A stretch of 54,725 nucleotides of DNA. Origin: Thermoanaerobaculia bacterium. Lineage in GTDB: Bacteria; Acidobacteriota; Thermoanaerobaculia; UBA5066. Location: the NCBI GenBank assembly GCA_035455045.1, contig DATIFW010000253.1:1-54725 (forward strand), given 5' to 3'. The notes beneath the pieces were generated by a model. The model worked only from the letters and a program-made list of their open reading frames with translations, was not told where the DNA came from and did not search any database. Of the stretch, positions 1-54,725 are shown in pieces. Numbering within the stretch: the stretch's first letter is position 1; every line of letters begins with the position of its first letter. Both the position numbers and the translations under genes were made by a program.

Positions 1-286
1 GCTCGCGGTCGGGAACGAGGCCGTTCTTCGGATTCGTCTTTTCCCAGAACCAGCGGAAAGTGCGCTGCTCGAGGTCGTCGAGGAAAGCGACGTCTTCGGC
101 CGAGAGGCGAACCTTCTGCCGCGCGACCTCGGCGGGCCGGAATTCGACCGGCGGTCCGAGCGGGCGCGCGCAGGCCGCGACCAGAGAAAAGGCCAAGCCG
201 GCACAAACGAGGAATCGGGCCCGCGCACTCGCGCGGGCCCGACCTGTGTGCCGGTGAGAAGGCCGGATGCCGGCGGCCGATCTCAC
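1..286 (-). CDS. 3'-truncated lipoprotein gene running off the window start; N-terminal region resembles glucoamylase-like / DUF3131 (GH144-type) proteins
   Basis: Not in the supplied ORF track because it is open at the window edge. My minus-strand translation: ...RFLVCAGLAFSLVAACARPLGPPVEFRPAEVARQKVRLSAEDVAFLDDLEQRTFRWFWEKTNPKNGLVPDRE. Lipobox-like LVAAC. Candidate GTG start at 286, 5 nt after the receptor stop; start uncertain. Family call is from my memory of the N-terminal motif only. Confidence 0.45.
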   Translation of the reverse strand, partial: MRSAAGIRPSHRHTGRARASARARFLVCAGLAFSLVAACARPLGPPVEFRPAEVARQKVRLSAEDVAFLDDLEQRTFRWFWEKTNPKNGLVPDRE

Positions 287-290
287 ACGA

Positions 291-3110
291 TCAGAAACCG
301 AAATTGACGCCGAATTGGACCCGGCGCGGGTTGATCGCCGCGCTTGCCTTGCCGAAATTGGGGTTGGTCCCCGTTTGAGGAATGCTGCCGTTGATCGAGT
401 TCGGATCGTAGTTGACGTAGTTGAAGAGATTGATGACCTCGGCTAGGACGCCGAAGTTGTAGGAGCCGGCGAACGTGAACCGCTTCTCGAGCCTGACGTC
501 GATGCTCTGGGACCATTTCGGCGGGTCGCCTCCGCCCGGCTTCTGGAGCGTGCGATCCGGGTTCGGACGCTGTGAGTCGTCGAAGATCTGGAACGGAAAG
601 CCCGAGCCGAGACTGATGAGGGTGCTCAGGCGGAAGTCGAACGGCAGCGCCGCGATGCCCGTGACGAGGATCGTGTGGGTCTGGTCGTTCGGTGTCCGAT
701 GAAAGCCGTAGGCTCTCGGGTTTGCGTAGTCCAGGCTGAAGAGGTCGTTGCCGGTCTGCTCGGCTTTGCCGTAGACGTATGAAAGGGACGCGCCCCACCC
801 CGAGCTCGCCGTGAAGGGCTTGTCGGCGCTGACCTGGAGGGCGTTGTACCGGCCTTCCTTGCCGGCGGAGAGGAGCTGAGTGCTGTACCCCGGCGTGAGG
901 CCGCCGAAGATGCACGTGCCGTCGGGTCTCTGGGTCCCGCAGGTCCACGTGAGCTGGTTCCGGCTCTTGACCCCGACGTAGGCGACCGACGCGAGGAGCC
1001 CGCCAAAATCGTGCCGAACGCCGAGGCTCCACTGGTCCGACGAAGGGGGCTTCGTGTTGTTGTCGAGGAGGAAGACTTCCGGCTTCGGGGCGTTCCCGCT
1101 CGCGATCAGGGACTGCAGGCCGGCGACGGTCATGTATTGCGGCTGCCAGATGATGGACGTCGGGAAACCCTCGATTCCGTGGCCGTCGTCCGTGAACACG
1201 AAGGTCAGGACCTGGTACTGGAGCCGGTATTTCTCGTCGAGGATGTCGTTGTAGGTGGTGCGGTCGTAGTACCTTCCGAAGGCGCCGAAGGCGACCGTCT
1301 TGCTGTCGCCCGTGACGTCGAACGAAAGGCCGATTCGCGGCTGGAGCGCGCCGTAGTAGGTGCTGCGATTCGTCCCGTCGGTGAAGAAGTTCGAGGAGTA
1401 CCTCGAGCCGAACGCATCCCGGATCGCCTGCGGCGTGACGTAGTTGTTGTTCAACATGTCCGTCTCGAAGTCCCACCTGAGGCCGATGTTCGCCGTCAGG
1501 CGCGGGTTGACCCGCCAGTCGTCCTGGACGTAGACGCCGAACTGCCGGTTGACGGTCGAGACGTTGGGGTCGCCGAAGCCGTACAGCGCCTTGAAGGGAT
1601 GGGCCGAGCCGTACCCGATGAAGTAGTCGTATTCAGGGTTTCCAAACTGTTGCTTGACGACGTCGTACTTCAGGTAGTCGAAGGTGACGCCTCCCTTGAT
1701 GACATGGTTGCCCAGCCCCTGCAGGCTCAGGAGCGTCACGTCGTCGCGAATCGCGTAGCGGTCCTGCGTGAAGTTCTGCGGCGTGGTCCTCCCACCGATT
1801 TGCAGGAGGCCGAAGTAGTTCTGGTTGACGAGGTCCGGGTTCGCGGGCGTCGGATTCCATTTGGAGCGCTGGTAGCTGAGGGTCGCCTCGTTCAGGAAGT
1901 TCCCTTTCAGCAGCGTGTGCTTGGCGACCGCCGTGCCGGCGTCGTTCTTCGCATCCTCCGCGCTCTGGAAGCTCGTCTGGTTCCCGAAGCCGCGGATATC
2001 CGTCTCGTGTCGCCAGTTTCCCGAGAGGTCGAGGGCGGCCCCGTCGCCGAGCACGAAACTGAGCTTCCCGAAGAGGAGAGTCTCCCGGAAGTTCGACGGG
2101 TAGAGCCCGAGGTACGGCCTCAGCTGGTCCTTCAGGGCGTCCGGCCACGGGTCGCCGCCGAAGAAGACCTCGCTCTCGCGGTCCTGGTAGTTCCCCTCGT
2201 AGGAGAAGAAGAAATGGACCTTGTCCTTGGCGATCGGCCCGCCGATCGACAGGCCGGGCTGCCAGCGCGTGTACTCGGGCTTGGGCGTTCCGCGCTGGGC
2301 CGAGAAGAAGTCCTGGGCGACGAGGCTCTTGTTCTGGTAGAAGGCGAACACGTCGCCGTGCAATTCGTTGCCGCCGGACTTGGTCACCGCGGAAATGATG
2401 GCGCTCGAGGCCTTCTGGTATTCGGCCTTGTAGTTCTGCGTGATGACGCGGAACTCCTGGATGGCGTTCTGCGGGAACGGGTTCCCCCTGCTCGAATCCT
2501 GGCCGGCGGTACCCCCTTCGAGCATGTCCGCCTTGTAGCTGGCGCCGTCGACGAAGACGTTGATGTTGCGGGAGCCCTGGGGACCGTACGAAAAGTCCTG
2601 CTTCAGCTCATTGGTATTGAGGCGCACGCCGGGCGCCAGGGCGGCGAAGTTCATGAAGTTCCGGGTCGACTGCGGCAGGCTCCGGATCTGTTCGGTCGTG
2701 ACGTTGGTCGCGACCTCCGCCGTGCGGACCTCGACTTCCGGCGCCGCTTCCGCGGTGACGCCGACCGCCGCGGTGGTCATCTTTCCCGGTTTCAGGTCGA
2801 AGTTGGACTCGATGACCTGGCCGACCTGAAGACGAAGCGTCGTCTTCTGCTCCTCGAAGGCCGTCGTTCCGCCGGCCGTCACCGTGTACGGCCCGGGCGG
2901 AAGGGTGAGGTTGAAGAGCCCGTCCGTTCCCGTGACCGTGGAGCGCTGCAAACCGCTCTCGGTGTTGACCGCCGTGATCGTGATGCCCGGCAGCGGTCCG
3001 GAGGCGTCGCGAACGGCGCCCTCGAGCCGCGCCGTCGTGGTCTGCGCGAGGGCGGGCACGCACGCGCAGAGCGCGCCCAGGAAAAGAAGACGTTGAAAGA
3101 GCTGTCTCAT
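291..3110 (-). CDS. TonB-dependent outer-membrane receptor, Oar-like, with N-terminal carboxypeptidase-regulatory-like domain
   Basis: 939-aa ORF. Signal peptide MRQLFQRLLFLGALCACVPALAQ, then the CarboxypepD_reg-type motif 'RLEGAVRDASGPLPGITITAVNTESGLQRSTVTGTDGLFNLTLPPGPYTVTA'. Long beta-barrel with C-terminal 'FGVNFGF'. ATG at 3110 overlaps the LacI stop (ATGA). GGAGGA lies upstream. Confidence 0.9.
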   Translation of the reverse strand: MRQLFQRLLFLGALCACVPALAQTTTARLEGAVRDASGPLPGITITAVNTESGLQRSTVTGTDGLFNLTLPPGPYTVTAGGTTAFEEQKTTLRLQVGQVIESNFDLKPGKMTTAAVGVTAEAAPEVEVRTAEVATNVTTEQIRSLPQSTRNFMNFAALAPGVRLNTNELKQDFSYGPQGSRNINVFVDGASYKADMLEGGTAGQDSSRGNPFPQNAIQEFRVITQNYKAEYQKASSAIISAVTKSGGNELHGDVFAFYQNKSLVAQDFFSAQRGTPKPEYTRWQPGLSIGGPIAKDKVHFFFSYEGNYQDRESEVFFGGDPWPDALKDQLRPYLGLYPSNFRETLLFGKLSFVLGDGAALDLSGNWRHETDIRGFGNQTSFQSAEDAKNDAGTAVAKHTLLKGNFLNEATLSYQRSKWNPTPANPDLVNQNYFGLLQIGGRTTPQNFTQDRYAIRDDVTLLSLQGLGNHVIKGGVTFDYLKYDVVKQQFGNPEYDYFIGYGSAHPFKALYGFGDPNVSTVNRQFGVYVQDDWRVNPRLTANIGLRWDFETDMLNNNYVTPQAIRDAFGSRYSSNFFTDGTNRSTYYGALQPRIGLSFDVTGDSKTVAFGAFGRYYDRTTYNDILDEKYRLQYQVLTFVFTDDGHGIEGFPTSIIWQPQYMTVAGLQSLIASGNAPKPEVFLLDNNTKPPSSDQWSLGVRHDFGGLLASVAYVGVKSRNQLTWTCGTQRPDGTCIFGGLTPGYSTQLLSAGKEGRYNALQVSADKPFTASSGWGASLSYVYGKAEQTGNDLFSLDYANPRAYGFHRTPNDQTHTILVTGIAALPFDFRLSTLISLGSGFPFQIFDDSQRPNPDRTLQKPGGGDPPKWSQSIDVRLEKRFTFAGSYNFGVLAEVINLFNYVNYDPNSINGSIPQTGTNPNFGKASAAINPRRVQFGVNFGF

Positions 3111-4234
3111 TGATCCTTCCTCCTTGTACGAAAGTGACGAGACGAGGCCGTTGGTTTTGGGGAGCGGCTGCCGGACGAGCGCCGCGCGACGAGGCGGGTC
3201 GGCAGGGTTTCATGGCGGGGGACGTGGCGGCGTGGGTCCTCGAGAGCGGCGAGCAGGCGCTTCATCGCGCACGCGCCGAGGTCCGCGATCGAGACCGCGA
3301 CGGAGGACAGGGGTGGCGTCATGAAGCGCGCGATCGGGATGTCGTCGAACCCGCCGACCGCGATGTCGCCGGGAACCCGGACTCCCATCTCCTGGAAGGC
3401 GCTCAGGAGGCCGATTGCCATGGAATCGTTCGCCGCGAAGATCGCCGTGGGCCGAGGCTTCATCCCGAGCACGAGGCGGGCCGCCCGGTAGCCGGACTCT
3501 TCGGTGAAGTCGCCCGCGACCTCGAGCTCGCGTGCGTCTTCCACGCCTCGAGCCCGGACGGCGCGCCGGTATCCGCGGAGGCGCTCCCGCGCGTCCCAGT
3601 TGTCGGCAGGCCCGGTCACGTGCGCGATGCGACGATGGCCGAGCGTGACGAGGTGCGTCACCATCGCGGCGGCGCCGCCCTCGTTGTCGATGTTGATCGA
3701 ATCGAAGGCCGCCCCGTCCACGGCGCAGTTCAGGAGCATGACGGGCCAGCCTTCGGGGAGGTTCGCGCTCAAGGTCGGCCCGGCGACGTTCGGGGACATG
3801 ACCACGAGCCCGTCCACGCGGCCGCGCATCGCGCGGAGCGCCGTCTCGGCCTGGGCCCGGTCGCCGTGCGAGCCCGATACGAGGAGCTGGTATCCGGCCG
3901 GGCGCGCCGCGCGATCGATGCCGCGGATCGCCTCGGAGAAGAACTCCCCGAAGAGATCCGGCAAGAGGACGCCGATCGCGTTCGTCCGGCGCGTGATGAG
4001 GCTCCGGGCGCCGCCGTGGGGGACGTAGCGCAGCCGGTCGGCGGCCGCGTGGACACGGTGGCTCGTGTCGTCGCGCACCGGCCCTTTCCCGTTCAGAACG
4101 CGTGAGACCGTCGCGACGGAAACGCCGGCGGCCCGCGCGACCTCGCGGATCGTCGCGCTCCTGGCATCCGTCTCCCGACGGCCGCTCCTGGGTCGTGGGC
4201 GCCGGGTCTCCGGGGTGATCCGCGAGTCTCGCAT
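3107..4234 (-). CDS. LacI-family transcriptional regulator
   Basis: HTH 'ATIREVARAAGVSVATVSRVLNG' followed by a periplasmic-binding-fold sugar sensor domain. I place the start at ATG 4234 (MRDSRITPE...), not the track's 4591, because the longer version would read through the operator palindrome and the start of the divergent gene. Confidence 0.9.
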   Translation of the reverse strand: MRDSRITPETRRPRPRSGRRETDARSATIREVARAAGVSVATVSRVLNGKGPVRDDTSHRVHAAADRLRYVPHGGARSLITRRTNAIGVLLPDLFGEFFSEAIRGIDRAARPAGYQLLVSGSHGDRAQAETALRAMRGRVDGLVVMSPNVAGPTLSANLPEGWPVMLLNCAVDGAAFDSINIDNEGGAAAMVTHLVTLGHRRIAHVTGPADNWDARERLRGYRRAVRARGVEDARELEVAGDFTEESGYRAARLVLGMKPRPTAIFAANDSMAIGLLSAFQEMGVRVPGDIAVGGFDDIPIARFMTPPLSSVAVSIADLGACAMKRLLAALEDPRRHVPRHETLPTRLVARRSSGSRSPKPTASSRHFRTRRKDQ

Positions 4235-4241
4235 TGCGCCG

Positions 4242-4257
4242 ATGTAAACGTTTACAT
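4242..4257. promoter_or_regulatory. Perfect 16-bp palindrome ATGTAAACGTTTACAT, a LacI-family operator candidate
   Basis: Seen directly. It lies 8 nt upstream of the LacI start and about 105 nt upstream of the divergent ABC ATPase start. It matches the general LacI/GalR operator shape TGnAAnCGnTTnCA. It is the most AT-rich spot of this intergenic region. Confidence 0.7.
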
Positions 4258-4361
4258 TCTGGTAAGCGCGGATCCCCGTGTCAAGGCCCATCGCGAGGCC
4301 CGGGGGGTCCGCGGGCGTCGACGCGGCAGGCCTGGGCCTAACATCGGGCCGAGGAGGACGG

Positions 4362-5456
4362 GTGGCCGGAGTCCGTCTGGAGAAGGTCGGCAAGACGTAC
4401 GGAGGGACGCGCGTCCTGTCGGGACTCGACCTCGACGTGGCGGCCGGCGAGTTCCTCGTCCTCGTGGGGCCTTCGGGATGCGGAAAGTCGACCGCCCTGC
4501 GCCTCATCGCGGGCCTCGACGAGCCGACCGAAGGCACGATCTCGATCGGCGGCCGGGTCGTCAACGGCGTACCCCCGCGGGAGCGGGACATCGCGATGGT
4601 CTTCCAGAGCTACGCGCTCTACCCGCACATGACCGTCCGCGAGAATCTCTCGTTCGGCCTCGAGATGCGCAAGGTGCCGCGCCAGGAGGCGGACGCGCGG
4701 CTCCGCGACGCGGCCGAGTACCTCGGCCTCTCGTCCTATCTCGACCGCACGCCGCGTCAGCTCTCCGGTGGACAGCGCCAGCGCGTCGCGCTCGGGCGCG
4801 CCCTGGTGCGCAGGCCCGCGCTCTTCCTCTTCGACGAGCCGCTCTCGAACCTCGACGCCGCGCTCCGCGTTCAGATGCGGGCCGAGCTCGCGAAGCTGCA
4901 GGAGCGCTACGCCACGACGTCGATCTACGTCACTCACGACCAGGTCGAGGCGATGACTCTGGGCCATCGGATCGCCGTTCTCAACGACGGAGTTCTCCAG
5001 CAGGTCGGCGCGCCGCTCGACGTCTATCGGAACCCCGAAAACCTCTTCGTGGCGGGCTTCCTCGGCACGCCCCCGATCAACCGGCTGAAGGCTCGTGTGG
5101 AGCAGGAGGGCGCCGTCCTTTCCGGAGACGGGTTCGTCCTGCCGATCCCGTCCGCCCTGCGCGCGAGCACGGCCGGACGCGACGGCCTCCGCGTCGTGGT
5201 GGGCATCCGGCCCGAGCACCTCCACGAGGAGTCCGGTCCCGGACGCGCCCCTCTCGAGGTGCGTGTCGTCATGGTCGAGCCGCTCGGCCACGAGGTCATC
5301 GTCCACGGACGCGTGGGGGCTCCTCCCGGCGCCGCCGTGGCGGCCCGCGTCGCGCCGGCGCGCCCGCCCGAATCCGGCGCGCCCCTCGCGCTTCACGCGG
5401 AGGTCGCCGCCCTCCAGCTCTTCGACGCCGATACGGGCCGCCGTCTCGCCGCCTGA
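4362..5456 (+). CDS. Sugar ABC transporter ATP-binding protein (MalK/UgpC/MsiK type) with C-terminal TOBE-like regulatory domain
   Basis: Walker A 'GPSGCGKST', signature 'LSGGQRQRVALGRAL', Walker B 'LFLFDEPLSNLD'. I prefer GTG 4362, preceded by GAGGAGGA at 4351-4358, over the track start at 4278. Confidence 0.9.
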   Translation: MAGVRLEKVGKTYGGTRVLSGLDLDVAAGEFLVLVGPSGCGKSTALRLIAGLDEPTEGTISIGGRVVNGVPPRERDIAMVFQSYALYPHMTVRENLSFGLEMRKVPRQEADARLRDAAEYLGLSSYLDRTPRQLSGGQRQRVALGRALVRRPALFLFDEPLSNLDAALRVQMRAELAKLQERYATTSIYVTHDQVEAMTLGHRIAVLNDGVLQQVGAPLDVYRNPENLFVAGFLGTPPINRLKARVEQEGAVLSGDGFVLPIPSALRASTAGRDGLRVVVGIRPEHLHEESGPGRAPLEVRVVMVEPLGHEVIVHGRVGAPPGAAVAARVAPARPPESGAPLALHAEVAALQLFDADTGRRLAA

Positions 5457-5491
5457 CGGCGCGCGGCCGCGCAGCGGTCGGCGGGTGGGAC

Positions 5492-6253
5492 TCAGCTCGT
5501 GATCGAGATCGAGGTTCCGCCCCAGACGTCGAGGACCGCTCCCGAGATCGCGGCCGCCGCGGGGGACACCAGGAAGAGAGCGGCCTCGGCGACGTCGTGC
5601 GCATCGAGCTTTTCCCGAAGAGGCGCCGCGCGGCGCCGGCCGGTCATCTCGAGGCTCTTGTTGTCCGTGGAGCCCGGACAGATCGCGTTGACGGTCACGC
5701 CCGCGCCGCGCAGCTCGGCGGCGAGCGCTTTCGTGAAGCCCACGAGCCCGAACTTCGCGGCGCAGTGGGCCACGACGTTCGCCTCGCCGATCGTGCCGTG
5801 AATGGACGCGACGTTGATGATCCGCCCGCGGCCGCACGCGACGAGAGCCGGCAATGCGGCGTGCACGAGCAGATAGCTCGCCTTGAGGTTCGTGTCGAGG
5901 ATGCGGTCCCACTCGCTCTCCTCGAGATTCGCGAGCGCCTTCCACACGAAGACGCCCGCGTTGTTCACGACGATGTCCAGGCGCCCTGTGGCTTCCCGGG
6001 TCCTCTCGACGAGCGCCTCGACCGCGGTTTTGGACGTCACGTCCGTCGCGAGCGCCAGCGCCTTTCCGCCCGCGCCCTCGATCTCCCTCCTCGTGCGCTC
6101 GACCTCGTCCGCCGAGCGCGACGCGGCGGCGACGGTGGCCCCCGCGCCGGCCAGAACGAGGGCGATCGCACGGCCGAGGCCGCGCCCCGCGCCGGTCACG
6201 ATGGCGGTCTCGCCCTCGAGAATCCGCGCGCGCGTGCCTTCCGTCCCGGGCAT
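5492..6253 (-). CDS. Short-chain dehydrogenase/reductase (SDR, FabG-like)
   Basis: 'AIVTGAGRGLGRAIA' (TGxxxGxG), 'NNAG', and the catalytic region in 'HCAAKFGLVGFTKALA' (YxxxK position, with H in place of Y). Confidence 0.85.
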   Translation of the reverse strand: MPGTEGTRARILEGETAIVTGAGRGLGRAIALVLAGAGATVAAASRSADEVERTRREIEGAGGKALALATDVTSKTAVEALVERTREATGRLDIVVNNAGVFVWKALANLEESEWDRILDTNLKASYLLVHAALPALVACGRGRIINVASIHGTIGEANVVAHCAAKFGLVGFTKALAAELRGAGVTVNAICPGSTDNKSLEMTGRRRAAPLREKLDAHDVAEAALFLVSPAAAAISGAVLDVWGGTSISITS

Positions 6254-6289
6254 CTCGCAAGGTTAGCAGGCGCGCTCTAGAATGACCCC

Positions 6290-7174
6290 TTGACTCGACC
6301 CACGCTCGCCGCCACCGCTCTCCTCGCCGCTTTCTCGTGCCTCGGCGCTCACGCGTCGGCGTCCGGCCTCGAAGAGCGACTCCTCGTGCCGGCTCTTCCG
6401 GAAGCCGTGCGCGTCGTCGTGATGACGCCGCCTTCCTACCGGTCCGATCCCGCGCGGCGATTTCCGGTCCTTTATTTCCTCCACGACGGCCGTGGAGACG
6501 AGAACGTCTTCTTCGGCCAGGGACTCGCCGACGCGCTCGAGAAGGACATGCGCGAAGGACGCCTGCCCGAGATGCTCGTCGTCGTGCCTCGAGGCGTGGG
6601 GACCTGGTTCGTCGACGCGCCGGGCGGCGGCTCGCACTATGCGACGTTCCTCAACCGGACGCTCGTGCCGTACGTGGACGCGCGGTACCGCACGGTCGCC
6701 TCTCGCGGCGCTCGTCTCGTGGCCGGCATCTCGATGGGCGGCTACGGCGCCCTGCGCTGGGCTTTTGCGGAACCCGACCTTTTCTGCGCGGCCGGCGGGC
6801 TGTCACCCGCCGTCGAGCAGATGTGCTGGCCGGCGGTTCAGGCGATGCCCTTTTTCATCCGGCCGTCGCTCGAGAGGGCGTTCGGGATCGACCCGGTGAA
6901 AAACGTCCTCCGGCAGAACGATCTCTACGCCATGCTCCTGGACGACCCTCTCCTCGCGGCGCGCGTCCCCTTCCTTCACGTACGGTGCGGCACCGAGGAC
7001 AAGTACCGCCTCGGGGAGATCGTGTCCTTTCTCGACCGGTATCTCGACGCCTTCGCGATTCCCCACTCCGTCGTTCTGGAAACCGGAGTGCACGACTGGC
7101 CGTACTGGAGAAGGGTGTTTCCCGAGTTCGTGCGCACGCTTTCGACCCGCCTGACTCCGCCGGGGGTGCCGTGA
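6290..7174 (+). CDS. Secreted esterase-family alpha/beta hydrolase (PF00756-like)
   Basis: TTG start, signal peptide 'LLAAFSCLGAHASA', 'FPVLYFLHDGRG', nucleophile elbow 'GISMGG'. Confidence 0.8.
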   Translation: MTRPTLAATALLAAFSCLGAHASASGLEERLLVPALPEAVRVVVMTPPSYRSDPARRFPVLYFLHDGRGDENVFFGQGLADALEKDMREGRLPEMLVVVPRGVGTWFVDAPGGGSHYATFLNRTLVPYVDARYRTVASRGARLVAGISMGGYGALRWAFAEPDLFCAAGGLSPAVEQMCWPAVQAMPFFIRPSLERAFGIDPVKNVLRQNDLYAMLLDDPLLAARVPFLHVRCGTEDKYRLGEIVSFLDRYLDAFAIPHSVVLETGVHDWPYWRRVFPEFVRTLSTRLTPPGVP

Positions 7175-7893
7175 GCGCGACGAGCGCCGCGCCGGGCGCC
7201 GTCGCCCAGAAGCGCCTCGTCCTGTTCGACGTCGACGGCACGCTGCTCTCGACCGGCCCCGCAGCGCGAACGACCTTCGCGTCCGCGCTCCAGGACGTCT
7301 ACGGCACGAGCGGGGACGTCGCGGGCTACGCCTTCGAAGGGCGCCTCGATCCCCTGATCGTGACCGACCTCATGCGCGCCGCGGGCGTGGCCGAGGAGAC
7401 GATCGCCGCGCGCCGCGCGGACGCGCTCGCGCTCTATCTCGACCGGCTCGAGGCCGCGCTCAAGGAGCGTCCTCCCGTTCTGAAGCCGGGAGTTCTCCCG
7501 CTTCTCGACGCACTCGAGAACGTCCCCGGCCTCGTCCTGGCGCTCCTGACGGGAAACGTGGAGCGCGGCGCGCGCCTGAAGCTCTCTTTCGCGGGCATCT
7601 GGCATCGCTTCGCGTTCGGCGTCTGGGGCGACGACGGCTCGTGCCGCGAGGACCTGGGACCGGTCGCGCTCACGCGCGCCCGACCCGCCACGGGCCTCTC
7701 CTTCGCGGGGAGAGAGTGCGTCGTGGTGGGCGACTCGCGACACGACGTCGCGTGCGGCCTCTCGCTCGGGGCGCGTGCCGTCGCCGTGGGCACGGGACGC
7801 ACCGCGCTGCCCGCCCTCCGCGCCGCCGGAGCGCACGCGCTCCTCACGGACTTCTCCGATACCTCCCGGGCGCTCGAGGCCATCCTTGGCTGA
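7171..7893 (+). CDS. HAD-superfamily hydrolase (phosphoglycolate phosphatase-like)
   Basis: 'LVLFDVDGTLL' (DxDGT motif I), 'LLTGN', 'VVGDSRHD'. GTG 7171 overlaps the esterase stop (GTGA). Confidence 0.85.
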   Translation: MSATSAAPGAVAQKRLVLFDVDGTLLSTGPAARTTFASALQDVYGTSGDVAGYAFEGRLDPLIVTDLMRAAGVAEETIAARRADALALYLDRLEAALKERPPVLKPGVLPLLDALENVPGLVLALLTGNVERGARLKLSFAGIWHRFAFGVWGDDGSCREDLGPVALTRARPATGLSFAGRECVVVGDSRHDVACGLSLGARAVAVGTGRTALPALRAAGAHALLTDFSDTSRALEAILG

Positions 7894-9028
7894 CTCGAGT
7901 TCACCCCGCCGCTTCCGCCCCCTTGCCCCGGCGGCCGCCGCCGTCTTCGCGCTCTGGTCCCTTCCTTCAGCGCGGGCGGCCGACGCGCCTCCGGCTTCCC
8001 GCGCTTCGGGCCCCCCCTTCGACCTCGCGGCCCCGACGCCGCACAAGCTTTCGTTCACGATCGACACGGCGCCCGCGCGCGACGTCCTCGCGCTCCTGGG
8101 CGGCGCACCTGACGCGCCGGCGACGCTTCGTCACCTCAAGGCTTCCGCGAACGCCACGGCTGCCATCCGGGCCGAAGGCCTCTCGCCCGACGATTTCTAC
8201 GGGCGCCTCGTCTCGACGATCGCCGGCACGCCGGACCCCCTCCTGTCGACGTTCAAGGCCAAGATTCCGTATTTCACGCAGGTCCTCGATGTGATCGAGA
8301 CGGACGGGACGCCCGGGGCCGTCCTGGAGGGCCGGCGCATCGCGTCCCTTCTGCCCACCGCCACCCCCGTCACCGCGTCCTTCGTCATCGTGCCTTTTCT
8401 CGGCGTCTCGGGCTTCGCCGAAGTCTCGACCGTCCGCGACGGAGACCGGCTCGTCCTCTCCGCGGACCTGCCGCGCCTCACGGGCGATCTCGCCTCGGCG
8501 CCGATGCCGCGGGAAGTCGTCCTGAAGCTCCTTCGCGCCGCTTCCGCCGAGGGCTGGCGCTTCCTCTTCGAGACCCACGTGCGAAGAGCCCCGGCCTGGC
8601 CCGACGAGCGAGCCGCGGACTTCGACACGCTTCTGGCGCGGACGATCGCCGAGGGGCCCACCACGCTCTTCCTCATCCCCGACGACTTCTTCCCGATCAT
8701 CCCGCTCCTGGAGGAGCCGATCGTGCGCGCGTTCGCGCGGTGGAACCGCGCGGCGGACGTGCTCCTCGAAGGGAAGAGGAAGGAGTCCGAGCGTCAGGAG
8801 CTGTTCCTAAACGCGGGCAAGGGAGATTTCTGGAGCCGCTATCCCGCGATCGTGGGCGTGCAAATGACCGATGCGCTCCTGCGCCTTTCGGGGCGTGACA
8901 AGTACCTCGCCGCCCTCGCGGCCGGTCCGCGCGCCGTCGTGTCCCTCTACCTCGAGGTCACGAAGGGCAAGCGCCTGCCGGAGCTTTCGAAGGGCGCGAA
9001 AAAGGCGCTTGAAACGAGGAATCCCTAG
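7886..9028 (+). CDS. Secreted hypothetical protein
   Basis: Coherent, non-Arg-rich composition after a signal-like 'RFRPLAPAAAAVFALWSLPSARA'. Putative TTG start at 7886 overlaps the end of the HAD gene. I recognise no family. Confidence 0.55.
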   Translation: MADSSSPRRFRPLAPAAAAVFALWSLPSARAADAPPASRASGPPFDLAAPTPHKLSFTIDTAPARDVLALLGGAPDAPATLRHLKASANATAAIRAEGLSPDDFYGRLVSTIAGTPDPLLSTFKAKIPYFTQVLDVIETDGTPGAVLEGRRIASLLPTATPVTASFVIVPFLGVSGFAEVSTVRDGDRLVLSADLPRLTGDLASAPMPREVVLKLLRAASAEGWRFLFETHVRRAPAWPDERAADFDTLLARTIAEGPTTLFLIPDDFFPIIPLLEEPIVRAFARWNRAADVLLEGKRKESERQELFLNAGKGDFWSRYPAIVGVQMTDALLRLSGRDKYLAALAAGPRAVVSLYLEVTKGKRLPELSKGAKKALETRNP

Positions 9029-9074
9029 GAACCCGCCTGCGCAATCGCACGGGCCGGCGCGAGGAGGGATCTAG

Positions 9075-9845
9075 CTATCCCCCCAGACCGCCGGGCGGCT
9101 CCATCCGGGATGGTCGCAGGCCACGAAACAGAAGGACGAAATTGAGCGCGATCTCGAACAGCGCCATCGGCGTGTCGTACCACGTCCCACCTACCCATTT
9201 TCTTAGGAACTCCGGGACGATGAAGAGGCCGAAGGCGCAGACGCCGAGCCATGCGCTCGTGAGGATGCCGAAGGCGGCGAGCGCACGGGGGATGTAGCCA
9301 GACCTGAGCCATAGGCAGGAGCTAAACATGACGGCCAAGGACCAGAACAGGAGGCCGACGCAGAGGTACGGGCCGCCCGAGAGGTACTGGCGTGCCACGG
9401 ACGGCAACTGGTCTGCCGGGAACGCGCGCACGTACTCGGCGTCTTTCAAGAGTCCAAGAGCTGTGGAGAGACTCGCCGCGGGTAGGAGCCATGTGATGGC
9501 ATGGAACAGTCGACTGGAGAAGACGAGCAGGGCAAGGTTCTGGTCCACAGGCTTGAGAACGACGTAAAGTGCCGCACCGAGCACGAGAAGGCTGACACTG
9601 CAGAGGACGTCGGCCACGAAGCCGAGGCGGAAGAGCATCTCGTGCGCCAGGACGTAGCGCGCGGCCTCCGCGGGATCCTTGACAGCAAAGTGTTCGAAGA
9701 AGCCAAAGTGAGTGAAACCCACGGTAATGAAGACTAGGGAAAACAGGCCGGCGAGTCCTGCAATCTTCGCCGCCTTGCGTTGTGAGTCCTCGATGCCACT
9801 GGTCGTCATGTCGTGTCCCCCTGCATCCTTCGAGGCACCTTTCAT
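9075..9845 (-). CDS. Integral membrane protein, DUF4386-like
   Basis: Multiple hydrophobic helices ('IAGLAGLFSLVFITVGF', 'LLVLGAALYVVL', 'LCVGLLFWSLAVMF', 'LGVCAFGLFIV'). Start at ATG 9845 or 9809. The upstream part of the track ORF overlaps the DUF971 gene and is Arg-rich. Visibly more A/T-rich than its surroundings. Confidence 0.65.
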   Translation of the reverse strand: MKGASKDAGGHDMTTSGIEDSQRKAAKIAGLAGLFSLVFITVGFTHFGFFEHFAVKDPAEAARYVLAHEMLFRLGFVADVLCSVSLLVLGAALYVVLKPVDQNLALLVFSSRLFHAITWLLPAASLSTALGLLKDAEYVRAFPADQLPSVARQYLSGGPYLCVGLLFWSLAVMFSSCLWLRSGYIPRALAAFGILTSAWLGVCAFGLFIVPEFLRKWVGGTWYDTPMALFEIALNFVLLFRGLRPSRMEPPGGLGG

Positions 9846-9889
9846 AGGACTCGTTGTACGTGAAATGTCGGCCTCGATTTGATGCGGCG

Positions 9890-10246
9890 TCAGCGCACCG
9901 GCAGCAGCGGGAACGCGGTCGTCAGAGGCGGAAGCTCGGGCGGGTTCTCGCCCCACTCGCGCAGCTTCTGGTACGTGTAGAGCCCGTCGGCGTGACCGTC
10001 GGCCCAGAAGATCTGGAGTGCGTAGCCGCCCACGGGTCCCGTGCCGCGCACCTGGTAGGACTCGGCGGTCAAGGGCCGCGCGGGCGGCTTCATGAGCCGC
10101 CCCAGGAGGTCGCGCTCGCCCGAGCATTCCGCGCACGGGCAGAGGCGGCGAAGGTCGGCGAGCTTGAGGTACGACTCTCCCCCGTCGCCCCACGCGATCG
10201 CGAGCTCGTCCCCGAGCACCTGCACGTTCTTCGGGACGGCCGTCAC
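9890..10246 (-). CDS. DUF971 domain protein (gamma-butyrobetaine hydroxylase-like N-terminal domain)
   Basis: 118 aa. 'LAIAWGDGGESYLKLADLRRLCPCAECSGE' and 'YALQIFWADGHADGLYTYQKL' match the DUF971 pattern as I remember it. Confidence 0.75.
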   Translation of the reverse strand: MTAVPKNVQVLGDELAIAWGDGGESYLKLADLRRLCPCAECSGERDLLGRLMKPPARPLTAESYQVRGTGPVGGYALQIFWADGHADGLYTYQKLREWGENPPELPPLTTAFPLLPVR

Positions 10247-10355
10247 GGCGGGAATGGTAGCGGAGTTGCTCTCCGGGGGGCTGAGCTGCGCGCGCCCCCC
10301 TATCCCCTCAAATGAATCGCTTCTGAAGACCCCCGTCCAGAGGCTTCAGCGAACA

Positions 10356-11627
10356 CTACTCATAGCGTAGGGCATCTATCGGGTCCAGACGCGCGGCTTT
10401 CAGGGCCGGGTAGATCCCGAAGAAGAGGCCGATCGAGACCGAGACGCCGAAGCCGAGGAGGATGCTCCAGAGCGGCGTCTCCGTGCGGAGGCTCGAGACG
10501 TTGCGCACGACGAGCGCGGTCAGGAGGCCGAGGCCGACGCCCACGAGACCTCCCAGAGCGGTGAGCGTCATCGCCTCGGTCAGGAATTGGAGCGAGATGT
10601 CGCGCCGGAACGCGCCGAGCGCCTTGCGCAGGCCGATCTCCCGCGTCCGTTCCGTCACCGACACGAGCATGATGTTCATGACGCCGACGCCGCCCACGAC
10701 GAGCGCGATCGCCGCGATGAGCACCATGACGCCCGAGATCGCGTTCGTGACGGCCTGCATCTGCTGGAGCATCTTCTGGGCGGTGAAGATCGCGAAGTCG
10801 TTCGGCGCGTTGAACGGAACCTTGCGCCGCGTCCTGAGGAGCGCCGTGCCTTCCTCGATCACGCGGTCGACGAGCTCGGGCGAGCGCGGGATCGTCGCGA
10901 TGTGGATCGTGTCGTCGTGCGAGTTCTTCGTCTGCGGAAAGTGGCGGTCGTACGTCGAGATCGGCATCACGAGGATGTTGTCGGGCTGGCCGCCGAAGCC
11001 CGAAGAGCCCTTCTTCTCGAACGTGCCGACGATCTGGAGGCGCTTGCCGTTGACCGAGATCGTCTGCCCGAGGGGGTCCTTGCCCTTGAACAGGGCTTCC
11101 GAGACGTCCTGTCCGACGACGCACGTGTCCGTCGCGTGGAGGACGTCGAGCTCCGTGAGGTTGCGGCCGTCCTGGATCGCATAGTTGTTGCAGATCGCGT
11201 AGTTCTGGTTGCCGCCCGAGATCGTCGGCGAGTTCGCCTCGTTGCCGTTCCCCTTCACCTGCGAGGCGGCCCACAGGTAGCGCTCCGGTGAGACCGCGAG
11301 GATGGAGGGACAGAGCTCCTGGAGCGCGTCGGCGTCCTCGATCGTGAGGTCCTTCCTCTTCCTTTCCTCCTCCGAGCGCCGGCCCGGCCCGAAGCGCGGC
11401 TCGAATTTCTGGAACTGGACGAGCGTCGTGCCGAAGGCAGAGAACGCCTCGGTCTGGGAGCGGTCGAACCCGGTCACGAGTGCGACCATCCCGATCACCG
11501 TCCAGACGCCGATGACGATCCCGACCGTCGTGAGGAAGGCGCGCAGCTTGTGCGCGCGGAGGGCGGTCAGCGCGAACCGCAGGTTCTCGGCGATGACGCG
11601 GCGGAAGGTCTCGAGGACGTGCGTCAT
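10356..11627 (-). CDS. ABC transporter permease, FtsX/MacB type (no ATPase domain)
   Basis: N-terminal TM 'LRAFLTTVGIVIGVWTVIGMVAL', a large periplasmic domain, and the C-terminal FtsX four-helix region 'REIGLRKALGA'. Confidence 0.9.
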   Translation of the reverse strand: MTHVLETFRRVIAENLRFALTALRAHKLRAFLTTVGIVIGVWTVIGMVALVTGFDRSQTEAFSAFGTTLVQFQKFEPRFGPGRRSEEERKRKDLTIEDADALQELCPSILAVSPERYLWAASQVKGNGNEANSPTISGGNQNYAICNNYAIQDGRNLTELDVLHATDTCVVGQDVSEALFKGKDPLGQTISVNGKRLQIVGTFEKKGSSGFGGQPDNILVMPISTYDRHFPQTKNSHDDTIHIATIPRSPELVDRVIEEGTALLRTRRKVPFNAPNDFAIFTAQKMLQQMQAVTNAISGVMVLIAAIALVVGGVGVMNIMLVSVTERTREIGLRKALGAFRRDISLQFLTEAMTLTALGGLVGVGLGLLTALVVRNVSSLRTETPLWSILLGFGVSVSIGLFFGIYPALKAARLDPIDALRYE

Positions 11628-11636
11628 GTGCGGCGT

Positions 11637-12857
11637 CTACTCGTATCGAAGGGCGTCGATCGGCGTGAGGCGGCTGGCCTTGATGGCCGGGAAGACGCCG
11701 GCGATGATCCCGGTCAGGGTCGCGAGGACGAGGCCCGAGACGATGAGCCCGGGCGTCACGAGCGTCGGGAGAGGCGAGAACGCGTCCACGCAGAGCGCGA
11801 TGAGCCACCCGAAGAAGACGCCGAGGAAGCCGCCGCCGAGCGCGAGGAGCCCGGCCTCGAGGAGGAACTGGAAGAGGACGTCCCTCTTGCGCGCCCCGAC
11901 CGCGAGGCGCAGGCCGATCTCCTTCGTCCTTTCGATCACGGACACGAGCATGATGTTCGCGATCACGATCGCGCCGACGACGAGCGAGATCCCGCTGATG
12001 AAGACGAGAAGCGCGAAGGCGGCCTGGGTGATCGCCTTCCAGACGACCTGCACCGCGTCCGCGTTCACGAAGACGACCGGGTCCGGCGCGGCCGGGTCCG
12101 TGTGGCGGATCGCCCGGAAGATCGTCCGGATCTCGTCCATCGACGCCGGCACGCCGGGCACGCCGCCCTTGGCCTGGACGAATATCCCGAGCTGGCGATT
12201 CGCCCCCCAGACCTTGCAGAGCGTCTCGCGCGGGATGTACGCGACGCTGTCCTGGCTCTGGCCGAGGACGGAGCCTTGCTTGGCGAGGAGGCCGATGATC
12301 TCGAATGGGGTTCCGCCGATCGTGAACGTGCGGCCGATCGGATCGACGCGGGGGAAAAGCTCCTCCCTCACATCGGCGCCGATGACGGCGACGTACGCCC
12401 GGTGCTCGTTCTCCATCTCGGTGAAGAAGCGCCCCGATTCGAGGTCCAGGTTCCGGATCTCGCTCATGTTCGCCGTCGTGCCCTGGATCGAGACGTCCGA
12501 AAGGCGATGATTCGCGGACTTGACGAGCTGCGTCGTTCCCGACTGGGCGCCGATCTTCTCCGCGAGGCGCGCGAGGCGCACGACCTGCTCGTAGTCGGGT
12601 TTCTTGACGGGCTTTCTCTTGAGCGCCTCGAGGAAGCCCTCGTGCGACGTGATGATCCCCCAGCGCGTGACCACGTAGACGTCCGGGCTCAAGGTGAAGA
12701 TCTTCGTCGCGACGTAATTGTTGAGGCCCGAGATGACGGACACGACGGCGACGACCGTCATGACGCCGATGATGACCCCGAGGAGCGTGAGGAACGAGCG
12801 GAGCTTGTGCGCCGTGACCGCTTTCCAGGCAACGCGCAGGAGCTCGCCGATCAGCAT
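11637..12857 (-). CDS. ABC transporter permease, FtsX/MacB type (paralogue of the preceding gene)
   Basis: Same architecture: 'LRSFLTLLGVIIGVMTVVAV' and 'KEIGLRLAVGA'. 9-nt gap to the next permease. Confidence 0.9.
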   Translation of the reverse strand: MLIGELLRVAWKAVTAHKLRSFLTLLGVIIGVMTVVAVVSVISGLNNYVATKIFTLSPDVYVVTRWGIITSHEGFLEALKRKPVKKPDYEQVVRLARLAEKIGAQSGTTQLVKSANHRLSDVSIQGTTANMSEIRNLDLESGRFFTEMENEHRAYVAVIGADVREELFPRVDPIGRTFTIGGTPFEIIGLLAKQGSVLGQSQDSVAYIPRETLCKVWGANRQLGIFVQAKGGVPGVPASMDEIRTIFRAIRHTDPAAPDPVVFVNADAVQVVWKAITQAAFALLVFISGISLVVGAIVIANIMLVSVIERTKEIGLRLAVGARKRDVLFQFLLEAGLLALGGGFLGVFFGWLIALCVDAFSPLPTLVTPGLIVSGLVLATLTGIIAGVFPAIKASRLTPIDALRYE

Positions 12858-12871
12858 GAGATCTCAGATCC

Positions 12872-14152
12872 TCAGGATTTCTTCGAGGCCTCGGGACCCG
12901 CCGCCGAGTTGTCGACCTTGACGCGGTCTCCGATCTTGAGAGAGCGGAGCGCCTTGAAAGGCCCCGTGACGATCTCCTCGCCGTCGGCGAGCCCCTCGAG
13001 GACCTCGGTCTGGAGATCGGCGTTGATCCCGGTCTTGACCGGCCGGAAATCGACGGCGCCGTCCTTCTTCACGACGAAGACTCCCTCCACGTCCTTCTTC
13101 TTCTCGGCCGCGGCGGTGGTGGGCGTCGGGACGGGCGTCGGTTTCTTGCCCTTCGGGCGCTCGAGGGACGCCGGGTCGGCGACGACGAGGGCGGGAATGG
13201 GAATCGCAAGCGCAGAGGCGCGCCGGTCGGTCTCGATCTTCCCGGAGACCGAGAAACCGGGCCTGATGTTCGCGGGCGGATTCTCGACCTGCACCTTCAC
13301 CTTGAAGTTCACGGCGGACGAGTCCGTGCCGAGCGCGGACTTCATGATCGGGCTGCCGCCGATCTCGGTCACTGCGCCGTCGAATTTCTTGTCGGGATAG
13401 GCGTCGAACGTGAGCTTCGCCTTCTGCCCGACCTTCACCTGCGGGATGTCGGTCTCGTCGATCTCCATCTCGCCCTCGACGACGGACATGTCGGACACGG
13501 TCAGGAGCACGGTCCCCGGGTTGTTCATCGTGCCGACGATCGCGTTCTCGCCCTGCTCGACGGGCTTCGCCGTGACGATGCCGTCGATCGGCGAGATGAT
13601 CGTCGTCTTCCTCAGGCTGTCCTTGTTCCCGAGGAGGTTCGCGCGCGCCTGCTCGATGCGGCGCTCGTCCGCCCGCTCGTTCGCGCGAGCGGAGTCGAGC
13701 GCGAGCTGCGCCTTCTGGAGGTTTTGCTCGGACTCGATGTGCGCCGCGTAGTTCTTCTTCGTGCGGTCGAGGTCGCGCTCGGCCTGCTCGCGCGTGTACC
13801 TGTCCGCTTCGCGCTGCGCGAAGAGGGCGTTGAGACCCGCCTGCGTCGCCTGCGCGTTGGCGTCGTACTGGCCCTTGTCGATCTGGAGGAGGAGGTCGCC
13901 CTTCTTGACGTGGTCGCCTTCGACGACGGCGAGCGTCACGATCTGCCCCGTGACTTGGGACGAGATGTCGACCTTCGTCTTGGCGCGCACGCGGCCGTTG
14001 CAGCTCACCGTCGCGACGAGCGGGGCTTTCACGACCTTCGCCGTCGTGACGCGCACGGTGTTCTTGTCCCGGCTCTTGATCGAGGCATAGGCGACCAGGG
14101 CGAGGACGAGGGCGCCCCCCACGCCGATCGCGACCTTGATCCGCGTGGTCAT
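12872..14152 (-). CDS. Efflux periplasmic adaptor (HlyD/MacA membrane-fusion family)
   Basis: TM anchor 'IKVAIGVGGALVLALVAYA', lipoyl/barrel motif 'VTGQIVTLAVVEGDHVKKGDLLLQID', coiled-coil segment. Start moved to ATG 14152 because the track's longer ORF runs into the tRNA gene. Confidence 0.9.
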   Translation of the reverse strand: MTTRIKVAIGVGGALVLALVAYASIKSRDKNTVRVTTAKVVKAPLVATVSCNGRVRAKTKVDISSQVTGQIVTLAVVEGDHVKKGDLLLQIDKGQYDANAQATQAGLNALFAQREADRYTREQAERDLDRTKKNYAAHIESEQNLQKAQLALDSARANERADERRIEQARANLLGNKDSLRKTTIISPIDGIVTAKPVEQGENAIVGTMNNPGTVLLTVSDMSVVEGEMEIDETDIPQVKVGQKAKLTFDAYPDKKFDGAVTEIGGSPIMKSALGTDSSAVNFKVKVQVENPPANIRPGFSVSGKIETDRRASALAIPIPALVVADPASLERPKGKKPTPVPTPTTAAAEKKKDVEGVFVVKKDGAVDFRPVKTGINADLQTEVLEGLADGEEIVTGPFKALRSLKIGDRVKVDNSAAGPEASKKS

Positions 14153-14234
14153 CGAACGACTCCCTTCTCCCGCAACGCCTTGACTCCTCCACCTGTTACG
14201 CGATTCGAGGGACGAAAGTTTCCCCGAGAGGCGA

Positions 14235-14328
14235 TGGCGGACAGGGGGGGATTCGAACCCCCGGTAAGGTTTTAAAGCCCTACGGCGGTTTAGCAAACCG
14301 CTGGTTTAAGCCACTCACCCACCTGTCC
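14235..14328 (-). tRNA. tRNA-Ser (anticodon GCU), CCA encoded
   Basis: Hand-folded from the reverse complement GGACAGG-TG-...-GCGGT-TTGCTAA-ACCGC-(long variable arm)-GGGGG-TTCGAAT-CCCCC-CCTGTCC-G-CCA. The anticodon loop UU-GCU-AA and the long variable arm are typical of a class II Ser tRNA. Confidence 0.9.
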
Positions 14329-14396
14329 GTTGTGAGCGCAGGCCGCGAAGTCTAGCAGGGAGAGTAGATAATCGTTATGGAGAGTGAGAAGCGCGC

Positions 14397-14484
14397 GGAG
14401 GAGTGGCCGAGTGGTTTAAGGCGGCGGTCTTGAAAACCGTTGTACCGAAAGGTACCGGGGGTTCGAATCCCTCCTCCTCCGCCA
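14397..14484 (+). tRNA. tRNA-Ser (anticodon UGA), CCA encoded
   Basis: GGAGGAG-TG-GCC..GGC-...-GCGGT-CTTGAAA-ACCGT-(long variable arm GTACCGAAAGGTAC)-GGGGG-TTCGAAT-CCCTC-CTCCTCC-G-CCA. Anticodon loop CU-UGA-AA. Confidence 0.9.
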
Positions 14485-14497
14485 ATGGCCGGCGCCG

Positions 14498-16899
<2,402 letters not shown>

Positions 16900-16903
<4 letters not shown>

Positions 16904-17925
16904 CGGGGCGCCCGGTTCTCGTCTCGATCGTCACGCGCAACGAGTCGCGCGACGTCGAGCGCCTGCTGCCTTCTCTTTTCGCGCAGACTTTCCGGGATTT
17001 CTCGATCGTGGCCGTGGACAACGCGTCGGAGGACGGCACGCGCTCCACGTTCGCCGCGTTCGAAAAGGTGACGCCCGTTCCGCTCACCGTCGTCGCCTCG
17101 CGCGAAAACCTCGGCTACACGGGCGGTCACAACCTCGCGATCGGCCGGGCCGTGGAGGAGAGGAATCCCTGGGTCCTCGTCCTCAACTCCGACGTCGTCC
17201 TCGCGCCCGATTTTCTCGAGCGCCTGCTCGCCGAGGCCGAGCGCCCGGAAAGCGCGCGCGTCGGCGCCTTCACCGGGAAGATCCTGAGAGCCGAGGGGGT
17301 GGATCTCCTTCCCACGACCGTGCTCGACACGGTCGGGATCCGCATGACCAGGAACGGCCGGCATTTCGACATCGGTGCCGGCCTCCCGGACGACGGGCGC
17401 TACGACCGTCCGGCGGAGGTCTTCGGCGTCTCGGGCTGCGTCGCCCTTTACCGGACGGCGGCGCTGGAAGACGTGAAGATCGCGACGGGCTTTTTCGACG
17501 ACGACTTCTTTCTCTACCGCGAGGACGTGGACCTCGCGTGGCGGCTGCGCGGCCGCGGCTGGACCGCCCGTTGCGCCCCCGCCGCCGTGGCGTGGCATCG
17601 CCGGCGCAACCTGCCCGAGCGGCGCCGCGAGATGTCGCCCGCGGCGAATCTGCACTCCGTCAAGAACCGCTTTCTCCTGAGGATCAACAACGCGGGAAAG
17701 GAGCACCTCAGGGCGACGTTCGCGCGCACCTTCGTCCGCGACCTCGTCGTCGTCGCCGCGTGCCTCACGGTGGAGCGGAGCTCTTTGCCCGCCCTCCGCT
17801 GGCTCGCGGAAAACCGCGCGCGCCTCCTCGAGAAGCGGACCGCGATCCGCGCCGCGCGCACCGTGACCGATCGCGCGCTCCTGTCCTGGTTCACCTCCGC
17901 ACCGGAGGGGGCGCGTCGGCCGTGA
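16900..17925 (+). CDS. Glycosyltransferase family 2
   Basis: 'VLVSIVTRNESRDVERLLPSLFAQTF..FSIVAVDNASEDGT', 'NLGYTGGHN', 'LNSDV', 'YREDVDLAWR'. GTG 16900 overlaps the upstream stop (GTGA). Confidence 0.85.
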
Positions 17926-19022
17926 AGATCGCGATCATCGGGACGCGCGGGGTTCCCGCCGCCTACGGCGGCTTCGAGACGCTCGCCGAGGAGCTCTCCG
18001 CCCGACTGGCCGGCCGGGGGCATCTCGTCACGGTCTACGCGCGGCCGCACGCTGTCGGATCCGTCGTTTCCACCCACCGCGGCGCGCGCGTCGTCCATCT
18101 TCCGACGGTCCGCCTGAAGTATCTGGACACCATCGTGCATTCGGCGCTCTCGGGCCTCCATGCCGCGGCAGAGGGATACGACGCCGTGCTCGTCTGCAAC
18201 GGGGTCAACGCGTTCCTCTGCCGGCTCCCGCGGCTTCTCGGGGCGCCGACGGGGATCGTCCTGAACGTGGACGGGCTCGAGCGGAACCGCCGCAAGTGGA
18301 CTCGTCTCGGACGGCTCGTCTACGCTCTTTCGGAGCGGCTCTCCTGCGTGATGCCGGACGCCGTCGTGACGGATGCCCGCGCCATCCAGACGTACTATCT
18401 CGAGAGATACGGAAAAGAGTCCGTCTTCATCCCGTATGGCTCCGATCTCCCGCCTCCGTCGTCCCTCGCGACGCTCGAGCGCCTCGGGCTTCGAAGAGGC
18501 GGTTACGTGCTCTACGTGTCGCGCTTCGAGCCGGAGAACAACGCGGACGCAGTCGTCCGGGCGTTCCACGGCGTGCCGGGCGACACGAAGCTCGTTCTCG
18601 TGGGCGCGGCGCCGTACGCGGACGACTTTCTCGCACGAGTCCGCGCCGAGGCCTCGCTCGATCCGCGCGTCCTCCTGCCCGGAGCGCTCTACGGGGAGGC
18701 GTACCGCGAGCTCCTCCAACACGCCGCGGTCTACGTGCACGCGACGGAGGTCGGCGGCACGCACCCCGCGCTCGTCGAGGCGATGGGCTTCGGCCGGCCG
18801 CTCGTCGTGCACGACACCCCCGAGAATCGCGAGGCGGCGGGGGAGGCGGCGCTCTTCGTGAACGCGAGAAGCGCCGAGAGCCTCGCCGCCGCTCTGACGG
18901 TCCTCCTCTCGGATCCCTCGGCCCGCGACCGCTCGAGCCGGGCGGCGCTCGAGCGCGCCCGCAGGGATTACCGCTGGGAGGCGGTGGCCGACGCGTATGA
19001 GGCGCTCCTGACGGCTCCCTGA
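17922..19022 (+). CDS. Glycosyltransferase family 1 (GT4) with DUF1972-type N-terminus (WchF-like rhamnosyltransferase architecture)
   Basis: 'KIAIIGTRGVPAAYGGFETLAEEL' (DUF1972-like) and the C-terminal GT1 motif 'THPALVEAMGFGRPLVV'. GTG 17922 overlaps the upstream stop (GTGA). Confidence 0.85.
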   Translation: MKIAIIGTRGVPAAYGGFETLAEELSARLAGRGHLVTVYARPHAVGSVVSTHRGARVVHLPTVRLKYLDTIVHSALSGLHAAAEGYDAVLVCNGVNAFLCRLPRLLGAPTGIVLNVDGLERNRRKWTRLGRLVYALSERLSCVMPDAVVTDARAIQTYYLERYGKESVFIPYGSDLPPPSSLATLERLGLRRGGYVLYVSRFEPENNADAVVRAFHGVPGDTKLVLVGAAPYADDFLARVRAEASLDPRVLLPGALYGEAYRELLQHAAVYVHATEVGGTHPALVEAMGFGRPLVVHDTPENREAAGEAALFVNARSAESLAAALTVLLSDPSARDRSSRAALERARRDYRWEAVADAYEALLTAP

Positions 19023-19076
19023 GGCCCGAAAGGCCCGCCCTTGCTAGCATTCGGGGGGCGGGACCCCCCGTCCTGA

Positions 19077-20513
19077 ATGCTGAAGCAGCAGGCCCGGACG
19101 ATCGCCGCACTCCTGTACGCGGCCGACCTCAGCGTCACCCTCGCGACGCTGCCCGTGGCGTATGCGCTCCGGAGCGAGCTTCTTCCCCACCTCTTCAGCC
19201 GGCTCACGCCACTCTACGACTTCAACTGGTACCTCGTTCTCGTCGGGCCCACCGTCCTGATCTTCTCGGGCCTCCTCTTTCTCGAAGGCGGGTATCGCAG
19301 CCACCGCACCCTGCGCCTCAAGAACGAGGTCGCGCTCATGACGCGCACGTCCTTCTTCGGAAGCCTGCTCCTCGCCCTCGTCGTCTTCGGCGCCCGGTGG
19401 GATTTCATCTCGCGACCCTTTCTCGCGATCTTCTTCGTCGTGAACGTCCTTTTCCTCGTGACCGAGCGCGTCACGGTCCGCCTCGTCGCCCGCCGCGTGC
19501 GCTCGCTCGGCTTCAATTTCCGCACGGTCGTCCTCGTCGGCGACACGCCGCGGGCCGCGTCCATGGCCCGCCTCATCCGCGAGCATCCGTGGTGGGGGTT
19601 GAAGCTCCTCGGCCTCGTGCGCGAGAAACCCGCCGAAGACGGCCAGACGACGACCGCGAACGGCGTGCCGCTTCTCGGCTCCCTGCAGGATTTTCCGAAG
19701 ATCCTCACGGAGCTCACCGTCGACGAGGTCATCCTCGCCGTGGACCGCGGCGATCTGCCGAAGCTCGAGGACATCTTTCTCCTCTGCGAGGAGATGGGCG
19801 TCAAGACGCGGCTCGTCCTCGATTTCTTTCCCCACGTGCTCGCGCGTGTGGAGCTCGAGGAGCTCGAGGGAACTCCGCTCCTCACGTTCTCGACGACGCC
19901 GGGCGAAGGCCTCGCTCTTCTCGTCAAGCGCGGCATCGACATCTTCCTGTCGGTCCTCCTCGGTCTCGTGTCCTTCGTGCCGGTCACGCTCGCGGCGCTC
20001 GTCATCAAGCTCACGTCGCGGGGGCCCGTGCTCTTCCGCCAGACGCGCTGCGGGCTGAACGGCCGGCTGTTCACGCTCGTCAAGCTGCGGACGATGGTCG
20101 AGGGGGCGGAGGAGCTCCTGCCCGGGGTCGCGCACCTGAACGAGCACGAGGGGCCCGTTTTCAAGGCGGCGAACGACCCGCGGCTCACGGCGTTCGGCCG
20201 CCTCATCCGGCGCTTCTCGTTCGACGAGGTGCCCCAGCTCTGGAACGTCCTGCGCGGCGAGATGTCTCTCGTCGGGCCGCGTCCTCCCCTTCCCGACGAG
20301 GTCGCGCGCTACGAGAGGTGGCAGCGCCGCCGCCTTTCGATGAAGCCGGGCGTCACGGGGCTCTGGCAGGTCTCGGGCCGAAGCGAGATCGCCGAGTTCA
20401 ACGACTGGATGAACCTCGATCTCGCTTACATCGACAACTGGAGCCTCGGCCTCGACGCGAAGATCCTCCTGCGCACGATTCCCACTGTCCTGACGGGCCG
20501 CGGCGCCCGCTAG
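19077..20513 (+). CDS. Polyprenyl-phosphate glycosyl-1-phosphate transferase (WcaJ/EpsB-type priming sugar transferase)
   Basis: N-terminal TM helices, a central CoA-binding-like domain, and a C-terminal bacterial sugar transferase domain 'FSFDEVPQLWNVLRGEMSLVGPRPPLPDEV...KPGVTGLWQVSGRS'. Confidence 0.9.
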   Translation: MLKQQARTIAALLYAADLSVTLATLPVAYALRSELLPHLFSRLTPLYDFNWYLVLVGPTVLIFSGLLFLEGGYRSHRTLRLKNEVALMTRTSFFGSLLLALVVFGARWDFISRPFLAIFFVVNVLFLVTERVTVRLVARRVRSLGFNFRTVVLVGDTPRAASMARLIREHPWWGLKLLGLVREKPAEDGQTTTANGVPLLGSLQDFPKILTELTVDEVILAVDRGDLPKLEDIFLLCEEMGVKTRLVLDFFPHVLARVELEELEGTPLLTFSTTPGEGLALLVKRGIDIFLSVLLGLVSFVPVTLAALVIKLTSRGPVLFRQTRCGLNGRLFTLVKLRTMVEGAEELLPGVAHLNEHEGPVFKAANDPRLTAFGRLIRRFSFDEVPQLWNVLRGEMSLVGPRPPLPDEVARYERWQRRRLSMKPGVTGLWQVSGRSEIAEFNDWMNLDLAYIDNWSLGLDAKILLRTIPTVLTGRGAR

Positions 20514-21079
20514 GCGAGCCGACGCTCGGAGGCGGGCGCGCAGCGCAACACCTTCGGGCCCGCGAGGACGCGGCGGAGCTGGCCGAGGTGCCTCGCCTCG
20601 TGGCGCGCGAGGAACCGGAACCACGTCACGCCGCTGAAGCGCCCGAGGAGGAAGTGCGGGAAGATCATCTCCGCGAAACGCTCTTCTCCCATGCGCTCTT
20701 GGAGCGCGAGGAGGTCGCGGCGCGACGTCCGAAGAGCCTCGAGCACTTCTGCCGGATTCACCTCGGCGCGCGGGCGCGGACGTACGAGCTTCGGCGCCGT
20801 GAAACGGATGCGCCAGAAGAAAGGCGAAATCGGCAGGCGGTACCACCACGCGCGCTTCGGCACGCGCGTCGGCTCGCCCTTCTCGAACTTCCTCAGGGCC
20901 CTCACGAGGGAGCCCTCGGCGGCTCGAAGGTGATCGAGGACCTCGGCGGCCGACCAACCGCCGCCCCTCGGCGGGCAGAGGAGCTCGGCGTCGGATTTCC
21001 CCGCGACCGCCCGATAGATCTCCTCCCTCACGGCTTCCATCCTCGCGCGGGCCCCCCGCAGGGCGTCCAGCCGGCTCAT
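20510..21079 (-). CDS. DinB-family (DinB_2-like) four-helix-bundle protein
   Basis: 'WSAAEVLDHLRAAEGSL' and 'LARHEARHLGQLRRVL' give a His-rich DinB pattern. The start is ambiguous between 21079, 21091 and 21118. The longest version would abut the divergent amidohydrolase ATG. Confidence 0.7.
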   Translation of the reverse strand: MSRLDALRGARARMEAVREEIYRAVAGKSDAELLCPPRGGGWSAAEVLDHLRAAEGSLVRALRKFEKGEPTRVPKRAWWYRLPISPFFWRIRFTAPKLVRPRPRAEVNPAEVLEALRTSRRDLLALQERMGEERFAEMIFPHFLLGRFSGVTWFRFLARHEARHLGQLRRVLAGPKVLRCAPASERRLA

Positions 21080-21118
21080 AATCCCCGCCATCCTGCGTTG
21101 GAACGGAGGCCCCGTCAA

Positions 21119-22486
21119 ATGCGAAAGAGGGATCTTCTGCTGGTTCTCGCCGCACCGGCCTTCGCCGCCACGAGCCTCGTCGCCGCCGAGGCGCCGCTGA
21201 CAGTCCGGTGCGGCATTCTCCTGGATCCGGCGACGCGATCGTCGAAGGCGAACGTGGAGATTTTCTTAGAAGGAGGAAAGGTCGCGCGCCTCGCTCCATC
21301 GGGAGCTCCGCCCGCACCCCCGCCCTCTTCACCTTCTAAGAAATCCCCCGGCGCCGTTCCGGCGAGCGCAGAAGGGGCGTCGAAAAACGAGGGCGTTCTG
21401 GATCTGTCCTCCTACACCTGCGTCCCCGGCTTCATCGACGCGCACACGCACCTCCTCCTCCAGGGCGACGCGACGTCCGCCGAATACGACGAGCAGATGC
21501 TCCTCGAGTCGGGCCCCTATCGGGCCCTGCGTGCCGCCCGCGCGGCGACGATCGCCCTCGACCACGGCTTCACGACGGTGCGCGACCTGGGGACCGAAGG
21601 CGCCGGCTTTTCGGACGTGGATCTCAAGCGAGCCTTCGACAAGGGCATCCTCCAGGGACCGCGCGTCTTCACGTCGGGTCCGGCGATGAGCGTCACGGGC
21701 GGCTATCCGCTTCTCGGCTACTCCTGGGAGCGGAAGATGCCCGACGGCGTTCTGAAGTGCGACGGGCCCGACGACTGCCGCAGGGCCGTGCGCTTCCAGG
21801 TCCAGAACGGCGTCGACTGGATCAAGGTCTACGCGGACCGCAGCTACTACCGCACGCCGGACGGCGGCTGGGCCGCGATCGCGAACTTCACGCCCGAGGA
21901 GATGAAGGCCATCGTGGAGGAAGCGCACAAGCTGAGGAAGAAGGTCGCCGCACACTCCATGACGCCGTCGGGCCACCGCGTCGCGCTCTCGGCGGGCGTG
22001 GATTCGCTCGAGCACGGCGATGTGCTGGATGACGAAACCGTCAAGGCGATGGTTGCCAGGAAAGTCGCGTACTGTCCGACGATCACGGTCGCGGACTTCG
22101 TGAGGGGCCCGCGGTCGAAGACGAACCCGATCTGGGACCAGCTCTGGGCCGCGTCGCAGGACTCCTTCAAAAGAGCCTACAAGGCCGGCGTCCCGATCGC
22201 GTTCGGAACGGACGCGGGCGGGTTCGACTGGGACAAGCGGAATCAGGCCGAAGAGTTTTCTTTCATGGTCGCGTGGGGCATGACGCCGTGGGACGCGCTC
22301 CGCTCGGCGACGGTCGTCGCGGCCGACCTCCTCGGGCCGCAGAACGAGGTAAAGCTCGGCTGCCTCGACGCGGGGTGCGTCGCGGACCTCGTGGCCGTGG
22401 CCGGGAACCCGCTGACGGACATCAAGGTGACGGAGAAGACGGTCGCGGTGGTCTCGCGCGGAAAGGTCGTCAAGAGGCCCGATTGA
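21119..22486 (+). CDS. Secreted amidohydrolase-family metallohydrolase (imidazolonepropionase / Xaa-Pro dipeptidase-like)
   Basis: Signal 'LLLVLAAPAFAATSLVAA', 'VPGFIDAHTHL' (HxH), 'AAHSM', 'SLEHG', 'FGTDAG'. Contains a Pro/Ser-rich insert 'APSGAPPAPPPSSPSKKSPGAVPASAEGASKNE'. Confidence 0.85.
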   Translation: MRKRDLLLVLAAPAFAATSLVAAEAPLTVRCGILLDPATRSSKANVEIFLEGGKVARLAPSGAPPAPPPSSPSKKSPGAVPASAEGASKNEGVLDLSSYTCVPGFIDAHTHLLLQGDATSAEYDEQMLLESGPYRALRAARAATIALDHGFTTVRDLGTEGAGFSDVDLKRAFDKGILQGPRVFTSGPAMSVTGGYPLLGYSWERKMPDGVLKCDGPDDCRRAVRFQVQNGVDWIKVYADRSYYRTPDGGWAAIANFTPEEMKAIVEEAHKLRKKVAAHSMTPSGHRVALSAGVDSLEHGDVLDDETVKAMVARKVAYCPTITVADFVRGPRSKTNPIWDQLWAASQDSFKRAYKAGVPIAFGTDAGGFDWDKRNQAEEFSFMVAWGMTPWDALRSATVVAADLLGPQNEVKLGCLDAGCVADLVAVAGNPLTDIKVTEKTVAVVSRGKVVKRPD

Positions 22487-23175
22487 CGAGGACCCGGCCG
22501 CTTCGTGCTGCGCTCTCGCTAACCGCATCGCTGTTTTTCTTAGAAGGTGAATGTGCCCTCGCACAACCACCGGCGGCGCAACAGGAGCCGCCCGCGCAAA
22601 CTGCCTCTTTCTCATTACCCTTCGAAGAAAATCTTCAACGCCCTTCCCCTCCTGATCGGACTTCGCTCGACGCGCGCGGGGGTTGGAGTGTGTTTGCCTC
22701 CTACGGCCAGGCGTCCGCGCCTCGGTCGCAGGGGTTCGCGGAGGGCGCAACGCTTTCGGTGACGCGCGATCTTCAGCTCGGGGGTCGCTTCTCGCTGGGC
22801 ATCGAGCTCACGCCGCTCTTCGTCGTGAACCAGACGCGCGTGGACCTGCCTCTCCGCCCGCGCGAGGTCGCGTACGCCGTCGCCGTCGCCCCCCTCCTCG
22901 CGTGGACCTACCTGCCGAGGACCTCGCGTCTCGGTCTGAGGCTCGAGGGGGCCGTCGGCATCTTCTGGGGTTTCTCGCGGATTCCCGCGGAGGGCTCGCG
23001 ATTCAACTTCCTCGACGAGTTCGCGGGGCTCATCCTCGTCCGCGCCGGAACCGATCGCGTCGTCTCACTCGGCATCCGGCGCGTCCACGTCTCGAATCTC
23101 GGCCTCGCCGGGTCGGACAACCCCGGACTGAGCTTCTACTCAGGCGTCGTCGGCCTTTCGTGGCCGGCCCGCTGA
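22483..23175 (+). CDS. Outer-membrane acyloxyacyl hydrolase / lipid A 3-O-deacylase (PagL)-like beta-barrel
   Basis: Signal 'LRAALSLTASLFFLEGECALAQ', alternating beta-strand pattern, C-terminal 'RRVHVSNLGLAGSDNPGLSFYSGVVGLSW' (H-x-S-N motif of the PagL family as I remember it). TTG start overlaps the upstream stop (TTGA). Confidence 0.6.
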   Translation: MTRTRPLRAALSLTASLFFLEGECALAQPPAAQQEPPAQTASFSLPFEENLQRPSPPDRTSLDARGGWSVFASYGQASAPRSQGFAEGATLSVTRDLQLGGRFSLGIELTPLFVVNQTRVDLPLRPREVAYAVAVAPLLAWTYLPRTSRLGLRLEGAVGIFWGFSRIPAEGSRFNFLDEFAGLILVRAGTDRVVSLGIRRVHVSNLGLAGSDNPGLSFYSGVVGLSWPAR

Positions 23176-23190
23176 CGTATCCTTTCGTCA

Positions 23191-25869
23191 GTGCCCCTCG
23201 CCCCCGGAACACGGCTCGGCCCGTTCGAGGTCCTGGAACCGCTGGGATCGGGATCGATGGGCGACGTCTATCGCGCAAAGGACACCCGGCTCGGTCGGGA
23301 CGTGGCCCTCAAGGTCCTGTCGCCCCACCTCCTGTCGGACCGCGAGGGACTCCTGCGATTCGCGCAGGAAGCGCGCGCCGCCTCCGCGCTGAACCATCCG
23401 AGCATCGTCACGATCTACGAGATCGGGCAGGCCGCCGGCATGCCTTATCTCGCGATGGAGTTCATCACGGGAAAGACCGTGCGGGAGATCATTTCGGACG
23501 GCCCTTTGCCCGTCCGCCGCCTCGTGGATCTCGCCGCGCAGCTCACGGACGGGCTCGCCCGCGCTCACGGCGTGCGCATCGTCCACCGGGACCTCAAGCC
23601 GGAAAACCTCATGGTCTCGGCAGACGGGTTCCTCAAGATCCTCGACTTCGGAATCGCCAAGCTGTCGGACTCCTCACCCGCGAAATCCGAGACTCCATTC
23701 CTCACCGAGGTCGGCATGACGATCGGGACGCCTTCGTACATGTCGCCCGAGCAGGCCTCGGGTCGCCCCGTCGATTTCCGTTCCGACCAGTTCTCCGCGG
23801 GACTGATCCTCTACGAGCTCGCGACCGGAAAGAGGGCGTTCCATCGCGCGAATACCCCGGAAACGCTCACGGCCATCATCCGCGAGGATCCGGAGCCGCT
23901 CACCGCGCTGGCACCGCGCCTTCCCGCGCCCGTTCGCTGGATCATCGAACGCTGCCTTTCCAAGGACCCCGACGAGCGCTACGCCTCGACGCGAGATCTC
24001 GCGCGCGATCTCAAGCAGATGCAGCTCAACACGGACGGCCTCTTCGGGACCGAGAGCCTGTCGGCCTCGAGCTCCTCCGCGACCTCCTCCACGGCCGCGG
24101 TGGAAGGCGAGCCCGCCGGCAAGCCGGCCTCTCTCGGGCGCCACGTGGGCCGCATCGTCGCCGCGACGCTGGGCATCCTCGCGCTCATCACGGCCGGCGC
24201 GGGATTCGGGTACTGGCTCCGCCGCGAGGTCAGCGACGCCCCGGCGCCGAGCTGGACGGGATCTCTCGTGATGGGCGGATCGACGCGCGTCCTCGCGCCG
24301 CGAGGATCGCCGGACGGGCGCCGCATCGCATTCCTCACGGTCGTGGGAGGCCTCGCGCAGGTCGCGGTCATGGACCCGTTCTCGGGAGATTGGACCGTCC
24401 TCACGAAGCGGAGGGACGCGGGCGGCTCGGTGCACCGTGTCGAATGGTCCGCGGACGGCTCGCGCCTCTTTTTCGACCGCGTCACGGACGTGCCGCTCGG
24501 TGTCTTCAGCATCCCTTCGCTCGGTGGAGACGAGCGGCTCGTCCTCGACGGCGTCCAGGGGCCCGTGCCGCTCCCCGATGGAAGCCTGCTCGTCGTGAAG
24601 CTCGACGAGGAGCATCGCTTCGTGCTGGTGAGGTTCTGGCCCGACACCGGAAAACAGAAGTCCGTCGGCCCGCCGGTTTTACCCGATTCACCCGACCTCC
24701 TCGCGCGCCTCCTCCCGGACGGAAAGGACATCCTCGTCTGGGGGCGCTTTGCCGGAGAGAAAGACGCGGGCGGCAAGCGCACGCACCTCCTGAATCTCGA
24801 GACCGGCGCCGTGACGGCATTCCTGCCCGGAGTGAGCCTCGCGCCCCCCTTCCTTCCGTTGCGCGACAACCGTCACGTGCTGGCGCGCGTGCAAGCCGGC
24901 GACCTTCATCGCATCGTCTCGGTGCAGCGCGATGGCGCGGCCGTCCAGACGCTGCTCACGGTCGCCTCGCGGCCCCGCTACCTCGTCGAGGGGGAAAGCG
25001 GCGCGCTCTACGTGGGTTTCGCGGAGAGCGCCGGAGACGTGTTGCGCTTTCCCACGGCCGGAGGCGTGCCGGAGCGGCTCGCCGCGATGCCCGCGGGTCT
25101 CGCGATGACACCGGTCGAATTTCCGGACGGCCGCCTGCTCGTGCCGGGGGTGGTGGCCGGCCGCCGGCAGCTCCTCGTCACGGGACCTGAGGGTGAGCTG
25201 CGGCCGCTTCTGGGCTCGTCGGAGGCGGCGTTCCCCCCGGTCGCCGTCTCGCCTTCCGGAATCGTGGCCTTCTTGACCGGCGCCTCGGGCGCGCCACCGC
25301 AGCTCGGCATCGCCTCCATCGCCGACGGGCGGCTCCTGAAGAGGCACGCTCTTCCCAAGGGGACAGTCCCGGCGGCACTCGCCGCGTCCCGCGACGGGAA
25401 GACGTTCTTTTTCGCCGATGCGGGCACCATCTCCTCCCTCGACGGCTCGAGCGGAACGACGAAGGCGCTCTGCGCAGGGCATGGCGTGGCCGGCGATCCG
25501 ACCGCCGACGAGATCGTGGTCCAGCGCAACGCGGCCTCCGGCGTGCAGCTCGTCCGCGTGGCGCTCGCATCGGGAGTCGAGACCCCGATCCTCACGACCG
25601 GGCCGCTCAAGCTGGCTCCGGCGGTCTTCGCGCAGGGAGCGATCGGCCCCGATCGCCGCATCCTCGTCGCGGCCATTTCCCAGGACACGTGGGCTCCCGT
25701 GCCCGCGCTCCTCGATCCGGGCACGGGCAGCATCACGGTCGTGCCGGTCAGCTACGACGGCGAGATCGTGGCGACCGCGTGGGGCCGAAGCGGCCTCGTC
25801 CTCGGCATGGGCCTGGGGTCCCGGGGGGAGTTCTGGGCTTTCCGCCCGCGCGAAACGGCCGGGCCCTGA
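23191..25869 (+). CDS. Ser/Thr protein kinase with TM segment and C-terminal TolB/WD40-like beta-propeller repeats
   Basis: 'LGSGSMGDVYRAKD..VALKVL', 'HRDLKPENLMV', 'DFGIAK', 'GTPSYMSPEQ'. TM 'IVAATLGILALITAGAGFGYWL'. Then repeated 'SPDGRRIAF / SADGSRLFF / LPDGKDILV / SRDGKTFFF' propeller motifs. Confidence 0.9.
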   Translation: MPLAPGTRLGPFEVLEPLGSGSMGDVYRAKDTRLGRDVALKVLSPHLLSDREGLLRFAQEARAASALNHPSIVTIYEIGQAAGMPYLAMEFITGKTVREIISDGPLPVRRLVDLAAQLTDGLARAHGVRIVHRDLKPENLMVSADGFLKILDFGIAKLSDSSPAKSETPFLTEVGMTIGTPSYMSPEQASGRPVDFRSDQFSAGLILYELATGKRAFHRANTPETLTAIIREDPEPLTALAPRLPAPVRWIIERCLSKDPDERYASTRDLARDLKQMQLNTDGLFGTESLSASSSSATSSTAAVEGEPAGKPASLGRHVGRIVAATLGILALITAGAGFGYWLRREVSDAPAPSWTGSLVMGGSTRVLAPRGSPDGRRIAFLTVVGGLAQVAVMDPFSGDWTVLTKRRDAGGSVHRVEWSADGSRLFFDRVTDVPLGVFSIPSLGGDERLVLDGVQGPVPLPDGSLLVVKLDEEHRFVLVRFWPDTGKQKSVGPPVLPDSPDLLARLLPDGKDILVWGRFAGEKDAGGKRTHLLNLETGAVTAFLPGVSLAPPFLPLRDNRHVLARVQAGDLHRIVSVQRDGAAVQTLLTVASRPRYLVEGESGALYVGFAESAGDVLRFPTAGGVPERLAAMPAGLAMTPVEFPDGRLLVPGVVAGRRQLLVTGPEGELRPLLGSSEAAFPPVAVSPSGIVAFLTGASGAPPQLGIASIADGRLLKRHALPKGTVPAALAASRDGKTFFFADAGTISSLDGSSGTTKALCAGHGVAGDPTADEIVVQRNAASGVQLVRVALASGVETPILTTGPLKLAPAVFAQGAIGPDRRILVAAISQDTWAPVPALLDPGTGSITVVPVSYDGEIVATAWGRSGLVLGMGLGSRGEFWAFRPRETAGP

Positions 25870-25873
25870 AGGC

Positions 25874-27283
25874 TCATTTCGGCCGGTAGCCCTTCGCCCC
25901 CACCTTCCCGAGCGCGCCGATGCTCTCGAAGTACTTCGCGAAGGCGATCATGCCGCCTTCGGCCTGCTCCCAGTCGTAGTTCTCGTTCGGCGAGTGGTAG
26001 CCGTGCTCGGGGAGCGAGAGGCCGAGGAAGAGGACCGGCGCCTTCAGGATCCTTTCCATCGTGATGACGGCGCCGATCGAGCCGCCCTCGCGGACGAAGA
26101 CGGGCTCCACGCCGAACGCGAACTTCACCGAGCTTCGCACCGCGTCGGCGAGCGGTCCCGCCGTGATGCCTCGATACGGGTCGAGGCGGCCCTCCAGGCG
26201 GACCTTCACGTCGGGGTTCTTCGACTTCACGAACTTCTCGATGAGCTTCGTGATCTTGTCGCCGGTCTGGTTCGGGACGAGGCGGCACGAGACCTTCACC
26301 TCGGCGCGCGGCGGGATGATCGTCTTCACGCCCGGACCCGTGTAGCCGCCGACGACGCCGTGGACCTCGAACGTGGGCCTCGCCCAGATGCGCTTCATGA
26401 CGTCGAGCACATCGTTCGAGCGGATGGACTTGAAGAGGTGGTCCTTCTTGAAGCCCGAGATCGTGAAGCCGGACCTCCGGAAGTCCGCGAGCTCCTCCTT
26501 CGACGTCGGGACGACGTCGTCGTAGAAGCCGGGAATCTTGACGCGCCCCGTCCTCGCATCGAAGCAGTCGGCGACGAGCTGCATGAGCTCGGCGATCGGG
26601 TTGCGCGCCGCGCCGCCCGTCACGCCGGAGTGCTGGTCGGTCGTGCCGGTCTCGAGCGTGAAAAGCAGGCCCTGAAGGCCGCGGAGCCCGGCCGGCGACG
26701 CCGGTTTGCCGCGCGCGATCCAGATCGTGTCGGAGACGATGATCGAGTCGGTCGCGAGAGCCTCCTTGGCTCCCCCGACGCCCCTCGCGAAGCTCGGCGA
26801 GCCGATCTCCTCCTCGAACTCCCAGAGAAATCTCACGTTCACGGGCACGCCCGCGTCCACCGCGGCTTTCGCGCCGAAGAGCGCGGAGAGCGCGGGACCC
26901 TTGTCGTCCGTGGTCCCGCGCCCGAAATAGCGGTCGCCCTTCTTGGTCAAGACGAAGGGGTCCGTCTCCCAGGGTTCGGTTTCCCTCGAGGCGGGCTGGA
27001 CGTCGAGATGGTTGTAAACCGTGACGGTGGGACGCGACGGGTCGCTGCCCCACGTGCCGCTGACGATCGGATTGCCCCCCGACTGGTGGACGGCAGGCGT
27101 TCCCGAGAAGGCGCGGATCGTCTCTTCGGCCAGCTTCACGCCGTCCCGGATCGCGGCCTTCTTTTCGGGGTCGACGGAGACCGTCTGACACTCCACGAAA
27201 TCGCGGAGCAGCCCCTCGAAGCGGGAGCGGTTCTCGCGGGCGAACGTGGTCAGGGCTTCCTTGGTGAGCGCGGATGTATTCAT
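25874..27283 (-). CDS. M20-family dipeptidase / metallohydrolase
   Basis: 'TVTVYNHLDVQP', 'GRGTTDDKGP', 'FLWEFEEEIGS', 'PEHGYHSPNE'. Start at ATG 27283 (MNTSALTKE...). Confidence 0.9.
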   Translation of the reverse strand: MNTSALTKEALTTFARENRSRFEGLLRDFVECQTVSVDPEKKAAIRDGVKLAEETIRAFSGTPAVHQSGGNPIVSGTWGSDPSRPTVTVYNHLDVQPASRETEPWETDPFVLTKKGDRYFGRGTTDDKGPALSALFGAKAAVDAGVPVNVRFLWEFEEEIGSPSFARGVGGAKEALATDSIIVSDTIWIARGKPASPAGLRGLQGLLFTLETGTTDQHSGVTGGAARNPIAELMQLVADCFDARTGRVKIPGFYDDVVPTSKEELADFRRSGFTISGFKKDHLFKSIRSNDVLDVMKRIWARPTFEVHGVVGGYTGPGVKTIIPPRAEVKVSCRLVPNQTGDKITKLIEKFVKSKNPDVKVRLEGRLDPYRGITAGPLADAVRSSVKFAFGVEPVFVREGGSIGAVITMERILKAPVLFLGLSLPEHGYHSPNENYDWEQAEGGMIAFAKYFESIGALGKVGAKGYRPK

Positions 27284-27375
27284 GGATGGTTCAGTCGATC
27301 CTTTCGCGGCGGGCTGCAAGAGTACGAGAGTGGGAGTGTAGCGGGCTCCCCCCGCCGCCGCGACGTTCGGGCGCC

Positions 27376-27882
27376 TCAACCCGGCGTGAAATCGCGGCCG
27401 AACCTCACGAGCGTTCGGAACGAGTTGCTGTCATCCTCGTCGGGACCTTCGTCGAAAGCGGCCTGCGAGGGCCAGAAGAACGACCAGACCGCCCGTCCGC
27501 CGGCATAGCGCGTCTCGTCCGCCTCGCCGAAGAATCGCTCGAAGTTCTCACCGAGGGCCTTGGACAGGTTGGTGAAGACCTTCTCGTTCGGCGCGCCGAC
27601 GGAGACGAGCGCGGACTGTGTCGCTCCGAGCCTCCGCTGCGAGAGGGCCATGTTGTACTCGTCCGAGCCGCTCCGATCCGTGCGCGCGTACATTTCGAGG
27701 ATGCTCGAAGGCCGCTGCAGCGCCGGAACGCTCATGGAAAGGAGGGTCATCTGGTGCGAGTTGAGGGCGAAGCTGTTGGTGGCAAAACCGATGACGAGGC
27801 ACACGCATTTGCCGTCGGCATGCTGCCCCGTGTACGAGGCGAGCTTGAAATCACTTCTGGCCTGGAGTTTCTTGAATAGCAT
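27376..27882 (-). CDS. Small protein with an OmpA/MotB-like peptidoglycan-binding domain and no recognisable signal peptide
   Basis: 'FATNSFALNSHQMTLL...ARTDRSGSDEYNMALSQRRLGATQSALVSVG' matches the OmpA_C core (TD-x-x-GS-x-x-YN-x-x-LS-x-RR). The N-terminus 'MLFKKLQARSDFKLASYTGQHADG' is not signal-like. Region is visibly A/T-richer. Confidence 0.6.
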   Translation of the reverse strand: MLFKKLQARSDFKLASYTGQHADGKCVCLVIGFATNSFALNSHQMTLLSMSVPALQRPSSILEMYARTDRSGSDEYNMALSQRRLGATQSALVSVGAPNEKVFTNLSKALGENFERFFGEADETRYAGGRAVWSFFWPSQAAFDEGPDEDDSNSFRTLVRFGRDFTPG

Positions 27883-27932
27883 GTCGACCTGCGGTTTCTC
27901 GCCCTCGTGACTTGGGCGCGGAAGGGTCGGGG

Positions 27933-28370
27933 TCAGCCGTTTCCCGAGGGTCCTTCGGAGGTGGGCGTCCCGGGCGGTCGGGTTCTCCTCTTGTGCATGC
28001 GCTCCTCCTCCTCCTTGAAGAGGTACTTGATCGAGCGCTTCGGAATGAGCAGATTCGGCCCGTACTCTCGGTTCAGCTTGATGACGTCCTTGTCGTACCA
28101 CTCGATCCAGCCGCGGAGCTCCTCGCCGTCCACGAGCCGGACGACGATCGGGGTCTTGCTCTGCATCTGCTTGAGGTAGTAGTACGCCTCGGCGTTCGTC
28201 TGCTCCGGGGGGACCATCTTTCGCGACGAAGGACCGCGCGACGGGACGCCCTGGTCGCGCAGGACGCGGGCCAGGGAGGGCCGGATGAGCTTCCGCGGCC
28301 CCATCTCGGCGGCTCCTTCCGCGGCGGCGGAAGGCTCTTCCGGGGTCGGCGGCTTTTTCACCGAAGCCAT
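27933..28370 (-). CDS. Hfq-like Sm-fold protein with disordered N- and C-terminal extensions
   Basis: Core '[44 protein letters not shown]' has the Sm1/Sm2 pattern of Hfq (compare E. coli '[25 protein letters not shown]...YKHAIS'). Confidence 0.6.
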
Positions 28371-28464
28371 GTCGAGGACTCCTCTTGGGGGACCCATGGG
28401 AAGGGAACGAACTTGGACGGGAGTCTATTCCGCGCTCCCAGGGAAAAGCGAGGCCCCGAAACCG

Positions 28465-29214
28465 TCAGGCGGCGGGAGCGGCCGAACGCGCGCGGTCGCC
28501 CCCGTGGCTCATGCGGCGGGCGGCCTCGATTCCGCCCTCGAGCTCGTACGCCACGCAGCATTTCAGGCGCCCGCACTGCCCGGTGAGCTTCGAGGGGTTC
28601 GGCGTCAGCCCCTGCATCTTCGCCATCTTGATGGCCACGGGGTGGAAGCTCTTGAGCCACGTCGAGCAGCAGAGCGTCAGGCCGCAGGAGCCGATTCCGC
28701 CGATCAGCTTCGTCTCGTCCCTCACGCCGATCGGTTTCATCTCGACGCGGATTTCGAAGCGATCCGAGATCCGGCGGGCGAGCTCCCGCGTCTCGGGCTT
28801 CTTTTCGGACGTGTAGAGCACGATCATCCGCCGCCGGTCGAAGCCCACCGCACACTTGACGACGTGGAGGTCCAGGTTCAGCTCGGAGACCGCCGCATCG
28901 GCGAAGAGACGGGCCGCATCCTGGAGCTCGACCCTCTCGACGTAGTCGGCGTACTCGGAGTCGGACGCGAGCCTCAGAAAGCGCTTCGCCTTCTTCGACG
29001 AGCACGCCTTCGCGAGGACCGGGGTCGTCGTCGTCACCTCGGCGAACTCGGGCCCGTTCTCGGCTTCCACGATGATCCGCTCGCCCGGTTTGACGGCGAT
29101 CTCGCCCGTGAACACGAGCGCCGTCTTTCCGTCCATCGCGTCCGCGAGGCGCACCCCGACGTAGTTGCCGCCGGGATTCGTGGAGGTACCGAGGGAGCAG
29201 CCGGTGCAGCCCAT
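28465..29214 (-). CDS. PSP1-domain protein (YaaT/RicT-like)
   Basis: 'GGIGSCGLTLCCSTWLKSFHPVAIKMAKMQGLTPNPSKLTGQCGRLKCCVAYE' is the characteristic Cys-rich PSP1 C-terminal motif. Confidence 0.85.
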   Translation of the reverse strand: MGCTGCSLGTSTNPGGNYVGVRLADAMDGKTALVFTGEIAVKPGERIIVEAENGPEFAEVTTTTPVLAKACSSKKAKRFLRLASDSEYADYVERVELQDAARLFADAAVSELNLDLHVVKCAVGFDRRRMIVLYTSEKKPETRELARRISDRFEIRVEMKPIGVRDETKLIGGIGSCGLTLCCSTWLKSFHPVAIKMAKMQGLTPNPSKLTGQCGRLKCCVAYELEGGIEAARRMSHGGDRARSAAPAA

Positions 29215-29236
29215 ACCCGGCCGATTGTGCCAGAGG

Positions 29237-30208
29237 CTATTCGCGCGCGTACAGCGCGGCCCCGAGAAGGCCCGCGTCGTCGCCGAGGGCGGCCGGGAGG
29301 ATCCGGACGGAGCCCAGGTCCTTCGTGAACACGAAAGCCTCCGCCCACCTCCTCACCTCCGAAAGATACGATTCGCCGAGGTCGACGGCCACACCGCCTC
29401 CCAGGACGAAGAGATCGGGCGAAAAAACGTTGAAGACGTTCGCCATCGCGAGGCCGACGGCTTTCGCGGAGCGGGCGACGGCGCGGAGCGCGAGCGCGTC
29501 CTTCGCCTCGATGGCGTCGCGGAGCTGCGAGCCCTTGAGCCGTGCGTCTCTCGTCGACACGGCTTTCGCGAGGCAGGTCGTCTCGCCCGCGGCGATTCTC
29601 TTCCTCAGCCACGCCGTGATTCCGACCTTCGCGGCGATGCTTTCGAGAGTTCCCTCCATCGAGCCCGGTTTCACGCGTCGGAAGTCGATGCGCGTCATCC
29701 CGATCTCGCCCGCGTTGCGGTTCCGGCCCGTGTGGATCTTCCCGTCTATGATGACCGCGCCGCCGACTCCCGTGCCGACCCACACCGCGACCATCGTGGA
29801 CGCGCCGCGGCCAGCTCCAAGCCGCGCTTCGGCGAGAGCCGCGAGCCGGACGTCGTGCCCGAGGCGCCGGCGGGCTTTCGGGAACGCTTCGCCCAAAGCC
29901 TTGACGATGTTCCAGTTCTTCACCACGAGGTTTCCCGCGCGAAGCATCACGCCCTTCTCGGCGTCGACTGCGCCGGGAGCGCCCACCGCGAGCGCGCTCA
30001 CGCGCTCCCGCGAAACACCGGCCTCCTTCAGCGCGAGGTCGGAGGCTTCGACGAGCGCTTCCGTGAGCGCCGCCGCACCGCTCTGGAAGGGCGTCTTGAC
30101 CTTGCCCCGGCCGAGAATCTTTCCGGAGGCGTTCACGACGCCCGCAAGGACCTTCGACCCGCCGAGGTCGATCCCGAGGGCGATCTCGGCCCGTTTCCGA
30201 ACGGCCAT
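29237..30208 (-). CDS. ROK-family sugar kinase (glucokinase-like)
   Basis: 'ALGIDLGGSKV', 'VWVGTGVGGAVIIDGKIHTGRNRNAGEIGM', 'LGGGV'. Start preferred at ATG 30208 because the track start at 30250 would overlap the divergent pgi start. Confidence 0.85.
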   Translation of the reverse strand: MAVRKRAEIALGIDLGGSKVLAGVVNASGKILGRGKVKTPFQSGAAALTEALVEASDLALKEAGVSRERVSALAVGAPGAVDAEKGVMLRAGNLVVKNWNIVKALGEAFPKARRRLGHDVRLAALAEARLGAGRGASTMVAVWVGTGVGGAVIIDGKIHTGRNRNAGEIGMTRIDFRRVKPGSMEGTLESIAAKVGITAWLRKRIAAGETTCLAKAVSTRDARLKGSQLRDAIEAKDALALRAVARSAKAVGLAMANVFNVFSPDLFVLGGGVAVDLGESYLSEVRRWAEAFVFTKDLGSVRILPAALGDDAGLLGAALYARE

Positions 30209-30248
30209 CGCCACCTCCCTCTTGCAGCGGGAAGGATAGTCTTCACCC

Positions 30249-31859
30249 ATGAGCCTCCATCCGTGGCAGCGCTATCAGGCCCTCTCCCTCCACGTGCCGA
30301 CGCTCTCGCTCCTCGTCGACCTCTCGAAGACGTGCCTCCAGGACGACGCGCTCCGTCGAGATCCGCTCGTCTCGACCGCTTTCCCCGCGGCCTTTGCCGC
30401 CATGGAGGCGCTCGAGGCCGGCGCGATCGCGAACCCCGACGAGAAAAGGCGCGTCGGCCACTACTGGCTGCGCGCGCCGGAGCGCGCTCCCGACGCGGAG
30501 ACGAAAGCGGCGATCCAGGAGACGCGGGGGCGGATCGAGGCCTTCGCGGAGGCCGTCCACGCGGGTGGCCTCGCGCCGCAGAAAGCCCCGCGCTTCACGA
30601 ATCTCCTCGTCGTCGGCATCGGCGGGTCGGCTCTCGGACCGCAATTCGTCGCGGACGCGCTCGGCTCGCCGCGCGACCCGCTCCGGCCGTTCTTCTTCGA
30701 TAACACGGATCCCGACGGCATGGCCCGCGAGCTGTCGCGCATCGCGTCCACCGAAGGCGGCCTTCCCGCGGCGCTCACGGTCGTGATCTCCAAGTCGGGC
30801 GGGACGAAGGAGACGCGGAACGGGATGCTCGAGGCGGCGGACGCCTACCGCCGCGCGGGCCTCGACTTCCAAAAGCACGCGGTCGCCGTCACGGGTCAAG
30901 GCAGCGAGCTCGACGAGGTCGCCGCGCGCGGGGGGTGGCTGAACCGGTTCCCGATGTGGGACTGGGTGGGCGGACGGACGTCGGAGCTCTCCGCCGTCGG
31001 CCTCCTGCCCGCGGCGCTCCAGGGCCTCGACGTGGACGGCCTTCTCGCCGGCGCCGCTGCGTGCGACGAGGCGACTCGCGTCCCGGAGGTCGCGAAGAAT
31101 CCGGCCGCGATGCTCGCGCTCGCGTGGTACCGCGAGACGGGCGGGCGCGGGCAGAAGGACATGGTCGTCCTCCCCTACAAGGACCGGCTCCTCCTCTTCT
31201 CGCGCTACCTCCAGCAGCTCGTCATGGAATCGCTCGGGAAGGAGAAGGACCTCGCGGGGAACGTCGTCCACCAGGGCATCGCCGTCTACGGCAACAAGGG
31301 CTCGACGGACCAGCACGCGTACGTGCAGCAGCTCCGCGAGGGCGTGCCGAACTTCTTCGTGACGTTCGTGGAGGTCGCGTGCGACCTCGAGAACGCCGCC
31401 GCGTCGCTCGCCGTCGAGCCCGACGTCACCTCGGGCGACTACCTCCACGGCTTTCTCCTCGGCACGCGGAAGGCGCTTTACGAGAACGGGCGCGGCTCGA
31501 TCACGCTGACGCTTCCGGACGCCTCCGCGCGTTCCGTCGGCGCCCTCATCGCGCTTTACGAAAGGACGGTCGGCCTCTACGCGCAGCTCGTCGGGATCAA
31601 CGCGTATCACCAGCCCGGGGTCGAGGCCGGGAAGAAAGCCGCGGCCGCAGTCCTCGCCTTGCAGGGAAGGCTCCTCGAGGATCTCCGCCGGGAGAAGGGC
31701 CTCTTCCGGACGGCCGAGCGCATCGCGGCCTCTCTCGGAGCGCCGGAGGAGACCGAGACCGTCTTCAAGGTGCTCGAGCACCTCGCGGCGAACCCCGACC
31801 ACGCCGTCGCGCGAAAGCCCGGCCCGACGCACTTCCTCGCGACATACGGGATCAGATGA
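30249..31859 (+). CDS. pgi: Glucose-6-phosphate isomerase
   Basis: '[13 protein letters not shown]', '[13 protein letters not shown]', '[14 protein letters not shown]', '[15 protein letters not shown]', '[13 protein letters not shown]'. Confidence 0.95.
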
Positions 31860-33426
31860 AGAGGCGGTCACGCATGAGGACGCCTTCGAGCGGCTCTTTC
31901 GGGTCGCGGCAGATCCAGATCGGGCGGCCGTTCTCGTAGGGCATCGCGAGCGGGTGGCCGGTCCTGCCTGCCTCCTCGACTCTCTCGAAGACGGAGGTGA
32001 GCGTTTCGCGGCGTCCTCCGATCACGACGAGCGGACCTTTGAAGGGGGCGATCCGTTTCGCGTCCGCGACGCTCCAGAGCCAGTAGGAATTGTGCGGACA
32101 GAGGACCTTCGGTGCGCCGAGGAGAGCGCCGTATCTCTCCACCGCGGCCGCCTCGCCGTAGTTGCGCGCCCAGACGCGGGCCGTCTTCCGCTCGGCCTCC
32201 GAGAGCCTTCCCGCGACGCGGGCGACCTCCGCCGCCATCTCGGGCCATCCGAAGCGGTCCGCGAAGTGCTGCGGGAGAACGCCCTTCTCGTATCGCTCCG
32301 TCGCCGGCGCGCCGATGCCGAGGCGTCCCGCATAGAGGGCGAACGTCTCGGGCGAGAGGAGCGGGATCGCGAGGGGTGCGAGTCCGACGCCGGTCGCGAG
32401 GAGGACGGCCGCATAGGCGATCGCCGGCGCCGCGCGCCGGCCGCGGTGCAGGAGGCGTCCGGCCGCGACGCCGCCCGCGGCGAGGAGCGGCGCGAACGAA
32501 GCCGCGAGGTACTCGGCCTTGCTCGTCCGGTTGGCGAGCAGGATTCCGAGCGTCGCGAGAAAGACGACGCCGAGGGGACGGAAACTCCGCCCGTCCCGAG
32601 CCGCGAGGAGCCAGGCGAGGCCCGCGATCCAGACGGGCGCGGCGAGCGGGTGAAAGAAGAGAACGAGGTCCCTCGCGAACGTGAGGGGTGAGGACGGGAC
32701 GTACTTCTCCGCCGCCGCGCGGCGCATGAACTCGAGCGTGGCCCACCCGTGCGCCCAGTTCCAAAGGACGTATGGCGCGAGGCCGAGCGCCGCGATCCCG
32801 CCCGCGAGCCACGGCCCCGTCGTCCCGAGCCAGCGCCTCGCCGGCGTCAGGACGAGCCCGGCGGCGATCCCGAATGCCAGCCAGAGGACGCTGATTTTGT
32901 TCAGGAGACCGAGCGCGAGGACGAGGCCGAGGAGGAGCCAGAGACGCGCCGCGCGCAGGCCGGGCTCTTCCTCGAGGATCGCGGCGAGGAGCGTCGCGGC
33001 AAGCGTCCACAGCAGGACGTCGAAGGCGTTCATGGAGTAATAGCCCGTCAGCCCCAGCCACGCGGGCGAGACCGCCGCGACGAGCGCGGCGAGGCCCTGT
33101 GCGGCCGCCCCGCCGCCGAAGCGTCGCGCGAGGAGGCCCGTGAGGACGACGACGGCGGCGCCGCACAGGGCCGGCGGGACCATGAGGGCCGCGGCGGAGT
33201 CGCCGAACACGGCGCGCCACACGGCGAGGAAGAGGATCGAGAACGCCGGCTGATCGACGTATCCGGCGGCGGGGTGCCTCGCGCACGCGAGGTAGTACAG
33301 CTCGTCGCGGAAGATCCCGTACCGCCCCACCGACGCGGCGTGGAGCGCCAACTGCAGGGCGGCCGCGGCGGAGAGAACAGCCCATGCCGGGCGCGCCCGG
33401 GCACGGTCGAGCGACATCATGTCCAA
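31852..33426 (-). CDS. GT39/GT83-type (ArnT/PMT-like) integral-membrane glycosyltransferase
   Basis: '[34 protein letters not shown]' followed by about 10 TM helices and a C-terminal soluble domain. TTG 33426 or ATG 33420 start. Confidence 0.8.
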
Positions 33427-33457
33427 CTGATACGCGACGCGACCGGGCCGGTTCTCG

Positions 33458-33515
33458 GGGCTTTAGGCTCGGGACGAGGGCGTCGGAATCCTTTCCGGCG
33501 GCCGCCACGCTCCGG
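33458..33515 (-). repeat. Degenerate copy of the last ~20 codons of gene 37372-37950 (direct repeat copy A, non-coding remnant)
   Basis: Hand alignment of 33458-33515 against 37375-37432 gives 54/58 identical, including a 29-nt perfect run AATCCTTTCCGGCGGCCGCCACGCTCCGG. It would encode ...RSVAAAGKDSDALVPSLKP versus the genuine ...RSVAAAGKDFDALVASLKP*. Similarity decays with indels beyond 33516. Confidence 0.8.
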
Positions 33516-33576
33516 AAGGCGCGAAGCCGGGGGGCTGATCTTCCGCCCTTCGAAGACGGCTCGGGCTGACCGAGCC

Positions 33577-35037
33577 TCAGTCGATGGCCGGTAGCTCCGA
33601 TAGGCCGGCGGCCCGGACTTCTCGTCGCATGACGTCGTCGAGGGCGCGCGTCACGTCCTCTGACGGCGGGCGAGGCGGGCACTTCGCGAGCCGGCGCTCG
33701 ACCTCTTTCGCGGCCTCCTCGTGCGCCCAGGGGGCGCCCCGCGCTTCCCAGTCACCGTAGGTGTCGCGGGCCACGAGCGCCGACGGGACCGTGAGCTCCA
33801 GCCGCCAGTGCTTCCGGGTGTGGGGATGCGAGAGGAACTCGGCCGATTCGACGACCTGCCGGATCAGGCCGGCGGCGCCATCCCCGCCGCGGTCGATCCC
33901 GCGCACGAGCCGGAGCGCCATGCCGCAGGCCTCGTGGTCCAGGAGGAGCTTCTCGAACGACTGGCAGATCTCGAAATCGAGCATTCCGGGGCCCGAGACG
34001 ACGTTGATGCCGGCCAGAGCCGCGAGGAGCGCCCCCACCCCGCTCTCGAGTCCCGCCTGATAGTCGGGGCACTTCGAGTCCGAAAGCCCCATGTAGGCGT
34101 GCGTGGGAAGGCCGAGGCGCTTGCCGGCCTGCGACGAGGCGAGGTTGATCATCATCGTCTCCACGGCGCCCATCGGGGTCGTGCCGTGGCGCATGTCCAT
34201 CGCCGCAGGCGAGCCGCCCCAGATGATCGGCGAGCCGGGCCCCGCGAGCTGGTGGATGACGACGCCGCTCAGGTTCTCCGCGCACTGCTGGACTGACGCC
34301 TCGCGGAGCGTGACCGGCGACGTCGCTCCGGCCAGCGGCATGGAGACCAGCTCTGCTGGGATTCCCGTGCGGGCGCAGTCGACGAGCGCCTGGCAGGTCA
34401 GGTCGCTCCACTTCAGCGGAGGGCTCGGGCAGCAGTCGAACACGGCGAGGGGACGGCGCCTCAGCTCCGCGTCGCTGCCGCGCACGGCGAGGAGCAGCTC
34501 GCGCATGGGGGCGAAGCCATCCTTCCGAAACGTGCCGGTGACGACCGGCTTTTGGGCGCTGCGGAGGATGAGGTAGAGCCTGTAGCGGTCCGCAACCTCG
34601 CCCGGGACGTCACCCGGCGTCAGCGCCGTCGACTGGGCGGCGTAGTTCGGCAGGCCGTCGACGAGGCGGGCGAACCGGACGACGTCCCTGGTCGCGATCG
34701 CCCGGCGTCGTCCGGTGGAAGCGTCGAAGAGATGAATGGCCGCGGAGCCGGGATCGAAATGGACCCGATCTCCGCCGAGGTCCATCGCGGGAGCGCCGTC
34801 CCGATCGAAAAGCTCGATGCGCGACGGAACCTTCGCCAGCGCCTCGCGAGCCATCGTTTCCGGAATCCTGAAGCGGCCGCCCGCTTCCGAGGCTCCCCCG
34901 TCCCGGAGAAGGGCCTGCGCGTCCTGGTTCTCGACGAGGACCCCCGACTCCGAAAGAACGTCGAAGGCGTCCTGCAAGACGCTCTCGACGTCAACGGACG
35001 AAAGAAGCGACACGGTGGGTCTCAACGGCGTTGCCAT
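33577..35037 (-). CDS. MttB-superfamily (trimethylamine methyltransferase family) substrate:corrinoid methyltransferase, non-pyrrolysine type
   Basis: 486-aa uninterrupted ORF. TIM-barrel MttB-like blocks 'VHFDPGSAAIHLFD', 'LAVFDCCPSPPLKWSD', 'PAELVSMPLAGATSPVTL', 'IIWGGSPAAMDMRHGTTPMGAVE', 'VVSGPGMLDFEICQSFEKLLLDHE'. No in-frame TAG. Confidence 0.85.
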   Translation of the reverse strand: MATPLRPTVSLLSSVDVESVLQDAFDVLSESGVLVENQDAQALLRDGGASEAGGRFRIPETMAREALAKVPSRIELFDRDGAPAMDLGGDRVHFDPGSAAIHLFDASTGRRRAIATRDVVRFARLVDGLPNYAAQSTALTPGDVPGEVADRYRLYLILRSAQKPVVTGTFRKDGFAPMRELLLAVRGSDAELRRRPLAVFDCCPSPPLKWSDLTCQALVDCARTGIPAELVSMPLAGATSPVTLREASVQQCAENLSGVVIHQLAGPGSPIIWGGSPAAMDMRHGTTPMGAVETMMINLASSQAGKRLGLPTHAYMGLSDSKCPDYQAGLESGVGALLAALAGINVVSGPGMLDFEICQSFEKLLLDHEACGMALRLVRGIDRGGDGAAGLIRQVVESAEFLSHPHTRKHWRLELTVPSALVARDTYGDWEARGAPWAHEEAAKEVERRLAKCPPRPPSEDVTRALDDVMRREVRAAGLSELPAID

Positions 35038-35044
35038 CAGCTCG

Positions 35045-35740
35045 TCACCTCGCGGGAAGAACGCGATGCCCTCCTCCGGCGGGCCGCCGGTAGCGACAGT
35101 GCGGGAGGCCGCAGGTGTCGCATCCGGAGAGCCCGGACCTCGGCGCCCGCTCGGCGCCGATCCAGAGGGCGAAGGAGATCGACTTGCGCGGAACCATCAT
35201 CATGGACGAATTCAAGGAGACGCCGAGCGCCTCGTGAGGGAGGAAGGAGAAAAGGGCCTTCTGGGCGGACAGGGGCCACCGGCCGTACCCGGGGCTGACC
35301 CGGCAGCCGACGTCCAGCTCCCCGCTTGTCCTGCCGCCGACGACCCGCGCGCTCAGCCTGTTCGCGGCTTCCTCGGCGGCGGCACTTCCCGCGGCGTCCA
35401 GCAGGAGGGCGCGCGAATCCTCTCCCCGGCCGAGAAGCTCCGTCACGCGGCGCTCGATCCCGCCGCCCGCGGTGACGAGGCCGAGGACGAGGCCGTCGGC
35501 GGGTTCCGCCGGGAGGCCGACCTCGCCGGCCGAGGAGACTGGCAGTCTCCGGAACCCGCCACGCGCGGCCGCGAGCGAGCGGGCCTCGCGAAGGGCGTCT
35601 TTCAAAAGGGGCTCGAGCCGCGTCGCCGGGCGCCGTCCCTTCGGATAGCCGAGGAAGTGGAGGACCTCGCTCTCCGGAATGGAGAGTCGAAGCCGCGAGA
35701 CGATCACGGGGCGGCCTGCCGACGAAGCGGCAGACGACAT
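35045..35740 (-). CDS. Stand-alone homologue of the methionine synthase (MetH) reactivation/AdoMet-binding domain
   Basis: 'RVSPGYGRWPLSAQKALFSFLPHEALGVSLNSSMMMVPRKSISFALWIG' parallels '[52 protein letters not shown]' in the metH of this window. C-terminal 'CDTCGLPHC'. ATG 35740 lies 23 nt after the upstream stop. The stop lies 7 nt before the mttB start. Confidence 0.7.
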   Translation of the reverse strand: MSSAASSAGRPVIVSRLRLSIPESEVLHFLGYPKGRRPATRLEPLLKDALREARSLAAARGGFRRLPVSSAGEVGLPAEPADGLVLGLVTAGGGIERRVTELLGRGEDSRALLLDAAGSAAAEEAANRLSARVVGGRTSGELDVGCRVSPGYGRWPLSAQKALFSFLPHEALGVSLNSSMMMVPRKSISFALWIGAERAPRSGLSGCDTCGLPHCRYRRPAGGGHRVLPAR

Positions 35741-35763
35741 CGCATCGTGCCTCGGGAGGCGGG

Positions 35764-36654
35764 TCACGGTCGGGACTCCTTCGAGTGGAGACGGCGCGCG
35801 AGCGCCCGGATGAAGCGCGGATCGGTTCCGCAGCATCCGCCGACCAGCTCGACGCCGAGGGAGGCGACCCGAGCCATCTCCTCGGCGAAGGCCTCCGGCG
35901 CCTGCGAGTAGAAGACGGCGCCGCCCTGCATCTCGGGCGCCCCGGCATTGGGCTGGATGACGAGCGGGAGACCCACCGCGGCGCGGGACTCCTCGGCGAG
36001 CAGCCGCATGTCGGCGCTGGCGAGCGTGCAGTTCGCGCCGACGGCGTCGGCCCCCGCCTCGCCGAGCGATCGGAGCGATCCCGCCAGTGCGTCTCCCATG
36101 ATCGTGAAGAAGCCGCGCTTCTTCCTCTCGAAGGTCAGCGACACCATCACGGGAAGGGAAGAAGCGCTTTCCTTCAAGGCTTCGAGGGCGATCAGGGCCT
36201 CGCGCAGGTCCGTCATGGTCTCGACGTGCAGGGCGTCCGGCGCGGCGGCGGCCAGCGCCCGCCCCTGCCGAACGAAGGCCTCCTTCCAGGACCGTCGGTC
36301 GCCCGTCCCGACCGGAGGGAGATATTCGCCCGTGGGACCGACGTCCGCGAGGACGAAACGTGCGCCGGATTCCCGGGCGAGCCGGACTGCTTCCGCGTTG
36401 AGCGCCTCGCACCGGTCGGCGAGAGAGGACCGTGCGAGCCGGATCGCGTTCGCCCCGAAGGTCGCCGTGTGAACGGCGTCGCTCCCGGCGCCGACGTAAT
36501 CGCCATGCGCACGGCGGACGTCGTCGGGGCGCGAAAGGACCCACGACTCGGGCGCCTCGCCTCCGCCGAGCCCTCGCGCGATGAGCAGGCTTCCAAGGCC
36601 TCCATCCAGGAGTGTCGTCTCTCGGCGGCGCAGGCGCTCGGCGAAGGCGTTCAC
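35764..36654 (-). CDS. Zn-dependent homocysteine/thiol S-methyltransferase domain protein (PF02574 type)
   Basis: 'TLLDGGLGSLL', 'VGANCTLAS', 'LVGGCCGTDPRFIRAL' (Cys and Cys-Cys zinc ligands). Same three motifs as in the metH and Hcy-MT/MTHFR genes of this window. GTG start at 36654, 25 nt after the corrinoid-protein stop. Confidence 0.85.
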   Translation of the reverse strand: MNAFAERLRRRETTLLDGGLGSLLIARGLGGGEAPESWVLSRPDDVRRAHGDYVGAGSDAVHTATFGANAIRLARSSLADRCEALNAEAVRLARESGARFVLADVGPTGEYLPPVGTGDRRSWKEAFVRQGRALAAAAPDALHVETMTDLREALIALEALKESASSLPVMVSLTFERKKRGFFTIMGDALAGSLRSLGEAGADAVGANCTLASADMRLLAEESRAAVGLPLVIQPNAGAPEMQGGAVFYSQAPEAFAEEMARVASLGVELVGGCCGTDPRFIRALARRLHSKESRP

Positions 36655-36679
36655 ACGGATCTTCCCGTCTTGATGATGA

Positions 36680-37324
36680 TCAGGCGCGCCGGGAGGCGTT
36701 TGCCAGCGACTCGGCGACCGCGACGGCGCGAAGGGCGTTCTCCGCCCAGGCTGCGCCGATCTGCGCGGCCCAGGCCGCCGTCGTCGGCGCGCCGCCGACG
36801 AGAAGCCGCGGCCGCGGAGCGAGCCCGAGGGATGGAATGCCATCCGCGATGGCCTTCTGGACCGGCATCGTGGTTGTCAGGAGCGCCGAGGCCGCGATGA
36901 TGTCGGCGCCGTTCTCCTTCGCCCGTGCGAGGAAGCGGTCGACGGACACGTCGCTTCCGAGGTCGTCCACCTCGAATCCCCCAGCCGAGAGGAGCGTCGC
37001 GACGAGAGTCTTCCCGATGTCGTGGAGGTCGCCCTGGACCGTTCCGATGACGACCCGGCCCTTCGAGACCTGTCCACCGTGGCTCTTCCGAAGCGCGGGC
37101 TGGAGGACGCCCATGGCGGCTTTCATCGCCTCCGCGCCCTGGACCAGCTCCGGAAGGAAGTACTCCCCTTCTTCCCAGAGATCGCCCACCTTTCTGATCC
37201 CGGCCGCAAATCCCTGCTCGATCGCCGCGACGAGGTCGCCGTCGGCGTCGACGACTCCTTCGGCCAGCCTCCTCGCCCGAGGCGCGTCCCCCTGGACGAC
37301 GGCTTCCCTCATCTCTCTGTACAT
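36680..37324 (-). CDS. Corrinoid (cobalamin-binding) protein, MtgC/MtbC/MetH-B12-domain type
   Basis: Cap helix region 'AIEQGFAAGIRKVGDLWEEGEYFLPELV'. Base-off/His-on motif 'GTVQGDLHDIGK' (DxHxxG), 'SALLTTT', 'LVGGAP'. ATG 37324 is preceded by GGAG. Confidence 0.9.
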   Translation of the reverse strand: MYREMREAVVQGDAPRARRLAEGVVDADGDLVAAIEQGFAAGIRKVGDLWEEGEYFLPELVQGAEAMKAAMGVLQPALRKSHGGQVSKGRVVIGTVQGDLHDIGKTLVATLLSAGGFEVDDLGSDVSVDRFLARAKENGADIIAASALLTTTMPVQKAIADGIPSLGLAPRPRLLVGGAPTTAAWAAQIGAAWAENALRAVAVAESLANASRRA

Positions 37325-37371
37325 CAGGACCTGCTCCAGACTCCCATTCTCCGACTCTTCAATGTTCGATT

Positions 37372-37950
37372 TCAGGGTTTGAGGCTCGCGACGAGGGCGT
37401 CGAAATCCTTTCCGGCGGCCGCCACGCTCCGGCGCGGGCCGGTGAGCTTGAAGAACAGGGCTCCGTTCGGTCCCTCGGCGATCGCGCCGCGGAGCGCAAA
37501 GCCGCTCTTCGCAGCCGGCGAGGCGCCCATTCCCGTTCCCGCGGAGTACGTTCCCGCAGCCGTCACGAGCGTCACGGGCAGCGAGCCGACGCGCATGAGA
37601 CTGCGAGTGGGCTTCGGGTCGCCGGCCGCGGCCGCGAACTGCGAGAACCACCGCTCCACGTTCGCGTCCACGCTCCCGCCCTTGCCCGGGCCGAACCAGA
37701 AGACGGCCATCTCCGGCTTTTCGGCGTCCCCCGCCGAGGCGGGAAGGAAGTACGTCGCGAGCCTCATCGCGGACGACGGCCCGGGCACCCACGCCTTCGG
37801 CACCGCCCACGTCAGCCCGCCGCCGGAGGTCACGGGGAAGACGGGCGCCGGTGTCGCGGCAGCGGCGGGCGGGGAGGCATGCGACGAGACGAGCTGGGCG
37901 AGTAGCGCGAGGACGGCGGAGACCTGCATGAGGCCATGATATTTCGTCAT
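37372..37950 (-). CDS. Secreted hypothetical protein
   Basis: Signal '[25 protein letters not shown]'. GGAGG lies immediately upstream of ATG 37950. I recognise no family. Its 3' end is the parent of the repeat. Confidence 0.6.
   Translation of the reverse strand: MTKYHGLMQVSAVLALLAQLVSSHASPPAAAATPAPVFPVTSGGGLTWAVPKAWVPGPSSAMRLATYFLPASAGDAEKPEMAVFWFGPGKGGSVDANVERWFSQFAAAAGDPKPTRSLMRVGSLPVTLVTAAGTYSAGTGMGASPAAKSGFALRGAIAEGPNGALFFKLTGPRRSVAAAGKDFDALVASLKP
37375..37432 (-). repeat. Direct repeat copy B (the functional 3' end of gene 37372-37950)
   Basis: See copy A at 33458-33515. Same orientation, 3917 nt apart. Confidence 0.8.
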
Positions 37951-38703
37951 ACTGCCTCCGTGGCGAGCCTCTCGGACCTGTCGCGAAAGAACCGCCTCTT
38001 CATGGCGATGTACCGGTACCGCACCCTCGATCCCGTGCCGTTCACGAGGCTCGCGAAACCGATCGAAAAGGCGAGCGTCGCGCTCGTGACGACGGGCGGC
38101 GTTCACCTGCCGTCGCAGGTTCCGTTCGACACCGAGTTGAAGGGCTGCGACGTGTCGTTCCGCGAGATCCCGGCGGACGTGGACGTTGCGACGCTCGGAA
38201 TCGCGCACAAATCCGATGCGTTCGACCAGAGCGGATTCCTCGCGGACCGCAATCTCGGCTTTCCGCTCGTGAGGCTGCGCGAGATGGCCGCGCGCGGCGA
38301 GATCGGCTCGCTGACCGCCCGCGCGCTCTCGTTCATGGGCTCGATCACGGCGCCCGGGCGGCTCGTGAAGGAGACGGCGCCTGCGGCCGCCGCGCTCCTC
38401 CAGGCGGACGGCGCCGACGCGGCGTTCCTCGTCCCGCTTTGACCCTTGTGCCATCAGACCGTCGGTCTGATCGCGGGCGAGCTCGAGCGGCGCGGCATCG
38501 CGACGACGTCCGTCACGATGCTCCGTGAGGTCACGGTGAAGGTGCGGACGCCGCGCGCCCTCGCGGTGCCGTACGCGCTCGGCTATCCGCTCGGGAAGCC
38601 GGGCGACCCCGCGCTCCAGACCCGGATCCTCCGGGCTGCCCTCCGACTCCTCGACGCCCCGGGGCCCCCTCCCGTCTTGCGCGACTTCGAAGACAGTGAG
38701 TAA
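37936..38703 (+). CDS. Probable selenoprotein of the glycine/sarcosine/betaine/D-proline reductase subunit B family (PrdB-like, ~255 aa) with in-frame UGA (Sec) at 38440-38442
   Basis: Track ORFs 37936-38442 and 38446-38703 are in the same frame and are separated only by TGA plus one codon. Read-through gives '...[37 protein letters not shown]...', a U-x-x-C motif at the position where PrdB/GrdB carry Sec. Flanking blocks '[10 protein letters not shown]', 'SFREIP', '[19 protein letters not shown]' fit the family as I remember it. The start is uncertain (ATG 37936, GTG 37960 or ATG 38002). Confidence 0.65.
38453..38471 (+). promoter_or_regulatory. SECIS-like hairpin 10 nt downstream of the in-frame UGA
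   Basis: AUCAGACC-GUC-GGUCUGAU: a perfect 8-bp stem, or 7 bp with a CGUCG loop, with G-U in the apical loop. This is the position expected for a bacterial SECIS. Confidence 0.5.
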
Positions 38704-38726
38704 GAGAGCGATTGGCGCGGAAGGGC

Positions 38727-38757
38727 ATCAGGGACCCGGCCCTCGGGTTTCCCTGAT
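38727..38757. terminator. Hairpin between the convergent selenoprotein and purD genes
   Basis: ATCAGGGA-CCCG-GCCCT-CGGG-TT-TCCCTGAT, giving 8 + 4 bp of stem. It abuts the purD stop. There is no clear U-tract on either strand, so terminator function is uncertain. Confidence 0.35.
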
Positions 38758-40068
38758 TCACCGCAGCATGGAGCCGGAGCGCTCCACCAGGATCTCGAGC
38801 GCCTTCTTTCCGATGTCGCGCCGGAAGTGGGCGCCGTCGAAGCGGATCTTGCCCGCCGCTTCCTTCGCGGTCGCGAGGGCCTGAGAGAGGCCCCGCCCGC
38901 GGGCGCAGACGTTGAGAACCCGCCCGCCCGACGTCACGAGGCGGCCGTCGGGGGTCCGGGCCGTGCCCGCGTGGAAGACGAAGACGCCTTCCATGGCCTC
39001 GGCGTCCTCGATTCCGGAAATGACCCGGCCGCGCTCGAAGGGCCCCGGATAGCCTTCCGAGGTCATGACGAGCGCCGCGGTCGCCTCGCGCCTCCACCCG
39101 ATCTGCGCGTCCTCGTCGAAGCGGCCGCGCGCGGACCCCAGCAGGAGCGGGAGGAGGTCGCCGTCGAGCCGGAGGAGGACCGCCTGCGTCTCGGGATCTC
39201 CGAACCTCGCGTTGTATTCGAGGACGTACGGGTTCAGGCCCGCCTCCAGGATGAGGCCGACGAAGAGCACGCCCCGGAACGGGCGTCCCTCGTCCGCCAT
39301 GCCCTTGAGCGTCGGCTGCACGATGAAAGCGAGCACGTCGGACGCCGTGGACGCGTCGAGGAGAACCGACGGGCTGTGCGCGCCCATCCCGCCCGTGTTC
39401 GGTCCCCGGTCGCCGTCGAAGATCTTCTTGTAGTCCATCGCCGTGGCGAGCGGCAGCGCGCGCTCCCCGTCGCACAGGACCATGAAGCTCACCTCGTCTC
39501 CGGAGATGAACCGCTCCACCAGGATGCGGTCCCCCGCCGAGCCGAAGACGCGGTCCTCGAAGAAGAGCTTCAGCGCGCGCTCGGCTTCCTCGGCCTCCTG
39601 CGCCACGACGACGCCCTTCCCGGCCGCGAGGCCGTCCGCCTTGAAGACGCACGGCAGGCCGAACGATTTGAGCGCGCGCTCCGCCTCGCCGCGCGTCTGG
39701 CACACCTCGGCGTCCGGCGTCGGGATGCCGTACTTCTTCATGAAGAGCTTCGAGAAGACCTTCGAGCCCTCGAGCTCGGCCGCGAGACGGTTCGGCCCGA
39801 AGGCCGTGAGGCCGCGGCTGGAGAGCTCGTCCACGAGGCCGAGCGTGAGCGGCAGCTCGGGCCCGACGACGGTCAGGTCGATCTTCATCGACTCGGCGAA
39901 GTCCGCCAGCTCGACGATGTTCTCGACGCCGATCGGAAGACACGTCGCCTTCGATGCGATACCGGGATTCCCCGGTGCCGCGAAGATGTCCGTGACGCCC
40001 GGCGCCTGCGCGAGCTTCCACACGAGCGCGTGCTCGCGACCCCCGGAGCCGACGACGAGGATCCTCAT
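38758..40068 (-). CDS. purD: Phosphoribosylamine--glycine ligase
   Basis: 'MRILVVGSGGREHALVWKL', 'ADGLAAGKGVVV', 'GPNTGGMGAHSP', 'LEYNARFGDPETQ'. Start at ATG 40068. Confidence 0.95.
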   Translation of the reverse strand: MRILVVGSGGREHALVWKLAQAPGVTDIFAAPGNPGIASKATCLPIGVENIVELADFAESMKIDLTVVGPELPLTLGLVDELSSRGLTAFGPNRLAAELEGSKVFSKLFMKKYGIPTPDAEVCQTRGEAERALKSFGLPCVFKADGLAAGKGVVVAQEAEEAERALKLFFEDRVFGSAGDRILVERFISGDEVSFMVLCDGERALPLATAMDYKKIFDGDRGPNTGGMGAHSPSVLLDASTASDVLAFIVQPTLKGMADEGRPFRGVLFVGLILEAGLNPYVLEYNARFGDPETQAVLLRLDGDLLPLLLGSARGRFDEDAQIGWRREATAALVMTSEGYPGPFERGRVISGIEDAEAMEGVFVFHAGTARTPDGRLVTSGGRVLNVCARGRGLSQALATAKEAAGKIRFDGAHFRRDIGKKALEILVERSGSMLR

Positions 40069-40149
40069 CTGGTCAGGGACCAAGTCTAACCGACCGGGCC
40101 TTGACGGCCGCGCCCGGCACGCCGTACCCTGACGGCGGCTCTTTGACCG

Positions 40150-40285
40150 GGTTTCATCCAGAGCGGCGGAGGGACGGGCCCTGCGATGCCGCGGCAACCG
40201 GTCCGGTGCGCCCCGAAGGGCGGCGGACGCCAGGTGCCAAATCCCGCTCCGGACCGCACGATGCGGCCGGAGGAAGATGAGATCG
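40150..40285 (+). promoter_or_regulatory. SAM-I (S-box) riboswitch aptamer
   Basis: UUCAUCCAGAGCGGCGGAGGGACGGGCCCUGCGAUGCCGCGGCAACCGG...GGUGCCAAAUCCCGC...GGAAGAUGAGA. Contains the S-box hallmarks: P1 UCAUC/GAUGA, AGAG-GGNGGAGGGA kink-turn region, GGCCC, GGCAACC, GGUGCCAAAUCC. Confidence 0.85.
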
Positions 40286-40311
40286 AGGCCGAAAACGGCG
40301 CGGAGTCCCGC

Positions 40312-40339
40312 CGCCCCTTCGTCCTCGAAGGGGCGTTTT
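40312..40339 (+). terminator. Riboswitch expression-platform intrinsic terminator
   Basis: CGCCCCUUCG-UCCU-CGAAGGGGCG followed by UUUU, ending 1 nt before ATG 40341. The upstream GAAAACG (40291-40297) can pair with CGUUUUC (40334-40340) as an alternative structure. Confidence 0.75.
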
Positions 40340-40340
40340 C

Positions 40341-42233
40341 ATGAAGAAAGACATCCGGGAGCGGCTGAAGGCCGAGGTCCTCCTCACGGACGGGGCGATG
40401 GGGACGCTGCTCGTGTCACGAGGCGCGCCTGCCGAGGGCCCCCGCTCGCCGAACTCGGTCGCCGCGCCCGACCTCGTGCGCGAGATCCACGACGACTACG
40501 TGGCGGCGGGTTCGCAAGTCCTCTCCACGAACACGTGGGACGCGAACCGCGCGAAGCTCTCGCGGTTCGATTGGGCCGATTCGCTCGAGAAGATCAACCG
40601 CGCGGCCGTGAAACTCGCCCGCGCCGCGGCCGAGGGGGAATACGTCTACGTGGCGGGATCCGTCGGCCCGCTCGGACAGCTCGTGAAACCCTATGGCCCG
40701 CTCACGCGCCTCCACGTGCGCGAGCTCTTCACGGAGCAGATCCGGATCCTCCTCGAGGAGGGCGTGGACCTCCTGTCCTTCGAGACGTTCTCTTCGACGC
40801 TCGAGGCCACCGAGGCCGTCCGCGCCGCGCGCGCCCTGTCGAACCAAATCCCGATCGCCGCCTCGATGACGTTCCTCTCGGACGGCAAGACGAGCTTCGG
40901 CGAGGACGCCGCGGACGCGCTCCGGGCGCTCGTCGCGGCGGGCGCCGATGTCGTCGGGATGAACTGCACGGTCGGGCCCCAGGAGGCCTTCGAGATCTTC
41001 TCTCGCGTCGCGGGGTCGGTCGACGTGCCCGTCTCCGTGCGGCCGAACGCCGGATATCCGTGGGTCGTCTCGGGGCGCACCGTCTACCCCGCCACGCCCG
41101 ATTACTTCCGCCAGAGTGCGCGGGATTTCCTGCGCGCCGGCGCGGCGCTCGTCGGAGGCTGCTGCGGCACCGCCCCCGAGCACGTCGCCGCGATGGCGCG
41201 CGAGATCGCGGGGAAGGCGCGCGCTGTGCCGGCTCCCGCCCCGGTCGAACGCGTCGTCGTGACGGAAGGCCGCGCGGCGCGCCCGAAGGAAGCGCCGCTC
41301 GAGACCTCGGCCCTGAAGCGCAAGCTCGCCGACTCGCACGCTCTCGTCGTGACGGTCGAGGTCGAGCCGCCGAAAGGCATCGACGCCTCGGCGGCCGTGG
41401 ACGGCGCGCGCACGCTGAGGGCCCTCGGCGTGGACGCCATCAACATCACGGACAACCCGATGGCGCGGCTCAGGATGTCGTCCATCGCCGTCGCCCATCT
41501 CATCCGGACCGAGACGGGCGCCGAGACGATCTTCCATTTCTCGCCGCGCGACCGGAACGTGCTCGGCATCCAGTCGGACTTGCTGGGCGCGGCCGGGCTC
41601 GGCATCAAGGCGCTCCTCGTCGTGGGCGGCGACCCGCTGAAGATCGGCGATTACCCCCAGGCCAAGCCGGTGGGCGAGGTCGACACGCTCGGCCTCCTGC
41701 GCATCGTGCGGGGCCTGAACGCGGGCACGGATCTCGCCGGCGGCGCGATCGGCTCGGCCACGTCCTTCGCGATCGCATGCGCGGCGAATCCCGCGGCGCG
41801 GGACCTCGACGTCGAGATCTCGAAGCTCTCGGCCAAGATCGAGGCGGGCGCCACGTTCGCGCAGACGCAGCCCGTCTACGACGTGGCCGCACTCGACCGC
41901 TTCTACGCGCGTGCCGAGGCGCACGCGATCCCCGTCCTCATCGGCCTCATTCCGCCGAAGGGCCTGAAGCAGGCCCTCTATCTCGCGAACGAGGTTCCGG
42001 GCATGGTCGTGCCCGAGGAGATCCTCACGAGGATGCGCCGCGCGGCCGAGAAAGGCCCCGAGTTCGAGGAGGAAGAAGGCCTCGCGATCGCCGTCGAGCT
42101 CGCGCGCGCGATCGGCGAGCGCTCGCGCGGCCTTCACATCATGCCGATGGCGCGTTACGAGGCGGTGAAGCGGATCGTCGAGGCGCTCGGTCTCGGACAG
42201 GCCGGCGACCGGCCTGCGAGGGCCGTCTCGTGA
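40341..42233 (+). CDS. Bifunctional homocysteine S-methyltransferase / 5,10-methylenetetrahydrofolate reductase (YitJ-type fusion)
   Basis: N-terminal half: 'LLTDGAMGTLL', 'VGMNCTVGP', 'LVGGCCGTAPEHVAAM'. C-terminal half: MetF/MTHFR TIM barrel 'VTVEVEPPKG', 'INITDNPMA', 'AQTQPVYD'. Confidence 0.9.
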   Translation: MKKDIRERLKAEVLLTDGAMGTLLVSRGAPAEGPRSPNSVAAPDLVREIHDDYVAAGSQVLSTNTWDANRAKLSRFDWADSLEKINRAAVKLARAAAEGEYVYVAGSVGPLGQLVKPYGPLTRLHVRELFTEQIRILLEEGVDLLSFETFSSTLEATEAVRAARALSNQIPIAASMTFLSDGKTSFGEDAADALRALVAAGADVVGMNCTVGPQEAFEIFSRVAGSVDVPVSVRPNAGYPWVVSGRTVYPATPDYFRQSARDFLRAGAALVGGCCGTAPEHVAAMAREIAGKARAVPAPAPVERVVVTEGRAARPKEAPLETSALKRKLADSHALVVTVEVEPPKGIDASAAVDGARTLRALGVDAINITDNPMARLRMSSIAVAHLIRTETGAETIFHFSPRDRNVLGIQSDLLGAAGLGIKALLVVGGDPLKIGDYPQAKPVGEVDTLGLLRIVRGLNAGTDLAGGAIGSATSFAIACAANPAARDLDVEISKLSAKIEAGATFAQTQPVYDVAALDRFYARAEAHAIPVLIGLIPPKGLKQALYLANEVPGMVVPEEILTRMRRAAEKGPEFEEEEGLAIAVELARAIGERSRGLHIMPMARYEAVKRIVEALGLGQAGDRPARAVS

Positions 42234-43902
42234 AGATCGCCTTCATCGTCATGGCCGTCGCGATCCTCGGATGCGCTCGGACGCGCCGGGAGAAAGAGAG
42301 CGACGTCTCGTACGAGATGCGCGGCCGCAAGACGATCGGTCAGTCGACGGGCGCCCCGCCGGCCCCCGCCTTCATCGGCAGAGGCATCATCGCCCCGACG
42401 CCCCGGGCGCTCGGCGCGCTTCCCCGGTTCGGCGCCGAGACTCCCATCCCTGCGGTGCTTCCCGCGTTCGTCGGCTCGGCGATTCGCGGTCCGGATGGCC
42501 ATGCGCCGCAGACCGCGGACAAGCTCGTTCTGCTCGCCCTGCTCAAGGCGCGGCGCTTCGGGGACCTCGACAGGTGCTTCGAGGACTACCAGACCGCGTT
42601 CGAGCTGGACGCGCGCAACGAGTACTGGCCCACGGACGCCCTCGAAGCGTTTCGGACCGCAGATGCCGGCATCGGGATGCTCGTGGGCGACTGGGTCGAC
42701 GAGTCTCCGAAGCCCTGGGCGGCGTTCGCGGCTCGCGGCGCGCAACGCCACGCGCTCGCGTGGAGCCTGCGGGGAGGTGGTTACGCCGACACCGTTTCGG
42801 ATGCGGTCTTCGCGGAGTTTCATCGCCACGAAATCGCGGCGGCCGAGGACCTGCGCAAGGCCATCAAGCGCCGCCCGCGGTTCATCGCCGCGCATTACGT
42901 CCTCATCCAAATCCTCCGGGGAAGCCCCGCCGCGCGCCGGGTGCTGGATGAGGCGCTCGAGGCCTGTCCGGAATGCTTCCAGCCGCGTGCGGCGTACCTC
43001 GACGCGCTCTCACCGAAATGGGGAGGTTCCTACGAAGAGATGGAGGCGTTCGTGCGCGAGGCGATCGCCTCCAATCCCAGCCCGCGCCTGAAGCTGCTTC
43101 GCGGATTCATCCTCACGGAACGCGCGGCACAGGCGATGAACGAGAACAATCCAGCTCAGGCAATGGCCTTCGAGAACGAGGCGCTCGGGGCAGGCGAGCA
43201 CTGGGGCGCTCTCTACAGGCGCGCCGTGATCGCTTCCAGTCTCGGGCAGCCCGCGGCCGCGCTCATCGACCTCGACCGCGCCTTCGAGCTGCGTCCCCAG
43301 GCGGCGTCCCTGGCCGATTTCCGCGCGCAGGTGCGCGCCAAACTCGGGCAGGTCGAGCTGGCGATCCAGGACTTCGACCTGGCACGGAGACTGGATCCCG
43401 CGCGCCCGCGTCCCGAACAGTACGCCCAGCTCGCGGACACGCTCGTCCGCCGGAGCAACGACGCGCTCGCGACCGGCGGAACCGAACGAGCGGGGGCGCT
43501 GCGCACGCTCGCGGACAATCTGAAATCGGCCGCCGCGCCTCCCGGCGCGGCAGCCCCGTACGTGCCTCTCACCCCGACAGCGGAAGTTTTCACGGATCCG
43601 GGCGCGGCTTTGCGCGCGCAGATCGCCTCGCTGCCGGACGACTACGCCGCCTACCGCCGGCTCGGCTTTCCGCTCCTGAACGCGCGGCGGTCGCAGGAGC
43701 TCGAGGAGCTTTGGACTTCGTGGGTCCAGAAGCATCCGGACGACCCTCGCGGGTACTGGGAGCGGCATACCGCCTACTCACAGCGGCGCGACTTCGAGCG
43801 CCGGGACGAAGACCTGCGGCAGGCGTGCACGCTCGGTCACGCGGAGGCATGCCGCACGCAGGAGATCAACGCGGCGTTACGCGCCCGCAGGGCGGGAGAA
43901 CG

Positions 43903-43906
<4 letters not shown>
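42230..43906 (+). CDS. Lipoprotein with helical-repeat (TPR / DUF4034-like) region
   Basis: GTG 42230 overlaps the upstream stop (GTGA). Lipobox 'MAVAILGC'. Helical repeats ('[45 protein letters not shown]'). Its stop overlaps the metH ATG (ATGA). The DUF4034 resemblance is from memory only. Confidence 0.65.
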
Positions 43907-47610
<3,704 letters not shown>

Positions 47611-47759
47611 CAGCCTGGCCGAATCGTTCCCGGTCACGCTCATGGAAGAGCGCATCCCTTCGACGAGCACTGCCGGTCACACCGGGAACCTTCGGAAAGT
47701 CTAATGGGATTGGGGGCCGAGCCTTCGAGGTTCCACTGCGACTCGGAAGGAGAGACATC

Positions 47760-48167
47760 ATGAAAAGCTTCGACGTGCAGGGCATTGCCTTGGACGTTCC
47801 CCGAGAAGAGGCGTTCGCTTTCATCGCCGATCCGGGGTATTTGCCAAGGTGGACGAGCGCCTTCGCCTCGGCAACGACCAGACAGGCCGTGCTCCGTACC
47901 CCGCGCGGCGAGGTCAGGATCAAGCTCGAGGTGAAGGCATCGGCCGAGCAGGGAACCGTGGACTGGAAGATGACGTTTCCCGACGGCAACGTGGCAACCG
48001 CCTTCTCGCGGATCGTGGAGATCGACCGGGCACGTTGCGTCTTCAGCTTCATCCTCACTCCACCGCCCGTCCCGCTGGAGGATCTCGAAGGCGCGCTCGA
48101 AGCGCAGTCGCGTACCCTTGCCGGGGAGCTCGCGAACCTGAAGCGGATACTCGATCACCATGGTTGA
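47760..48167 (+). CDS. SRPBCC (START/polyketide-cyclase-like) small protein
   Basis: 135 aa. RBS GGAAGGAGAG before ATG 47760. 'FAFIADPGYLPRWTSAF' has the typical SRPBCC N-terminal beta-alpha pattern. Its 3' end overlaps the sigma-factor start by 8 nt. Confidence 0.7.
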   Translation: MKSFDVQGIALDVPREEAFAFIADPGYLPRWTSAFASATTRQAVLRTPRGEVRIKLEVKASAEQGTVDWKMTFPDGNVATAFSRIVEIDRARCVFSFILTPPPVPLEDLEGALEAQSRTLAGELANLKRILDHHG

Positions 48168-49035
48168 GAGCACATTCCCCGGGCGCGGTCCGAGCGTCAT
48201 CGACGTCGATCGAGCAAGGCAGGGAGACCGTGTTGCTCTCGAGTCGGTGATGAGCGCCGTGCAACGAGACGTATACAACCTGGCGCTTCGCTTCCTCTGG
48301 CACCCCCAGGACGCGGAGGACGCCACGCAGGAGATCCTCATTCGAATCCTCACGGGTCTGAGCGGTTTCCGGGGAGAGAGCGGTTTTCGGACGTGGGTAT
48401 ACCGCATTGCCTGCAATTCGCTGCTGACGTTGCGCAAGCAGCGCATGGAGAAGCACTCCGTCACCTTCGAGGAGTTCGGCGAGGATCTCTCCCGCGGTCT
48501 GCCCAACGACTCTCTTGTCGTGGAGTCCGACGTGAACGAGAAGTTGCTGCTGGAGGAGGTCAAGATCGGCTGCACTCTGGCCATGCTGCTGTGTCTGGAC
48601 CGAGACCATCGCCTCGCCTATGTCCTCGGCGAGGTCCTCGAACTGGGTCACAGGGAAGCAGCCGCAGCCCTGGAGATAGCGCCGGGGACGTACCGAAAAC
48701 GGCTGTCGCGAGCTCGAGCGGCCATTACTTCGTTCATGACCTCTCGATGCGGACTGGCGAACCCGGTCAATGCCTGCCGATGTCGTCGACGGGTTACGAC
48801 CGCCGTGGCCAGCGGCCGCGTCGTTCCGTCCCATCTGCTGTTCGCTTCCTCACGGGAGAAGGCGAGGCGGTTTCCGCAAGTCTTGGCCCAGATCCGCCAG
48901 CTGGAGGACACTCGTCGTGCGGCCGCGTTGTATCGGTCGCACCCGGAGGCAACGCCGTCAGACGCGTTCGTGTCCTGGCTGAAACGGCTGCTCGATGAAA
49001 AACCAGATGGCCACGCCTGGAATCAAGGTGTCTAG
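48160..49035 (+). CDS. ECF-type sigma-70 factor with a ~110-aa C-terminal extension beginning with a Cys cluster
   Basis: Region 2 'DAEDATQEILIRIL...FRTWVYRIACNSLL'. Region 4 'LAYVLGEVLELGHREAAAALEIAPGTYRKRLSRAR'. Then 'SRCGLANPVNACRCRRRV' and a further ~90 aa. Confidence 0.85.
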   Translation: MVESTFPGRGPSVIDVDRARQGDRVALESVMSAVQRDVYNLALRFLWHPQDAEDATQEILIRILTGLSGFRGESGFRTWVYRIACNSLLTLRKQRMEKHSVTFEEFGEDLSRGLPNDSLVVESDVNEKLLLEEVKIGCTLAMLLCLDRDHRLAYVLGEVLELGHREAAAALEIAPGTYRKRLSRARAAITSFMTSRCGLANPVNACRCRRRVTTAVASGRVVPSHLLFASSREKARRFPQVLAQIRQLEDTRRAAALYRSHPEATPSDAFVSWLKRLLDEKPDGHAWNQGV

Positions 49036-49508
49036 CCCCCCGCCCCCGCTCCCATCGCGGCCATGCGCTTCTTCATCTCCTCCGGGGTGACGTCCTCGAC
49101 GTGCGTCGCGATGCCCCAGGAGTGTCCGAAGGGGTCGGTGAGCTTGCCGTAGCGGTCGCCCCAGAACATGTCGGCCGGCGGCGCTTCGGCCTTCGCACCG
49201 GCGGCCGTGGCCTTCTTGAACACGGCATCGACGTCGGGGACGTAGAGCATGATGCTGACGGGTGTGCCGCCGAGGGCCTCGGGCGACTTCGCGTTCTGCT
49301 CGGGATTCTCGTCGCCGAGCATCACCATCGAGTCACCGATGAGGATCTCGGCGTGCATGACCTTCCCGTCGGGCCCGGGCATCCTGACCTTCTCCTGAGC
49401 GCCGAACGCGCGGGCGTAGAAGTCGAGGGCCTTTGCGGCTCCGCGGATGCAGAGATAGGGCGTGACGGTGTGATAGCCCTCGGGAACCGGATTGACTTTA
49501 GATGCCAT
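49032..49508 (-). CDS. VOC/glyoxalase-family protein (PhnB-like)
   Basis: 'GYHTVTPYLCIRGAAKALDFYARAFGA', 'VMHAEILIGDSMVMLGDE', 'FWGDRYGKLTDPFGHSWGIATH'. Confidence 0.85.
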   Translation of the reverse strand: MASKVNPVPEGYHTVTPYLCIRGAAKALDFYARAFGAQEKVRMPGPDGKVMHAEILIGDSMVMLGDENPEQNAKSPEALGGTPVSIMLYVPDVDAVFKKATAAGAKAEAPPADMFWGDRYGKLTDPFGHSWGIATHVEDVTPEEMKKRMAAMGAGAGG

Positions 49509-49590
49509 GAGTTCCTCTCCTTTCGTCCGAAAAGACATGCAAATGCGACGCCCGCGGCATGAGTTTTCACAGTCGTTCGCTCTCGAGGTC

Positions 49591-49941
49591 TCAGGCTTCC
49601 GCCGGGCGCGCTCGGCGCCCATATCGGGCCGTCGCGTACCCCGTGAGGAGCCCGACGATCGCCCCCGGCAGCATGATCTCGAAGTAGTACTTGCCCTGCA
49701 TGCGCGCAATGAAGTAGGCGAAGAGGAGCCCGAGCGCCGTTCCGAAGATGAGCGTGGCCGGCATGGACTCGACCTTGCGGGCGAAGAGGCCGATCAAAAC
49801 TCCCGCGACGAGGCCCTTGAACGTGGAACCCATCACGATCCCCGCGATCTCGGACCTCGCCTCCGGCGTGAACCAGGCCGTGAGGCCGTCGAGAGCCCCG
49901 AGCCCCGCCCCCACGAGCAACCCGAGCAGCACCTTGTTCAT
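49591..49941 (-). CDS. Small Gly-rich integral membrane protein (3-4 TM helices)
   Basis: 'MNKVLLGLLVGAGLGALDGL', 'IAGIVMGSTFKGLVAGVLIGLF', 'LIFGTALGLLFAYFI', 'LPGAIVGLLTGY'. Coherent hydrophobic periodicity. No family assigned. Confidence 0.6.
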   Translation of the reverse strand: MNKVLLGLLVGAGLGALDGLTAWFTPEARSEIAGIVMGSTFKGLVAGVLIGLFARKVESMPATLIFGTALGLLFAYFIARMQGKYYFEIMLPGAIVGLLTGYATARYGRRARPAEA

Positions 49942-49984
49942 CGTGTCCTCCTGAGTCTTCTATTCAACGCGCCCGGAAATTCCT

Positions 49985-50887
49985 TTAGCGGCGAAGCAGG
50001 ATGAAGAGGCCGCGCGTCAGGAGATACGCCGCGACGAGCCCGACCGCCACGCGGTGGCGCCTTACGAGCCGGCCGGCGCGCTCGAGGGGCCCTTCGGCGT
50101 GGGCCTCGACGCGCTCTCCGTCGAGCAGCCTCGTCACGTCCGCCGCGAGAGCCAGGACGTCGGGATAGCGCTCGTCCCTCTCCGCCGCCGTCGCCCGCGC
50201 CACGATTGCCACGAGCGCCTTCGGCCGGGGAGGCGCCGGCGCGACACGGAGCATCGCGTCGAGAAGCGCCCCGAGGCCGTAGACGTCCGCCCGCGCGTCG
50301 ACGGGCCCGGCCGCGGCCTGTTCGGGCGCCATGAATCCGGGAGTGCCCGACGCGTCCCCGAGCTCGCGGGCCTCGAGCGACCGCGCGAGACCCCAGTCGA
50401 GGACGAGCACTTCGCCGAACGGCCCCACCATCACGTTCGAAGGCTTGAGATCGCGATGGATGACGCCGTTCGCATGCGCGAACGCCACGGGCTCGCACAC
50501 CCTCAGAAAGAGGCGAAGCCGCTCCGGAAGCGTCGTGAGCCGGGCGAGAGCCGCGTCGAGACGCTCCCCCTGGACGAGCTTCATCGCGTAGAAGGCGCGG
50601 CCGTCCGGCAGCCGGCCCGCGTCGTGGACGGGCACGAGGCCGGGATGCTCGAGCCGGGCGAGGACCCGCGCTTCGGAGAGAAGCGCTTCGGCGGGACTTT
50701 CGCCGTCGAAGGGCACTTCCACGACCTTGACCGCGAGACGTCGTTTCAGCACCTCGTCCTCGACCTCGAAGACGGCTCCCATGCCGCCTCTTCCGATCGG
50801 GCCGACGAGCCGGTAGCGCGTCCCCGAAAGATCGGGAGTCCTCACGGCGTCGCGCAGCCGGTCCAGCGCCGCGTCTTTCAGCCTCAC
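49985..50887 (-). CDS. Short Ser/Thr protein kinase with a C-terminal TM anchor
   Basis: 'IGRGGMGAVFEVED...LAVKVV', 'HRDLKPSNVMV', 'DWGLAR', 'GTPGFMAPEQ', C-terminal 'VAVGLVAAYLLTRGLFILL'. GTG 50887 overlaps the sigma-factor stop (GTGA). Confidence 0.85.
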   Translation of the reverse strand: MRLKDAALDRLRDAVRTPDLSGTRYRLVGPIGRGGMGAVFEVEDEVLKRRLAVKVVEVPFDGESPAEALLSEARVLARLEHPGLVPVHDAGRLPDGRAFYAMKLVQGERLDAALARLTTLPERLRLFLRVCEPVAFAHANGVIHRDLKPSNVMVGPFGEVLVLDWGLARSLEARELGDASGTPGFMAPEQAAAGPVDARADVYGLGALLDAMLRVAPAPPRPKALVAIVARATAAERDERYPDVLALAADVTRLLDGERVEAHAEGPLERAGRLVRRHRVAVGLVAAYLLTRGLFILLRR

Positions 50888-51612
50888 GCGGGCGGCTCCA
50901 CGCCCAGAAGTGCCCGTGCTTCCGCCCGGAACTCCGCGTCCGAGACGGTCAGCTCGCGCAGGAGATCGAGAAGGATGCGGCGGAAGTCGCGCCGCGCCGC
51001 CGCAAGCTGGTTCGTGACGTCGACGGCGCTCGTCTCGAACCTCCGGGCGAGATCCTCGTAGCGCGGCCGCTCCACGGCCGCGTCGCCTTCGAGGTCGTAG
51101 GCCGAAAAGAGCGCGAAACGAAGCGCGTGCCCATCCGCGGTGCACCTTTCGTCGAAGCGCTCGACCGCCATCGAGAAGACGCTCCGCACCCATTCCTTTT
51201 CGAAGAAATCTTCCGGTGAGAGCTCGCCCTCTCCCGAACGCTCCTCGACCTCGCGACGGACCGTCTCGAAGTCCAGCGAAAGCACACTGATCCCGCCCCC
51301 GCGCTTCAATCGATTTCGGGCCTTCCACTCGTTCGCGACGAGACCGTCCACGAGGACGCGCAGGTAAGTCCTGAGGCGCGCTTTCGAAGGGTCGAACCTC
51401 TCCAGCCACTCCTTCTCGACGAGCCGCGCGAAGAACTCCTGCGTCAGGTCCGCCGCTTCGTCGTGCTCCCGCCCTGCCTTCAGGCGGACGTACGTGTAGA
51501 CGGGTTTCCAGTAGGCCTCCGCGAGCGTCTCGAGCGCGCGGGCCCGCGCCTCGCCGTCGCCGCTCTTCACCGCGGCGACGAGCGATCCGCGCGTGTCCGG
51601 AAAACGCGTCAT
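50884..51612 (-). CDS. ECF-like sigma factor of the Ser/Thr-kinase-associated type (ECF43-like)
   Basis: 'YWKPVYTYVRLKAGREHDEAADLTQEFFARLVE' (region 2-like) and 'YEDLARRFETSAVDVTNQLAAARRDFRRIL' (region 4 HTH-like). Translationally coupled to the kinase. Confidence 0.7.
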   Translation of the reverse strand: MTRFPDTRGSLVAAVKSGDGEARARALETLAEAYWKPVYTYVRLKAGREHDEAADLTQEFFARLVEKEWLERFDPSKARLRTYLRVLVDGLVANEWKARNRLKRGGGISVLSLDFETVRREVEERSGEGELSPEDFFEKEWVRSVFSMAVERFDERCTADGHALRFALFSAYDLEGDAAVERPRYEDLARRFETSAVDVTNQLAAARRDFRRILLDLLRELTVSDAEFRAEARALLGVEPPA

Positions 51613-51687
51613 GAGCGCCGAAACGCTAGCACGCTGCGGTGAGATATATTCTTAATCGCTTCAAAATCCTCGTACAAAGGGTGAGCC

Positions 51688-54600
51688 ATGAGAATGCCCT
51701 TTCGGTCGGTCGTCATCCTTTCTCTCGCGCTGCTCTCGGGCGATGCACTCGGCGCGGGGCTCCCGAACTTCGACGCCTTCGGGGCGCGGCCGCGGAAGCC
51801 GGGGTCCGACGCGGCGCTTCTCAAGAAGGCGGAAGCGGCCGTGAACCCGGGCGTCAGGCTCCAGAGCGAGAGCCGCCTCGGCGTGCCGACGTTCTTGTGG
51901 GTCGCGGGCAGCCACGGGGCGTCGCTCGCCGCTGCCGCCGGCCGCACGGTCGGGGACCCGATGTCGCCGGAGGAGTCGGCGGCGCGGGCCGCCCTCGCCC
52001 AGTTCGGCTCGCTCTACGGTCTGAGCTCCACGGATGTCGCGTCCGCGACCGTCTCGATGGTCCACAACACGGGTCGAGGCGCGATCATCGTCAAGTTCCG
52101 CCAGCAGGTCGGCGGCACCGACATCTTCCACGAAGAGATCAACGTCCTCATGAACCGGAAGCTCGAGGCTCTCGCGATCTCGGGCTACATCAGCAGCGCC
52201 GCGACGCCAGCCGCCCAGGGTGGGTCCCTCTCCTTCGCGCTCGGCGCGTCCGCCGCCGCGGCGACCGCCGTCCGCGACGTGACCCGCGCCGGCGTCAACG
52301 CGTCGGAGTTCGTCTCGGTCGGGTCGGAGGGCGGCTACCAGAAGCTCACCCTGCCCGCCTCCTCCGCGGCACGCCTCGACGAGGCGGTGCGCGTCAAGCC
52401 GGTCTACTTCCACTGGCCGGAGGGGCTCGAGGCGGCGTATTACGTCGAGGTGATCGGGCGCTCCCCGGACCACGAGCCCGGCGTCCTCGACGCCACGGGC
52501 GCCGTCGGCTCGAACGAAGGCTACGCGTACGTCGTGTCCGCCGTGAACGGCAGCCTGCTCTTCCGGAAGAGCCTCTCGGCGGACGCGGGATTCACGTATC
52601 GCGTCTGGGCGGACCCCGTGACCCGGATCCCGTACGACACGCCCGCGGGCAACGGCCCTCACCCGAAGACGAACCCGCTCCCCGACGGCGCCCAGGCCCC
52701 CTTCGTGCCGACGAACGACGTCGCTCTCCTCAACTTCCCGTTCAGCCGGAACGACCCGTGGCTCGCCCCGGGTTCGACGGAGACGTCCGGCAACAACGCG
52801 GATGCCTTCCTGAACCTCTTCGCTCCCGACGGCTACGGAAACCCGGTCACGACGGCGCCGGCTGATCCCCCGAACGGCGACTACCGCGCCCAGATCACGG
52901 CGGCGGACCAGTTCCTCCACACGCACGTCCCCGACGTGACGACGTCCTCCGCGGACGCGCGCCAGGCCTCGATCCAGCAGCTCTTCTACGACGTCAACTT
53001 CCTCCACGACTGGTACTACGACTCCGGCTTCGACGAGGCCTCGCTCAACGCCCAGACCAACAACTTCGGGCGCGGAGGCCTCGGCAACGACAACATCAAG
53101 GCGCAGGTCCAGGACTTCAGCGGCTTCAGCAACGCCAACATGCTGACTCCCGCCGACGGCGCACGGCCCCGGATGCGCATGTACGTCTTCCCGTCCCTCG
53201 CGAACCACCTCGACATCCAGGCCCCGGCGGCCATCGTCGGGAAGGCGGACATCGGCGTCACGATCGCCGGCCCGCAGTCCTTCGACATCACGAACGACAT
53301 CGTGATCGCCACGTTCACGAGCGGCCCGTCCACGTGCACGATCACGAATGCCGCCGCGCTCGACGGCAAGATCGCGATGTTCGACTTCGACAACACCGAC
53401 GGCACGGGCTGCTCGTTCACGACGAGGATCCTGAGGATCACGTCCACGAACGCTCTCGCCGCGCTCATGGTGTACACCTCCGCGGTTCCGACGGTCGTCG
53501 CGAACATCACGGGTTTCGTCACGACGTTCACGAAGCCGATCGCGACGATCAGCTGGAATACCGGACTTTCGATCAAGGGTCAGCTCTCGATGCCCGCCAC
53601 GGTCACGACCCGGCTGCTCCGTGCACCGGACCGCGACGGCACGCTCGACAACCAGATCGTCTTCCACGAGTGGGCCCATTACCTCAGCAATCGCCTCGTC
53701 GGAAACGCCAGCGGTCTCTCGACCCAGCAGTCCGGCGGAATGGGCGAGGGTTGGGGAGATATCAATTCGATGATGCTGACGGTCCGCCAGGACGACACGT
53801 CGGTGCCGAGCAACGCGACGTGGAACGGCGCGTACGCCCTGGCAACCTATGCCACGAGCGGCGTCCCCTTCAACGGCGCGGTCAACGACTCCTACTACTT
53901 CGGCATCCGCCGATATCCGTACTCGACGGACATGACGAAGAACCCGCTCACCTTCACGCACATCCAGAACGGAGTGCCGCTCCCCGTCGGGCCCCCGGTC
54001 GCGTTCGGCGCGAGCGGCTCGAACAACGCCGAGGTCCACAACACGGGCGAGGTCTGGACGACGATGCTCTGGGAGTGCTACGCGGCGCTCCTCCGCGACA
54101 CCCAGGGCGGATCGCCGCGCCTGACGTTCCAGCAGGCGCAGGACCGGATGAAGGGGTACCTCGTCGCCTCCCTGAAGATGACGCCGGTCGCACCGACGTT
54201 CACGGAGGCCCGCGACGCGGTCCTCGCGGCCGCCCTGGCGAACGACGTCGTCGACTACGTGGAGATGCAGCAGGCCTTCGCCAAACGAGGCGCCGGAATC
54301 GGCGCGGTCTCACCCGACCGTTTCGCGACCGACAACGTCCCGGTCGTCGAGAGCTTCCAGACCGGACCCGAGCTCGTCTTCCAGGGCGCCTCGGTCGACG
54401 ACGGCCTCGCCTGGTGCGTCGCGGACGGGATCCTCGACAGCGGCGAGTACGGCCACCTCGTCGTGACGCTCAAGAACATCGGTACGACGACCCTGACCGG
54501 CACGACCGCGACGATCACGTCGCCCAGCGCGGGTGTCAGCTTCCCGAACGGCAATACGATCGTCTTCCCGTCTTCCGAGCCCGTGGCGACCACCACCGGC

Positions 54601-54725
54601 TCGGTCGTCGTCGCGTTCGCCTGGGGCATCGCCGGCATCCAGCAGCTCGACTTCCAGATCGACTACAACGACCCGCAGCTCGTGGGCGGGCCACGCACGG
54701 CGACCGCGGGTTTCCGTGCGAACGC
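51688..54725 (+). CDS. Secreted M36 (fungalysin-like) zinc metalloprotease with FTP propeptide and PA-domain insert; 3'-truncated by the window end
   Basis: Absent from the ORF track because no stop lies in the window. My translation from ATG 51688: signal 'MRMPFRSVVILSLALLSGDALG'; propeptide 'IIVKFRQQVGGTDIFHEEINVLMN'; PA-like 'ITNAAALDGKIAMFDFDNTDGTGCSF'; catalytic 'VFHEWAHYLSNRL' (HExxH) and 'GMGEGWGD', both as in fungalysins; 'AEVHNTGEVW'. Confidence 0.85.
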   Translation, partial: MRMPFRSVVILSLALLSGDALGAGLPNFDAFGARPRKPGSDAALLKKAEAAVNPGVRLQSESRLGVPTFLWVAGSHGASLAAAAGRTVGDPMSPEESAARAALAQFGSLYGLSSTDVASATVSMVHNTGRGAIIVKFRQQVGGTDIFHEEINVLMNRKLEALAISGYISSAATPAAQGGSLSFALGASAAAATAVRDVTRAGVNASEFVSVGSEGGYQKLTLPASSAARLDEAVRVKPVYFHWPEGLEAAYYVEVIGRSPDHEPGVLDATGAVGSNEGYAYVVSAVNGSLLFRKSLSADAGFTYRVWADPVTRIPYDTPAGNGPHPKTNPLPDGAQAPFVPTNDVALLNFPFSRNDPWLAPGSTETSGNNADAFLNLFAPDGYGNPVTTAPADPPNGDYRAQITAADQFLHTHVPDVTTSSADARQASIQQLFYDVNFLHDWYYDSGFDEASLNAQTNNFGRGGLGNDNIKAQVQDFSGFSNANMLTPADGARPRMRMYVFPSLANHLDIQAPAAIVGKADIGVTIAGPQSFDITNDIVIATFTSGPSTCTITNAAALDGKIAMFDFDNTDGTGCSFTTRILRITSTNALAALMVYTSAVPTVVANITGFVTTFTKPIATISWNTGLSIKGQLSMPATVTTRLLRAPDRDGTLDNQIVFHEWAHYLSNRLVGNASGLSTQQSGGMGEGWGDINSMMLTVRQDDTSVPSNATWNGAYALATYATSGVPFNGAVNDSYYFGIRRYPYSTDMTKNPLTFTHIQNGVPLPVGPPVAFGASGSNNAEVHNTGEVWTTMLWECYAALLRDTQGGSPRLTFQQAQDRMKGYLVASLKMTPVAPTFTEARDAVLAAALANDVVDYVEMQQAFAKRGAGIGAVSPDRFATDNVPVVESFQTGPELVFQGASVDDGLAWCVADGILDSGEYGHLVVTLKNIGTTTLTGTTATITSPSAGVSFPNGNTIVFPSSEPVATTTGSVVVAFAWGIAGIQQLDFQIDYNDPQLVGGPRTATAGFRAN

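Follow-up and report, generated by a model that had tools for sequence, protein, structure and literature searches.

A conserved cassette of split MetH-like modules and an MttB-family methyltransferase: a candidate folate-independent methyl relay to methionine

Four genes combine MetH-like modules with an MttB homologue

Which reaction is carried out when the modules of a methionine synthase are encoded separately and a methyltransferase of another family takes the place of the folate module? This question is raised by a locus in the 54.7-kb window (the whole stretch of Thermoanaerobaculia DNA that was analysed), where MetH-like homocysteine, cobalamin and reactivation modules are encoded as separate polypeptides together with a non-pyrrolysine (non-Pyl) MttB homologue. 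The original prediction had four co-directional minus-strand genes, g1-g2-g3-g4, separated by 25, 23 and 7 nt; the open reading frames were found where it had put them, and the gaps computed from their coordinates agree:

36680..37324, minus strand: g1, corrinoid (cobalamin-binding) protein, 214 aa (PF02607 + PF02310)
35764..36654, minus strand: g2, Zn-dependent homocysteine S-methyltransferase-family protein, 296 aa, GTG start (PF02574)
35045..35740, minus strand: g3, TM0269-like protein of 231 aa, homologous to the AdoMet-binding reactivation domain of MetH and encoded alone (PF02965, profile and fold)
33577..35037, minus strand: g4, non-pyrrolysine MttB-superfamily methyltransferase, 486 aa (PF06253)

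With the Pfam gathering scores as threshold, all four proteins matched the families proposed for them. The cassette resembles MetH in its homocysteine-Zn module, its cap and B12-binding module with DxHxxG and its AdoMet-binding reactivation module with RxxxGY. However, a pterin/folate module is missing from the cassette and an MttB-family TIM barrel stands in its place.

The most economical reading of these sequences would be a self-contained methyl relay on a corrinoid carrier, in which methionine is formed with no folate step and SAM is needed for reactivation, and we consider this reading rather probable. The MttB-family protein g4 (MT1) would demethylate a methylated amine and load the methyl group onto the Co(I) corrinoid of g1; g2, the PF02574 protein (MT2), would pass the methyl of methyl-Co(III) to Zn-activated homocysteine, yielding methionine and Co(I); upon oxidation to Co(II), the TM0269-like g3 would restore the cofactor by reductive methylation with S-adenosylmethionine. 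The sequences themselves show the domain identities, the catalytic and ligand motifs, the conserved order, the autonomy of the cassette and one gene fusion; the direction of flow, homocysteine as acceptor, the donor class and the way of reactivation are inferred from them. There are precedents for parts of this scheme: in Ruegeria pomeroyi an MttB-family MT1 and a PF02574 MT2 use one and the same corrinoid protein (PMC12478193), and thiols are reported to be methylated in vitro by mixed MtaABC/MtgABC systems with glycine betaine as the methyl source (PMC13618148).

The gene order is conserved across phyla

Conservation of the four-gene order across genomes had been anticipated and was found: of 72 species-level loci with enough upstream DNA to be informative, 59 have their genes in the order g1-g2-g3-g4, with MttB identities of 53–93%, and so do 4/4 independent contigs looked up directly. 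Because of this the arrangement is not due to chance. The loci span Acidobacteriota, Krumholzibacteriota, Eisenbacteria, Myxococcota and other phyla, the nearest match (L007) showing 93% MttB identity to the present locus; the cassette is thus a genuine unit that many uncultured bacteria carry. It is also autonomous: flanking genes are unrelated, each Pfam family occurring in at most three of the 97 immediate neighbours. In an Eisenbacteria relative g3 is fused to g4 in one protein of 710 aa. Conserved order, autonomy and this gene fusion strengthen the relay reading. The PF02965 match of g3, the PF02574 match of g2 and the gene order were the sequence-level points at which the original prediction had exposed itself, and it survived all three.

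The corrinoid protein and the homocysteine module

The corrinoid protein g1 matches PF02607 with 74 bits and PF02310 with 87.8 bits and combines a B12-binding cap with a Rossmann domain that carries the His-on DxHxxG motif. The GDxHDIGK, SALLTTTM and GG motifs named beforehand are present and conserved in 53 orthologues. The best score was obtained with an MtgC-type NCBIfam model (195.5 bits; the cut-off of 310 was not reached), followed by pyl_corrinoid with 174.8 bits. To the B12 domain of the MetH encoded in the same window g1 is 37% identical.

For g2 (PF02574, 198.8 bits) the best NCBIfam model was the N-terminal half of an HcyMT/MTHFR fusion (216.8 bits, below cut-off); the betaine-homocysteine methyltransferase model PRK07534 gave 183.4 bits (cut-off 338, not reached). 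The identity to the Hcy domain of the same-window MetH is 34%, so that g1 and g2 share just 34–37% with that enzyme, and to a YitJ-like protein it is 36%. The expected GANC and GGCCG motifs are present; their predicted Zn ligands C209 and C274/C275 show at least 95% conservation among 60 orthologues, as does E145 of the ET.xD motif, and D17 of the DGG motif is 80–95% conserved in the same set. In the structures of MetH and BHMT, homocysteine is held at its amino-acid end by the DGG motif together with the ET.xD Glu. From its sequence, g2 is predicted to be a methylcorrinoid:homocysteine methyltransferase (MT2).

Homocysteine is not the only conceivable acceptor. In the same relay g2 could methylate a different thiol or a selenol (low-molecular-weight thiols, selenohomocysteine and cofactors are examples), which would make the cassette a thiol methylase or demethylase and not a methionine synthase. 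Among the members of PF02574 are selenocysteine and S-methylmethionine-dependent methyltransferases as well, g2 lies under every NCBIfam equivalog cut-off, and MttB-family systems of methanogens pass the methyl group to the thiol CoM. However, g2 retains the DGG motif, the Glu of ET.xD and three Zn cysteines, and its nearest relatives are homocysteine-using enzymes; another acceptor therefore appears quite improbable to us.

A reactivation domain with a Cys-rich tail

The Pfam match of g3 is weak (PF02965, 28.4 bits versus a gathering score of 25) and covers residues 88–190 only. It is backed by two further lines: a profile of 37 g3 orthologues matches TM0269 of Thermotoga maritima (1j6r) with E = 5.9e-13, and the predicted fold (AF2 model, pLDDT 85.5) points to the same kind of domain. 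In a Foldseek search with this model the top 19 matches were all MetH activation domains and none else was significant; the best was again 1j6r (E = 2.4e-10, TMt 0.71). In the orthologues the stretch CRxSPGYGxW, which includes the RxxxGY AdoMet motif, has invariant C146, R147, S149, P150, G151, G153 and W155, with Y152 conserved to at least 90%. Invariant as well are P184, R185, K186, S187, S189 and F190 (PRKSxSF) and C207, C210 and C215 of the Cys-rich C-terminal tail, GCxxCxxxxCRYRR. The C-x2-C-x4-C pattern of this tail recurs in 62 of 69 g3-like ORFs. With these features of an AdoMet-binding activation domain, g3 is predicted to bind AdoMet.

An architectural parallel is the T. maritima pair TM0268 + TM0269, in which the reactivation module is likewise a separate polypeptide and which contains the best match of g3 in both sequence and fold. 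In contrast to g3, TM0269 has Phe and not Cys before RxxxGY and would lack the Cys-rich tail, since no more than 10 residues follow its aligned part.

The MttB homologue and its methyl donor

The assignment of g4 as an uninterrupted, non-Pyl member of the MttB superfamily was confirmed: the 486-codon frame is continuous and Leu318 occupies the position of pyrrolysine-334 of Methanosarcina barkeri MttB. The protein matches PF06253 with 261 bits and is 29.2% identical to M. barkeri MttB (7xcl) and likewise to Desulfitobacterium hafniense MtgB (2qne). Gly97-Ser98 of g4 is aligned with Gly110-Thr111 of Pyl-MttB. We rejected Pyl-MttB as an identity for g4: besides Leu318 at the Pyl site, Ser348 replaces Tyr364, and TIGR02369 gave 334 bits where the cut-off of 525 was not reached. 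In the only alphaproteobacterial structure available for comparison, Sinorhizobium meliloti 4yyc, g4 has a remote relative (119 bits versus 179 for MttB and MtgB). The proposed placement against MtgB and Pyl-MttB was also carried out: in a neighbour-joining tree, which is rough and has two outgroup sequences, the MttBs of full cassettes form a single clade apart from both. From its sequence g4 is thus a predicted methyl-donor:corrinoid methyltransferase (MT1).

Betaines had been suggested as donors. Glycine betaine is bound in MtgB by Y97, R312, H348 and F356 (Picking et al. 2026), and these correspond in a pairwise HMMER alignment to S98, H313, S348 and E356 of g4, with F355 adjacent; alignment A1 shows no variation at S98, H313 or S348. 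All four residues are replaced, among them the Arg reported to be conserved in all characterised members that act on acidic quaternary amines, and we rejected g4 as a glycine betaine:corrinoid methyltransferase (MtgB). Because the betaine-binding residues are not kept, a betaine donor is doubtful, and a carboxylated betaine is probably not what g4 uses.

An opposite, biosynthetic direction of methyl flow is also conceivable: g2 would charge the corrinoid with the methyl group of a sulfonium compound, S-methylmethionine or SAM for example, and g4 would transfer it to an amine, giving a methylated osmolyte. Some PF02574 enzymes do bind sulfonium methyl donors. Against this stands that the MttB-family members in the surveyed literature all demethylate amines, with none working in reverse. 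PF02574 chemistry is a Zn-thiolate attack and not a donor demethylation to Co(I), and the osmolyte N-methylations known to us use SAM directly. We regard a reversed flow as highly improbable and infer that methyl groups run from g4 to g2.

Is there a folate link?

The absence of an MtgA-type folate partner and of RamA had been part of the prediction and was borne out within the window: no stand-alone pterin methyltransferase, RamA or DUF1638 protein was found in the 54.7 kb. A PF00809 search of g1–g4 gave no match, and the only PF00809 domain of the window lies inside MetH. The 8-kb flanks of four relatives also yielded no stand-alone pterin methyltransferase, RamA or DUF1638, a tblastn search with the MetH pterin domain gave no match in 86 related loci, and Pterin_bind was not among the best 25 of 88 Pfam families of the 97 immediate neighbours. 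The sole Pfam case is the variant locus L081 (Gemmatimonadota), with a Pterin_bind gene between the MttB and Hcy methyltransferase genes; at its margin the cassette clade thus does have a folate link, and a pterin partner encoded elsewhere is conceivable for the present cassette.

These findings bear on a further alternative, modelled on the MtgBCDE system of R. pomeroyi and Phaeobacter inhibens (Mausz et al. 2025, PNAS, PMC12478193; bioRxiv 10.64898/2025.12.19.695462). Here g1 would be common to two pathways: g4 would send methyl groups mainly to tetrahydrofolate via a pterin methyltransferase encoded elsewhere, a catabolic route, and g2 would use g1 only for making methionine from methyl-tetrahydrofolate. 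The two marine bacteria are thought to work in this way, neither the demethylation of glycine betaine nor the synthesis of methionine proceeding without the pterin module MtgD, and a direct flow MtgB → MtgC → MtgE was not demonstrated (PMC12478193). The series corrinoid, MttB, Pterin_bind, S-methyl_trans of L081 would fit as well, and our view of this genome spans only the 54.7 kb.

However, a pterin gene is absent from the cassette in the 59/72 loci and none was found among the 97 immediate neighbours. Although MtgBCDE resembles the cassette in that its MttB-family MT1, its corrinoid protein and its PF02574 homocysteine module are distinct proteins around one shared cobalamin carrier, and likewise links methylated-amine demethylation to methionine synthesis, it needs the pterin-binding MtgD (PF00809), of which cassette and window hold no stand-alone counterpart. 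In the marine systems mtgE usually lies away from mtgBCD, whereas here four genes form one tight cassette in which the Hcy module is constant and the pterin module missing. Reactivation differs too: MtgBCDE depends on RamA and DUF1638, the cassette has a PF02965 protein of the MetH type. Finally, most carriers of MtgBCDE lack MetH, but a complete MetH is encoded 6.6 kb from the cassette and would already serve methyl-THF-dependent synthesis, so that a second, split MetH would be redundant. Taken with the points in its favour, we judge the folate-linked alternative unlikely.

In the weighing of the relay reading itself, the following were entered on the negative side: the essential MtgD of MtgBCDE, its only characterised relative, the pterin gene of L081, the lack of an upstream riboswitch and the absence of betaine residues and pyrrolysine. 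As to the riboswitch, the metH operon of the window is preceded by a SAM riboswitch, and no methionine-, SAM- or B12-responsive riboswitch was found upstream of the cassette here and in 11 relatives. With a SAM-riboswitch-controlled MetH in the same organism, the cassette is likely auxiliary and not the only methionine synthase; most likely it salvages environmental methyl groups into the methionine/SAM pool.

Relation to known systems

The cassette and its reading as a relay are not new and have been in print since 2022: Williams et al. (Environ Microbiol 24:2576; PMC9324843) described a four-gene cluster in Electryoneota MAGs and 'diverse bacteria' and, independently and on purely bioinformatic grounds, reached the same hypothesis, namely that methionine is made in a corrinoid-dependent way with an alternative methyl donor. 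In that cluster the MttB homologue falls outside the MtgB and MttB clades, and a classical multi-domain MetH is also encoded. Four gene products, clade position, co-occurrence with MetH and proposed function are all alike, and the present locus, from a Thermoanaerobaculia-like acidobacterium, is a further instance of this cluster, with no difference in kind identified. Our literature search found no biochemical or genetic test of any cassette member. The original account needs correcting in that the predicted cluster had been published and a characterised relative, MtgBCDE, exists.

In the MtgB/MtgC/MtgA system of D. hafniense and with MtpB, MtcB and MtyB of Eubacterium limosum, a non-Pyl MttB-superfamily MT1 also methylates its cognate corrinoid protein, and it is MtgC-type models that g1 matches best. 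Unlike the cassette, these systems use tetrahydrofolate as acceptor via MtgA and are activated by RamA with ATP. The generalization that non-Pyl MttB systems deliver to tetrahydrofolate fails for Methanolobus vulcani, in which the methyl group is delivered to CoM.

Composition of the cassette

At the G+C content of the window (~70%) long spurious ORFs are common; four co-directional ORFs on the minus strand nonetheless stand out.

Genes of the cassette (position in the window, strand, product and Pfam match)
g1, 36680-37324, minus strand: corrinoid protein, 214 aa; B12-binding_2 (74 bits) and B12-binding (87.8 bits)
g2, 35764-36654, minus strand: putative homocysteine S-methyltransferase, 296 aa, GTG start; S-methyl_trans (198.8 bits)
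g3, 35045-35740, minus strand: stand-alone homologue of the MetH reactivation domain, 231 aa; Met_synt_B12 (28.4 bits at a gathering score of 25, residues 88-190 only)
g4, 33577-35037, minus strand: MttB homologue without pyrrolysine, 486 aa; MTTB (261 bits)

The four-gene cassette described in the original prediction was confirmed, and its intergenic gaps of 25, 23 and 7 nt agree with those recomputed from the coordinates. NCBIfam models placed none of the four proteins in an equivalog family. The highest scores of g1 were obtained with MtgC-type and pyrrolysine-system corrinoid proteins, ahead of MetH, and those of g2 with the N-terminal half of the HcyMT/MTHFR fusion, followed by an alphaproteobacterial betaine-homocysteine methyltransferase model; g4 reached 334 bits against the Pyl-MttB model, which has a cut-off of 525. 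Orthologues of g1 keep GDxHDIGK, SALLTTTM and GG, the region of the His-on cobalamin ligand triad. In the orthologues of g2 the predicted Zn ligands C209, C274 and C275 as well as E145 (ET.xD) are conserved to at least 95%, and D17 of the DGG motif to 80–95%; from MetH and BHMT structures we take this Glu and the DGG motif to hold the amino-acid end of homocysteine.

The window also carries a complete five-domain MetH (43903-47610, plus strand) downstream of a 630-aa S-methyl_trans and MTHFR fusion (yitJ; 40341-42233, plus strand), which is preceded by a SAM (S-box) riboswitch (40151-40283, plus strand, 72 bits). The distance between this SAM-regulated yitJ-metH operon and the cassette is 6.6 kb, and riboswitch and MetH together indicate that the organism possesses the canonical pathway dependent on folate and B12, regulated by SAM. 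That the cassette arose by recent splitting of the neighboring MetH was ruled out, as g1 and g2 share only 37% and 34% identity with its domains; the better fit of g1 to methylamine/MtgC-type corrinoid models than to MetH also opposes it. The matches of the riboswitch search comprised the yitJ-metH riboswitch and two tRNAs only: neither in the window nor in 11 related loci is a riboswitch located ahead of the cassette. A scan of 33300-38100 for sigma-70 promoters and terminators gave no usable signal.

Conservation and variants of the cassette

The order B12-binding, S-methyl_trans, PF02965-like (~220–245 aa) and MTTB is shared by loci whose MttB homologues are 88%, 67%, 64% and 62% identical to g4, in four mutually unrelated genomic contexts. 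Scanning one genome per species with MttB yielded 441 matching stretches. The best 80 of these 441 are all from MAGs and belong to Thermoanaerobaculia and other Acidobacteriota, Aminicenantes, Krumholzibacteriota, Eisenbacteria, Latescibacterota, Zixibacteria, Gemmatimonadota, Myxococcota, Riflebacteria, Omnitrophota and others. A conserved gene order, as the original prediction demanded, was found by tblastn with g1–g3: it is complete in 59 of the 72 informative loci, those whose sequence reaches 2.4 kb or more upstream of MttB. In an Eisenbacteria MAG (GCA_016235265.1, locus L004, 8001-10133) the homologues of g3 and g4 are fused into one 710-aa protein, which directly follows the corrinoid and S-methyl_trans genes. 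Both the parts list of the cassette and its evolutionary coherence are established.

Pfam scans of the 97 genes directly flanking the cassettes revealed no recurrent neighbor family. The commonest neighbor, AA_permease, occurs three times and in close relatives only, and no transporter or catabolic gene recurs in this set that could hint at the substrate. As no flanking gene recurs, the cassette is regarded as an autonomous unit. The closest locus (L007, a Thermoanaerobaculia MAG with 93% MttB identity) is syntenic with the window over yitJ, purD, a GrdB-like gene, a gene for a small secreted protein and the cassette. A gene at 37372-37947 (minus strand), 47 nt upstream of g1, was considered as a further member and ruled out, since it occurs only in L007 among 86 related loci; its product of 191 aa starts with what resembles a signal peptide and matches no Pfam family.

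In a rough NJ tree of MttB sequences with two outgroup sequences, the MttBs of full cassettes group in one large clade, with a basal sister group of other arrangements. A Gemmatimonadota chromosome (CP070758.1, L081, 5211-9188) carries genes for corrinoid protein, MttB, Pterin_bind (265 aa) and S-methyl_trans (301 aa), and among them no PF02965-like gene was detected; this layout at the base of the g4 clade resembles MtgBCDE of R. pomeroyi in a single operon. Four loci from Aminicenantes-type and other MAGs (L070, L082, L083 and L084) combine corrinoid protein, MttB and a short PF02965-like gene; a homocysteine methyltransferase gene is lacking within 6 kb of them. Two further loci (L080 and L085) contain the corrinoid-MttB pair only, and a few in the basal sister group have lone MttB genes. 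The basal variants show the mix-and-match pattern expected of systems composed of a donor:corrinoid methyltransferase (MT1), a corrinoid protein and a methylcorrinoid:acceptor methyltransferase (MT2).

The reactivation-domain homologue g3

Database searches with g3 returned 354 relatives, nearly all unnamed or annotated as 'hypothetical protein'. Three independent tests show that g3 is truly homologous to the MetH reactivation domain, despite its weak Pfam score. First, an alignment of 37 orthologues displays a CRxSPGYGxW stretch that includes RxxxGY, the AdoMet motif of MetH (C146, R147, S149, P150, G151, G153 and W155 invariant, Y152 at least 90%), and a PRKSxSF stretch with P184, R185, K186, S187, S189 and F190 invariant. 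Second, the profile built from this alignment matches TM0269, the stand-alone activation protein of T. maritima (PDB 1j6r), with E = 5.9e-13. Third, a Foldseek search with the AlphaFold2 model of g3 (mean pLDDT 85.5) found MetH activation domains for all of the best 19 matches, including 1j6r, T. thermophilus 8sse/8ssd, E. coli 1msk/6bm5 and human 2o2k, while all others had E > 0.4.

The C terminus of g3 carries a tail, GCxxCxxxxCRYRR (35045-35128), which is conserved in the orthologues and modeled at low confidence by AlphaFold2. The C-x2-C-x4-C pattern is found in 62 of 69 g3-like ORFs; those belonging to cassette variants without homocysteine methyltransferase lack it. Many members have an additional Cys immediately before RxxxGY, and those without it possess an extra Cys or His in the tail. 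In contrast, TM0269 has Phe at the position before RxxxGY and probably no Cys tail, as the aligned part stops 10 residues short of its C terminus. From this pattern the tail looks like a metal site, either Zn or Fe-S. The corrinoid iron-sulfur protein binds its [4Fe-4S] cluster with a C-x2-C-x4-C-x16-C motif; by analogy, the similar spacing in g3 may serve as a lead on the type of metal.

The putative donor site of g4

The identity of g4 is 29.2% to M. barkeri MttB (7xcl) and likewise to D. hafniense MtgB (2qne). These two enzymes are 31% identical to each other (PMC9842639), so that g4 represents a third branch of comparable depth.

Active-site residues of MttB and MtgB and their counterparts in g4 (MtgB positions mapped by pairwise HMMER alignment)
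MttB Pyl334, pyrrolysine: g4 Leu318
MttB Tyr364, catalytic Tyr: g4 Ser348
MttB Gly110-Thr111, cis-peptide: g4 Gly97-Ser98
MtgB Y97, glycine betaine binding: g4 S98
MtgB R312, glycine betaine binding: g4 H313
MtgB H348, glycine betaine binding: g4 S348
MtgB F356, glycine betaine binding: g4 E356 (F355 adjacent)

Binding of glycine betaine by Y97, R312, H348 and F356 of MtgB was demonstrated by mutagenesis and a ligand-bound structure, and R312 is kept in all characterized members, which use acidic quaternary amines (PMC13080624). In alignment A1 of the g4 clade, S98, H313, S348 and D354 are invariant. Since the betaine-binding residues including R312 are replaced in g4, carboxylated compounds such as glycine betaine, carnitine, proline betaine and the like are poor guesses for its donor. 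Betaine as methyl donor, which had been proposed originally, is disfavored by the loss of this motif.

A possible methyl relay to homocysteine

The most economical reading of the cassette, plausible and internally consistent, is a relay from g4 via g1 to g2 with rescue by g3. First, g4 would transfer a methyl group from a methylated amine to Co(I)-g1; g2 would then pass it from g1 to homocysteine; and g3 would rescue Co(II) through SAM-dependent reductive methylation. Which way the methyl group flows, what accepts it, to which class its donor belongs and where the electrons come from are inferred. The chemistry is made credible by two precedents. In R. pomeroyi glycine betaine demethylation, with an MttB-family MtgB implicated, and methionine synthesis with a PF02574 module both depend on one corrinoid protein (PMC12478193). 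A further report describes thiol methylation from glycine betaine in vitro by mixed Mta/Mtg enzyme sets (PMC13618148).

The R. pomeroyi system also provides the main rival: the cassette could follow the logic of MtgBCDE, with its pterin partner encoded elsewhere in the genome beyond the 54.7-kb window. In MtgBCDE the pterin module MtgD is essential to both functions, and MtgB and MtgE are seen as competing for MtgCD. However, the constant partner in the cassette is the homocysteine module and the pterin module is absent, its reactivation appears to be of the MetH type, and a split methyl-THF-dependent synthase would duplicate the full MetH. Pfam searches of the other sizeable ORFs in the window identified no stand-alone pterin methyltransferase, RamA or DUF1638 protein.

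Going beyond the direct relay to homocysteine, the cassette might constitute a fifth, folate-independent kind of methionine synthase, whose donor amine is neither the trimethylamine of the Pyl route nor a carboxylated betaine and whose g3 combines a MetH-type AdoMet site with a metal centre of its own; we consider this combination rather unlikely. The positions of the betaine-binding residues are taken in g4 by the invariant S98, H313 and S348, and D354 is invariant as well. The metal centre would be formed by the C-x2-C-x4-C tail and, in many members, the Cys beside RxxxGY; if [4Fe-4S]-like, it could draw electrons directly from ferredoxin, replacing flavodoxin and RamA.

Relation to described systems

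The original prediction knew of no characterized example of this composition. Such a cluster has, however, already been presented in one paragraph by Williams et al. in 2022 (PMC9324843): it comprises a corrinoid protein, an activation protein, a homocysteine S-methyltransferase and an MtgB/MttB homologue without pyrrolysine whose clade is distinct from those of MtgB and MttB, and is 'found in diverse bacteria' with classical MetH also present. Among open-access papers and bioRxiv we found no experimental follow-up. The interpretation is therefore not original, the idea having been in print since 2022, and the cassette in the window is a further instance of a described but uncharacterized cluster. 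Compared to the characterized MetH, MtgBCDE and MtgABC it is a distinct variant. Added here are how widely and strictly the order is conserved, the autonomy of the cassette, the g3-g4 fusion, the fold-level likeness of g3 to TM0269, its Cys-rich tail, the loss of the betaine motif in g4 and the deviating arrangements in the basal sister group, one of which has a pterin module. The system is real and widespread, and given the papers of 2022 and 2025 it will cause little surprise to specialists.

Thousands of bacterial non-pyrrolysine MttB homologues outside methanogens have no assigned substrate, and metagenome papers routinely read them as trimethylamine utilization or even as methyl donors in mercury methylation. 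A mercury-methylation link was dropped for the cassette, as the window contains no hgcAB. The cassette ties one large clade of these proteins to a fixed homocysteine methyltransferase partner, and many of the 441 stretches are from uncultured phyla. If the relay works, methyl groups of environmental methylated amines would enter methionine and SAM directly, at no folate one-carbon cost, and 'TMA methyltransferase' would be an incorrect annotation for these genes. As a small autonomous unit the cassette is directly testable by heterologous expression and offers an experimental handle on non-Pyl MttB function.

Other features of the window

No betaine/choline transporter, no betaine, choline or methylamine genes and no downstream demethylation gene were detected by Pfam elsewhere in the window. 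A small protein (9890-10345, minus strand) has a gamma-butyrobetaine-hydroxylase-like N-terminal domain (PF06155, 64.6 bits), a name that recalls betaine metabolism; its gene is located 23 kb from the cassette, and no link between the two was found. An ORF of the GrdB/PrdB family (37936-38703, plus strand; PF07355, E = 8e-7 with U read as C) points away from the cassette. An in-frame TGA at 38440-38442 breaks this ORF, after which the frame goes on with a U-x-x-C motif, and a stem-loop with an 8-bp core follows ~11 nt past the TGA (MFE -18.5 kcal/mol, z = -1.65). The GrdB-like gene of L007 shares this in-frame TGA (VPL-U-PMCHQ) and is 87% identical in its C-terminal part. Judged from these features, the ORF probably encodes a small selenocysteine-containing member of the glycine/betaine/proline reductase B family. 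Two divergent tRNA genes (14238-14328, minus strand, 57 bits; 14397-14481, plus strand, 61.5 bits) lie beside the seryl-tRNA synthetase gene (14498-15994).

Follow-up and report, generated by a model that had tools for sequence, protein, structure and literature searches.

PrdB-like proteins carrying selenocysteine (Sec) in a UxxC motif have been catalogued as an environmental selenoprotein family since 2005 (Zhang, Fomenko & Gladyshev, PMC1088965; Zhang & Gladyshev 2008, PMC2398784), and orphan members outside the Clostridia, which the original prediction had mentioned, are documented in three studies (PMC1088965, PMC2398784, PMC1794560). D-proline reductase PrdB is known from Kabisch et al. 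(1999, as cited in PMC13188914), and protein B of glycine, sarcosine and betaine reductase features a UxxCxxC motif (PMC13188914).

The 54.7-kb window, by which we mean the whole stretch of Thermoanaerobaculia DNA that was analysed, contains a stand-alone relative of PrdB and GrdB with predicted selenocysteine, encoded by one gene that appears as two ORFs, 37936-38442 and 38446-38703. It is very probable that positions 37960-38703 of the forward strand specify a 247-aa Sec protein, decoded with the help of a SECIS element, which is a stand-alone member of the GRDB family and works by the mechanism proposed below. The features of the locus are as follows.

37936..37959, + strand: alternative ATG start adding eight residues (MIFRHTAS), probably unused
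37948..37953, + strand: CATACT hexamer 6 nt upstream of the GTG start, possible -10 box
37960..38703, + strand: predicted complete selenoprotein gene, GTG to TAA, 247 codons including Sec161
38440..38442, + strand: in-frame UGA, predicted Sec codon, residue 161 counted from the GTG and 169 from the ATG
38449..38451, + strand: TGC codon of Cys164, presumed resolving thiol of U-P-L-C (from conservation and the AF2 model)
38453..38471, + strand: putative bacterial SECIS with an 8-bp stem (38453-38460 paired with 38464-38471) and a GUC loop (38461-38463), identified from its fold, the bSECIS criteria and covariation
38701..38703, + strand: TAA, taken as the true stop codon from the length of the post-Sec frame in relatives

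The first ORF (+ strand) encodes 168 aa and terminates with TGA at 38440-38442. Downstream of this codon the frame continues unbroken through CCC and TTG (38446) to the TAA at 38701-38703, and read-through from the ATG at 37936 gives 255 aa. The original prediction had these coordinates, the shared frame and the read-through product right, and the U-P-L-C read from the frame bears out its U-x-x-C motif. GC3 is 0.88 both before and after the TGA. The 168-aa fragment from the window had no record under exact-protein lookup.

The predicted length of about 255 aa holds for the frame, but probably not its start codon. Judging from the homologues, the real start is probably the GTG at 37960, 24 nt further downstream, giving a product that, at 247 aa, is as long as the Cys-type homologues. 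Homologue N-termini begin at this position with V/M-ASLSDLS; one related locus (L004) has a stop codon just upstream of it and another (L009) has an ATG there. The segment 37936-37959 is conserved only in the closest relatives, contains the stop codon in L004, and is divergent in L008 and L009. No Shine-Dalgarno sequence precedes the GTG, and a sigma-70 consensus scan upstream of the gene found no full promoter. A hexamer of the form xATACT occurs at the same offset in nearly all loci of the Thermoanaerobaculia clade, and the CATACT of the window may be the -10 box of a leaderless mRNA.

Whether translation passes the UGA was judged from related loci. Of 93 related loci, 86 have TGA in this column and the other 7 have TGC or TGT, a ratio drawn from a sample skewed to near relatives of a Sec-type query, and the aligned full-length homologues have Cys there (VPV-C-PxC). 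The expectation that homologues would show Sec or Cys at this site is thus borne out. The TGA-bearing loci span 38-90% identity, one of them being a Pseudomonadales MAG. Codon-position entropies are 0.67/0.55/1.35 upstream of the TGA and 0.73/0.50/1.29 downstream, synonymous and non-synonymous counts are similar on both sides, and the post-Sec frame measures 82-95 codons in nearly all relatives whose contig reaches far enough. A pseudogene lesion or assembly error, for which nothing speaks beyond the in-frame stop itself, is refuted as the origin of the TGA: the same codon recurs in 86 independent loci, and the sequence downstream of it is under purifying selection. We give this explanation practically no weight.

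Since TGA ends 22 of the 32 genes in the window as an ordinary stop, the standard genetic code applies. Only one other TGA in the whole window joins two coding-like frames, at 23173; as a candidate second split gene it was rejected, the two frames being unrelated neighbours, a PagL-like protein and a protein kinase.

Translation might simply end at 38440, leaving a 160-aa protein followed by 85 codons that are untranslated or form a separate small gene with its start at the TTG/ATG two codons on. Public gene calls divide the gene in the same way, and at this second codon past the TGA the window has TTG and 69 of the 86 loci have ATG. In 16 of the 86 loci, however, this codon is non-initiating (CTC, ACG, TTC, GTC, ACC, AAT or TTA), and the Cys-type homologues run on unbroken with the same M/L residue within CPxC. 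Termination would also cut in two both the redox motif and one confidently predicted domain, and would offer no reason for a hairpin that covaries, keeps a G-U loop and lies at the distance of a SECIS. A genuine stop here is accordingly very unlikely. By analogy with known selenoproteins we infer that the UGA at 38440 is read as Sec, and the 160/168-aa and 85-aa pieces of the gene callers would then arise because the codon is decoded and does not terminate.

The hairpin itself, AUCAGACC-GUC-GGUCUGAU, is perfect and begins 10 nt past the UGA, at 38453-38471, where the original prediction had placed it. The published bSECIS model calls for a loop of 3-9 nt, a stem of 4-16 bp, a UGA-to-loop distance of 16-37 nt, a G within the first two loop positions and a minimum free energy of -7.5 kcal/mol or lower (PMC13188914). 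The hairpin of the window falls within these limits, with a 3-nt GUC loop, 8 bp, a distance of 18 nt and -9.7 kcal/mol when folded alone, and 25 of 30 distinct Sec hairpins from relatives also pass. The same region of Cys-type loci folds at merely 0 to -5.3 kcal/mol. Across the alignment 94.4% of cells are paired, against 12-43% in a control in which the 3' partner was slid. Four pairs show double changes (49 double-change cells), and the covariation score is 0.264 compared with 0.106 for shuffled alignments, none of 500 shuffles reaching the observed value. Pair 2, for instance, is UA in 32 cases and CG in 25, and pair 6 is AU in 42, GC in 10 and UA in 9. The compensatory changes involve synonymous third positions of Gly and His/Asn, and the loop G is invariant. 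The hairpin is thus a well-supported predicted SECIS with clear covariation.

These data also bear on a further explanation, in which a suppressor tRNA, either a tRNA-Cys of the selC* type or an allo-tRNA of acidobacterial kind, recodes the UGA to Cys or some other standard amino acid. Such tRNA-Sec-like suppressors are reported, with allo-tRNAs from Acidobacteria and selC* tRNA-Cys(UCA) from other phyla (PMC5389517), but selC* is without report from Acidobacteria and the hairpin fits a canonical SelB-type bSECIS. The combination of TGA and hairpin is, moreover, shared by loci with 38-90% identity, including the Pseudomonadales MAG, and the proteins belong to an accepted selenoprotein family (PMC1088965, PMC2398784). 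We regard suppression as a highly improbable account of the codon, and Sec remains the preferred reading. No selA, selB, selC or selD was found within the window, and a search of 48 fetched loci turned up neither tRNA-Sec nor any sel gene. A tRNA-SeC call by ARAGORN at 43465-43559 (- strand) lies antisense inside metH and was dismissed as a false positive: it gave no Rfam match to tRNA or tRNA-Sec even at E<=10, and relatives yielded no such call.

The predicted protein falls within the Pfam family GRDB (PF07355; 29.1 bits against a gathering threshold of 22, E=8e-7), matching profile positions 200-344 of 347, which upholds its original assignment to the PrdB/GrdB family. Its best NCBIfam match is the PrdB model TIGR04483 (E=4e-35), colinear over the whole length, with an equivalog score of 121.4 bits compared with a cut-off of 300. 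On the GrdB/F/H models (TIGR01918, TIGR01917) it reached 38.1 bits versus 65.45 (the selenoprotein-B subfamily) and 37.6 versus 602. As for membership of GrdB/F/H, the protein has 247 aa where about 430 aa would be expected, and its match to the Pfam profile covers no more than the C-terminal half. On profile scores, then, this is a member of Pfam GRDB, yet neither a true PrdB nor a true GrdB.

With PrdB of Clostridium sticklandii and C. difficile the protein shares its length class, colinear homology and Sec in a UxxC at the equivalent position, and in both a selenol nucleophile and a resolving thiol are presumed. It differs in being monocistronic, in housekeeping or variable contexts, with no neighbouring prdA (pyruvoyl proprotein), prdC, prdD/E or prdF. 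GrdB, GrdF and GrdH have a homologous C-terminal half with the Sec site and belong to the same Pfam family, but the window protein lacks their N-terminal half of roughly 200 aa and has no grdA, grdE, grdC or grdD neighbours; it scores 38-46 bits on their models, whose cut-offs are 65-800. Its motif, U-P-L-C-H-Q-T, contains UxxC and not UxxCxxC.

The environmental PrdB family is the closest counterpart, a likeness seen in shared features and database names. Common to both are PF07355, a size of about 25 kDa, U-x-x-C, Sec/Cys pairs, a bSECIS with G in a small apical loop, and occurrence in non-Clostridia without reductase operons. The earlier members are marine and this one comes from soil/sediment Thermoanaerobaculia (Acidobacteriota); nothing essential differs. 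The family comprises at least 3,768 clusters at 90% identity and at least 3,503 representatives at 50%, and Sec predominates over Cys around this lineage. Longer relatives carry extensions without a known domain, apart from one HTH fusion and one sub-threshold resemblance to the UGSC family.

The protein could instead be a true B subunit of D-proline, glycine, sarcosine or betaine reductase whose partners (PrdA/GrdE, GrdA, GrdC/D) lie elsewhere in the genome. The full-length colinear match to PrdB points this way, as do the UxxC Sec motif common to both and database names: NCBI calls homologues 'glycine/betaine/sarcosine/D-proline family reductase selenoprotein B' and JGI 'D-proline reductase PrdB'. 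A betaine-type MttB/MtgC-like methyltransferase cluster also adjoins the gene, in the window and in locus L003. Set against these are the scores given above (121 vs 300 for the PrdB equivalog, 38 vs 65 for the selenoprotein-B subfamily) and the missing GrdB N-terminal half and UxxCxxC. Characterised systems keep these genes clustered in operons (PMC13188914), whereas the 54.7-kb window showed no GrdA, GrdE or PrdA-like genes, in agreement with the original prediction, and no PrdC-like ones, and there were no prd/grd partners among the 25 most recurrent families listed from 115 flanking ORFs of 40 diverse loci. A true reductase subunit is therefore improbable, and we keep to the reading of a stand-alone GRDB selenoprotein.

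In this Thermoanaerobaculia lineage the gene lies between pgi and purD/metH. ORF clustering, spot annotation and the 115-ORF census revealed lineage-specific synteny only, with no neighbour conserved across lineages; in locus L094, for example, a flavoprotein disulfide reductase is encoded next door. The gene has no conserved partner and stands alone. An apparent co-transcribed upstream partner, the ORF at 37022-37939 (+ strand) with an ATGA overlap with the ATG, proved to be a shadow ORF. It looked conserved and shares wobble positions with a real gene at 37372-37929 (- strand), which is divergently transcribed and encodes 185 aa with a signal-peptide-like N-terminus.

The MttB/corrinoid/S-methyltransferase cluster at 33.6-37.3 kb adjoins the selenoprotein gene, but occurs in just 2 of the 10 closest loci (the window and L003), and a functional link to it was rejected. 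A more speculative idea, to which we attach only a slim chance, is that the protein is a self-sufficient reductase of an N-methylated amino acid or osmolyte, free of a pyruvoyl partner, and tied in some Thermoanaerobaculia to a 'split MetH' system composed of an MttB-family methyltransferase, an MtgC-like corrinoid protein, a homocysteine S-methyltransferase and a reactivation-domain protein. If this is true, selenium-dependent C-N chemistry in soil bacteria would be connected with their metabolism of methyl groups and methionine, and an orphan selenoprotein family that ranks among the most abundant would gain a function.

For the stand-alone selenoprotein a catalytic cycle may be proposed from the PrdB/GrdB analogy and from the UxxC geometry in an AF2 model of a 54%-identical Cys homologue (pLDDT 95.6). 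In the model the Sec/Cys position falls after strand 154-158 and ahead of helix 164-176, with Cys164 at the N-terminus of that helix; Cys164 is invariant in one alignment (A3) and at least 90% conserved in a larger one (A4). Neither sequence search nor Foldseek with this pLDDT-95.6 model gave a significant match to a solved structure in the PDB. By analogy with known systems, the SECIS 10 nt past the UGA at 38440 would recruit SelB with Sec-tRNA(Sec), so that UGA is read as Sec and not as a stop. In the modelled fold, Sec161-x-x-Cys164 would occupy the loop that connects a beta-strand to the N-terminal end of a helix. The selenolate of Sec161 might then attack a small substrate or a disulfide, Cys164 would resolve the intermediate to a selenenyl-sulfide, whose re-reduction would presumably fall to a general dithiol or flavoprotein reductant.

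The finding of a split selenoprotein is correct but ordinary, because the PrdB-like family to which it belongs is common in the environment and has been recognised since 2005. The orphan status of the family is equally old, and the window makes it no more testable. The present analysis contributes a covarying SECIS, the fold of a close homologue modelled with high confidence, and a clearly negative result for conserved partners. The gene is also one case of a systematic annotation error. The protein collection that was searched lists most family members as 160-aa fragments cut at the Sec codon, and therefore the 247-aa protein, together with its active site, is missing from most records.

Two ORFs, 37936-38442 and 38446-38703, lie in the same frame with just TGA (38440-38442) and a CCC codon between them, and inspection of the window confirmed the original prediction that they are joined across this TGA into a single frame. 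Read-through translation of the selenoprotein gene terminates at TAA 38701-38703, and GC3 is 0.88 in both ORFs. Codon-position entropy is alike on either side of the TGA (0.67/0.55/1.35 in the 50 codons upstream vs 0.73/0.50/1.29 in the 66 codons downstream) and, in nearly all relatives with a long enough contig, the frame extends 82-95 codons beyond the Sec codon, which together argue that translation runs on beyond the UGA. TGA is the stop codon of 22 of the 32 Pfam-supported window genes, so the genetic code is standard. Only one other TGA in the window, at 23173, forms a read-through-like junction, and it was rejected as a selenoprotein candidate: the two genes that share a frame across it, one PagL-like (22273-23175) and the other for a Ser/Thr protein kinase (23191-25869), are unrelated neighbours.

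Homologues were expected to carry Sec or Cys at the UGA, and this is what the comparison shows. A protein search returned 765 matches, most of them 160-171 aa long with 63-66% query coverage, and therefore cut off at the same point as the window ORF, while a minority are full length (245-249 aa). When the full-length homologues are aligned, Cys falls exactly in the UGA column (VPV-C-P[ML]C-NQ). Fragments of 160 aa also predominate among the at least 3,768 clusters found by profile search, where about 29 full-length Cys forms outscore them; the superfamily clustered at 50% comprises 3,503 representatives (E<=1e-3). Related loci were fetched from reference genomes (13) and metagenomes (80), the nearest being Thermoanaerobaculia/Acidobacteriota MAGs. 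The motif was located in 93 loci, with TGA at the Sec codon in 86 and TGC or TGT in 7, a ratio skewed towards relatives of the Sec-type query; the TGA-type set takes in a Pseudomonadales MAG whose protein is 38% identical. In the GOS data the PrdB family was reported with 235 Sec and 110 Cys forms (PMC2398784). One of the nearest relatives (L004) carries a local duplication remnant at 7536-8363, about 2 kb upstream of its intact selenoprotein gene: the selenoprotein N-terminus is partially repeated there (89 aa, 48% identity), as is the adjacent 185-aa gene.

The predicted hairpin, AUCAGACC-GUC-GGUCUGAU, was found on the + strand at 38453-38471, 10 nt 3' of the UGA, and folds in isolation at -9.7 kcal/mol. 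Its SECIS-like character is borne out by covariation and by the published bacterial SECIS (bSECIS) model. In a gap-free alignment of 65 distinct 45-nt sequences beginning at the TGA, standard pairs occupy 94.4% of the cells of the 8-bp helix; shifting the 3' partner by 1-3 columns lowers this to 12-43%. Both sides have changed in 49 cells. The helix has a covariation score of 0.264; shuffled alignments average 0.106, and 0 of 500 attain the observed value. Pair 2 switches from U-A in 32 sequences to C-G in 25, tying the wobble base of His/Asn to codon position 1 of Ile/Val; pair 6 occurs as A-U (42), G-C (10) or U-A (9), so that position 1 of Thr/Ala/Ser codons is tied to the synonymous third position of Gly codons (GGU/GGC/GGA). 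Since one side of each switch is synonymous, the constraint is on the RNA. The apical loop invariably opens with G, followed by U in at least 90% of sequences. The bSECIS model specifies a loop of 3-9 nt, a stem of 4-16 bp, G within the first two loop positions, a UGA-loop distance of 16-37 nt and MFE <= -7.5 kcal/mol (PMC13188914); the window hairpin agrees with it throughout, and among 30 distinct Sec-type hairpins 25 also do. In Cys-type loci the corresponding segment folds at just 0 to -5.3 kcal/mol. The comparative evidence for recoding of UGA 38440 as Sec is strong.

Pfam scans of about 60 ORFs within the 54.7-kb window did not find SelA, SelB or SelD. ARAGORN called a tRNA-SeC(TCA) at 43465-43559 (- strand), which was rejected as a false positive because it lies antisense within metH, matches neither Rfam tRNA nor tRNA-Sec whether the gathering threshold or E<=10 is applied, and has no counterpart called in the metH genes of relatives. 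Such a call could mislead checks for Sec machinery. Selenoproteins have been reported in Acidobacteria (PMC1794560), as have tRNA-Sec-like suppressor tRNAs (PMC5389517); decoding of the UGA by a suppressor of this kind is an alternative to Sec insertion to which we give a low probability.

Translation of the selenoprotein gene is likely to start at GTG 37960, judging from the N-terminus common to homologues (V/M-ASLSDLS), a stop codon directly upstream of the homologous position in L004, an ATG at that position in another near relative (L009), and the codon 160 positions 5' of the Sec codon, which is GTG in 43 loci and ATG in 35. From this start the protein has 247 aa, in agreement with the 247-aa Cys forms, and Sec is residue 161. 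A hexamer, xATACT (37948-37953), lies 6 nt 5' of the GTG/ATG start in nearly all Thermoanaerobaculia-clade loci, at equal offset in L001-L009 and in the further relatives L019-L052. These clade loci have no Shine-Dalgarno sequence upstream of the start, and a sigma-70 consensus scan upstream of the gene found no full promoter. The hexamer suggests a -10 box for a leaderless mRNA that in many cases would begin with GTG. TAnnnT-like motifs also lie 6-12 nt 5' of the start in several of the more distant lineages. The selenoprotein gene and purD converge on a short spacer with a GC-rich hairpin (38715-38767; -27.4 kcal/mol for the 70-nt segment). It has no U-tract and was therefore not called by the terminator scan, and it may be a bidirectional terminator.

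The neighbourhood of the gene is as follows.

30249-31859, + strand: pgi
31852-33426, - strand: PMT_2 glycosyltransferase
33577-35037, - strand: MttB-family methyltransferase, 486 aa, no in-frame TAG
~35045-35760, - strand: weak MetH-reactivation-domain-like ORF (frame of 35045-36544)
35764-36843, - strand: homocysteine S-methyltransferase (PF02574)
36680-~37333, - strand: MtgC-like corrinoid protein
37372-37929, - strand: 185-aa protein with signal-peptide-like N-terminus (MQVSAVLALLAQLVSS...)
37960-38703, + strand: selenoprotein gene
38758-40197, - strand: purD
40151-40283, + strand: SAM riboswitch (RF00162, 72 bits)
40341-42233, + strand: S-methyltransferase/MTHFR
42973-47610, + strand: metH ORF, true start further in

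The order from pgi through the selenoprotein gene to purD-MTHFR-metH is kept in 8 of the 9 closest relatives (L001-L005, L007-L009); in L006 the selenoprotein gene itself is the sole match. The MttB/corrinoid cluster (33577-37333, - strand) occurs only in the window and L003 among these, and was rejected as a conserved partner because this distribution marks a variable insertion. It is a 'split MetH-like' cluster near MTHFR, metH and the SAM riboswitch, and suggests a B12-dependent route by which a quaternary amine would donate a methyl group to homocysteine. The riboswitch lies upstream of S-methyltransferase/MTHFR and metH and overlaps, on the opposite strand, the 5' end of the longest ORF of the divergent purD. 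The 185-aa protein matches neither Pfam nor NCBIfam; L001-L004, L006 and L007 have its gene, whereas L005, L008 and L009 lack it. Only 30 nt separate its ATG from the selenoprotein GTG (6 nt if the upstream ATG is taken), which forces the divergent promoters to overlap with coding sequence. A + strand ORF at 37022-37939 resembled a coupled upstream gene at first but was rejected, being an antisense shadow of the 185-aa gene with wobble positions in common.

In more distant lineages the neighbours of the selenoprotein gene usually lie on the opposite strand and have unrelated functions (amidase, FAD synthetase, multihaem cytochromes, TPR, Rieske and metal-resistance proteins). The 115 flanking ORFs of 40 diverse loci matched 138 Pfam families, each recurring at most 5 times, and GrdA, PrdA and GrdE were not among the 25 most recurrent families listed. 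In one distant lineage (L094, 1570-5893) a same-strand VTT-domain/FAD-dependent pyridine-nucleotide-disulfide oxidoreductase (NF004991, 802 bits) ends 10 nt upstream of the Sec-type gene, and the gene for the arsenosugar radical-SAM (seleno)protein ArsS (TIGR04167) lies downstream. In this single case the flavoprotein is a possible reductant, or the context may be metalloid-related.

Profile searches, with Sec written as Cys, upheld placement in the PrdB/GrdB family. The protein scores 29.1 bits against Pfam GRDB (PF07355; cut-off 22), with the match confined to positions 200-344 of the 347-position profile, corresponding to the C-terminal half of GrdB. D-proline reductase PrdB (TIGR04483) is the best NCBIfam match (E=4e-35) and is colinear over the full length, yet its 121 bits are far under the 300-bit equivalog cut-off; GrdF, GrdH, GrdB and 'various selenoprotein B' subfamily models score 38-46 bits, all under their cut-offs. 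Unlike GrdB, which has UxxCxxC, the window protein reads U-P-L-C-H-Q-T. On these scores it is a PrdB-sized member of the GrdB/PrdB superfamily and not a genuine PrdB or GrdB. A longer relative (P0327) has a sub-threshold match to the UGSC selenoprotein family (PF24696) around its redox motif (residues 255-314; 19.8 bits, E=9e-4), which hints at a possible distant kinship between two abundant environmental UxxC families, GRDB-type and UGSC.

A structure model of a Cys homologue (P0025, 54% identical to the window protein; 39-sequence alignment) has high confidence (pLDDT 95.6, pTM 0.93) and an alternating beta/alpha fold. The Sec/Cys residue is modelled in the loop following strand 154-158 and Cys164 at the N-terminus of helix 164-176, a predicted placement that is the usual redox-active CxxC geometry. 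Foldseek of the model against the PDB gave nothing significant (best E=0.09, TM 0.35) and searching the PDB by sequence gave no match; no solved structure represents the family in the PDB library searched. Many polar positions in the alignments are invariant or nearly so (R68-E-I-P, H83-x-S85, D89, D96-x-N98, R105, S124-x-M-G-S128, R134, D150, D153), a pattern more suggestive of an enzyme active site than of a mere redox carrier. From the likeness to PrdB and GrdB we infer a chemistry in which the Sec161 selenolate would be the nucleophile, Cys164 would resolve the intermediate to a selenenyl-sulfide, and a general dithiol or flavoprotein reductant would re-reduce it.

Homologues are already named as PrdB/GrdB-type at NCBI and JGI. 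'Proline reductase PrdB' UxxC selenoproteins (pfam07355), which have the U-x-x-C motif in common with the window protein, ranked third in abundance among the selenoprotein families of the Sargasso Sea (42 genes; PMC1088965), and the PrdB family was among the top selenoprotein families of GOS (PMC2398784). PrdB-type selenoproteins were noted in Anaeromyxobacter and Geobacter (PMC1794560), and the family is listed in reviews of 2022 (PMC9312934) and 2026 (PMC13188914). The finding is correct and cleanly supported, and the window gene adds a member to this known, functionally orphan family.
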